This document shows, piece by piece, positions 1-32,000 of a DNA stretch of 32,000 bases (position 1 is the stretch's first letter; every line of letters starts with the position of its first letter). This DNA comes from Nitrosopumilus maritimus SCM1. GTDB taxonomy: Archaea; Thermoproteota; Nitrososphaeria; Nitrososphaerales; Nitrosopumilaceae. The stretch lies in contig NC_010085.1 of assembly GCF_000018465.1 (NCBI RefSeq), positions 1,380,001-1,412,000 on the forward strand, read 5' to 3'. The notes beneath the pieces were generated by a model. It was not told the DNA's origin and did no database searches. It was given only the letters and a program-made list of their open reading frames with translations. The position numbers and the translations under genes are program-made.

Positions 1-293
1 CTACACCACTAGCTGAAGTGTATGACAAGATGTTTCCAATCTTACAATCAAAGAGACCAGACATCCTCTTGACATTGACTGATGGTGAGCCATCAGACCC
101 TGATGCAGTCAGAAACATGACAAAATCACTCAAAAGTCTAGGCATAAGTATGGTCGCCTTAGGCCTGGGACCAAATACTGTAAGGGCAACAACTATTGCA
201 AACAATCTAAGACATTTGGGGTATGAAAAAACAATGGCAGTAAGCCGTCTAAGAGATATTCCAAACAAGGTAATCAAGATTTTAGATATCTAG
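1..293 (+). CDS. von Willebrand factor A (vWA) domain protein, C-terminal fragment (5' end outside window)
   Basis: The frame stays open upstream of the track's GTG at 18, back to position 3. 'DILLTLTDGEPSD' resembles the conserved TDG segment of vWA domains. Confidence 0.55.
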   Translation, partial: TPLAEVYDKMFPILQSKRPDILLTLTDGEPSDPDAVRNMTKSLKSLGISMVALGLGPNTVRATTIANNLRHLGYEKTMAVSRLRDIPNKVIKILDI

Positions 294-358
294 TCCAAAA
301 TAGGCTGAACTAATTTTCTATAGATATTTTATTGAGAAAAAATTAGCCAAATCAGAAA

Positions 359-1903
359 TTGTCAGAAAATCAAAATTACGATCCTGCATTGCTTGAAAAG
401 TTTGAGCAAGAGATATGGAACAAGATTCCACATGTAGAAGGAGACAAGATAGTTAACGCAACACCACTAGTTGACTTGACTGCAGATTTGAAAGAATGTG
501 CAAAGAGTGTCTTTAAACTAAACCTTGATGACAAGGATTTCAAAATTTACGGAAAGTTTGATTCAGAATTACTTAGCGGCTCCATCAAAGTAAGAGCAGC
601 ATCACACATCATTCACGAGGCAATCAAAGAAGGAAAATGTAATGGAAAGAGAGTAGTAATTGAAGCCACATCAGGGAACTTTGGAATTGCATTAGGATTA
701 TTATCAAAACTTGGTGTAACTGTAGTTGCACTTGTTTCAAGAAAATTACAAGAGGGCGTCTTCAAAGAATTAAGAAACGAGAATATCAAAATTATGGATT
801 TGGATATGGATATTTGTCCAGCTCCTGGAATGGAGAACAAAGCAGACGAGATGGCTGCTAAAGCAACTGCAGGAAATATTCGCTCACAGTTAACTGAGAT
901 GGGATTTGATCCTCAAATCTTTGACAACAACCTTACAGAGATTGAAGCACTGTTAGCAAAACAAGACATCATTAATTTGGCAAGATACCTTGCAGACATT
1001 TACGATTTGTTTTGCCCAAAGCAATACGACAATGAACTAAACATTGACATTCACAATACAGTAACTGCACCTGAAATTGATCAGCAATTACACGAACTTG
1101 GTGATTCCCTAGAAGATTATGCATTGTATTGTTCATTTGGAACAGGCGGCACATCAGGTGGTTTGAGCAAATACATGACTGAAAAATACAACAAAAAGGC
1201 AGTTCATGTAGTATTTCCCCCACTAGGTCAAGATGTTGCAGGAATCAGAACAAAATCAAAGGCTGAAGGACTCACACTATACAATCCTGAATCATACACA
1301 GAACACGAGATTGACTTTGAGAATGCAAAATTGATTCTCAAGTATATGGTAGATAAGGGACATGACATTGGTGAGAGCAGTGCATTGGAATTGTTTGCAG
1401 CACTAGAGATGGCATACAAGGGTGAAATCAAAAAGGCAGTAGTAATGATTGCAGATGGAATTGACAAATACAGGAAGAATTTTGAGATGATTGGAAAGGG
1501 CAGTGATGTTCCAATGAGAGTGTCACTAGAAGATGCAGCAGCTGTTGCAGGAGATTATGATAATATTATTTGGGTTCACACACAGTACACACCTAAAGAA
1601 GAAGGAATCGAGATTATTGCAAAGTCATTAGGTGTTGATAAATCAAAAATTACTATACCAAAAGCATCTACTATCAACAACCTATTATCAACACAACAAG
1701 TTCCTGAAGAACTTAGCAAAGAACTAGATGGCTCTAAGGGAAAATCATTGTTAGTGTGTATGGCAGGAAACACATCACTTATGACTGCACAAGTTTTAGC
1801 AAGCAAAGGAATAGTTACCCAGAGTTTGAATGGCGGAATAACCAATTTGCCTGAAGGAAGAGGTAAAAATCCTGGTGAATACATTCAGGTAGCTAGAGAA
1901 TAA
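359..1903 (+). CDS. PLP-dependent beta-substituting enzyme (CysK/CysM/threonine-synthase fold) fused to a C-terminal rhodanese domain
   Basis: TTG start. 'SGSIKVRAA' is the candidate PLP-lysine motif. 'EATSGNFGIALG' and 'GTGGTSGG' are fold-type II PLP loops. The C-terminal ~110 aa carry 'LLVCMAGNTSLMTAQVLASKG', a rhodanese active-site Cys loop. Confidence 0.75.
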   Translation: MSENQNYDPALLEKFEQEIWNKIPHVEGDKIVNATPLVDLTADLKECAKSVFKLNLDDKDFKIYGKFDSELLSGSIKVRAASHIIHEAIKEGKCNGKRVVIEATSGNFGIALGLLSKLGVTVVALVSRKLQEGVFKELRNENIKIMDLDMDICPAPGMENKADEMAAKATAGNIRSQLTEMGFDPQIFDNNLTEIEALLAKQDIINLARYLADIYDLFCPKQYDNELNIDIHNTVTAPEIDQQLHELGDSLEDYALYCSFGTGGTSGGLSKYMTEKYNKKAVHVVFPPLGQDVAGIRTKSKAEGLTLYNPESYTEHEIDFENAKLILKYMVDKGHDIGESSALELFAALEMAYKGEIKKAVVMIADGIDKYRKNFEMIGKGSDVPMRVSLEDAAAVAGDYDNIIWVHTQYTPKEEGIEIIAKSLGVDKSKITIPKASTINNLLSTQQVPEELSKELDGSKGKSLLVCMAGNTSLMTAQVLASKGIVTQSLNGGITNLPEGRGKNPGEYIQVARE

Positions 1904-1904
1904 T

Positions 1905-2360
1905 TTGAAATGCCTTTCAGTATCTCAACCATTTGCTGAATTAATCATTTTAGGAAAAAAAACAATAGAGTTACGCAAATGGAATACAAACTATCGTGGA
2001 GAATTACTGATTCATTCACCACTAAAAATTAGAAAAGAAGATGCAAAGCGATTAAAGATTGACAAAAAATTTGTCACAGGTGCAATTGTTGGGAAAGTGG
2101 AAATCTATGATGTAAAAAAATACGATTCACAAAAACAAGTAAAGTCAGATCAAAAATTTCATTTTGCATCAAAAAATTTCCATGATAGAACCTACGGATT
2201 TTTGCTAAAGAACGCAAAAACATTTCGAGTTCCAATTCCATACAAAGGGCAATTAGGATTGTTTGAAGTCAAACTTCCTAAAACAAAAATCAAAAACAAA
2301 GAGATAGTGTCTGACATTATTGATGAAGAATATCGATACCAATGGATCGGACACCATTAA
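1905..2360 (+). CDS. ASCH (PUA-like) domain protein
   Basis: TTG start 1 nt after the previous stop. The N-terminus 'LSVSQPFAELIILGKKTIELRKW' matches the ASCH signature pattern. Confidence 0.6.
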   Translation: MKCLSVSQPFAELIILGKKTIELRKWNTNYRGELLIHSPLKIRKEDAKRLKIDKKFVTGAIVGKVEIYDVKKYDSQKQVKSDQKFHFASKNFHDRTYGFLLKNAKTFRVPIPYKGQLGLFEVKLPKTKIKNKEIVSDIIDEEYRYQWIGHH

Positions 2361-2391
2361 GACTCGGATTTTTTCCAAAAAATTTGACTAG

Positions 2392-2401
2392 TATATATAA
2401 A
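2392..2401 (+). promoter_or_regulatory. TATA box for the TBP gene (leaderless geometry)
   Basis: 'tatatataaa' lies 24-33 nt upstream of the ATG at 2425. Confidence 0.5.
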
Positions 2402-2424
2402 GGGCATATTTAAAGACCCTCGTC

Positions 2425-2988
2425 ATGCCTCAAACAAAGCCTATTGTGAGTGTTGAAAATGTTGTTGCATCTGCATCAGTTGATCAAAAAATTGACTTGA
2501 ATGAGATTACAGAAAAATTTCCAGATACTGAATATCATCCAGAACAATTTCCAGGATTAGTTTTCAGATTAAGTACTCCAAGAACTGCAACATTGATCTT
2601 CAGAACAGGAAAAATGGTTTGTACTGGTGCAAAATCTGAAGAAATGGCAATCAAAGCTGTAAACACTGTAGTTCAAAAATTAAGAAAAGGAAAAATCAAA
2701 ATAAAAAATGATGCAGTTATTACTGTACAAAATATTGTTGCAGCAATTAATCTAGGTGGAAAAATACATCTAGAAAAAGCAGCAAGGACATTACCAAGAA
2801 GCATGTACGAACCTGAGCAATTTCCAGGACTAATTCACAGAATGCTTGATCCAAAAACCGTAATCTTGTTATTTGCATCAGGAAAATTAGTATGTACTGG
2901 AGCTAAAAAAGAATCAGATGTTTATCGCTCTGTTCACAACCTACATTCAGTCTTAGAAGAAAAAAATCTAATGATCTATGACGAATAG
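2425..2988 (+). CDS. tbp: TATA-box binding protein
   Basis: Two internal direct repeats are present, '...PEQFPGLVFRL...TGKMVCTGAKSEE' and '...PEQFPGLIHRM...SGKLVCTGAKKES'. Length is 187 aa. Confidence 0.95.
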   Translation: MPQTKPIVSVENVVASASVDQKIDLNEITEKFPDTEYHPEQFPGLVFRLSTPRTATLIFRTGKMVCTGAKSEEMAIKAVNTVVQKLRKGKIKIKNDAVITVQNIVAAINLGGKIHLEKAARTLPRSMYEPEQFPGLIHRMLDPKTVILLFASGKLVCTGAKKESDVYRSVHNLHSVLEEKNLMIYDE

Positions 2989-3211
2989 ATTGACTGAAAA
3001 TAATTTTGAAGAAGAAAAGAAAAAACTAACTCCAGACAAAGGATTTGATTTGATTGGAATTGATTATTTTTCAGAGCCAGGAAACCAATTGTATCTAGTA
3101 GAACATTTTGAAATGTATCAAGATGTACTAAATGCAAAAAAAGAAAGAAAGAATCCTGAAGAATATTTTATTTTGTACAAAGGTGCTGGCGGAGAATTTT
3201 TCTGCAGATAA
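2978..3211 (+). CDS. hypothetical small protein (77 aa), overlaps the tbp 3' end by 11 nt
   Basis: The ORF starts with ATG inside the tbp stop region. No motif recognised. Confidence 0.4.
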   Translation: MTNRLTENNFEEEKKKLTPDKGFDLIGIDYFSEPGNQLYLVEHFEMYQDVLNAKKERKNPEEYFILYKGAGGEFFCR

Positions 3212-3282
3212 GCCAGAAAAATAGAACAACTTTACTATATTTTACAAACTCTCTTATCATTAGGTTTTAAATTGAAAACTTT

Positions 3283-3864
3283 ATGGCCAATGAAACTAGT
3301 GATTTGATTGATAATCTTTATGAAAAAAATGAGCCTGCACGAAATGATTTCAAGCCTCAAGTGAGTCGCAAAAGCCAAAAGGCAAAGTATCAGATTTTTG
3401 ACGAGTCAGAATTTACTCGTGGCAGAGAAGTATTAGGGGATCTCATTGTACATGGAATGATAGCCTCCGGAGGCACGGATATTGACTGGTTAATTGAACA
3501 TAAAGGAGGATTTGTCATACTGGAATTCAAGGGATTTCATAATGATAAGATAAACATTGCAAAAGGCCAGATGATTGCATATGAAAAATTACATGAAAAA
3601 TTAAACCAGTCAGCAAAATGCTATTTGTATGTTGTAGGGTGTGATGACATTGATTTTTCAAATCCTGATGCAACAGTATGGGTCTTTGAGATGAATCATT
3701 GGAAATCAAATGCAATTCCAAAAAATACCAGCGATATTTACGGAGACGAATCCAATCGACAAAACAAGTACATAGTTTATCGTGAATACATGGAAGAGAT
3801 TAGTGTAGAAAAATTAAGAGACATTATTGACTCACACTGGAAAGAGTTTGAAAGAATTATGTAG
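3283..3864 (+). CDS. hypothetical protein with a PD-(D/E)xK nuclease-like motif
   Basis: 'GGTDIDWLIEHKGGFVILEFKG' has D...(hydrophobic strand)-E-x-K spacing, typical of the restriction-endonuclease-like fold. No other motif recognised. Confidence 0.5.
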   Translation: MANETSDLIDNLYEKNEPARNDFKPQVSRKSQKAKYQIFDESEFTRGREVLGDLIVHGMIASGGTDIDWLIEHKGGFVILEFKGFHNDKINIAKGQMIAYEKLHEKLNQSAKCYLYVVGCDDIDFSNPDATVWVFEMNHWKSNAIPKNTSDIYGDESNRQNKYIVYREYMEEISVEKLRDIIDSHWKEFERIM

Positions 3865-4567
3865 TAAATGAAAATGTGCTAGACTTTGTCTCAGCACCAT
3901 TATCTACTTTGATAGTGTAAGTGCCAGAACTCTCCCATCCAGGGCCACCAGCAATTGCAAGTGTGGAATATCTTCCATCACTTTTTAGAGAGAGTTGTTC
4001 TGTCCAAACAAGTTCACCTTTCTGGTTTTCTATGGATAGATTTACTGAACCAGTGGTATCTGAAATACCATTTATTGATATGATGTCTTTATTGTTGTAT
4101 GATGAAAAGTCAGTTTGAATCATTAGTGATTCTGTTCCTGTAGGAGTATTTACAATAGGAGGAACCGTCTTAGGAGTCACATTAGAAATTCCACCAAGAG
4201 ATACAGCAGCTGCAATAATTACTACCAATGCAACAACACCAATTCCTATCATTAACTTGTTCTTTGAGGAAGAAGAGGAAATTTTTGGTTGTGTTTTATG
4301 GATTGTTTGAGTTTTTTGAATTGATGGTGTTTCAGGTATCACTACATCTGGAACCACGGGTTTTTCAACAGGAATTTCAGTTTTTTCAACATTAGGAGTT
4401 TCTGGTTTTCTTCCAAGATGTTTTTCTGCTAATTTTTTTACATAGTTTCTTTCAAAATTACTAATAACCTCATTATTTTCACAAGCTCGACGAATTTGTT
4501 TTAGGATTCTATCATCACCAAAATCTTTTTCCAAAAGTGCCTTTACATCATCAAGTAAGGAATCCAC
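3857..4567 (-). CDS. single-pass membrane protein with a cytoplasmic helical N-domain, Pro/Thr-rich linker, TM helix and extracellular beta-sandwich-like domain
   Basis: GTG start. The hydrophobic segment is 'LMIGIGVVALVVIIAAAVSLGG'. The C-terminal region is 'GSVNLSIENQKGELVW...DGRYS...GTYTIKVDNG'. Confidence 0.6.
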   Translation of the reverse strand: MDSLLDDVKALLEKDFGDDRILKQIRRACENNEVISNFERNYVKKLAEKHLGRKPETPNVEKTEIPVEKPVVPDVVIPETPSIQKTQTIHKTQPKISSSSSKNKLMIGIGVVALVVIIAAAVSLGGISNVTPKTVPPIVNTPTGTESLMIQTDFSSYNNKDIISINGISDTTGSVNLSIENQKGELVWTEQLSLKSDGRYSTLAIAGGPGWESSGTYTIKVDNGAETKSSTFSFTT

Positions 4568-4649
4568 GAGTACTTTCTCCTATAATGATTATTTATGAAT
4601 TCCTTGTTTAATATTTCGAATAATTTCTACATAATCAAAGAATTTGAGA

Positions 4650-4826
4650 CTATTTTGAGTAGATCTTTTGTGCTTGTATAATGACAGTTCTGATGTAGTC
4701 TTTTGCAGTAGAATCAGAGACTCCCATCTGTTTTGCTCTCTGATATAGGACATTTTCTTGAGGATTACTCAGATAGCATTTTAGAAGATAGTTTAGTCTG
4801 TGAGATCTCTTTTCATCACTTTTCAT
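4650..4826 (-). CDS. possible 58-aa small protein, below the ORF-track length cutoff
   Basis: Hand translation gives MKSDEKRSHRLNYLLKCYLSNPQENVLYQRAKQMGVSDSTAKDYIRTVIIQAQKIYSK. It is the only sizeable ORF in the 372-nt gap 4568-4939. 'GVSDSTAKDYIRTV' looks helix-turn-helix-like. Confidence 0.3.
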   Translation of the reverse strand: MKSDEKRSHRLNYLLKCYLSNPQENVLYQRAKQMGVSDSTAKDYIRTVIIQAQKIYSK

Positions 4827-4939
4827 AATGTCCTATCTCACATATACTAAAAAGCTCAGAGGATTATGAAATAACCAGCAATGTATCATAAAACTCTAAA
4901 AAATACATATGATCTTTTTTAAACAATAGCAAAAAACAA

Positions 4940-5287
4940 ATGCAAATGAAACGAATTGAGGCAACTGTTCAAGTGGACAAGGCCGGTGCAGTTTCTGATG
5001 CAATTAAAGACATTGTTGGAGGATTTACCATCACAGAGGGAAAGGGTAGAGGCTCTGGAAAAAGACAAGAGATCAGATCAGGAAGAGGTACAGGTTCATT
5101 CACAGCAGAATACAACAAAGTTGCAACAGTGATAACAGTGGTAGATGACTCTGAAGTAGAGAAAGTATCTTCAGCAATTGCAGATGCAGCTTTTACAGGA
5201 AAGGGTGGAGATGGAATTATTACAGTCTCTAGTGTAGAAAGTGCTCTAAATATAGCATCTAAAAAGACGGGTTCTGAAGCCCTCTAA
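4940..5287 (+). CDS. PII-like (GlnB-family fold) signal protein
   Basis: 'MKRIEATV...' is followed by a Gly/Arg-rich T-loop-like segment 'GKGRGSGKRQEIRSGRGTGSFTAEY' and then '...KGGDGIITVSSVE'. The true start may be the second ATG at 4946. Confidence 0.65.
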   Translation: MQMKRIEATVQVDKAGAVSDAIKDIVGGFTITEGKGRGSGKRQEIRSGRGTGSFTAEYNKVATVITVVDDSEVEKVSSAIADAAFTGKGGDGIITVSSVESALNIASKKTGSEAL

Positions 5288-5315
5288 TCATTTTATTTTA
5301 TTTTAAAATAAGCTG

Positions 5316-5339
5316 CTGAGAGGAAATTTTTCCTCTCAG
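5316..5339. terminator. perfect inverted repeat between convergent genes, next to T-rich tracts
   Basis: 'ctgagaggaaa tt tttcctctcag' has 11-nt arms. It is preceded by 'ttttattttattttaaaat', directly after the stop at 5287. Confidence 0.45.
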
Positions 5340-5419
5340 GAGGTATCCTTTTGGAGGACATGTTTTTTGAAGGGATGATTCTTATTGCAAACTAAGTATA
5401 AAAGCAAAGGATTTTGAAG

Positions 5420-5659
5420 TCACTGTTGTCCTTCAATACCCATCAGAGTTAGTGTCGATCTAATTTTTGGGATCTTTCTAATCTTCCAAGTAATAGTTTC
5501 ACGTAATGCTTCTACTTGAGAAGATTCCACTTTTGCTAAAATATCATATGCACCAAATGTGCCATGAACTTCAACAACACCTTCAATAGATTTTAGTTCT
5601 GAAATTACAGCTTCTTCAGAACCAAGCTCACAGTTTATGAGAACATAAGCTGTTGCCAA
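5420..5659 (-). CDS. stand-alone Lrp/AsnC-type ligand-binding (RAM) domain protein
   Basis: 79 aa, TTG start immediately after an in-frame TAA. 'YVLINCELGSEEAVISELKSIEGVVEVHGTFGAYDILAKVE' follows the RAM-domain pattern. There is no HTH domain. Confidence 0.7.
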   Translation of the reverse strand: MATAYVLINCELGSEEAVISELKSIEGVVEVHGTFGAYDILAKVESSQVEALRETITWKIRKIPKIRSTLTLMGIEGQQ

Positions 5660-5799
5660 TTATGATTCAACTCCTACTTTCATAACTAAAATGCCATCTT
5701 GAAATATATAAGAATAGTCCGATTTACTTAAAAATTCAATATTATTTTGGATAGAACCATTAACATTTGTAAAGAAAATAACTAAATTTGAAAATAAAT

Positions 5800-6768
5800 T
5801 TAAGATATAGAATATGCTTCACGCATAATTTTTTCTAGGTCTTCAAGATTTTTTGAAAATGTGATTTTAGAACGTAGTTTGGAACCACCCTTCAATCCTT
5901 TTGTAAATCTCATAGCTTGACTTTTGATATTAGAGAATTTGATTTTGTATTGATTTGTAAGATGAAGATAATCAAAGAAAGAATCCAATCTATCTTTGAA
6001 AGAATATTCTTTGTATGAACCAGTTTTAAGATAATCATTAATCTGTTCAAATAAGAAAGGGTTTCCCATGGCACCACGGCCAATCATAACATAATCACAA
6101 CCAGTCTCATCAAGCATCATTTTGGCATCTTCAGGAGTAGTAATATCACCATTTCCAACTACAGGAATATTGGAGATCTCTTTTAATTCCTTGATTAATT
6201 TCCAATCTGCACTTCCAGAATATCCTTGACTGACAGTTCTAGGATGAAAAGTTATCATTTGAATTCCTTGATCTTCTGCAATTTCTGCAATATCTCTAAA
6301 GAGAAATTTACTTGCATCAGTTACACCAGAACGAATCTTTAGAGTTACAGGTTTTTTTACAGCATTCACAAGGGTTTCGAAAATTTGTTGTGTAAGATTT
6401 ACCTCTTGCAAAAGAGCTCCACCGGCCATTTGTTGTGTAATGTGTGGAGCAGGACAACCCATGTTGTAATCAATAATATCAAAATATGGTTCCACAATAG
6501 TTGCAGCTTTTTCTAATGCATAAAGATCAGAACCAAACAATTGAACAGAAATAGGTCTTTCTTGTTCTGAAAATTCAATGAATTCTTGAATTGTTTTCAT
6601 ATTTTCTTTGAGTTGTTCTTCTTTTGCAATAATGCTATGAATACTGGTAAATTCTGTTACTACCAATCCAGCTCCCATTTTTTTGCATTGTAATCTCAAT
6701 GCAGGATCACTAACTCCTGCCATAGGAGCTAAAAATGCCCTACTAGAAAATTTTGGAAGCATAAACAA
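5800..6768 (-). CDS. dus: tRNA-dihydrouridine synthase
   Basis: 'LAPMAGVSDPALRL', 'NMGCPAP' (catalytic Cys region) and 'VTLKIRSG' mark a TIM-barrel flavoenzyme pattern. The start could instead be the ATG at 6762, which fits the 'atatattt' box at ~6783-6790 better. Confidence 0.85.
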   Translation of the reverse strand: MFMLPKFSSRAFLAPMAGVSDPALRLQCKKMGAGLVVTEFTSIHSIIAKEEQLKENMKTIQEFIEFSEQERPISVQLFGSDLYALEKAATIVEPYFDIIDYNMGCPAPHITQQMAGGALLQEVNLTQQIFETLVNAVKKPVTLKIRSGVTDASKFLFRDIAEIAEDQGIQMITFHPRTVSQGYSGSADWKLIKELKEISNIPVVGNGDITTPEDAKMMLDETGCDYVMIGRGAMGNPFLFEQINDYLKTGSYKEYSFKDRLDSFFDYLHLTNQYKIKFSNIKSQAMRFTKGLKGGSKLRSKITFSKNLEDLEKIMREAYSIS

Positions 6769-6803
6769 ACTAAATAATTTGAATATATTTACTATTTCAA
6801 AAA

Positions 6804-8972
6804 TCAGTTATCTGGACAACCGTCAGTGTCTCTGTCACCATCATAGTCTTCAGGATCAAGTGGACACAAGTCTTCATCATTAATGATGTCATCTAGATCA
6901 TCATCATGGACAAATCTTTGTTGTTCTGGGGCAATATCTGGACAACCATCATCATCGTTGTATTTATTCCAGGTTTCTGGTTTTGATGGACAAGAATCAA
7001 TTGAATCATAGAATCCGTCACCATCAGAGTCAAATTTTGTTGGTGCTGTTGGTGCTGCAGCCAATATATCTGGGCAGCCATCCCAATCCAAGTATCCGTT
7101 AAAGTTCTCTTGTTCATCAAGACATGCATCCCATCTATCATCTATTCCATCACCATCAGCATCTGGGAAAGAATAGGATGAAGTCACAGTACCAGTAGAA
7201 TCAGGGCAACCGTCAGTATCTTGATAAAAATTATAAGTTTCAGGCTCTAGTGGGCAAGAGTCTAAAACATTTGGAATTCCATCCATGTCTGAATCAAGTG
7301 TAGATCGAGAATCATCAGGACAACCGTCAGTATCTTGGAATTTATTGTAAGTTTCAGGTTGTGTTGGACAGAGATCTAAATTATCAATAATGCCATCACC
7401 ATCAGAGTCATAGGCAGTAAAGCCATCTGTAAGAGAATCAGGACAACCGTCAGTATCTTGGAATTTATTGTAAGTTTCTTTTGCGGTAGGACATTGATCC
7501 ATTTTATCAATTATTCCATCTCCATCAGAATCTCCAAATGAATCATGTTCTATTGTATCAGGGCATCCATCTTCATCTTGGAATTTGTTGTAATTTTCTG
7601 CAATAGTAGGACATGAATCACGAACGTCAGGGATATGATCATAATCAGTATCAAGTAATGAAGATTTTGAAATTCCTGGAGTATCTGGACAGCCGTCAGA
7701 ATCTAAAAATCCGTTAAAGTTCTCTTGTTCATCAAGACATGCATCCCATCTATCATCTATTCCATCACCATCTGCATCTGGGAATGTATAAGAAAACAAA
7801 ACACCGTCAACAGAGTCTGGACAGCCGTCAGAATCTTGATAAAAGTTGTAAGTTTCAGGCTCTAGTGGACAAGAGTCTGAGACATTTGGAACACCATCTC
7901 TATCAGAGTCAAGTGTGGAAATAGAATAATCTGGGCAACCGTCAGAATCTTGGAATCCATTAAATGTTTCAGGTTGATTTGGACACCAATCTAAATTATC
8001 AATAATGCCATCACCATCAGAGTCATAGGCAGTAAAGCCATCTGTAAGAGAATCAGGGCAACCGTCAGAATCTTGGAGCTTGTTGTAAGTTTCAGGACTG
8101 TATGGACATGCATCATTTGCATTTAACAAACCATCACCATCTGCATCACCAGAAATTGGCAATTGTAAGACATCTGGACAGCCGTCAGAATCTTGGAACT
8201 TGTTGTAATTTTCACGTTCTAATGGACAAGCATCAACATCATCACCAATACTATCAAAATCAGAATCGATAAAGCCTTCTGAATCTACACCTGGAATATC
8301 AATACAACCATCTTGATCCTGGAAATTGTTATAGTTTTCAGGTTCGTTTAGACATTGATCCCATCTATCGTCTATTCCATCACCATCAGTATCTGGAAAT
8401 TGATAAAGAGAAGTTGTAGTGTCAACAGAGTCAGGACAGCCGTCAGAATCTTGATAAAAGTTGTAAGTTTCAGGCTCTAGTGGACAAGCATCTTTACCGT
8501 CAGAAATTCCATCTTGATCACGATCCAGTAGAGAATGATCATCATCAGGACAACCGTCAGTGTCATCAATTCCATTAAATGTTTCAGGTCTATTTGGACA
8601 CAAGTCTAGATAATCAGGAAAGCCGTCACCATCAGAGTCAGCAATTCCAGTATCACCATCAGGGGACAAATCAGGACAACCGTCAGTGTCTTGGAACTTG
8701 TTGTAAGTTTCTTTTACGGTCGGACATCTATCGATATGATCTTGGATACCATCATAATCAGCATCATACCAAGGAACAAAGTCTGCAGGACAGCCGTCAA
8801 TGTTGTTACCGTATTCAGGATCATAGTCCTCTAAGAGATGAGGACAAAAATCAACAGCATTTGGAACACCATCACCATCAGTGTCAATTGTAGTATTTGC
8901 AAAAACAATGTTTGGTGTCATTCCAATAGTTATGGTAAGTAAAATTAAAAATCCTAAAATATATTGTTTCAT
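6804..8972 (-). CDS. secreted thrombospondin-type-3-like Ca-binding repeat protein, paralog 1 (722 aa)
   Basis: I prefer the start at the internal ATG (8970-8972), giving 'MKQYILGFLILLTITIGMTPNIVFA|N', a signal peptide. About 17 'DGCP(D)' modules counted by eye. No TM anchor. Confidence 0.85.
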   Translation of the reverse strand: MKQYILGFLILLTITIGMTPNIVFANTTIDTDGDGVPNAVDFCPHLLEDYDPEYGNNIDGCPADFVPWYDADYDGIQDHIDRCPTVKETYNKFQDTDGCPDLSPDGDTGIADSDGDGFPDYLDLCPNRPETFNGIDDTDGCPDDDHSLLDRDQDGISDGKDACPLEPETYNFYQDSDGCPDSVDTTTSLYQFPDTDGDGIDDRWDQCLNEPENYNNFQDQDGCIDIPGVDSEGFIDSDFDSIGDDVDACPLERENYNKFQDSDGCPDVLQLPISGDADGDGLLNANDACPYSPETYNKLQDSDGCPDSLTDGFTAYDSDGDGIIDNLDWCPNQPETFNGFQDSDGCPDYSISTLDSDRDGVPNVSDSCPLEPETYNFYQDSDGCPDSVDGVLFSYTFPDADGDGIDDRWDACLDEQENFNGFLDSDGCPDTPGISKSSLLDTDYDHIPDVRDSCPTIAENYNKFQDEDGCPDTIEHDSFGDSDGDGIIDKMDQCPTAKETYNKFQDTDGCPDSLTDGFTAYDSDGDGIIDNLDLCPTQPETYNKFQDTDGCPDDSRSTLDSDMDGIPNVLDSCPLEPETYNFYQDTDGCPDSTGTVTSSYSFPDADGDGIDDRWDACLDEQENFNGYLDWDGCPDILAAAPTAPTKFDSDGDGFYDSIDSCPSKPETWNKYNDDDGCPDIAPEQQRFVHDDDLDDIINDEDLCPLDPEDYDGDRDTDGCPDN
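7375..8065 (-). repeat. intragenic super-repeat in paralog 1 (period ~609-615 nt)
   Basis: 'ttatcaataatgccatcaccatcagagtcataggcagtaaagccatctgtaagagaatcagg' occurs at 7381 and 7996, an offset of 615. 'gttcatcaagacatgcatcccatctatcatctattccatcaccatc' occurs at 7122 and 7731, an offset of 609. Confidence 0.85.
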
Positions 8973-8997
8973 AATCCCTGATTTCGCTATTATCAAG

Positions 8998-9007
8998 TAT
9001 TTATTAA
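8998..9007 (-). promoter_or_regulatory. TATA-like box for paralog 1
   Basis: The minus strand reads 'cttaataaatac', centred ~30 nt upstream of the ATG at 8972, inside the 82-nt spacer. Confidence 0.4.
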
Positions 9008-9054
9008 GTCTCACGTTAAATAGATTTTTTCGAAATACTAGAAATCAGTATTGA

Positions 9055-11223
9055 TTATGGATCAGGACAACCGTCAGTGTCTCTGTCACCATCATAGTCT
9101 TCAGGATCAAGTGGACACAAGTCTTCATCATTAATGATGTCATCTAGATCATCATCATGGACAAATCTCTGTTGTTCTGGAGCAATATCAGGACAGCCAT
9201 CTTTATCGAGATATTTGTTCCAGGTTTCGGGTTTTGATGGACAAGAATCAATTGAATCAGGATAGCCGTCACCATCAGAGTCAGCATATACAGGGGCAGT
9301 GGATTCTGCACCTAGGACATCAGGACAACCGTCCCAATCTAGATAATCATTATAGTTTTCTGGCTCATAAATACAAGCATCCCATCTATCTTCAATTCCA
9401 TCACCGTCAGTGTCAGGGAATGTATATCCAGATAGTGCACCATCAACTGAATCAGGACAACCATCAGTGTCTTGGTATTTATTGTAAGTCTCAGGTTCTA
9501 GTGGGCATGCATCATTAATGTCTAAAATTCCATCCATATCTGAATCAAGTTTAGAAATAGAATCATCTGGACAACCATCAGTGTCTTGGAATCCATTGTA
9601 AGTTTCAGGTCTAGTAGGACACAAGTCTAGATAATCAAATATTCCATCACCATCAGTGTCAGCAGATAGTTTGTTATCAGCAACCCAATCAGGGCAACCG
9701 TCAGTGTCTTGGAATTTATTGTAAGTTTCTTTTGCAGTAGGACATTGATCCACATCATCAAATATTCCATCTCCATCATAGTCACCTACTGTTTGATGAA
9801 CAACACTGTCAGGGCATCCATCTTCATCTTGGAATTTATTATATCTTTCAGCAATAGTTGGACATTCATCCAAGTGGTCTGCAATACCATCATAATCAGA
9901 ATCAATCATATCAGTTCCAGAAGTACCTACAATTTCAGGGCAACCGTCGTCATCTAAAAATCCATTATAGTTTTCTGGCTCATGAATACAAGCATCCCAT
10001 CTATCTTCAATTCCATCACCGTCAGTGTCAGGGAATGTATATCCAGATAGTGCACCATCAACTGAATCAGGACAACCATCAGTGTCTTGGTATTTATTGT
10101 AAGTCTCAGGTTCTAGTGGGCATGCATCATTAATGTCTAAAATTCCATCCATGTCTGCATCAAATCTATAAAGTGAATCATCAGGACAACCATCAGTATC
10201 TTGGAATTTATTGTAAGTTTCAGGTCTAGTAGGACACAAGTCTAGATTATCAATAATTCCATCACCATCAGTGTCAGCAGATAGTTTGTTATCAGCAACC
10301 CAATCAGGGCAACCGTCAGTGTCTAAGTATTTGTTATAAGTCTCAGGACTAAATGGACACGAATCATTTTGATCAAGTATTCCATCTCCATCAGAATCAC
10401 CAAAGATTACATGTTTGACAACATCTGGGCAACCGTCAGTGTCTTCAAATTTATTATAATTTTCACGATCTAATGGACAAGCATCAACATCATCAGGAAT
10501 GCCATCAAAGTCAGCATCAGGAGCTGTAGGATTCGTCACTCCAGGAATATCAGGACAACCGTCCCAATCTAGATTATTATTATAATTTTCTGGCTCATGA
10601 ATACAAGCATCCCATCTATCTTCAATTCCATCACCGTCAGTGTCAGGGAATGTATATCCAGATAGTGCACCATCAACTGAATCAGGACAACCATCAGTGT
10701 CTTGGTATTTGTTGTAAGTCTCAGGTTCTAGTGGACAAGTATCTTTACCGTCAGAAATTCCATCTTGATCACGATCCATTATAGAACGATCATCATCAGG
10801 ACAACCGTCAGTGTCATCAATTCCATTAAATGTTTCAGGTCTATTTGGACACAAGTCTAGATAATCAGGAAAGCCATCGCCATCGGTATCAGCAACATTT
10901 TTTGGACCATCAGGGGACAAATCAGGACAACCGTCAGTGTCTTGGAAACGATTGTAGGTTTCTTTTACGGTTGGACAGTTATCAACATGATCTTGAATAC
11001 CATCATAATCAGCATCATACCATGGAACAAAGTCTGCAGGACAACCGTCAATGTTGTTACCGTATTCAGGATCATAGTCCTCTAAGAGATGAGGACATTG
11101 ATCAACAGCATTTGGAACACCATCACCATCAGTGTCAATTGTAGTATTTGCAAAAACACTGTTTGGTGTCATTCCAATAGTTATGGTAAGTAAAATTAAA
11201 AATCCTAAAAGATATTGTTTCAT
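9055..11223 (-). CDS. secreted thrombospondin-type-3-like Ca-binding repeat protein, paralog 2 (722 aa)
   Basis: Starting at the internal ATG (11221-11223) gives 'MKQYLLGFLILLTITIGMTPNSVFA|N'. Module grammar matches paralog 1. Only 11 nt separate it from the stop of the upstream gene. Confidence 0.85.
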   Translation of the reverse strand: MKQYLLGFLILLTITIGMTPNSVFANTTIDTDGDGVPNAVDQCPHLLEDYDPEYGNNIDGCPADFVPWYDADYDGIQDHVDNCPTVKETYNRFQDTDGCPDLSPDGPKNVADTDGDGFPDYLDLCPNRPETFNGIDDTDGCPDDDRSIMDRDQDGISDGKDTCPLEPETYNKYQDTDGCPDSVDGALSGYTFPDTDGDGIEDRWDACIHEPENYNNNLDWDGCPDIPGVTNPTAPDADFDGIPDDVDACPLDRENYNKFEDTDGCPDVVKHVIFGDSDGDGILDQNDSCPFSPETYNKYLDTDGCPDWVADNKLSADTDGDGIIDNLDLCPTRPETYNKFQDTDGCPDDSLYRFDADMDGILDINDACPLEPETYNKYQDTDGCPDSVDGALSGYTFPDTDGDGIEDRWDACIHEPENYNGFLDDDGCPEIVGTSGTDMIDSDYDGIADHLDECPTIAERYNKFQDEDGCPDSVVHQTVGDYDGDGIFDDVDQCPTAKETYNKFQDTDGCPDWVADNKLSADTDGDGIFDYLDLCPTRPETYNGFQDTDGCPDDSISKLDSDMDGILDINDACPLEPETYNKYQDTDGCPDSVDGALSGYTFPDTDGDGIEDRWDACIYEPENYNDYLDWDGCPDVLGAESTAPVYADSDGDGYPDSIDSCPSKPETWNKYLDKDGCPDIAPEQQRFVHDDDLDDIINDEDLCPLDPEDYDGDRDTDGCPDP
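9351..10741 (-). repeat. three near-identical 165-187-nt cores with 612-615-nt period in paralog 2
   Basis: The cores start at 9351, 9966 and 10578 with 'tata(g/a)ttttctggctcat(a/g)aatacaagcatcccatctatcttcaattccatcaccgtcagtgtcagggaatgtatatccagatagtgcaccatcaactgaatcaggacaaccatcagtgtcttggtattt...'. Each encodes 'CPLEPETYNKYQDTDGCPDSVDGALSGYTFPDTDGDGIEDRWDACI(H/Y)EPENYN'. Confidence 0.9.
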
Positions 11224-11234
11224 GTTACAAGCAC

Positions 11235-13670
11235 CTAAGAGTCTGGACAACCGTCAGTGTCATTGTCACCGTCATAGTCCTCTGGTTCAAGTGGGCAGAG
11301 ATCATGTTCATTGATGATATCATCTAAATCAGCATCGTGTTTGTATCTTGATTGTTCTGGAGCAATATCAGGGCAACCATCAGCATCGTTGTATTTGTTC
11401 CAAGATTCTTTAAGATTTGGACACAAATCAACATTATCATTAATTCCATCGCCATCACTATCAATTACAACATTTCCAATTGGAAGAGTATCTGGACATC
11501 CGTCATAGTCAACATAATTATTCCAGGTTTCATTTTGAGTTGGGCACATATCCATTACATCAGGTACACCATCACCATCGGTATCTGGTTGGACATTATC
11601 AACATCAGGGCAACCATCTTCATCTTGGAAGCCGTTGTAATTTTCTGCAACTAGTGGACAATCATCATCAACATCAAGAATTCCATCATTGTCTGAATCA
11701 ACTACAAATGATTCAGATATTGTATCTGGACATCCGTCATCGTCTTGGAATTTATTCCAAGTTTCTTTTGCAGTTGGACATGCATCAATTGCATCAGGAA
11801 TACCATCTTGATCTCTGTCATAACCTAGGATGTAATCATCAGGACAGCCATCAAGATCAAGAATTCCATTATAGGTTTCTGGTTGATTTGGGCAATGATC
11901 ATTGTAATCATTTATTCCATCATTATCTGAATCTGGAGAACCTTTGTTATCTGCAACAGAATCAGGACAACCATCCAAGTCTTGGAATCTGTTGTAAGTT
12001 TCTGGAACAAGAGGACATTGATCTTCCAAGTCAACTATTCCATCAAAGTCTGAATCCATGCTAGTAAGGAAGTCAGGATAGTCAGGACAGCCATCTTCAT
12101 CTTGGAATCCATTGTATCTTTCTCTATCTAGTGGACATTCATCTACAGAGTCTAAAATACCATCAAAGTCTGAATCTCCTTCACCAGGAGTATCTGGACA
12201 TCCGTCATCGTCGTTGTATCTATTCCATGTTTCAGGTTCTGATGGACATTGATCTAAACTATCTCTAATTCCATCACCATCTGAATCCATAACAGATTCA
12301 TCTGGACATCCATCTTTATCTTGATATCCGTTGAATGTTTCAGGTCTTAGTGGACATTGATCATTCAAGTCAGAAATTCCATCACCATCAAAGTCCAATG
12401 CTGAAAGTCCAGACACAGAATCAGGACAACCATCAGAATCTTGGAACTTGTTGTAAGTTTCTTTTGCAGTAGGACACTGATCTAATCCATCAATAATACC
12501 ATCTCTATCACGGTCACCAGTACCATAAGAGTCAGGACAACCATCTCGGTCTTGGAATCCATTATGAATTTCTGGTTGATTTGGGCACAAGTCTCGGTTG
12601 TCAATTATGCCATCACCATCTGAATCAATTGCACCTCTGTTGTCTGCAACAAAGTCTGGACAGCCATCAAGGTCTTGGAATTTATTGTAAGTTTCTTTCA
12701 CAGTAGGACATTGATCAATACTATTTGGAATTCCATCCATGTCTGAATCACTATCACTTGTATAAGGTGGAATATCTGGGCAACCGTCATCATCTTGGAA
12801 TCCATTGTATCTTTCAGGTTCTAGTGGACATGCATCATCAGTATCCATTATTCTATCACCATCTGCATCATTTAAAGAACCAATAAAGGATGGAATAGAA
12901 TCTGGGCAACCGTCATAATCAGCAAAGCGATTAAAAGTTTCAGGATCAGTAGGACAAATATCAAATTGATTTGCAATTCCATCACCATCAGTATCAATGA
13001 AATCAGAATCTAATGTAACATCTGGACAACCGTCAGTGTCTAAATAATCATTATACACTTCAGGTTCTGTTGGACACAAATCTAGTGAATCTTTTATGCC
13101 ATCATTATCGGTATCAATAAAAGCTAAATCATTTTGTGCATCAGGGCAACCATCTGCATCTTGGAATCTATTGTAAGTTTCTGGACTTAGTGGACATGCA
13201 TCAATTGCATCAGGAACTCCATCTCTATCACGGTCACCAGAACCAAAGTCATCTGGACAACCATCTCTATCTAAAATGCCATTGAATGTTTCTGGTTGAT
13301 TAGGACATTTATCTACAGTATCTACAAATCCATCACCGTCAGAGTCAGGCAATCCACCAGGTCCTCCTTGAGGAGAAATATCTGGACAACCATCTTCATC
13401 TTGGAATTTATTGTATTTTTCTCTAAGATTTGGACATTGATCAATATGATCTTCTATTCCATCATAATCTTCATCATACCATGGAACAAAATTTGATGGA
13501 CAACCATCTATGGCACCTTCATTATCTTCACGTAAATTAGGACATGCATCAACAGTATCATCAACACCGTCATTATCTAAGTCAGTTGCTGCAAATGCAG
13601 GATTCATAGGCATACTAGTTAGAGTCGTTAACAGTAACAATAGGAATGGTAAAGTGTGTATTTTCTTCAA
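11235..13670 (-). CDS. secreted thrombospondin-type-3-like Ca-binding repeat protein, paralog 3 (811 aa, more divergent)
   Basis: TTG start. The signal peptide is 'MKKIHTLPFLLLLLTTLTSMPMNPAFA|A'. Modules follow the same 'D.DGDG..D..D.CP....E.YN.FQD.DGCPD' pattern. The C-terminal motif '...APEQSRYKHDADLDDIINEHDLCPLEPEDYDGDNDTDGCPDS' is shared with the other two. Confidence 0.85.
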   Translation of the reverse strand: MKKIHTLPFLLLLLTTLTSMPMNPAFAATDLDNDGVDDTVDACPNLREDNEGAIDGCPSNFVPWYDEDYDGIEDHIDQCPNLREKYNKFQDEDGCPDISPQGGPGGLPDSDGDGFVDTVDKCPNQPETFNGILDRDGCPDDFGSGDRDRDGVPDAIDACPLSPETYNRFQDADGCPDAQNDLAFIDTDNDGIKDSLDLCPTEPEVYNDYLDTDGCPDVTLDSDFIDTDGDGIANQFDICPTDPETFNRFADYDGCPDSIPSFIGSLNDADGDRIMDTDDACPLEPERYNGFQDDDGCPDIPPYTSDSDSDMDGIPNSIDQCPTVKETYNKFQDLDGCPDFVADNRGAIDSDGDGIIDNRDLCPNQPEIHNGFQDRDGCPDSYGTGDRDRDGIIDGLDQCPTAKETYNKFQDSDGCPDSVSGLSALDFDGDGISDLNDQCPLRPETFNGYQDKDGCPDESVMDSDGDGIRDSLDQCPSEPETWNRYNDDDGCPDTPGEGDSDFDGILDSVDECPLDRERYNGFQDEDGCPDYPDFLTSMDSDFDGIVDLEDQCPLVPETYNRFQDLDGCPDSVADNKGSPDSDNDGINDYNDHCPNQPETYNGILDLDGCPDDYILGYDRDQDGIPDAIDACPTAKETWNKFQDDDGCPDTISESFVVDSDNDGILDVDDDCPLVAENYNGFQDEDGCPDVDNVQPDTDGDGVPDVMDMCPTQNETWNNYVDYDGCPDTLPIGNVVIDSDGDGINDNVDLCPNLKESWNKYNDADGCPDIAPEQSRYKHDADLDDIINEHDLCPLEPEDYDGDNDTDGCPDS

Positions 13671-13808
13671 TGCCTAAAATATTCCTGAGGATCCAGTTAT
13701 TAAACCTCACTCTAAATTCGACCAAAAATATCAATGGTTTTGGGAAAATTTCAATCCTTTACAAAAAAACTCGATCAATTTAAGTAAACCAAAACAAGAT
13801 CTGGACTT

Positions 13809-14834
13809 ATGAGTTGTTCTGGAGAGGTAGTTGAAGAAGAGCAACTAATTCAGATCAAGCCTGCAATTTCTGAGCAATTAAAAAAAGCAAAGTATGGGGT
13901 TTCAGATCATTCTACTGTAGAACTATGTCATTGGACAAAAAAATCATTCAAGCATGAAGGTAGTTGCTATAAACACAAGTTTTATGGAATTTCAACTCAC
14001 AGGTGTATGGAATTTTCGCCAGCTGGGATGCATTGTGAAAATCGTTGTGTGTATTGTTGGAGACCAATGGAGTTTTATGATTCATTAGAAATGAAACCAG
14101 AACAAGTTGCCGAACCTGAAGAAATTTTAACTAAACTGATGGCTGAAAGAAAAAAATTGATCAATGGGTATTATGGTGATTCAAGAAATGATAAACAAAG
14201 ATTAGATGAGTCATTACTTCCTAGTCACTATGCAATTTCACTTTCAGGTGAACCAACAATGTATCCAAAATTACCAGAGTTGATAAAGTATCTAAATTCA
14301 CTTGAAGCAACAAAATCAATTTTTCTTGTTACAAATGGTCAGGAACCAGATATGATTCAAAAACTACAAGACGAAGATGCACTTCCAACACAATTGTATT
14401 TATCAACTAATGCAGCAGACTATGAATCATTTTTGAAAATTAACAAACCAAAATATGATGACTCATGGGAAAGATGGAATAGAACACTTGGGATGTTAAA
14501 GCATCTCAACACACGAACGGTTCTACGAATAACCTTGATTAGAAATTATAATGATCAGAAATCTATGATTCCAGCATTTGCAAAAATGTTCAAAGAAGCA
14601 AGCCCACATTTTATAGAAATAAAATCATACATGCATATTGGACGTTCTACCAACAGATTAGAACATTCAAACATGTTAGAGATGGAAGAAGTGAAAAGAT
14701 TTAGTGAACAAATTGCAAAGCAAAGTCAAATATTTTCAGTAATGGATGAAAGTTTTGTTTCACGAATTTCAATTTTACAAAATAATGAAAGGTTTATCGA
14801 TCGTTGGATTCCAGCTTATGTAAATACCAATTAG
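13809..14834 (+). CDS. taw1: tRNA 4-demethylwyosine synthase (radical SAM, Taw1/TYW1)
   Basis: 'CENRCVYCWRP' is the CxxxCxxC radical-SAM motif. An N-terminal Cys cluster 'CHW...GSCYKH...HRCMEF' is also present. 'SLSGEPTMYP' is the SAM-binding strand. Confidence 0.85.
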   Translation: MSCSGEVVEEEQLIQIKPAISEQLKKAKYGVSDHSTVELCHWTKKSFKHEGSCYKHKFYGISTHRCMEFSPAGMHCENRCVYCWRPMEFYDSLEMKPEQVAEPEEILTKLMAERKKLINGYYGDSRNDKQRLDESLLPSHYAISLSGEPTMYPKLPELIKYLNSLEATKSIFLVTNGQEPDMIQKLQDEDALPTQLYLSTNAADYESFLKINKPKYDDSWERWNRTLGMLKHLNTRTVLRITLIRNYNDQKSMIPAFAKMFKEASPHFIEIKSYMHIGRSTNRLEHSNMLEMEEVKRFSEQIAKQSQIFSVMDESFVSRISILQNNERFIDRWIPAYVNTN

Positions 14835-15369
14835 AGAATTTTTTTAATGCTTTGAATCTGTGTGATAATTCATTTTTGTGATTAATTTCTGCAAAAGTTT
14901 TTCTAGAATTTTTTGGAATGAATATTGGATCATATCCCCAACCCTTACCCTTTTGAGATTTTGAAATAGTACCATCTAATTTTGCGTCAAAAGTTTTGAG
15001 ATTTTTTTTATCACAATAAGTAATAAGAGAAACAAACTTTGCATTTCTTTTTGATGAAAGTAGCTTTAGAATTCCATTGTTGCCAATTGTTCTGAACACA
15101 TATGATGAATAAGGACCTGGAAACCCATTCAAAGAATCAATGAATAAACCATCATCTTCAATAATTATTGGTTTTTTACATTTAGAAAATGCATCTTTAG
15201 CTTTGTTTTCTGCAATCTCTTTTAGAGAATTGGATTGGATTTCTTCCAAAGTTAATTTGAGAAAACCTAATTTTATTCCAAAGGAATCTAGAATATTTTT
15301 TGCCTCTTTGTATTTGTGAGAGTTTGAGGATACAAAGTATAGATCAAACGACTTGTGCATATCTACCAC
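14794..15369 (-). CDS. non-canonical purine NTP pyrophosphatase (Ham1/RdgB/ITPase family)
   Basis: Motifs are 'FVSSNSHKYKEA', 'EDDGLFIDSLNGFPGPYSSY', 'GWGYDPIFIP' and 'LSHRFKAL'. The track start is GTG at 15369 and an alternative ATG lies at 15360. The 3' end overlaps taw1 convergently by 41 nt. Confidence 0.85.
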   Translation of the reverse strand: MVDMHKSFDLYFVSSNSHKYKEAKNILDSFGIKLGFLKLTLEEIQSNSLKEIAENKAKDAFSKCKKPIIIEDDGLFIDSLNGFPGPYSSYVFRTIGNNGILKLLSSKRNAKFVSLITYCDKKNLKTFDAKLDGTISKSQKGKGWGYDPIFIPKNSRKTFAEINHKNELSHRFKALKKFSNWYLHKLESNDR

Positions 15370-15964
15370 GACTTTCTATATCAGATACCAATTTAGTAAT
15401 TTTCACATAATTGGTATTACCAACTACATATTTGTATCCAAGTAGGAAATTTTTCCAAGCAGGAATCATGATTTTTGCATGGGCACTGTTCAAGATTTCC
15501 TTGATTAATCGTAAATCAACTGCATGATCTTCAGGTTTTATTGTATTTTGTGACAAGCCAAAATCAATAACATAGACATTATTTTTGAAGAAAATAAAAT
15601 TTGAAGTGGTTAAATCCCCATGCATAATGCCATTTTTGTGAAGCATTCCAACTAATTTTCCAATTGTTTTAGATAATTGAATTATTTTTGATTCTGATAA
15701 ATCATGAACTGGTTTTCCAGGAATTTCTTGCATGATAATTGATGTGTTTTTTAGATTTACAAAATAAATCAGAGGTGCAGGAATACCAAATGATTTTACT
15801 TGTGAGATTATTTGAGATTCTTTGATAGTTCGTTGTTTTCGAATTTTTGAGTCAAGAGAAGAATTTCTATAATTTTTTGTCTTTCTAATTTTCAGAATTG
15901 CATTAGAATTTTGCCACATAGTTTGGTAAATATCAGCTTCTGCACCTTTTTTGATCAATTTCAT
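15344..15964 (-). CDS. bud32: Kae1-associated kinase Bud32 (KEOPS subunit)
   Basis: 'GAEADIY' is the Gly-loop equivalent and 'GIMHGDLTTSNFIF' the catalytic loop, followed by 'VIDFGLS'. I prefer the ATG at 15964 ('MKLIKKGAEA') to the track's TTG at 15979. Confidence 0.85.
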   Translation of the reverse strand: MKLIKKGAEADIYQTMWQNSNAILKIRKTKNYRNSSLDSKIRKQRTIKESQIISQVKSFGIPAPLIYFVNLKNTSIIMQEIPGKPVHDLSESKIIQLSKTIGKLVGMLHKNGIMHGDLTTSNFIFFKNNVYVIDFGLSQNTIKPEDHAVDLRLIKEILNSAHAKIMIPAWKNFLLGYKYVVGNTNYVKITKLVSDIESRGRYAQVV

Positions 15965-16001
15965 TAACGTTATATTCAAATGAATTCAATAAAAATTAAT
16001 C

Positions 16002-16325
16002 ATGGAGGAAGGAGAAAAAAGACTAAAGCAAGAAGATTGTAGTGAAGATGTATTAGGTTCAGGAATTCTCACGTTAACTAACAAGAGATTAGCTTTTGAT
16101 AAAACTAGAGCAAGAATGATGGATTTTTCAAAACATATGGGAGATACAATACTAGACATTACATTAGACAATGTAACCAAAACATGGAAAGAGGGTCTAC
16201 TAATGAAAAAAGTGTGTTTTATTGTAAAAACAGATGATGGTGAAAAAATCTACAAGTTTGGTGTGTTTAACACAAAAAGCTGGCTCAAAAGTATTGATGA
16301 AGCAGTTGCAAATTACAAGAATTAG
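16002..16325 (+). CDS. small PH/GRAM-like domain protein (107 aa)
   Basis: 'GSGILTLTNKRLAFDK...' followed by beta-rich segments and a terminal helix 'SWLKSIDEAVANYKN' resembles bacterial/archaeal PH (GRAM-like) domains. I chose it over the antisense 64-aa ORF at 15986-16180. Confidence 0.5.
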   Translation: MEEGEKRLKQEDCSEDVLGSGILTLTNKRLAFDKTRARMMDFSKHMGDTILDITLDNVTKTWKEGLLMKKVCFIVKTDDGEKIYKFGVFNTKSWLKSIDEAVANYKN

Positions 16326-17305
16326 TAATTCACTTTAACAGTATCTAATCTCCAAGACTGAGTAACAAAAGTATCTTTTAATGACACGCCTTTCTTGATT
16401 TGAGATTCTAAAAGTCCAGTCCAACATATTTGGCTACCGCAATCCCCAGCATATTTCAAAGGGACAACAAAGAATTTTGCACCATGTCGTTTACAGACAT
16501 CTTGTAGCATTTCAGATAATCGTTTGTTAGCTGCAACACCACCTACAATCATCAGTTCTTTTTTTCTCGTAAAAGACAAGGCACGTTCTACAGCTTCTGC
16601 TATCATTGCAAAAGCAGTTTCTTGAAGAGAATAGCATGCATCAACTTTACTTTTTTTTGCTACTGATTTTGTTGCAGATAGCAATCCAGAAAATGAGACA
16701 TCATTTCCCTTTACAGAATATGGCAATGTAACATAGTTAGAAGATGTTGTTGCCAATTCCTCAATATTTTTTCCACAAGGAGAAGCAAAACCAATTGATC
16801 TTCCAAACTGATCAAGTAGTTGCCCCAAAGTAATATCCAAAGTTTCACCAAACACTCTCCATTGTTTATTTAAAAATGCCAAAAGCATTGTGTGACCTCC
16901 AGAGACTAAGAGGACTAAAGGATTGGTTGCACCAGTTAGCAACTTTCCTAATTCTATATGACCCAATGCATGATTGACAGGATAAATTGGAATTTTGTAA
17001 AAAGATGCCAATGATCTTGCCACTACAGCGCCAACACGTAAACAAGGTCCTAAACCAGGACCACCAGCATAAGATACAATATCCAAGTCATTTACTTTGA
17101 TATTTGCCTCATCAAGACATTCAGACAATACTAGAGAACTATTTTCAATGTGGTGTCTTGAAGCCTCTCGTGGATGAATTCCCTCTCCATCAGCAGGACG
17201 ATAAATTTTACGAACATCAGATAAAATTTTTCCTTTCTTTCCCTTCATTTCTATAACTGCACATGAGAAGGTATGAGCAGTACTTTCTATTCCTAAACCT
17301 AACAA
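16322..17305 (-). CDS. kae1: tRNA N6-adenosine threonylcarbamoyltransferase Kae1 (KEOPS catalytic subunit)
   Basis: Motifs are 'LGIESTAHTFSCAV', 'NHALGHIELG' (metal-binding HxxxH), 'VSGGHT' and 'GGVAAN'. TTG start, 1 nt after the upstream gene's stop. Confidence 0.9.
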   Translation of the reverse strand: MLGLGIESTAHTFSCAVIEMKGKKGKILSDVRKIYRPADGEGIHPREASRHHIENSSLVLSECLDEANIKVNDLDIVSYAGGPGLGPCLRVGAVVARSLASFYKIPIYPVNHALGHIELGKLLTGATNPLVLLVSGGHTMLLAFLNKQWRVFGETLDITLGQLLDQFGRSIGFASPCGKNIEELATTSSNYVTLPYSVKGNDVSFSGLLSATKSVAKKSKVDACYSLQETAFAMIAEAVERALSFTRKKELMIVGGVAANKRLSEMLQDVCKRHGAKFFVVPLKYAGDCGSQICWTGLLESQIKKGVSLKDTFVTQSWRLDTVKVNY

Positions 17306-17306
17306 A

Positions 17307-18503
17307 TCATCCCCTACTTAGAGTTGATACGATTTTGATCACATCGCCATTTTTTAGTTTTTGATCACCGCTGATTCTTTGTTTTGTTTTACAGTCAATT
17401 GCATGCAAAAATCCTTTAGCAATATCTGCATGAATTAATCCAGCCAAATCTTTTGCAGTAGAATCTTGAGGCAATAATTTTGTATCTGGAAGAATCACAC
17501 CATCTTTGTTAGTAAGTTTAGTTTCATCTTCAACAGGATAGACTACAATGAAATTCAATGAATCAAAAACTGCAGTATTAAGAATTTTCTGAATTCCAGT
17601 AGAAGGGATTTTTTCAAATACAGATTTCACCAAATCAAGTGCCTTTTGTTGTGGAGGAGCAATCTCTTTACCTTCTGCAATTGAAAATCCTTCATCACCA
17701 GACGAATAATTTACAATTCCGGCCTTTGATGCTTTTCTTAGTAATAATTCAGTTTCTGCACTACAAGGAATAACATTATCGTTAATTTTTTTTATGATAT
17801 CAAGATCAGGACACAAATCAGCTTTGTTTGCAGCAATGATCATTGGTTTTGTGTTTTTTCTCAGTTCACGTGCAAATTCAACAATATCATCTTCACTCCA
17901 TTCTTTGGGATCTCTTGAGATAAAACCAAGTTTTTGGAGTACATCTTGTACTTGAAAATCTTTTATGCCTAAACCTGTAAATCGGTTTGCAATTCCATCT
18001 GTAAGTTTTGCTCTCTTTTGATGAATCTCTCTAGTGATTTTATCCCAATCACGTTTTAAAATATCAGCAAACCACAAATCAAATTCGTCTTGAACAAACT
18101 CTACGTCTTCTAATGGATTATGAGTTCCAGGTGGAACAGGTTGTCCTTGAATATCAGTAGTTCCAGCAATATCAACAACATGAATCAAAACTTCAGCTTG
18201 TCTTGCATCATCAAGAAACTGATTTCCCAATCCTTTTCCTTCATGAGCTCCTGGAACTAATCCAGCAATATCAATAAGTTTCACAGGAATAAAACGAGTT
18301 CCATTGACGCAAAGATCAGTTTGATGTTCAATTTTGAAATGTTTGCAAGCACAATCAGCTTTAACATATGCAACACCAACATTTGGTTCAATTGTAGTAA
18401 ATGGAAAATTTCCGGAAGCAACAGGAGTTTCAGTGGCAGCTGAGAAAAAGGTGGATTTTCCTACATTTGCTTTACCTAAAAGACCAATTTGCAATGATCT
18501 CAA
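17307..18503 (-). CDS. Obg-like P-loop GTPase/ATPase of the YchF/OLA1 type with a C-terminal TGS domain
   Basis: G1 is 'GLLGKANVGKSTFF'. 'FPFTTIEPNVGVAYV' is YchF-like. G3 is 'DIAGLVPGAHEG' and G4 is 'ANKAD'. The C-terminal 'GDVIKIVS' is TGS-like. TTG start. Confidence 0.75.
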   Translation of the reverse strand: MRSLQIGLLGKANVGKSTFFSAATETPVASGNFPFTTIEPNVGVAYVKADCACKHFKIEHQTDLCVNGTRFIPVKLIDIAGLVPGAHEGKGLGNQFLDDARQAEVLIHVVDIAGTTDIQGQPVPPGTHNPLEDVEFVQDEFDLWFADILKRDWDKITREIHQKRAKLTDGIANRFTGLGIKDFQVQDVLQKLGFISRDPKEWSEDDIVEFARELRKNTKPMIIAANKADLCPDLDIIKKINDNVIPCSAETELLLRKASKAGIVNYSSGDEGFSIAEGKEIAPPQQKALDLVKSVFEKIPSTGIQKILNTAVFDSLNFIVVYPVEDETKLTNKDGVILPDTKLLPQDSTAKDLAGLIHADIAKGFLHAIDCKTKQRISGDQKLKNGDVIKIVSTLSRG

Positions 18504-18566
18504 AAATTCATTTCTACTTATTAGTATTGCAGAAATCGTTTAATCATCATCCATTCAATTAATTAT

Positions 18567-19115
18567 ATGTCAATAGTAATTACAGGAACGCCAGGTGTTG
18601 GAAAACACACTATTGGGAAAGAGTTAGCACAGAAATTAAAATTAGAAATAGTAGATATTAACGAGATTGCAAAAAATTCAGGATTATTTGAGGAAAATGA
18701 CGAATCAAATGATGTGGATACAGAAAAACTCAAAGTAATTCTTAGAGAAAAAATTTCTGATAGACATATCATCATTGGGCATTTAGCACCTTACGTTTTA
18801 GATAATGAAAAAGTCAATAGAGTTATTGTTTTGAGACGAAATCCATATGATTTGATTCAAGTATATGATGAAAGAGGTTATTCAGATAAGAAAAGTAGAG
18901 AAAATGCAAGTAGTGAAATTTTAGGTGTCATTACATATGATGTCATAAACCAATTCCAAGACAAAGTTGTTCAGATTAATGTGACGGGAGGAAAGGTACA
19001 AGAGGTTTTGGAGAAAGTAAACTCAGCAATTTCAGGCAATATTGATACTGAAGAAGTAGATTGGCTTGAATTAGTTACAAAAAATAATGATTTGAAAAAA
19101 TTTTTTGTTGATTGA
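18567..19115 (+). CDS. fap7: Fap7/AK6-type adenylate kinase (small-subunit rRNA maturation factor)
   Basis: The Walker A motif is 'ITGTPGVGKHTIGKELA'. Size is 182 aa. The 'HIIIGHL' and 'VIVLRRNP' pattern is typical of archaeal Fap7. Confidence 0.75.
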   Translation: MSIVITGTPGVGKHTIGKELAQKLKLEIVDINEIAKNSGLFEENDESNDVDTEKLKVILREKISDRHIIIGHLAPYVLDNEKVNRVIVLRRNPYDLIQVYDERGYSDKKSRENASSEILGVITYDVINQFQDKVVQINVTGGKVQEVLEKVNSAISGNIDTEEVDWLELVTKNNDLKKFFVD

Positions 19116-19134
19116 TTAAATAACGCCTTTTAAT

Positions 19135-20658
19135 TTGAAAATATACTTGTTTGAAATATCAAAAACAGATTTGGCAGGCCGTATAGGAACAATAGATACT
19201 AACCATGGGAAAATTGAAACACCAGCATATGTTCCAGTTATTCATCCAGTAAAACAAACAATTCCTTCAAAAAAGATCAAAGAGATTGGTTTTGATCTAG
19301 TAATTACAAATGCATACATTACAAGAAACAACTATGGAGATAAAGCAGTAAAGAAAGGAATTCATAAAATTATTGATTACGATAGAGGAATAATGACAGA
19401 TTCTGGAGGATATCAAGTTTTAGAATATGGAGATGTTCCAGTAGCACCAACAGAGATGGCAGAATTTGAACAAGGTATAATGACAGATTTTGCAATACCA
19501 TTAGACAAACCAACAGGGTTTGGATTACCGATAAAAAAAGCAGAAGCATATGTAAAACATACTCTCAAGGTTTGCAAGCAAACTATTGAAGACAGTAAAG
19601 ACAATGGACAAATTTGGATTGGTCCAATTCAAGGGGGAGAGCATTTTGATCTTGTAGCAAAATCAACAAAAGGGTTGATCAAAATGGGATACAAGATGTT
19701 AGCACTGGGTAGTCCAGTTGAATTTATGGAGTCATACGAATATAGACTGTTAGCTCAAATGATAATTGCAGCAAAAAAACAGATTCCACATAACATACCA
19801 CTACATCTTTTTGGAGCAGGACATCCATTAACTATTCCATTTGCAGTTGCATTGGGTTGTGATACATTTGATTCAGCATCATACATGCTATATGCAAAAC
19901 AAAACAGGTACATTACAGAGGACGGCACACGTGATTTATCAGACATTGTTGTTTTCCCATGTAATTGTGAAATATGTACAAAATACACCCCAGATGAACT
20001 ACGACAGTTAGAATCTATTGAGAAAATAAACCAGATTGCTATTCATAATCTCCATGCAATAAAATTAGAAGTAGACAAGGTCAAACAAGCAATTCATGAA
20101 GGAAGGTTATGGGAATATGTTATCAAAAAAGCAAGAGCACATCCTAAATTATTTGAGATGGTAGAAGTAATGACAGAAAATTCAGAATTTTTGAAGATTG
20201 GAACACCAAAATTCAAGGAAAGAGCAATTTTTCTATTTGATAAGGAAGATCAATTTAGACCGGAAGTTCAAGTATTTCATGAAATTGTAAGGGGATTCAA
20301 ATCAAAGAAAGAAAAAATATTGATTACAAACGAATCATCAACAAAACCAGGCTATCTATCTCATCAATTTGTAAATTTGTCAAAAAAACTCAAAGATTTC
20401 GAAGAAGTTCAAATTTGCCAATACAACCCTCAACTAGGATTAATTCCAATTGAGATTTCAGATATTTTCCCTGCTGCACATCACGAAACATCAAGAATGA
20501 ATTTTGATCCTAAAGAATTTACTGAGTTTGAAAAAACATGGAAAATATTTTTTGAGAACAATAAATTTTCAGAAATTCGATACAACAAAGATGATGAATT
20601 TCTAAAATATTTTGTAAAAACATTACCAAAAAACATCAAGAAGAAATCTTTTTTGTAA
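19135..20658 (+). CDS. tgtA: archaeosine tRNA-guanine transglycosylase (ArcTGT), short form
   Basis: Motifs are 'MTDSGGYQ', 'LFGAGHP' and the Zn site 'CNCEICTKY'. TTG start. I could not recognise a PUA-like pattern in the C-terminal ~130 aa. Confidence 0.85.
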   Translation: MKIYLFEISKTDLAGRIGTIDTNHGKIETPAYVPVIHPVKQTIPSKKIKEIGFDLVITNAYITRNNYGDKAVKKGIHKIIDYDRGIMTDSGGYQVLEYGDVPVAPTEMAEFEQGIMTDFAIPLDKPTGFGLPIKKAEAYVKHTLKVCKQTIEDSKDNGQIWIGPIQGGEHFDLVAKSTKGLIKMGYKMLALGSPVEFMESYEYRLLAQMIIAAKKQIPHNIPLHLFGAGHPLTIPFAVALGCDTFDSASYMLYAKQNRYITEDGTRDLSDIVVFPCNCEICTKYTPDELRQLESIEKINQIAIHNLHAIKLEVDKVKQAIHEGRLWEYVIKKARAHPKLFEMVEVMTENSEFLKIGTPKFKERAIFLFDKEDQFRPEVQVFHEIVRGFKSKKEKILITNESSTKPGYLSHQFVNLSKKLKDFEEVQICQYNPQLGLIPIEISDIFPAAHHETSRMNFDPKEFTEFEKTWKIFFENNKFSEIRYNKDDEFLKYFVKTLPKNIKKKSFL

Positions 20659-20698
20659 ATTAAAAATAAGAAAAAAGAATGTGCTAAAAGATTCAGCC

Positions 20699-21001
20699 TT
20701 ATAGTGCTGCGTCTTCTGCCCAACCGTTGATGAAGATACCGTTTTTGTGAAGAGGTACTGGTTGTCCAGCAGTGTAATTCATTGGTCTCATCCAAAAGAT
20801 TGATTTTGTTGGGCATACACCGATGCATGCACCGTCAGAAATACATCTCTCTGGATAAAATACAAATGCTTTACCTCTCTTCCAGCCTTCAACTGGTTTT
20901 ACTCTAAGGACATCAGGACCAAGAGTTGTACAGATTTCTACACATAGTGCACATCCGATACATCTTTGTTCATCGATGTCTGGAAGTATTGCTATTGGCA
21001 T
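20699..21001 (-). CDS. 2x[4Fe-4S] ferredoxin-domain protein
   Basis: 'CIGCALCVEIC' and 'CISDGACIGVCP' are two cluster motifs separated by a ~28-aa insert. Confidence 0.8.
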   Translation of the reverse strand: MPIAILPDIDEQRCIGCALCVEICTTLGPDVLRVKPVEGWKRGKAFVFYPERCISDGACIGVCPTKSIFWMRPMNYTAGQPVPLHKNGIFINGWAEDAAL

Positions 21002-21103
21002 TACAAAATAAACAATGCTTGGTTACTATTTAAACCATGATTGATATCCATAACTCTGTTATGAAATTTGATCGGCGGAAAATTATGCGCAGGAACCAGA
21101 TTG

Positions 21104-21142
21104 AAAATTTAAAAAACAAAAAGATAACGTGAGTATCACGTT
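21104..21142 (-). terminator. hairpin plus oligo-T tract immediately after the 70-aa gene
   Basis: The 'aacgtga gta tcacgtt' stem-loop (21126-21142) abuts the stop codon. On the minus strand it is followed by 'tttttgttttttaaatttt'. Confidence 0.5.
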
Positions 21143-21354
21143 TATTTTCTCATTGCATCGATTTGACCAGAAGTAACCCAGTCAAGTAGTTCTGCAGAAG
21201 AAGGATTAAGGTCTGCTTTCTGATTCATCAGATTGTTAACCCAAATCCAGTTAATTTGGTTAAGAAGAGGTTTGTTTGCTTCGTCACCTGCACGTGTTTT
21301 AGCGACTACAGCTTGGTCTTGTTGTCCTAACCATTCTTGGAAGCTTCTTCCCAT
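21142..21354 (-). CDS. hypothetical small soluble protein (70 aa), apparently monocistronic
   Basis: The ORF has its own TATA-like box ('ctttaattag' on the minus strand, 21377-21386, 23-32 nt upstream of the ATG) and its own terminator. No motif recognised. Confidence 0.5.
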   Translation of the reverse strand: MGRSFQEWLGQQDQAVVAKTRAGDEANKPLLNQINWIWVNNLMNQKADLNPSSAELLDWVTSGQIDAMRK

Positions 21355-21467
21355 GAGGATCGGATCTTAGCTTGCACTAATTAAAGCTTTTGAAGATTAT
21401 ACACTAGACATAATGATCGGGTACATCTCAAGAAGGTTTTAACGTAGATGAAAAATCATGTTAATTC

Positions 21468-22733
21468 TTGAATGTTAAAGTTTTAGGAGCTGCCAACGAG
21501 GTAGGCAGATCAGGTTTTTTAGTAAATTGTAATGGAACAAATCTCTTACTTGATTATGGAGTATTATTTGGCAGAAGAGGTACACCTCCACAATATCCAC
21601 TTCATGTAAAACCCAAGGATTTAGATGCAATAATTATCACCCATGCCCACCTGGATCATTCTGGAAACGTTCCATCTCTATTTGTAAGTGGAAATACAGA
21701 TGTTTATGCAACTCCACCAACTTTTGATTTATCAAAACTATTGATTGAAGATATGCTAAAAATTGAAAAGAATTCGCATCCATTTGACCTACCAGAATTA
21801 AACAACATGATGAGAAATGCCAAAGAAATTGGATTCAAACAAAAAATTACTAAAGGTAATGCAACATTTGAGTTAAGAGAATCAGGACATGTGATTGGGG
21901 GCAGTACAGTTTTAGTAGAATCTGAAAATAAACGACTGTTCTATACAGGAGATATCAAGACAAACGGTTCAAGAATGCTTCGAGAAATGGATTTGGATAT
22001 AGGAGAAATTGACTTGTTAATTACTGAAAGCACCTATGCCATGACAGAACAAAAACCAAGAAAAGAATCTGAAGCAGAACTAATAGAATTTGCAAACGAA
22101 GTAATGGATAGAAAAGGAATTTTGTTTATCCCATCATTTTCAGTTGAACGTTCTCAAGAGATTGCATGCATTCTAAGAAACGCAAATTTCAAACATAGAA
22201 TTATCATGGACGGCATGGCACTAAAAGTAAATGAAATTATGTTTAAGCATCCAGAATATTTGCGAGATCCAAAAATTTTCTCTGATGCAATTAACAGAGC
22301 AACTTCAATTACAGAACATTCTGAAAGAAAACGTGCAATGGAGGAACCATGTGTTGTTATTTCACCTGCAGGTATGTTAGTTGGAGGAAATGCAGTTTTC
22401 TATTTACAACATCTAGCATTTGATGACAGAAATGGAATTGCGCTTGTTTCCTACCAAGGAGATGGCACACCAGGTAGAAAATTGCTAGAAACAGGAAAAG
22501 TATCATCAAGAGGAAAAGACATCAATGTGACTGCACAAGTAAAACAGTTTGAATTTTCAGGCCATGCAGACAGAAATGAATTATTTGATATGATTAAAAA
22601 AATCAAAGGAAATCCAAAGGTTTTGACTGTACACGGGGATTCAGAATCTTGTGATTTGTTTGCACAAGAAATTCATGAGAAATTTGGATTAGAGACACAT
22701 TCTCCTGCAGTTAATGAAGAGATTCCAATCTAA
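21468..22733 (+). CDS. metallo-beta-lactamase / beta-CASP ribonuclease (aCPSF2-like, no KH domains)
   Basis: 'HAHLDHSG', 'ESGHVIGGS', 'YTGD', 'TESTY', 'FSGHADRNEL' and 'TVHGD' are the MBL and beta-CASP motifs, in order. TTG start. Confidence 0.85.
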   Translation: MNVKVLGAANEVGRSGFLVNCNGTNLLLDYGVLFGRRGTPPQYPLHVKPKDLDAIIITHAHLDHSGNVPSLFVSGNTDVYATPPTFDLSKLLIEDMLKIEKNSHPFDLPELNNMMRNAKEIGFKQKITKGNATFELRESGHVIGGSTVLVESENKRLFYTGDIKTNGSRMLREMDLDIGEIDLLITESTYAMTEQKPRKESEAELIEFANEVMDRKGILFIPSFSVERSQEIACILRNANFKHRIIMDGMALKVNEIMFKHPEYLRDPKIFSDAINRATSITEHSERKRAMEEPCVVISPAGMLVGGNAVFYLQHLAFDDRNGIALVSYQGDGTPGRKLLETGKVSSRGKDINVTAQVKQFEFSGHADRNELFDMIKKIKGNPKVLTVHGDSESCDLFAQEIHEKFGLETHSPAVNEEIPI

Positions 22734-22734
22734 A

Positions 22735-23577
22735 ATGCAAATAAAGCAACCAATAGATGTTGAAAATTCAATAAACAGCGGTCAAGTTTTTCTTTGGAGA
22801 AAGAATAAAGAATTTTGGTACGGAGTAAACGGACAAGACATACTAGAAGTAAACAAAAATGGAAAAATAAAGTCATTACAAAATTACAAAACAGATTTTT
22901 TTAGAAATAATGATAATTTTGATGAAATTATCAAATCGATTTCAAAAGACAAGATAGTAAAAAATGCTGTAAAAAAATATCCAGGGCTTAGAATCATAAA
23001 ACAAGATCCATTCCAATGTTTGATTTCATTTATCGTATCATCAAACTCTAACATCCAAAAAATTAAAACAAATCTAGAAAACATATCACAAAAATTTGGA
23101 GAAAGAGTGGAATACAAAGATCAAGAGTTTTTTTTATTTCCTAATGCAAAAACGCTTTCCAAAGCATCAATAACTGAAATTAAAAATTGTGGAGTTGGAT
23201 ATCGTGCAAAATTCATCAAAGAAGCCTCAAAAATTTTTGCTTCTGAAAAAATTATGATTGATGATTTGAAATCAAGTGATTATTTTGATGCAAAAAAGAA
23301 GATTCGCATCATTCCAGGCATAGGAAACAAAGTTGCAGATTGTATTTTATTATTTTCTCTTGATAAGTTAGAATCATTTCCATTAGATAGATGGATGATT
23401 AGAATTTTAGAGAAATATTATTCAAAAAAATTTCAAATAGATACCAAAACAATTACAGAAAAACAATATGATATTCTACATGAAAAGATTGTAGATTATT
23501 TTGGGCTATATGCAGGATATGCACAACAGTTTCTCTTCAAAATGGAAAGAGAAAATTATCAAAAAAAGTGGCTGTAA
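22735..23577 (+). CDS. ogg: 8-oxoguanine DNA glycosylase/AP lyase (OGG1-type, HhH-GPD)
   Basis: The N-domain has 'NSGQVFLWRK'. The HhH-GPD region 'IPGIGNKVADCILLFSL' contains the catalytic Lys, and 'FPLDRW' the Asp. The track start at 22714 overlaps the previous gene, so the ATG at 22735 is equally possible. Confidence 0.8.
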   Translation: MQIKQPIDVENSINSGQVFLWRKNKEFWYGVNGQDILEVNKNGKIKSLQNYKTDFFRNNDNFDEIIKSISKDKIVKNAVKKYPGLRIIKQDPFQCLISFIVSSNSNIQKIKTNLENISQKFGERVEYKDQEFFLFPNAKTLSKASITEIKNCGVGYRAKFIKEASKIFASEKIMIDDLKSSDYFDAKKKIRIIPGIGNKVADCILLFSLDKLESFPLDRWMIRILEKYYSKKFQIDTKTITEKQYDILHEKIVDYFGLYAGYAQQFLFKMERENYQKKWL

Positions 23578-23581
23578 ACCC

Positions 23582-23588
23582 TTAAAAT
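23582..23588 (+). promoter_or_regulatory. TATA-like box upstream of tRNA-Arg
   Basis: 'ttaaaat' lies 23-29 nt upstream of tRNA position 1. Confidence 0.4.
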
Positions 23589-23610
23589 GGTAATTAATTG
23601 CTAGGTTTTT

Positions 23611-23685
23611 GGGCCCATAGCTCAGCATGGATAGAGTGTTGGACTTCTAATCCAATGGTCAAGGGATCGAAGCCCTTTGGGCCCG
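23611..23685 (+). tRNA. tRNA-Arg (anticodon UCU), no intron, CCA not encoded
   Basis: Hand-folded cloverleaf. The acceptor GGGCCCA pairs with TGGGCCC. The D stem is GCTC/GAGT. The anticodon stem TTGGA/TCCAA carries loop CT-TCT-AA. The T stem AAGGG/CCCTT carries a 7-nt loop. The discriminator is G. Confidence 0.9.
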
Positions 23686-23725
23686 CTTAACAAAATTATT
23701 TATTCTAATCAGAAGGTGTGTTTTT

Positions 23726-24076
23726 GTGAAAGATATAGAATTCAAGCTAAATTCAACTGATATCCATCCAAATTCTGAGATCAAAGGAGAGATTACAGTC
23801 TCTTATCCAGGCAGATATGATGGAGTAGTTATTAATACACAAATTTTGGATTCGAACGAACATATCACTTACAAATCATACAACGGAAAGACCATTTCAA
23901 ATAATGTTGCAAGATTATTTATCAACAAAGATGTAATGTCAGAAAATAAAGCAGAATTTACTGCAGTAATAAAATTTGAGCCAACTCAAGAATACGAAGT
24001 AAAATTTAGAGCATCAATTATCGAACAACACAAAGAAATTGAGAGCCAAATAATTTTTGCAAAATATTCTGTCTAG
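23726..24076 (+). CDS. hypothetical beta-rich protein (116 aa)
   Basis: GTG start. 'SEIKGEITVSYPGRYDGVVINTQILDSNEHITY' has a strand-rich, arrestin-N/Spo0M-like feel, but no firm motif. Confidence 0.45.
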   Translation: MKDIEFKLNSTDIHPNSEIKGEITVSYPGRYDGVVINTQILDSNEHITYKSYNGKTISNNVARLFINKDVMSENKAEFTAVIKFEPTQEYEVKFRASIIEQHKEIESQIIFAKYSV

Positions 24077-24537
24077 AATCTGCTCTTTGCGATTGTAATT
24101 TCACCTTTCATCCAAGGATGAGGCTGACAGAAATAATGAATTACAGTTTCTTCTGTAAATAAGAACTCATAGGTATCCCCAGGTTTAATTACTCCGGGAG
24201 AACCAAAGTCACCACTATACCCATCAGTATATCGGTGATCAGGGGTTACAGTATGAGCAGTATCATCATTGTTTATCCACCGGACATTGTTTGTAAATGT
24301 CAGCAGCGCTTCAGCCTTTTGTGGAAGATAGTCATTACCGTCATCATTAACTGCACCTGGAACAATTTCAATTAGGAAAAATTCTTCTGCAGGTTCTAGA
24401 ATTGCATGAGAAACTGATGGTTTTGCTAAAGATTCAGGAAGATAAAACGAAGTGTAAAAGACTACAGATGCAGATAGTCCAACAAGTAATGCAATAAGTC
24501 CAATACCATAGGCATGACTAGATGTTGGACTACTCAT
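24073..24537 (-). CDS. membrane-anchored type-1 (blue) copper protein, amicyanin/plastocyanin-like
   Basis: The N-terminal TM helix is 'GIGLIALLVGLSASVVFY'. Cu ligands are His in 'TAHTVTP' and 'FCQPHPWM', which has the C-x2-H-x2-M spacing seen in amicyanin. Confidence 0.85.
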   Translation of the reverse strand: MSSPTSSHAYGIGLIALLVGLSASVVFYTSFYLPESLAKPSVSHAILEPAEEFFLIEIVPGAVNDDGNDYLPQKAEALLTFTNNVRWINNDDTAHTVTPDHRYTDGYSGDFGSPGVIKPGDTYEFLFTEETVIHYFCQPHPWMKGEITIAKSRF

Positions 24538-24561
24538 AATTTTTTTTCGCCTCTCAAGTTC

Positions 24562-24568
24562 TTATAAA
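24562..24568 (-). promoter_or_regulatory. TATA box for the cupredoxin gene
   Basis: The minus strand reads 'ctttataag', 25-31 nt upstream of the ATG at 24537. The same octamer occurs at the Rieske promoter. Confidence 0.5.
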
Positions 24569-24589
24569 GCTTGTTTGAAATTTTTGAGA

Positions 24590-26191
24590 TCATGGTTTGT
24601 TGAGATCACCGGTACCAAGATTTGGATTATTGTCTGCACCAACTCCCAAGTCAGCTTGAGTTTTTGGTGCAGAAACTTCTGGAGCAATAGGTTTCTCTTC
24701 AGGTTTTTCTGCTGCAGTTTCACCTTCAGGAAGTTTTGCAGATTCTTCGGGTTGTGAAGATTCTTCTGGTTCAGCTAGTTTTGGTTTCTCATCAGATACA
24801 GGAGCTGGAGGAGCTGGAGGAGCATTCTTTTGCTGACTCATACCATATCTGTAGATATGGAAGAAACCAGCAAATACCATCAGTATCAATCCAACAAAGA
24901 ACAAAGACATGTTGTTCATGCCAGTCAAAGCTGCATTGTATGCTGCAATGTTAAGGAATACTTGGAATGCTAGTAATGCAACAAGTAACCAGTTAATCCA
25001 TTTTTCAGATAGATCTAAGGTTGCAACTTTCTGCGGACCAGTATTTTTTGCTAGTTTTGATTTTCTCTCTGCTTCATTTGCAAGTTTGATCATCATGTAT
25101 GTAAATCCAAAACTCATAGGAACTAACAATATCATCACACTGTAAAAGAACACAGGATCAATTACCAAACGCTCAACTAATGGAATTGAGATGTCAGGTG
25201 AGATATAGAATCCCCAATAAGTTGTTACCATAATCTGTGCAAGGCTGGTAATTCCAAATGCAGTAATAATTGGTCTATCTCTCCAAGAGAATTTCTTGTA
25301 TCTATCAATAAATGGAATCAATACAAACGATATAATGAATATCAAAGGCCACAGCAACCCTGTTACAAACTTATCATACTGAGTTCTCATGAATGCATAA
25401 ATTCCAGTCAAATACCATTCAGGTACGGTTACACCAGGCGGTACGGTCGGCTCAAACTTGAATCCCAAATCAATTGGGAAAACACCACCAGTAATCAAAA
25501 TTGCACCAGCAATTGCCATAACCATTGGTACATCAAATACCAAGAATCTTGGGAAGTGAACTGCCATCAATCCAAGCATAACTATTGGCAACAAGAACAC
25601 ATGTTGAGCATAGAATCTCAATACAAAGTCCGAGAACCCACTACCCAACGCCGCGTCACGTATGACAGATCCGGCCACTGGAATTGAAGTGGTTAACGAC
25701 GCTGCAATACTAATTGCAAGTTGCGCTCTTTCAGAGAATATAACATCATATCCAGTAAATGCTTCTAAGATAGTAACAACGCCTAAGATAACACCAGTCA
25801 TCCATAAAACTTCATTTCTAATTTTGTATCTTCCACTAAAGTATTGATAATACATGTGAAGAACAGCTAAGAGAACCATTGCATTAGAACCATGATAGTG
25901 TATGTTTCTAATGTGGAATCCAAATGGAACTTCATCGTTAATGAATTGAACACTATCCCATGCTCTATCCAATATCGGTTGATAGTAAAACATGAGCAGA
26001 GCTCCTGAAATTCCTAGAATGATAAACACAATGAATGTTAACATTCCCAAAAATCCAAATGGACTTACAAATCTTGCAGGAAATGAAAACTTGATTGCAG
26101 TAAAGATAGTTCTATCTACACCTTCCCATAACCAATAGAGAAATTCAACTACACCATTTCTTCTTGGCTCAAGCGAAACGGCCATATCCAA
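24590..26191 (-). CDS. cytochrome b (fused b6 + subunit-IV-like) of a complex III analogue, with a Pro/Glu-rich C-terminal tail
   Basis: There are two His pairs on helices: 'HYHGSNAMVLLAVLH' (three His in all, 13-residue pair spacing) and 'HVFLLPIVMLGLMAVH'. The Qo-site motif 'PEWY' is present in 'VTVPEWYLTG'. Many TM segments are evident. The start overlaps the Rieske gene by 23 nt. Confidence 0.9.
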   Translation of the reverse strand: MDMAVSLEPRRNGVVEFLYWLWEGVDRTIFTAIKFSFPARFVSPFGFLGMLTFIVFIILGISGALLMFYYQPILDRAWDSVQFINDEVPFGFHIRNIHYHGSNAMVLLAVLHMYYQYFSGRYKIRNEVLWMTGVILGVVTILEAFTGYDVIFSERAQLAISIAASLTTSIPVAGSVIRDAALGSGFSDFVLRFYAQHVFLLPIVMLGLMAVHFPRFLVFDVPMVMAIAGAILITGGVFPIDLGFKFEPTVPPGVTVPEWYLTGIYAFMRTQYDKFVTGLLWPLIFIISFVLIPFIDRYKKFSWRDRPIITAFGITSLAQIMVTTYWGFYISPDISIPLVERLVIDPVFFYSVMILLVPMSFGFTYMMIKLANEAERKSKLAKNTGPQKVATLDLSEKWINWLLVALLAFQVFLNIAAYNAALTGMNNMSLFFVGLILMVFAGFFHIYRYGMSQQKNAPPAPPAPVSDEKPKLAEPEESSQPEESAKLPEGETAAEKPEEKPIAPEVSAPKTQADLGVGADNNPNLGTGDLNKP

Positions 26192-26774
26192 TTACTCCAT
26201 TTTCTTGCGCGTTAAACTTTGGGGGCAAGATGAATACTAATCCATCTGAATCAACTTCCAAAGTTAGTTTAGGTAAAGTGTTTGATGGTGAAGCTTGTAC
26301 TGATGCAGGACCAACATATGCAGTTCCAGAAACTGGATCATACATACTTCCATGACATGGGCATTCACCTCTTTTTCGTCCCTCATCAGGCCAATATTTC
26401 CACAAACACCAAAGATGAAGGCAAATCATACTGAAAGCTCTAAATGCAGAAGGATCATTTTTTGCTCCACCTAATTCTTCAGGTAATCTAATGAATTGCC
26501 ATTTACGAAATGCTTCAGCATCAAGTGCTGCATCACCGGTTGCAGGATATGTAATGACTTCAGCGTGATTTATTGGGTAAGTGTTAACGTTAGCTTGAGT
26601 GCCATCAGGTAGAATTACAGGTACTTTCTCAAGAGAAGCCTGATTTGGGTTTGGCATGAAATTACCAAATGGGACAAATGGAGCAAAAGCTAAACCAGTT
26701 CCTGCTGCACCCATTAACTTTAGAAAGTCTCTTCGGGATAATCCGGTAGACTTTTTCGTCCCCACCTCTGACAT
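26169..26774 (-). CDS. Rieske [2Fe-2S] protein with a twin-arginine signal
   Basis: The Tat motif is 'SRRDFLKLMGAAG'. The cluster motifs are 'CLHLWC' and 'CPCHGS'. Confidence 0.9.
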   Translation of the reverse strand: MSEVGTKKSTGLSRRDFLKLMGAAGTGLAFAPFVPFGNFMPNPNQASLEKVPVILPDGTQANVNTYPINHAEVITYPATGDAALDAEAFRKWQFIRLPEELGGAKNDPSAFRAFSMICLHLWCLWKYWPDEGRKRGECPCHGSMYDPVSGTAYVGPASVQASPSNTLPKLTLEVDSDGLVFILPPKFNAQENGVIGYGRFA

Positions 26775-26800
26775 TCAAGCTGACGTACTCGCCAAATTGC

Positions 26801-26807
26801 TTATAAA
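26801..26807 (-). promoter_or_regulatory. TATA box for the Rieske/cytochrome b operon
   Basis: The minus strand reads 'gtttataag', 27-33 nt upstream of the ATG at 26774. Confidence 0.5.
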
Positions 26808-26817
26808 CCTTGTTCAG

Positions 26818-29800
26818 TTACTTTGCAGGTTTTTGTCTAATTACAATAATAGAAACAATTCCGATCGCAATTCCAATAGCTATTCCTATTCCAATCCCTA
26901 CTAAAAGCAAAGAATCAGAGTCATTAGATGAAATTATGGTTTCTTTTACAATAGTTTCTTTTTCAATGGAAATAGTTTCATTTTTAGTGGTTTTCTCCAA
27001 GTCTGAAGACGTTTCATCTTCAATTATGATTTCTGAATTCTGAGATACTAATTCAGTAGAGATGTTTGTAAATTTTGCAGCTAATGTAATAGGTTCAGTT
27101 GTAGAATTTCCTCCAAACAATGTAGAGTGTGTCAACAATGTGTAAGTACCAGTTTGATTAATTGGCACATACAATACAGTTGATGTATCATCCTTGTTTT
27201 TTACTGGGAAAAATCCACCACCCTGACTAAATAGAGAATTTCCCAACCAATCAAGTGATGGCCATCCAAGAAAATGTCCAAACACTCCAGAAGGAACATT
27301 AGTTTGAATGATTTGTCCTAGAGGATCCATAACAAATACAGATAGGTTTGTATCATCACTAGTCCAGGAAAGTTCTATAGCTGCAGAATTTACAAATTCA
27401 TTTTGTACATCAAAGTAATATTGTCGCCAATCACCTGCCATGTAACGATTTGTCATATCAAATGCTCCTTTGGTATATCCATTTCCATAAAGGACGTCAT
27501 CATTTTGTTTTCCATGAATTATTATCGTTGAATCATTTTCGGTTATTGGTTCTTTAATTACAAATGATACTGGTGTGTTTACTTCATGCATTTTACTTTG
27601 AAAATTCAAAAATCCCTGATACACACCTGTTTCTAAATCAGTTGGAGTAACCAGAGTTACATCTACTGTTGAAACGCCATTAGAAGGAACAGTTATTGTT
27701 TCAGATTTAGGCCACAACATAGACCATTTAGTATTTTGATAATAACTTGCAGATATGGTATAATCCATTGATGTTGAATTTTGATTTGTGTTTCCTAACC
27801 AGTAAGAGTATCGTGTAGGAACTGGATAAACACCAACTAATGGAACACCATCAAATTTTTCATTTGGTTCTGACACTCGAATTTCTTGAACAGTTCCCCA
27901 AGATCCGCCTCTATTAACTAGAGATATTTCATCACTGGTAATTTTTGTATCATTATTGTTATCAAGCCAATCATACAAGTATAATGAAGAAATTTTAAGA
28001 TCATCAGCATAAACATCAGAAGTACTATTCATAAATTGATCAAAAGGAAAATTTACGTTTAAGATCATTAAAGAAGATTCATCAGGGATGGGATTTTTTT
28101 CATCAAAGAAATCCTCTAGGTCTTCATGAGGTTTTACATCAGATAATTTTACATAATTTGGAATAAATGTATCAGTTTTATTCAAAATGGAATCGTGTTG
28201 ACGAGGAGTTGTTGTTCCGTTAAATTGAGTATGTTTAATCAGAGCCAATGTTTCTGGTTTTACATCAACAATAATTTCATTTTCTGTAGGATTTGAGATA
28301 GTAAAAGTTGCAGTAGTTCTATCCCCGGCAATCAATTGTCCTCCAAACCAACTAGCCATAGGAAGAGAGTGTGAAGGAAGTTTGAATTGCTGAAAACCTA
28401 TTGCAGTGTGATTAAAGTTTTCAATCGAAGGCTCAAGAATTTTTTTGAGGTTTTCATAAGAATTTTCATTAGTTACCATAAACACACCATTTTTTCCATG
28501 AACATAATCTAAAGCAGAGTTAACATTTGTCAAACCGGAACCTTGGGTAAAAGGGTCATTATTCATATCTACTGCAGTAGACATTAAGATATTTTTTATC
28601 ATAAATGAATCATAGTCTTGAGATTGTTTTGTCATCTCTTCAATCAAAATGGCAGCACTTCCAGAAACTAATGGGGCAGCCATGCTAGTCCCTCCAAATA
28701 ATGAAAAGGATTCATCCTTGGAATCTTTTGTAGTTTTTATCATATTTGAGGGAACAAATCCATGAGCACCAAGACTCATCACATCAGGTTTTGGATCACC
28801 AATTGCAGTTGGTCCTCGACTTGAGAAATCAACTACATGATTATAGTGATTAGTTGAATTACCAAATCTTGGTTGGTCTTTGAATGGACCATATCCAACA
28901 AAAACATTGTTAGTAGTAGCCCCAACAGTTATTCCAAAGGGAGATGCATTAGGTAGTCCAATTGTTCCATATCCATGACCAGAGTTCCCAGCACTAGATA
29001 CCATTACAACTCCAGGATAATCATCATCAAGTGAATGAGGGGTTGAAAGAATACTTTGGATTAATGATAAGACATCCATTCCCGGTGCAGATTTGAATGA
29101 TGGGAAATTTGAAATGCCCCAGCTGTTGGAAATTATATCTACTCTAGGTTTTCCAGAAAATTCCCAAATATTATCTCCATTTTCAAATCCTGCAGACCAT
29201 AACCATGCATAAACAGTATCACCGAACCATAATGCCTTTACAGGCAAAATTTTTGCACCAGGTGCAACACCAGTTATTGAATATTTTTTAGTGTCATTGT
29301 AAATATCGTATGTTTCTTGTCCGCGAGAAACAATTGATGCAGTACTTGAAGTACCATGCCCCATAAAATCAGTCATTATACCAAAAAATTCACCATTAGG
29401 ATCTAATGCAGGTAAAAGAGTGCCATTAATTGCATTTAGTTTATCATCAATTTCAGTGGAATTGTTTCTAATAACACCATAAACATCTAAAACTTGTGCA
29501 CCAATTGTTCCAGCACTGTAATCAGTTTTTCCATCGTTGTTTGAATCATAAACAAGAAATTCGTTACCACTTCCCAAAACAATTGGTTTTTCATCAGTAA
29601 AATCAAAATCATAATTTGGTTGTTGCCCAGAAGGTAAGCTAAATCGAGTATAGTCTTCCCAAGAAGTACTCATATCAGGAATAATTGTATCATATACTCC
29701 AGGAATAAAAGAATCAACTACAAGAACAGGTACGACTTGAACTTTGGCAAGAGGTCCACTTAATCCTCCTTGATAAATTACACCAAGACGGTATTCTCCA

Positions 29801-30627
29801 CTTTTTGATTTTATGTAATTTCTATTATCTTGTCCTATTTTCATATCTTTATCTAAAGTTCCTTTAAAAATTGGAGATGAACCAATTTGTGGAAAAAAGG
29901 AATTGTAAATTTGAATATCACTTCCTTTTCCTCCTTGAGAAAGATCAAGAAATATTCCTTCCCTAGTAACATATGCAGAAGAAATCATATGTTCTGGAAT
30001 GGGTTTTGTATAATTTCGTATAATTTCATTTTCGTCAATATATGCAAAAAAAGTTGAATTGGTTAGAATAATTCCTTGTCCATCAGGATCAAGCATAAGA
30101 GGATGATTAAGTTCATCTCTAGCAAGAGAATGTTGTATGTCGGGGTTTGAAAAATCAACTCCAGTGTCTATAATTGCAATTACAGTTCCATTTCCTGATG
30201 CATTGTAATTGAGTTGTGCATTTTTTGATCCAGTGATTTCGCCAATTCGTGTAGCATCAACTATTTCATTATCAGATGAATGAAAATCTAATTTAGAATC
30301 TTCAATTATGTGAATTCCTTGGCTTGCCAATAATGAAGCTGATTTTTCAGATAAAAGTGAAACATAAAAAAATCCATGATCAGATTTTATTCCATATATT
30401 GAATTATTTTCTAAGTAATCATAATTTTGAGTGTTTGTTCCAAAAATCAAATAACGTTTAAAATGATTTTCTACAAAAAAATTTGAATCAACATCAATTA
30501 TTTGAGAAGTAAATTCAATCGTTTGGGAATTATCTTGTAGGTATACATCATCACCAGTAAATGCATACGAATTTGCCAAAAAACTAGATAAAAGAAGGAT
30601 TGAAAAGAAAATAGCCGCCTTGGGCAT
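26818..30627 (-). CDS. very large secreted, C-terminally membrane-anchored subtilisin-like (S8) serine protease
   Basis: The triad is Asp in 'AIIDTGVD' (codon 30166-30168), His in 'HGTSSTASIV' (29356-29358) and Ser in 'GGTSMAAPLVSG' (28684-28686), with oxyanion 'SAGNSG'. I prefer the internal ATG at 30627, which gives the signal peptide 'MPKAAIFFSILLLSSFLANSYA' and places a TATA-like box ~27 nt upstream. The C-terminal TM is 'LLLVGIGIGIAIGIAIGIVSIIVI' followed by 'RQKPAK'. Confidence 0.85.
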   Translation of the reverse strand: MPKAAIFFSILLLSSFLANSYAFTGDDVYLQDNSQTIEFTSQIIDVDSNFFVENHFKRYLIFGTNTQNYDYLENNSIYGIKSDHGFFYVSLLSEKSASLLASQGIHIIEDSKLDFHSSDNEIVDATRIGEITGSKNAQLNYNASGNGTVIAIIDTGVDFSNPDIQHSLARDELNHPLMLDPDGQGIILTNSTFFAYIDENEIIRNYTKPIPEHMISSAYVTREGIFLDLSQGGKGSDIQIYNSFFPQIGSSPIFKGTLDKDMKIGQDNRNYIKSKSGEYRLGVIYQGGLSGPLAKVQVVPVLVVDSFIPGVYDTIIPDMSTSWEDYTRFSLPSGQQPNYDFDFTDEKPIVLGSGNEFLVYDSNNDGKTDYSAGTIGAQVLDVYGVIRNNSTEIDDKLNAINGTLLPALDPNGEFFGIMTDFMGHGTSSTASIVSRGQETYDIYNDTKKYSITGVAPGAKILPVKALWFGDTVYAWLWSAGFENGDNIWEFSGKPRVDIISNSWGISNFPSFKSAPGMDVLSLIQSILSTPHSLDDDYPGVVMVSSAGNSGHGYGTIGLPNASPFGITVGATTNNVFVGYGPFKDQPRFGNSTNHYNHVVDFSSRGPTAIGDPKPDVMSLGAHGFVPSNMIKTTKDSKDESFSLFGGTSMAAPLVSGSAAILIEEMTKQSQDYDSFMIKNILMSTAVDMNNDPFTQGSGLTNVNSALDYVHGKNGVFMVTNENSYENLKKILEPSIENFNHTAIGFQQFKLPSHSLPMASWFGGQLIAGDRTTATFTISNPTENEIIVDVKPETLALIKHTQFNGTTTPRQHDSILNKTDTFIPNYVKLSDVKPHEDLEDFFDEKNPIPDESSLMILNVNFPFDQFMNSTSDVYADDLKISSLYLYDWLDNNNDTKITSDEISLVNRGGSWGTVQEIRVSEPNEKFDGVPLVGVYPVPTRYSYWLGNTNQNSTSMDYTISASYYQNTKWSMLWPKSETITVPSNGVSTVDVTLVTPTDLETGVYQGFLNFQSKMHEVNTPVSFVIKEPITENDSTIIIHGKQNDDVLYGNGYTKGAFDMTNRYMAGDWRQYYFDVQNEFVNSAAIELSWTSDDTNLSVFVMDPLGQIIQTNVPSGVFGHFLGWPSLDWLGNSLFSQGGGFFPVKNKDDTSTVLYVPINQTGTYTLLTHSTLFGGNSTTEPITLAAKFTNISTELVSQNSEIIIEDETSSDLEKTTKNETISIEKETIVKETIISSNDSDSLLLVGIGIGIAIGIAIGIVSIIVIRQKPAK

Positions 30628-30648
30628 CAAATAATTTTTGCATCTAAC

Positions 30649-30658
30649 ATTATTATAA
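30649..30658 (-). promoter_or_regulatory. TATA-like box for the S8 protease gene
   Basis: The minus strand reads 'gttataataat', centred ~27 nt upstream of the ATG at 30627. It abuts the stop codon of the upstream gene. Confidence 0.4.
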
Positions 30659-31663
30659 CTATCTTCTTCGTGCCAAAATTGCAATCTGTAATGCAACTAT
30701 GATTCCAATAGATGCTATGATTGGAAACAATAATGAGTTTAATTGTGATGAGGCCTCACTGATAAATTCTACAGAGGTAGAAATGGTACCAGTACTTTCA
30801 TCAATTTTACTACTTGCAGTTTCCAGAGTGTTATCAAATCCTTCAATTTCAGATTTTAAAACATCCAGTTCTTTTGATGTATCATCTAAAATTGTATTTA
30901 GACGAATTATTTGTTCAGATATTCCACCCAAATCCTGACTTAAGACATTTGTTGCAGCAGAACCGTGAGATGTAGTTCCCTGGCTAAATGCTATAACGTG
31001 AAAGACATGAGTACCTTCTTCAATCGGAGTGTAATCTACATAGTATAATCCTTGATGGAGAGCTTTGAATGAACTAGTTAATGTTACAGTCATACCTGAA
31101 GGTAAATGAACATGTGTGTTTCCCAATAATTCTTTGATTCCTGCTTCATTTCCTATCAACAATCCATCGCTTGTTGTTTGTACAAATACTCGAATTGGCT
31201 GGTTTATTGCAGCAGTTTCAGGTGCAAAAACTAGTGTATTGACATGTCTTTCAACAGGGACATCAACAAGATCAGTGGTGGACGAAAATTTTACATCAAT
31301 TGTTTTGGAAATTCCATTTTGTGCAGTACTAATTACTTCAACAGTGTATGTGCCGTAAGGTAAGTTGGATGAAGGTTGCGGCCATGTCAATAAAGAATGA
31401 TTGTAAGAACCATCAGCATTAGTAGTTAATTGATCAAATTTTGCAATTGTTTCATCAGGTGCAAATAATCTTAAAATTAAATTTTCTTCAGGCAAACCAG
31501 TTCCATATATTTGAAGATTGTGAGATGGTGCATAGACTTTACTATTTGTATACAAACTTAGCCCTACAAATTCATCATCTGTTGTATCAAATTGGGCATA
31601 AGAATTAGGAATTTGAATTATTAGTAATATAGTAAAAAATAGAAACAAAATATTTAATTTCAT
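30659..31663 (-). CDS. secreted protein with two beta-sandwich-like domains, a coiled-coil-like segment and a C-terminal TM anchor
   Basis: The signal peptide is 'MKLNILFLFFTILLIIQIPNSYA|Q'. 'DGSYNHSLL...YGTYTVEVIS' is Ig/MG-like. The heptad-like stretch is 'IIRLNTILDDTSKELDVLKSEIEGFDNTLETASSKIDE'. The TM is 'FPIIASIGIIVALQIAIL' followed by 'ARRR'. Confidence 0.7.
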   Translation of the reverse strand: MKLNILFLFFTILLIIQIPNSYAQFDTTDDEFVGLSLYTNSKVYAPSHNLQIYGTGLPEENLILRLFAPDETIAKFDQLTTNADGSYNHSLLTWPQPSSNLPYGTYTVEVISTAQNGISKTIDVKFSSTTDLVDVPVERHVNTLVFAPETAAINQPIRVFVQTTSDGLLIGNEAGIKELLGNTHVHLPSGMTVTLTSSFKALHQGLYYVDYTPIEEGTHVFHVIAFSQGTTSHGSAATNVLSQDLGGISEQIIRLNTILDDTSKELDVLKSEIEGFDNTLETASSKIDESTGTISTSVEFISEASSQLNSLLFPIIASIGIIVALQIAILARRR

Positions 31664-31736
31664 TTTAATTAATTGCAGAACTTCTCCTAGATATTACTTC
31701 TGGAAAAATTGTCTATAACTTTCGTTAAGAGGGATT

Positions 31737-31752
31737 CAAAAAAAAGAAAAAA
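31737..31752 (-). terminator. oligo-T tract downstream of the partial gene
   Basis: The minus strand reads 'tttttttcttttttttt'-like, ~23 nt after the stop at 31775. Archaeal termination typically uses such oligo-T tracts. Confidence 0.45.
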
Positions 31753-31774
31753 AGGATAGTGTGAACTAGTTTTT

Positions 31775-32000
31775 CTAACTTACGTTGACAGTTGTACTAA
31801 CTGGTGGTGATAATGCCGTAGGATTATCAACAGACTCCCAAACGAATGCAGTAGCAGTGTATGTTCCTGCTTCAGTTGGAATCCATGATAAAGCTGGGCT
31901 GAATGATTGACCGCTAGATAGTGAACCTGTAATCCATGCTAGTGAGACTGTAACACCGTTTGCATCCTGAATCTGTACCAAGTATGCAAATGATTGCTCT
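31775..32000 (-). CDS. C-terminal fragment of a beta-sandwich-domain extracellular protein (5' end outside window)
   Basis: The frame remains open beyond the track's TTG at 31981 to the window edge. The sequence reads '...QDANGVTVSLAWITGSLSSGQSFSPALSWIPTEAGTYTATAFVWES'. Confidence 0.5.
   Translation of the reverse strand, partial: EQSFAYLVQIQDANGVTVSLAWITGSLSSGQSFSPALSWIPTEAGTYTATAFVWESVDNPTALSPPVSTTVNVS

Follow-up and report, generated by a model that had tools for sequence, protein, structure and literature searches.

The window (the whole stretch of 32,000 nucleotides of Nitrosopumilus maritimus DNA analysed here) hosts three consecutive genes whose products consist almost entirely of thrombospondin type 3 (TSP3) repeats. 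On balance, and with slightly better than even confidence, we believe that these proteins, P1, P2 and P3, are Ca2+-folded, disulfide-stapled structural or matrix proteins of the cell envelope. This analysis has established how the genes are built, that their products belong to the TSP3 family, their architecture, the selection on them, their synteny and the conservation of the promoter and Shine–Dalgarno (SD) elements, and we infer Ca2+ binding, disulfides, an envelope location and a structural role for P1-P3. Marine ammonia-oxidising archaea (AOA) rank among the ocean's most abundant cells, and the capture of very dilute ammonium by their envelope and its tolerance of H2O2 are active questions. 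The products of the triplet are among the most strongly H2O2-responsive proteins in reports on Nitrosopumilus.

Gene array, expression signals and conservation

The ORF list bears out the positions and lengths (722, 722 and 811 aa) of the three same-strand genes that a first-pass annotation had proposed, as well as its estimate that they fill about 21% of the window (6867/32000 nt). The genes and the elements that accompany them are:

11235-13670, minus strand: P3, first gene of the array, ORF with a TTG start, 811 aa
9055-11223, minus strand: P2, second gene of the array, ORF with an ATG start, 722 aa
6804-8972, minus strand: P1, third gene of the array, ORF with an ATG start, 722 aa
13697..13710, minus strand: putative promoter core GTGAGGTTTAATAA, BRE-like purines and a TATA-like box, ends 26 nt before the P3 start codon
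11232..11236, minus strand: AGGTG, SD-like sequence that overlaps the P3 stop, 8 nt before the P2 ATG
9001..9014, minus strand: second copy of the putative promoter core, GTGAGACTTAATAA, ends 28 nt before the P1 start codon
6799..6803, minus strand: run of five T right after the P1 stop, from the sequence a candidate archaeal oligo-T terminator

The TTG start of P3 is kept in 21 genomes. Longer alternative starts (GTG at 9014 and TTG at 11250) were ruled out, because ortholog N-termini begin MK(K)QY.. and because the conserved promoter and SD elements fall inside these extensions. P3 and P2 are separated by 11 nt, P2 and P1 by 82 nt.

The promoter-core motif (search form GTGAGRYTTAATAA) was found by an alignment of 15 loci and stands ahead of genes 3 and 1. 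These are its two matches in the window, where 0.10 are expected, and it is kept in ~20 genomes, with a constant 25-26 nt between core and start codon in the others. Such conservation suggests that the core acts as a promoter, and its short distance from the start of P3 implies that the P3 mRNA is leaderless or has a very short leader. Within the closely spaced pair of P3 and P2, only P3 is preceded by the motif, which agrees with the earlier view that the two are co-transcribed. The AGGTG sequence is probably the ribosome-binding site of P2, a layout that is typical of an internal archaeal operon gene; TAGGAG or TAGGTG is found upstream of internal genes in other TSP3 arrays. The promoter of its own that had been suspected for P1 is supported too, as the copy of this conserved motif at 9001..9014 would mark P1 as a separate transcription unit. 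The five-T run may serve as an oligo-T terminator for the array.

Several other signals were rejected. A sigma-70 promoter scan is not applicable to an archaeon and returned background (29 matches vs 29.6 expected). Terminator-like hairpins are in excess (10 vs 2.8 expected) because the codons for QDTDGCPD are repeated; nearly all of them are antisense within coding sequence, and we do not consider them functional. Antisense ORFs, 82-194 aa long, that lie within the array genes are by-products of repeat composition. Horizontal transfer was ruled out as the source of the raised G+C of the array (0.39 vs 0.33), since the excess sits at codon position 1, where it derives from Asp and Gly, and since the GC3 of the array genes (0.18-0.21) is like that of neighbouring genes.

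The array belongs to a Dus-[TSP3]n-Tyw1 locus that is found in 80 Nitrosopumilus/Nitrosarchaeum genomes with 1-4 TSP3 genes each. Most complete Nitrosopumilus loci carry a triplet between Dus and Tyw1, and 7 surveyed lineages have one gene only, so that a set of three is not essential. Overall dN/dS values of 0.11-0.18 (0.11-0.14 for P3 and 0.13-0.18 for P2) indicate purifying selection. Judged by dN/dS, the 80-genome locus and a GC3 like that of the neighbours, the array genes are real and maintained. In the closest genome the orthologs are 85-88% identical, and Tyw1 is up to 96% identical to copies in Nitrosopumilus MAGs. No partner gene was found, the neighbours being tRNA-modification and other housekeeping genes. 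The orthologs were taken from genome loci because two protein libraries yielded no full-length ortholog of P1-P3, but just pieces 90-170 aa long. Assemblies made from short reads are interrupted within the array, which leaves the family under-represented in MAG-based catalogues, where its annotation is no more than 'partial'.

Modules, super-repeats and predicted structure

Each protein is a string of modules of ~40 aa (17 in P1, 17 in P2 and 20 in P3) with the consensus DxDxDGIxDxxDxCPxxxExYNxxxDxDGCPD, and these modules span 96% of its length. One consensus fits 51/54 modules, with an invariant D at six positions (those at -13, -11, -9 and -2 among them), plus E, G and two C, and the Cys pairs have a fixed C-x15-C spacing in 51/54 modules. 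A module has three parts: an EF-hand-like DxDxDGxxDxxD loop, the Cys pair, which most likely forms an intra-module disulfide, and a second acidic turn, DxDG. The relaxed motif DxDxDGxxDxxD occurs 17, 17 and 19 times in P1, P2 and P3, and the ~17 'DGCP' modules reported for P1 were counted as 16 'DGCP' and one 'DGCI'.

The TSP3 grammar that had been recognised by eye is borne out by profile search. Pfam TSP_3 (PF02412) scores 105, 136 and 116 bits, vs a cut-off of 25, with E-values of 1e-30 to 1e-40 (6e-34 for P3) and 5-6 separately scored stretches per protein. These scores are far above the cut-off, therefore the grammar is no chance resemblance. As the first reading had also held, there is no sign of an enzymatic domain: the Pfam and NCBIfam profiles show no domain other than TSP_3 in P1-P3, and they gave no redox motif, no cofactor site, no binding domain (lectin, Ig or other) and, in Pfam, no match to the OmpA-like domain PF00691. 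No anchor or S-layer-binding domain was found in the three proteins.

A survey of domain architectures supports the view that whole proteins made of TSP3 are unusual. TSP3 coverage does not exceed 73% among the ~220 best database relatives from two protein libraries; each of these has a domain of another kind (beta-barrel, OmpA, PKD/Ig or DsbA), and none is all-TSP3. Only 3 residues follow the last module in P1-P3, compared with about 120-130 in the bacterial matches. In AOA-like proteins TSP3 modules precede PKD/Ig and cupredoxin-like domains (P0054 and P0028), which is consistent with a stalk or spacer role of the modules, and TSP3-DsbA fusions exist as well (P0001 and P0016); the gene neighbourhood of P0016 gave no further clue.

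P1-P3 have masses of 77-86 kDa, net charges of about -158 to -180 and 34, 34 and 40 Cys residues, and Asp makes up 21.9-22.2% of their sequence. For the N-terminal 118 residues of mature P1 an earlier count of Asp had given 29; the number is 27, and the proportion of about one residue in four stands. The predicted signal peptides, super-repeats and C-terminal modules are:

13590..13670, minus strand: P3 signal peptide MKKIHTLPFLLLLLTTLTSMPMNPAFA, predicted cut before A (hydropathy, AxA-type cleavage site, kept in orthologs)
11149..11223, minus strand: P2 signal peptide MKQYLLGFLILLTITIGMTPNSVFA, predicted cut before N (hydropathy, ortholog N-termini)
8898..8972, minus strand: P1 signal peptide MKQYILGFLILLTITIGMTPNIVFA, predicted cut before N (hydropathy, ortholog N-termini)
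11241..13379, minus strand: three 6-module super-repeats of P3, more diverged (12654-13379, 11961-12653, 11241-11960; module register)
9061..10920, minus strand: three 5-module super-repeats of P2, 615-627 nt each (10303-10920, 9688-10302, 9061-9687)
6810..8669, minus strand: three 5-module super-repeats of P1 (8052-8669, 7437-8051, 6810-7436; module register, repeats)
6807..6932 (P1), 9058-9183 (P2) and 11238-11363 (P3), minus strand: C-terminal cap module IAPEQQRFVHDDDLDDIINDEDLCPLDPEDYDGDRDTDGCPD, the most conserved module

The signal peptides were judged by eye and hydropathy. They look like the Sec type, with a Lys n-region, an h-region of KD 2.1-2.9 and VFA|N or AFA|A sites, and the mature proteins contain no hydrophobic segment (the maximum 19-residue hydropathy is 0.3); on both counts the initial description of Sec-dependent proteins without a TM anchor is upheld. 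The C-termini end ..DGCPD[NPS] without a hydrophobic tail, and no sorting signal of the MYXO-CTERM or PGF/PEFG-CTERM kinds was found in P1-P3.

All three proteins start with a signal peptide and 2 N-terminal modules, which are followed by 3 super-repeats of 5 modules in P1 and P2 and 3 of 6 modules in P3. P2 has a self-identity of 0.52 at an offset of 205 aa, and its internal 300-nt copies, spaced 615 nt apart, are 87-92% identical, while the self-offset signal of P3 is weak (0.22 at 240 aa). Tandem Repeats Finder reported nothing on the array because the 615-nt period exceeds its 500-nt limit; we recovered the period by offset identity and a repeat search. Among loci, lengths differ in steps of entire super-repeats, of 5 modules (17/22/27 modules in all) or of 6 (20/26). 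The cap module is 100% identical between P1 and P2 and 81% between P2 and P3, and it also stands ahead of the DsbA domain in P0001 and P0016. Overall, P1 and P2 are 77% identical, yet their 5′ ends agree at 94-97% and their last modules at 100%; going by these identities, the 5′ ends of the two paralogs are homogenised by gene conversion.

Sequence matches to solved structures include COMP (3FBY) and Capnocytophaga gingivalis OmpA (5WTL). AF2 models, which were made without calcium and have moderate confidence, are devoid of helices and strands outside the signal peptide, with a pLDDT of about 70-77 in the module cores and <50 in the linkers, and a pTM of 0.18-0.26. Foldseek gave significant matches to TSP3 structures alone, namely 5WTL (E 3e-12 and 1e-7), 1YO8, 3FBY and 2RHP, with low TM-scores. 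Both models match 5WTL best.

A proposed calcium-folded envelope component and alternative roles

In the model that we propose, the Sec system would export the TSP3 chains, which would be oxidised between the membrane and the S-layer; the DsbA and PDI families of AOA genomes are large. Sea water contains Ca2+ at about 10 mM, and the chains would fold around this ion into a string of rigid beads with short linkers and no secondary structure, comparable to the calcium 'wire' found in thrombospondin/COMP and in OmpA-family proteins of bacteria. Motif conservation and the TSP, COMP and OmpA precedents suggest that the modules of P1-P3 bind Ca2+. The folded chains would form a Ca2+-dependent structural or matrix part of the envelope, the amount of which would rise strongly under H2O2 stress, an induction that could be indirect. 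Evolution would tune their length through the gain or loss of whole 5- or 6-module super-repeats, with the conserved first two modules and the last module acting as caps. A calcium-dependent envelope is documented for N. maritimus, as EGTA strips it (PMC11153153).

The extreme charge of these proteins raises another possibility, which the first-pass annotation had put forward as a buffer for Ca2+, Cu2+ or NH4+: a polyanionic gel in the pseudo-periplasm that serves as a cation reservoir or conduit, extends the charge gradient of the S-layer and concentrates NH4+ and other cations near ammonia monooxygenase. Some -90 to -100 charges per protein are left when two Ca2+ are computed for each module, so that a general polyanion or counter-ion role is possible. 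The N. maritimus S-layer sieves cations and has a charge gradient that grows in the direction of the membrane, whole cells no longer bind ammonium in 5 mM EGTA, and the family is conserved across Nitrosopumilus and Nitrosarchaeum. However, nearly all of the invariant acidic residues are at canonical Ca2+-ligand positions of the TSP3 motif, and it is doubtful that a non-specific polyanion could selectively gather NH4+ at micromolar levels against 0.5 M Na+ and 50 mM Mg2+. The scarcity of His (5-8 per protein) and Met (2-6) makes a copper-specific role unlikely, some lineages have one gene only, and the published expression response is to H2O2, which according to the Bayer et al. supplement differs fundamentally from that to ammonia or copper limitation (Qin et al.). 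We therefore regard a reservoir as quite unlikely. There is a slender chance that the TSP3 chains are the contents of the pseudo-periplasm, as a gel that continues the S-layer charge gradient and helps NH4+ to reach ammonia monooxygenase; if so, these chains, and not the S-layer alone, would cause part of the effect of EGTA on envelope integrity and ammonium binding.

Adhesion is unlikely as well, although several observations point towards it. Proteins released to or through the S-layer could form Ca2+ bridges to cells or particles, like Mts in Myxococcus. In NCBIfam, P1-P3 come closest to MtsC, a 'cell-cell cohesion' model, yet this similarity is below the cut-off and comes from the shared repeats alone. 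Bayer et al. (2019) saw small aggregates in H2O2-exposed cultures and cite the mts locus; Wang et al. (2019), according to the text that cites them, proposed an adhesion role in deep-sea AOA; and the thrombospondin genes of marine group II archaea have been interpreted as serving adhesion (PMC6461757). Judged by record titles, the 7 single-gene loci are mostly from single-cell or uncultured marine group I genomes and the multi-gene arrays from MAGs of unstated habitat, a weak correlation. Against this, P1-P3 carry neither a lectin, Ig or other binding domain nor a sorting signal, and the S-layer pores are lined for ions and appear to offer no obvious route for proteins of 77-86 kDa. A protective sink, in which an abundant carboxylate-rich protein of the pseudo-periplasm sequesters Fenton-active metals or is a sacrificial barrier to H2O2, would fit the 15-40x induction, which is specific to H2O2-exposed cultures and reversed by catalase or a catalase-positive partner, and which Bayer et al. 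(2019) compare to a permeability barrier. By our own reasoning dense carboxylate sites could bind Fe3+ or Mn2+, but 10 mM Ca2+ would out-compete trace metals at most of them. The cysteines should be in the oxidised state from the start and thus unable to scavenge, Met is rare (2-6 per protein), and there is no redox motif or cofactor site in P1-P3, so that we find a sink very improbable.

Comparison with known TSP3 systems

Metazoan thrombospondins and COMP (1UX6, 1YO8 and 3FBY) share the Pfam TSP_3 family with P1-P3, and their Asp-rich, disulfide-stabilised extracellular repeats have no secondary structure and hold many Ca2+; binding by the signature domains of TSPs is cooperative and involves ~30 Ca2+, most of which sit in the type 3 repeats (PMC4502920). 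In the metazoan proteins, however, the wire comes after an oligomerisation coil and EGF domains and is wrapped around an L-lectin domain at the C-terminus. The name 'thrombospondin' that NCBI gives to the ortholog fragments is misleading, because these domains and the coil are absent from P1-P3.

The TSP3 region of C. gingivalis OmpA (5WTL) is made of similar modules, in which a DxDxDGxxDxxD loop comes before an intra-repeat Cys pair. By its title, a 2017 study by Dai and colleagues reports intra-repeat disulfide-dependent Ca2+ binding in this protein. The repeats of bacterial OmpA-family proteins are shorter, at about 23-25 aa with Cys ~12 apart and without the FQDxDG extension, and a few of them link a beta-barrel to a peptidoglycan-binding OmpA domain. 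P1-P3 have 17-20 modules of ~40 aa, no other domain and an organism without peptidoglycan. Myxococcus MtsC (NF047638) and TraB (NF033763) are also prokaryotic envelope proteins rich in modules of the C-x15-C type, with roles in cohesion or envelope tethering, and the TSP3 part of TraB is a linker that is predicted to bind calcium (PMC12045341). These two models give P1-P3 their highest NCBIfam scores, but P1-P3 fall far below the cut-offs of both (122-181 bits vs 350 for MtsC and 73-117 vs 700 for TraB), lack the MYXO-CTERM, beta-barrel and OmpA parts, and come from an archaeon with an S-layer.

The S-layer protein NmSLP (Nmar_1547) offers a functional analogy only. It is strongly acidic, Ca2+-dependent, from the same genus and handles cations, but it has Ig-like domains, a lattice and a membrane-proximal C-terminus, and bears no sequence or fold relation to P1-P3.

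The closest known system is the family itself, and the suggestion that the triplet is an undescribed system did not hold: it is in Bayer et al. (2019), it has the NCBI 'thrombospondin' name, and Wang et al. (2019), as cited in PMC7265257, describe a thrombospondin-like extracellular structure in deep-sea AOA. Gene family OG0007 of Bayer et al. (2019) comprises 'thrombospondin type 3 repeat-containing' (TT3R) genes, three with consecutive gene ids per strain, from N. maritimus SCM1 (IMG 641317177-641317179), N. adriaticus NF5 and N. piranensis D3C. H2O2 raised the abundance of two TT3R proteins 15-40x, alongside a rise of S-layer and PEFG-CTERM proteins and the formation of small aggregates, and DsbA (OG0005) and PDI (OG0009) were among the largest gene families. 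We tentatively identify P1-P3 with OG0007 from the shared annotation, the tandem triplet in Nitrosopumilus and the length of the modelled member, 722 residues like P1 and P2, with the synteny in 80 related genomes as further indirect evidence; that member also matched COMP, TSP-2 and C. gingivalis OmpA, as P1-P3 do. One difference is the 10% alanine that the Bayer et al. supplement gives for putative thrombospondins, compared with 3-4% in P1-P3. The family is already annotated and detected in the proteomes of cultured Nitrosopumilus. New here, and not described by Bayer et al. (2019), are the module grammar, the super-repeat arithmetic, the gene conversion and the promoter motif. With an exact module definition, a distinctive all-repeat architecture, copy and module numbers that change in fixed steps and a promoter motif, the family becomes easier to recognise and to test.

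Genes, modules and fold of the repeat proteins

Three consecutive same-strand open reading frames, P3, P2 and P1 in array order, encode proteins built of TSP3 modules of about 40 residues:

6804-13670, minus strand: the whole TSP3 array, three consecutive ORFs located by ORF finding
11235-13670, minus strand: P3, TTG start, 811 aa
9055-11223, minus strand: P2, ATG start, 722 aa
6804-8972, minus strand: P1, ATG start, 722 aa

Longer upstream starts proposed by the ORF finder were dropped: orthologs start with MK(K)QY.. or MKKIH.., and the extensions also hold conserved promoter or ribosome-binding elements. Each N-terminus is a plausible Sec signal peptide, with a lysine-containing n-region, a hydrophobic core and a VFA-N or AFA-A cleavage site, and no further hydrophobic segment follows it in P1-P3 (maximum 19-residue hydropathy 0.3). 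Asp makes up 22% of the residues, net charge is -158 to -178, and the cysteines (34, 34 and 40 in P1, P2 and P3) are paired at an exact 16-residue spacing.

The description in the first-pass annotation is accurate in most respects: the three genes lie where it placed them, with the lengths it gave, P3 and P2 are 11 nt apart, the array takes up 21% of the window, and a signal peptide without a membrane anchor fits the N-termini. Its roughly 17 DGCP modules in P1 are 16 DGCP and one DGCI. Of the first 118 residues of mature P1 we count 27 as Asp rather than 29, still about one in four.

Cutting after every second Cys yields 17, 17 and 20 modules (P1, P2, P3) of 36-44 residues. The consensus DxDxDG(I)xDxxDxCPxxxExYNxxxDxDGCPD, in which Asp at six positions, Glu, Gly and both Cys are invariant, is matched by 51 of the 54. 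P1 and P2 each consist of two N-terminal modules and three super-repeats of five modules, and match themselves with an identity of 0.46-0.52 when shifted by 205 aa and of 0.59-0.64 when shifted by 615 nt; an independent repeat finder recovers 300-nt copies every 615 nt, which are 87-92% identical within P2. P3 has two modules followed by three more diverged units of six. Modules 2-4 and the last module (IAPEQxRxxHDxDLDDIIN..) are best kept between paralogs; in the last module P1 and P2 share 100% of their residues, and P2 and P3 share 81%.

Terminator-like hairpins are in excess at 8318-11761 on the plus strand (10 against 2.8 expected, of which 9 run antisense to TSP3 genes), because the codons of the repeated QDTDGCPD motif are near-palindromic. 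They are probably meaningless, but could promote replication slippage or inter-module recombination.

A TSP3 profile search, as the first-pass annotation had suggested, places the modules far above the Pfam TSP_3 cut-off (105-136 bits against 25). In the PDB, sequence comparison picks out COMP (3FBY) and the Capnocytophaga gingivalis OmpA (5WTL). Foldseek matches are exclusively TSP3-containing structures, 5WTL ahead of TSP-2, COMP and TSP-1, with TM-scores so low that the common feature is the module type and not the overall shape. Together these matches identify the modules as genuine type 3 repeats, and as the prokaryotic kind. AlphaFold finds no regular secondary structure in full-length P2 (pLDDT 58, pTM 0.18) or in a three-module model (pLDDT 66); local pLDDT is about 70-77 in module cores and below 50 in linkers. 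NCBIfam offers only sub-threshold, repeat-driven likeness to MtsC, TraB and a peptidoglycan anchor lipoprotein, and assignment to the OmpA family, MtsC or TraB was rejected.

The modules span 96% of each protein. Among the best 120 matches of a 5.8-billion-protein search and 100 more (at least 300 aa) from a 1.84-billion representative library, the span reaches at most 73%, and every one of the 220 also bears a beta-barrel, OmpA, PKD/Ig, DsbA or other region. Full-length orthologs are absent from both libraries. An all-TSP3 protein is thus unusual, as had been proposed. In the AOA-like library proteins P0001, P0016 (L081 440-2104), P0028 and P0054 the same modules, including the PEQxRxxHDxDLD cap, lie N-terminal to DsbA/thioredoxin, cupredoxin-like or PKD/Ig-like domains, so TSP3 chains appear also to form the N-terminal stalk of other domains outside the cytoplasm.

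Expression signals and evolution of the locus

In alignments of 15 loci, P3 and P1 are preceded by a conserved element whose common core is GTGAG-R-YTTAATAA, and internal array genes by a different signal:

13697-13710 and 9001-9014: promoter core, the only two matches in the window against 0.10 expected by chance
11232-11236, minus strand: AGGTG, putative ribosome-binding site of P2, with TAGGAG or TAGGTG counterparts in other arrays

Across about 20 genomes the core stops 25-28 nt short of the start codon, a spacing that would fit an archaeal BRE/TATA promoter and an mRNA with a very short leader or none. Internal genes lack the core and carry TAGGAG or TAGGTG 8-12 nt before the ATG. The earlier guess that P3 and P2 are transcribed together, and P1 from its own TATA-like box, finds support in these conserved elements; judged by conservation, P1 would be separate but under similar control. 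A second conserved block, GTTTACTTAAATTGATCGAG (13760-13808), between P3 and the divergent Tyw1 gene, which it adjoins, is probably the Tyw1 TATA box on the other strand.

The array is flanked by housekeeping genes (Dus, Tyw1, Ham1, Bud32, Kae1, TBP, TGT, cytochrome b and Rieske), with Tyw1 up to 96% identical to that of Nitrosopumilus MAGs. In 80 related loci, 5 of them on contigs too short to show this side, TSP3 genes lie directly upstream of Tyw1 wherever there is enough sequence, and Dus lies on the far side wherever the contig reaches it. A few kb downstream of the array are genes for a TATA-binding protein (2425-2988, plus strand) and a small P-II-like nitrogen regulatory protein (4940-5287, plus strand). 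Elsewhere in the window, complex III-like cytochrome b and Tat-signal Rieske genes (24590-26774, minus strand; G+C locally up to 0.37-0.38) adjoin the gene of a 1292-aa subtilase-family protein (26818-30696, minus strand).

Arrays hold one (7 loci), two, three (most) or four genes. The single-gene loci (L018, L021, L025, L028, L037, L039 and L063), mostly from single-cell or uncultured marine group I genomes, carry a distinct variant of 17-18 modules with an MKVKYAI.. signal; it keeps the TTG start but has neither the C-terminal cap module nor the GTGAG-TTAATAA promoter core. Module numbers are stepped (17, 22 or 27 in the P1/P2 type, 20 or 26 in the P3 type), which implies length shifts by whole super-repeats. 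Purifying selection acts on each of the three genes (dN/dS 0.11-0.18 in comparisons with five genomes), and their GC3, the same as in neighbouring genes, marks them as native. Over their first 125 residues P1 and P2 share 93% identity inside one genome and 78% between genomes, whereas middle parts track orthology (0.71 for orthologs, 0.65 across paralog types). This pattern indicates that gene conversion has acted on the 5′ ends of paralogs that are otherwise old. Variant arrays (L006 1166-9865, L064 1385-9865 and L049 2674-9915) suggest that unequal recombination is still going on: some have four genes, including short ones of 8-9 modules, all the downstream genes of L064 share one identical 16-nt ribosome-binding region, and L049 has truncated or odd-length genes (13 and 16 modules).

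Metagenomes systematically under-assemble the TSP3 family. Among L001-L080, dozens of contigs from short-read MAGs (e.g. L002, L005, L009, L011, L013, L014, L019, L020 and L022) break inside the array, 0.5-3.5 kb upstream of Tyw1, and the libraries contain close relatives only as pieces 90-170 aa long, which NCBI labels 'thrombospondin, partial'.

Possible roles in the cell envelope

On balance we lean towards an envelope component with a structural or matrix role that depends on Ca2+. Chains exported by Sec would form disulfides in the pseudo-periplasm and, by analogy with TSP/COMP, where about 30 Ca2+ are bound cooperatively (PMC4502920), may fold around Ca2+ into a chain of rigid beads, accumulating under oxidative stress. 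Nitrosopumilus genomes count DsbA and PDI among their largest gene families (Bayer et al. 2019, PMC6593220), TSP3-DsbA fusions occur among the library proteins, and the N. maritimus envelope is Ca2+-dependent and stripped by EGTA (PMC11153153). In H2O2-exposed cultures two TT3R ('thrombospondin type 3 repeat') proteins rose 15-40-fold, together with S-layer and PEFG-CTERM proteins (Bayer et al. 2019, PMC6593220).

Small aggregates were also seen in those cultures (PMC6593220), and an adhesive thrombospondin-like structure has been proposed for deep-sea AOA by Wang et al. 2019, as relayed by Zhong et al. 2020 (PMC7265257); a role as adhesin or cohesion factor is the least improbable of the alternatives, though we doubt it. 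We consider a cation reservoir or conduit, close to what the first-pass annotation imagined, unlikely. Charge would still be about -90 to -100 with two Ca2+ per module and the S-layer acts as a cation sieve (PMC11153153), but cation binding is conjectured from charge, and what has been published is a reaction to H2O2 rather than to a shortage of ammonia or copper. Still less likely is that the proteins act as a protective sink for metals or oxidants. The earlier observations held up, and their interpretation did so in part.

Relation to described proteins

The first-pass annotation saw in the array the window's strongest candidate for an undescribed system; in fact the family had been annotated and found expressed. 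Bayer et al. 2019 (PMC6593220) list three consecutive gene ids each in N. adriaticus NF5, N. maritimus SCM1 and N. piranensis D3C, and used TSP-2, COMP and the C. gingivalis OmpA as templates for a model of one member that ends at residue 722. The supplement of PMC6593220 gives 10% Ala for putative thrombospondins, against 3.2-3.9% in P1-P3; that statement was either meant for other proteins or mistaken. Metazoan thrombospondins have EGF, lectin and oligomerisation domains, whereas P1-P3 have none of the three, which rules them out as thrombospondins. They belong to a known, annotated and expressed family of uncharacterised function. This is not a new kind of system; what is new here is the architectural and evolutionary detail.

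Follow-up and report, generated by a model that had tools for sequence, protein, structure and literature searches.

Tandem TSP3-repeat genes of Nitrosopumilus maritimus: old paralogs with probably gene-converted ends and separately evolving centres

Two neighbouring genes of Nitrosopumilus maritimus SCM1, which we refer to as copies 2 and 3, are best explained as old tandem paralogs whose ends have been gene-converted while their centres evolved separately, an explanation that we hold with high confidence. They lie within the 32,000-nt stretch of chromosome that we analysed (the window) and appear to encode secreted thrombospondin type-3 repeat (TSP3, or TT3R) proteins. The evidence is all comparative and comes from the alignment of the two genes, from trees of separate gene segments across related genomes, and from synonymous divergence.

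Copies 2 and 3, each 722 aa plus a stop when counted from the signal-peptide ATG, belong to a three-gene tandem cluster flanked by TYW1 and DusB (Table 1), and these three are the only TSP3 genes in the whole genome. The remaining member, copy 1, lies directly upstream of copy 2 and was absent from an earlier note on this DNA. With only 11 nt from the copy 1 stop codon to the ATG of copy 2, copies 1 and 2 are probably co-transcribed. The spacer between copies 2 and 3 contains a TATA-like element about 30–38 nt before the copy 3 ATG, and we infer that this spacer acts as the copy 3 promoter. A scan with bacterial promoter and terminator models, which are unsuited to an archaeal host, returned counts at the level of shuffled sequence.

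Table 1. Features of the tandem cluster, in window coordinates
Feature	Position	Strand	Evidence or remark
Copy 3 (paralog 1 of the earlier note)	6804..8972	-	ORF; Pfam TSP_3, 105 bits; module map; orthologues in at least 11 species
Copy 2 (paralog 2 of the earlier note)	9055..11223	-	ORF; module map; Pfam TSP_3, 136 bits
Copy 1, 811-aa TSP3 repeat paralog	11235..13670	-	ORF; repeat search (family D7); Pfam TSP_3, 116 bits
Spacer between copies 2 and 3, 82 nt, outside the repeat	8973..9054	-	A/T-rich; conserved in relatives
Copy 2 super-repeats, three of 615 nt (205 aa, five modules)	9061..10920	-	D1 spacing of 615 nt
Copy 2 super-repeat units	10303-10920, 9688-10302, 9061-9687	-	85-93% identity over the compared 246-nt segment
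Copy 3 super-repeats, the corresponding three	6810..8669	-	72-82% alike
5′ homogenised tract, copy 3	8450..8972	-	Partner in copy 2, 10701-11223
3′ homogenised tract, copy 3	6804..6978	-	Partner in copy 2, 9055-9229
Genome-specific central patch, copy 3	7450..7532	-	Gene nt 1441-1500
Codon 42, TTT (Phe) in copy 3	8847..8849	-	CAA (Gln) at 11098-11100 in copy 2

The geometry given in the earlier note, two genes of exactly 2169 nt at a constant offset of 2251 nt, holds: the pair aligns without gaps over 2169 positions, with 463 mismatches (78.7% identity). Homology does not extend past the ATG or the stop codon, and the flanks are about 20–30% identical, as expected for random sequence. As the note had proposed, the divergence is mosaic rather than uniform, with identity above 90% at both ends and 52–85% in the centre (38 mismatches in the 507 nt of the 5′ end, 405 in the central 1452 and 19 in the 207 nt of the 3′ end). 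The longest run identical between copies 2 and 3 was reached in none of 5000 GENECONV-like permutations of 1317 polymorphic sites, and the end–centre mosaic is more than chance. The 3′ tract takes in the C-terminal module and the perfect 104-nt identity, which we located at 6814–6917 as claimed. The outermost ~92 nt at the 5′ end (8881–8972), said to contain two differences, are mismatched at 8908 and 8960 only. The high-identity 5′ region spans about 520 nt, where the note gave only 92; it is 92% identical, includes perfect runs of 88, 58, 53 and 51 nt, and encodes the signal peptide and initial modules. The divergent central peptides that the note quoted correspond to modules 7/12 of both proteins. 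Within the centre, the patch at 7450–7532 matches copy 2 at 88–96% but the closest relative's copy 3 at just 68%, a pattern suggestive of recent conversion from copy 2 to copy 3. We also considered conversion between copy 1 and the other two copies and rejected it, as the 3′ end of copy 1 is only about 64% identical to theirs and speaks of no recent exchange.

Trees of the 5′ 450 nt, the centre (nt 541–1980) and the 3′ 150 nt give opposite groupings. In the centre tree, genes group by copy, and copy 3 from 10 species forms one clade with 100/100 support. In the 5′ tree, all ten paralog pairs are sisters, most at 96–100 support, and copies 2 and 3 of the window genome pair at 100/100; the 3′ tree, only partly resolved over so short a segment, groups mostly by genome. 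AU tests rejected the opposite grouping in every segment (p 0.0002–0.004): forcing copies 2 and 3 of the window genome together was rejected for the centre (p = 0.0002), and a single copy 3 clade was rejected for the 5′ (p = 0.004) and 3′ (p = 0.003) segments. In the distant G018/G002 clade, all four genes cluster together in the centre tree, a pattern that an independent duplication and an ancient conversion of the whole gene would explain equally well. Among 26 genomes, the nearest sequence is the paralog rather than an orthologue in 17 for the 5′ segment, in 3 for the centre and in 16 for the 3′ segment; these counts come from related genomes in two partly overlapping sets and are not independent trials. 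A run-length permutation test (GENECONV-type, 5000 per genome) gave P ≤ 0.003 in nine of nine genomes, with tract positions that vary, and the homogenised tracts differ from those of the closest available relative (86% nucleotide identity). Inside the tracts, then, paralogs resemble each other more than they resemble orthologues, and outside them the reverse is true.

Some discordance among the trees might instead reflect exchange between cells or lineages, with the ends serving as homology arms for swaps of the central cassette after DNA uptake. Genome G019 joins G012 in copies 2 and 1 but G021 in copy 3 (AU p = 1e-4 and 0.03, in tests chosen after seeing the tree), although the species tree of the flanking genes DusB and TYW1, against which this would be judged, is poorly resolved. 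At both ends, the two paralogs of a genome have genome-specific synonymous variants in common, which such exchange leaves unexplained, and it could only add to conversion; as a substitute for it, we regard exchange between lineages as distinctly unlikely.

The synonymous sites also speak to the possibility that there is no conversion and that the ends, which encode the signal peptide and the C-terminal module, are merely under far stronger purifying selection. The lowest dN/dS is indeed found at the 3′ end (0.05–0.07 between orthologues), and all three paralogs have a conserved C-terminal module. However, selection at the protein level leaves synonymous sites unhomogenised, and at the ends these sites are homogenised too: paralog dS is 0.16 in the 5′ segment, 1.32 in the centre and 0.30 in the 3′ segment (0.1–0.4 for the ends), whereas orthologue dS is about 1.0–1.5 in every segment. 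Together with the shared synonymous variants and the clustering of end segments by genome, these values make an explanation by selection alone very improbable. A cross-species constraint on synonymous sites, such as RNA structure, was considered as the source of the 5′ dS of 0.16, and is at odds with an orthologue dS of about 1.

The earlier note had also offered a recent duplication whose central modules diversified rapidly; on this reading, positive selection would have changed the centre fast and left the ends conserved. Near-identical ends and a divergent centre within the window genome look like this, and diversifying selection is frequent in surface repeat proteins. We nevertheless give this reading almost no credence. 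The arrangement TYW1, ~812-aa gene, two ~722-aa genes, DusB is found in at least 11 genomes or species of the same genus, occurs more often than any other among 77 named Nitrosopumilus/Nitrosarchaeum loci, and extends across the genus and beyond, with proteins of 721–727 aa as the equivalents of copies 2 and 3 in related species. This synteny and the fully supported separation of the two copies in the centre tree, along with the AU rejection for the window genome, place the duplication before the radiation of the compared species. In addition, central dS is saturated at about 1.3, and dN/dS is 0.05–0.37 overall and about 0.17–0.25 in the centre, in keeping with purifying selection, and thus gives no sign of rapid diversification. 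Just as little credence goes to an assembly artefact in which reads belonging to one gene were merged with the other or wrongly joined to it: although ~100-nt repeats at 100% identity can mislead short-read assemblers, we consider this extremely improbable because many independent assemblies, several closed chromosomes among them, show the same architecture with genome-specific tracts, while the genome itself is one contig of 1,645,259 bp (99.6% complete) and both frames are intact and conserved in length.

By-genome end trees, the AU rejections, low dS at the ends, significant permutations in all nine genomes and tracts unlike even the closest relative's thus point to ends homogenised by recurrent, lineage-specific conversion. 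The note's other proposal, that ongoing gene conversion homogenises the ends, is supported by these results.

Each 722-aa gene also contains three internal super-repeats of 615 nt, which the earlier note did not mention; Tandem Repeats Finder found nothing here because its maximum period (500) is shorter than 615. In trees of the super-repeats, copy 2 units cluster by genome whereas copy 3 units cluster by position across species, with the exception that copy 3 units 2 and 3 are sisters in the window genome. The 44-aa module has a median intragenic identity of 0.90–0.94 in copy 2 and 0.70–0.74 in copy 3. Copy 2 thus homogenises its three super-repeats, while copy 3 mostly does not. Relatives carry variants with 4 and 5 super-repeats as well as chimeric extra genes, in agreement with the note's description of the locus as a recombination hotspot.

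Codon 42 is the sole difference within a 114-nt stretch that is otherwise identical in copies 2 and 3. The copy-specific residue is retained in most genomes, and this retention of Gln or Phe may mark selection against homogenisation; since the island has been overwritten in about 9 of 26 genomes, the case for such selection is suggestive only.

We propose that copies 2 and 3 act as direct repeats for ectopic homologous recombination, through which the ends of one copy are overwritten by the other over the first ~450–520 nt and the last ~150–180 nt. The events could be non-reciprocal gene conversion or, with the same outcome, double exchange between sister chromosomes. Overwriting would have been repeated independently in each lineage, which is why the ends would evolve in concert, and in the central ~1.4 kb purifying selection would act on two orthologous lineages that remain distinct. 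Inside copy 2, a further layer of conversion would keep its 615-nt units, chiefly the 44-aa module, alike within each genome. On the outside, the tracts may stop where homology runs out, at the start and stop codons; their inner limits may be set by the intragenic homogenisation of copy 2, which would draw its centre away from copy 3, with a contribution from selection for copy-specific residues. A more elaborate possibility, which we think unlikely, is that these layers form a two-tier recombination system for a surface protein family. Converted ends would then act as homology arms, with central module cassettes swapped between paralogs and lineages; in-register crossovers between 615-nt units would add or remove super-repeats, and selection would preserve a small number of copy-specific residues, that of codon 42 among them. 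If true, the Nitrosopumilus surface matrix would be rapidly variable, for instance against viruses or oxidative stress.

All three genes are predicted to encode secreted, calcium-binding TSP3 proteins, which are probably components of the cell surface or matrix. The TSP_3 profile (PF02412) matches each whole protein with the scores in Table 1, against a cut-off of 25 bits. Copy 3 consists of a signal peptide and 16–18 acidic, Cys-paired modules of 38–44 aa, and the module lengths of copy 2 match. Each protein has 15–19 DxDxDG motifs, in DxDxDGxxDxxD repeats of the calcium-binding type with two cysteines each, and in 20 orthologues the Asp, Gly and Cys positions do not vary. An AlphaFold2 model of copy 2 from a 20-sequence alignment is almost devoid of secondary structure (pLDDT 52, pTM 0.17); the window proteins match COMP and the OmpA TT3R structure weakly. 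Several other assignments were rejected: scores for MtsC (NF047638, 122–181 bits) and TraB (NF033763, 73–117 bits) are far below the curated equivalog cut-offs of 350 and 700, and, unlike MYXO-CTERM proteins, the window proteins lack a C-terminal anchor and finish with DGCPD followed by a single residue. OmpA-family TT3R proteins were excluded as well, since the Pfam scan gives TSP_3 only and PF00691 is absent from the window proteins; distant bacterial OmpA-TSP3 proteins that do carry PF00691 are among the matches listed by a protein database search.

Nitrosopumilus species are among the ocean's most abundant archaea, and to our knowledge very little is known of their cell surface apart from the S-layer. 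The locus points to active, frequent ectopic homologous recombination in small, streamlined genomes, and to recombination shaping a conserved, stress-responsive family of predicted extracellular calcium-binding proteins. There are practical consequences as well. Short-read metagenome assemblies will fragment or collapse at the near-identical ends and 615-nt repeats, and many MAG contigs terminate inside these genes. In proteomics, identical N- and C-terminal peptides leave copies 2 and 3 indistinguishable, and orthology assignment needs the central ~1.4 kb.

Bayer et al. (2019; PMC6593220) report Nitrosopumilus TT3R proteins that are 15–40 times more abundant under H2O2, one of them modelled to residue 722. 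Because the genome has only these three TSP3 genes, the window trio are very probably those proteins, with which they share genus and domain type. That study is concerned with abundance under H2O2; its available text gives no locus tags and contains no account of the tandem paralogy, conversion or super-repeat dynamics. Thrombospondins/COMP, OmpA-TT3R (PDB 5wtl) and MtsB-E share with the trio the Asp-rich DxDxDGxxDxxD repeats, the paired cysteines and an extracellular location, the last implied for the trio by the signal peptide. The trio differ from OmpA-TT3R in lacking the OmpA C-terminal domain, from the myxobacterial MtsB-E in lacking MYXO-CTERM, and from the eukaryotic thrombospondins/COMP in lacking the lectin-like C-terminal globe; unlike in these, the entire mature protein is made of TT3R-like modules in 205-aa super-repeats.

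The locus offers a clean and quantifiable instance of partial concerted evolution, a known process rather than a new mechanism or system. A literature search (gene conversion in Nitrosopumilus; TT3R in archaea) found no description of the pattern. Partial conversion between tandem or dispersed paralogs is familiar from Salmonella tufA/tufB, rRNA operons, Neisseria opa/pil and primate globin genes. With these textbook cases the locus shares paralogs that are closer within a genome than orthologues are over defined tracts, synonymous homogenisation, a phylogeny that is mosaic along the gene, and tracts that end with the homology. It differs from them in that conversion is restricted to the two ends of each gene in an archaeal surface-protein pair, that a second, intragenic homogenisation occurs in just one of the two paralogs, and that it has no silent-cassette or expression-site arrangement like those of antigenic variation.

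Copies 2 and 3 align without gaps at an offset of 2251 nt, confirming the equal gene lengths and spacing reported in the earlier note, with 463 mismatches (78.7% identity) and similarity at random level directly outside the ATG and stop codon. Identity exceeds 90% over 8450-8972 and 6804-6950 and is 52-85% between these stretches. The perfect 104-nt run claimed for the 3′ end is present at 6814-6917, the two mismatches claimed for the 5′ end (8881-8972) fall at 8908 and 8960, and the end labels were right, given the minus-strand orientation of the genes. The longest identical run was reached in 0 of 5000 permutations of polymorphic sites, and the mosaic identity of the pair is real, not chance.

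Features of the cluster and its flanks (window coordinates)
Feature	Position	Strand	Description
DusB	5800-6768		flanks the cluster
Copy 3	6804-8972	minus	open frame of 2169 nt from signal-peptide ATG
Codon 42, copy 3	8847-8849	minus	TTT (Phe); sole difference from copy 2 in 114 nt
Copy 2	9055-11223	minus	open frame of 2169 nt from signal-peptide ATG
Codon 42, copy 2	11098-11100	minus	CAA (Gln); sole difference from copy 3 in 114 nt
Copy 1	11235-13670	minus	third paralog directly upstream of the pair; 811 aa; Pfam TSP_3 match
TYW1	13809-14834		archaeal wyosine enzyme; flanks the cluster

All three proteins match Pfam TSP_3, the thrombospondin type-3 repeat (TT3R), at 105-136 bits (cut-off 25). 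Each 722-aa protein is a Sec-type signal peptide followed by nothing but acidic modules of 38-44 aa, every one with a DxDxDG motif, two cysteines and DGCPD at its end; the modules are grouped in three 205-aa (615-nt) super-repeats of five, and their lengths are identical between copies 2 and 3. Pfam and profile scans of the window proteins found neither an OmpA domain nor a C-terminal anchor, the PDB gave weak sequence matches to COMP and to an OmpA TT3R protein (each E = 1.5e-4), and the AlphaFold2 model was too poor for use (pLDDT 52). For two TT3R proteins, abundance under H2O2 was 15-40 times higher in three Nitrosopumilus strains, and residue 722 is the end of the model for one of them (Bayer et al. 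2019, PMC6593220). We therefore consider the window proteins expressed candidates for an extracellular calcium-binding matrix; any function beyond that we infer.

Across the genome, one contig of 1,645,259 bp, the copy 2 protein matches only copies 1, 2 and 3. A gap of 11 nt separates the stop codon of copy 1 from the downstream ATG of copy 2 (window 11223-11237), so these two genes are likely to form one transcript. Copy 3 is preceded by its own 82-nt A/T-rich spacer (8973-9054), which contains a TATA-like element. Conservation of this spacer extends to other species: the peptide read through it in frame is found also in four other genomes.

Of the two origins proposed in the earlier note for the near-identical ends, gene conversion is strongly supported by segment trees, approximately unbiased (AU) tests, dS and run-length permutations. 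All ten paralog pairs are sisters in the tree built from the first 450 nt, most at 96-100 support, and the tree of the last 150 nt shows the same by-genome pattern at lower resolution; a single copy 3 clade was rejected for both segments (p = 0.004 for the 5′, p = 0.003 for the 3′). In sliding windows, within-genome paralogs are more alike than orthologues at both ends (0.83-0.94 versus 0.73-0.87 over nt 1-450, and 0.98 versus 0.86 over the last 120 nt), but this is reversed in nearly all central windows (0.65-0.79 versus 0.67-0.85). The paralog dS of this genome is 0.16 in the 5′ segment, 1.32 in the centre and 0.30 in the 3′ segment, while orthologues have a dS of about 1.0-1.5 in each segment; the low values at the ends therefore rule out protein constraint as the cause of their identity. 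Permutation tests on the longest run were significant in every one of nine genomes (P <= 0.003), and the tracts lie at different places: one genome, for example, has no difference at all over nt 8-435, another none over nt 132-347. The paralog ends of this genome resemble each other more than they resemble their orthologues, and this holds even for the nearest relative available, at 86% nt identity. In a set of 26 genomes that partly overlaps the smaller comparison set, the paralog is nearer than any orthologue in 17 (5′), 3 (centre) and 16 (3′). One short patch in the centre, at about 7450-7532, looks like a recent transfer from copy 2 to copy 3. An assembly artefact is a very unlikely source of the near-identical ends.

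The other proposed origin, a recent duplication, is refuted by synteny and by the centre tree. The order TYW1, ~812-aa, ~722-aa and ~722-aa genes, DusB recurs in at least 11 genomes of the same genus (proteins of 721-727 aa) and is the commonest architecture among 77 named Nitrosopumilus/Nitrosarchaeum loci; the copy 2 protein was matched in 15 of 24 sampled genera of the family. In the maximum-likelihood tree of the 1440-nt centre, the copy 3 sequences of ten species are united in a single clade (100/100) that excludes the copy 2 sequences, and a constraint uniting this genome's copies 2 and 3 was rejected (AU p = 0.0002). The duplication is old. One ~1.4-Mb genome of the same genus (G010; locus L040, 2548-4701) has one 717-aa TSP3 gene between TYW1 and DusB and no trio, a state that either predates the duplication or was reached by secondary reduction. 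In two genomes of a more distant clade (G018 and G002; loci L038 and L039), the signal peptides of copies 2 and 3 share 53-54% nt identity over the first 90 nt and all four genes cluster together in the centre tree, which points to a different history, either independent duplication or old whole-gene conversion.

There is no sign of the rapid diversification suggested to accompany a recent duplication, since dN/dS is 0.05-0.37 throughout. At codon 42, Gln in copy 2 and Phe in copy 3 are each found in 17 of 26 genomes; about nine genomes carry the same codon in both copies, and the site has therefore been overwritten there. The pattern is suggestive, though not proof, of selection that keeps codon 42 from being homogenised.

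Homogenisation also occurs within copy 2, whose three super-repeat units cluster by genome (100/98 here); in copy 3, units from different species group according to their position in the gene, with the exception of this genome's units 2 and 3, which are sisters. Within copy 2 the 44-aa modules have a median identity of 0.90-0.94 to one another, against 0.70-0.74 within copy 3. Past codon 43, copy-specific residues start at alignment column 204, within the first 44-aa module, and intragenic homogenisation of copy 2 may help to fix how far inward the 5′ intergenic tract reaches. There is also a hint of exchange between lineages: the copy 3 centre of one relative (G019, locus L030) groups with that of G021 (L032; 100/100, 86% nt), whereas its copy 2 centre and 812-aa copy 1 group with G012 (L028). 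Alternative groupings were rejected (post hoc AU tests, p = 1e-4 and 0.03), and the conflict may reflect homologous replacement of one copy's centre between lineages.

The expected recombination hotspot is borne out by super-repeat number and chimeric genes in relatives (L029 of G006, 1607-8088; L037 of G007, 3966-7376; many loci among L041-L117). Proteins fall into classes of 722, ~927 and ~1133 aa, equivalent to three, four and five of the 205-aa super-repeats; copy 2 has 1133 aa at at least eight loci and copy 3 ~927 aa at several. These variants reflect unequal crossing-over in a 615-nt register. Extra chimeric genes of 339-578 aa lie between copies 2 and 3, among them a 436-aa chimera in G006 whose signal peptide is of the copy 2/3 type and whose body resembles copy 1. 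Many contigs of relatives' metagenome-assembled genomes start or stop inside homologues of 6804-13670 (matches from base 1-3 or to the contig end), consistent with repeats breaking short-read assemblies.

Against models of the myxobacterial proteins MtsC and TraB, the window proteins score far under the cut-offs. Neither the gene family nor the evolutionary process is new; we found no description of this conversion pattern in the searchable literature, and the pair is a clean example, from an abundant marine archaeon, of concerted evolution that is partial and works in two layers.
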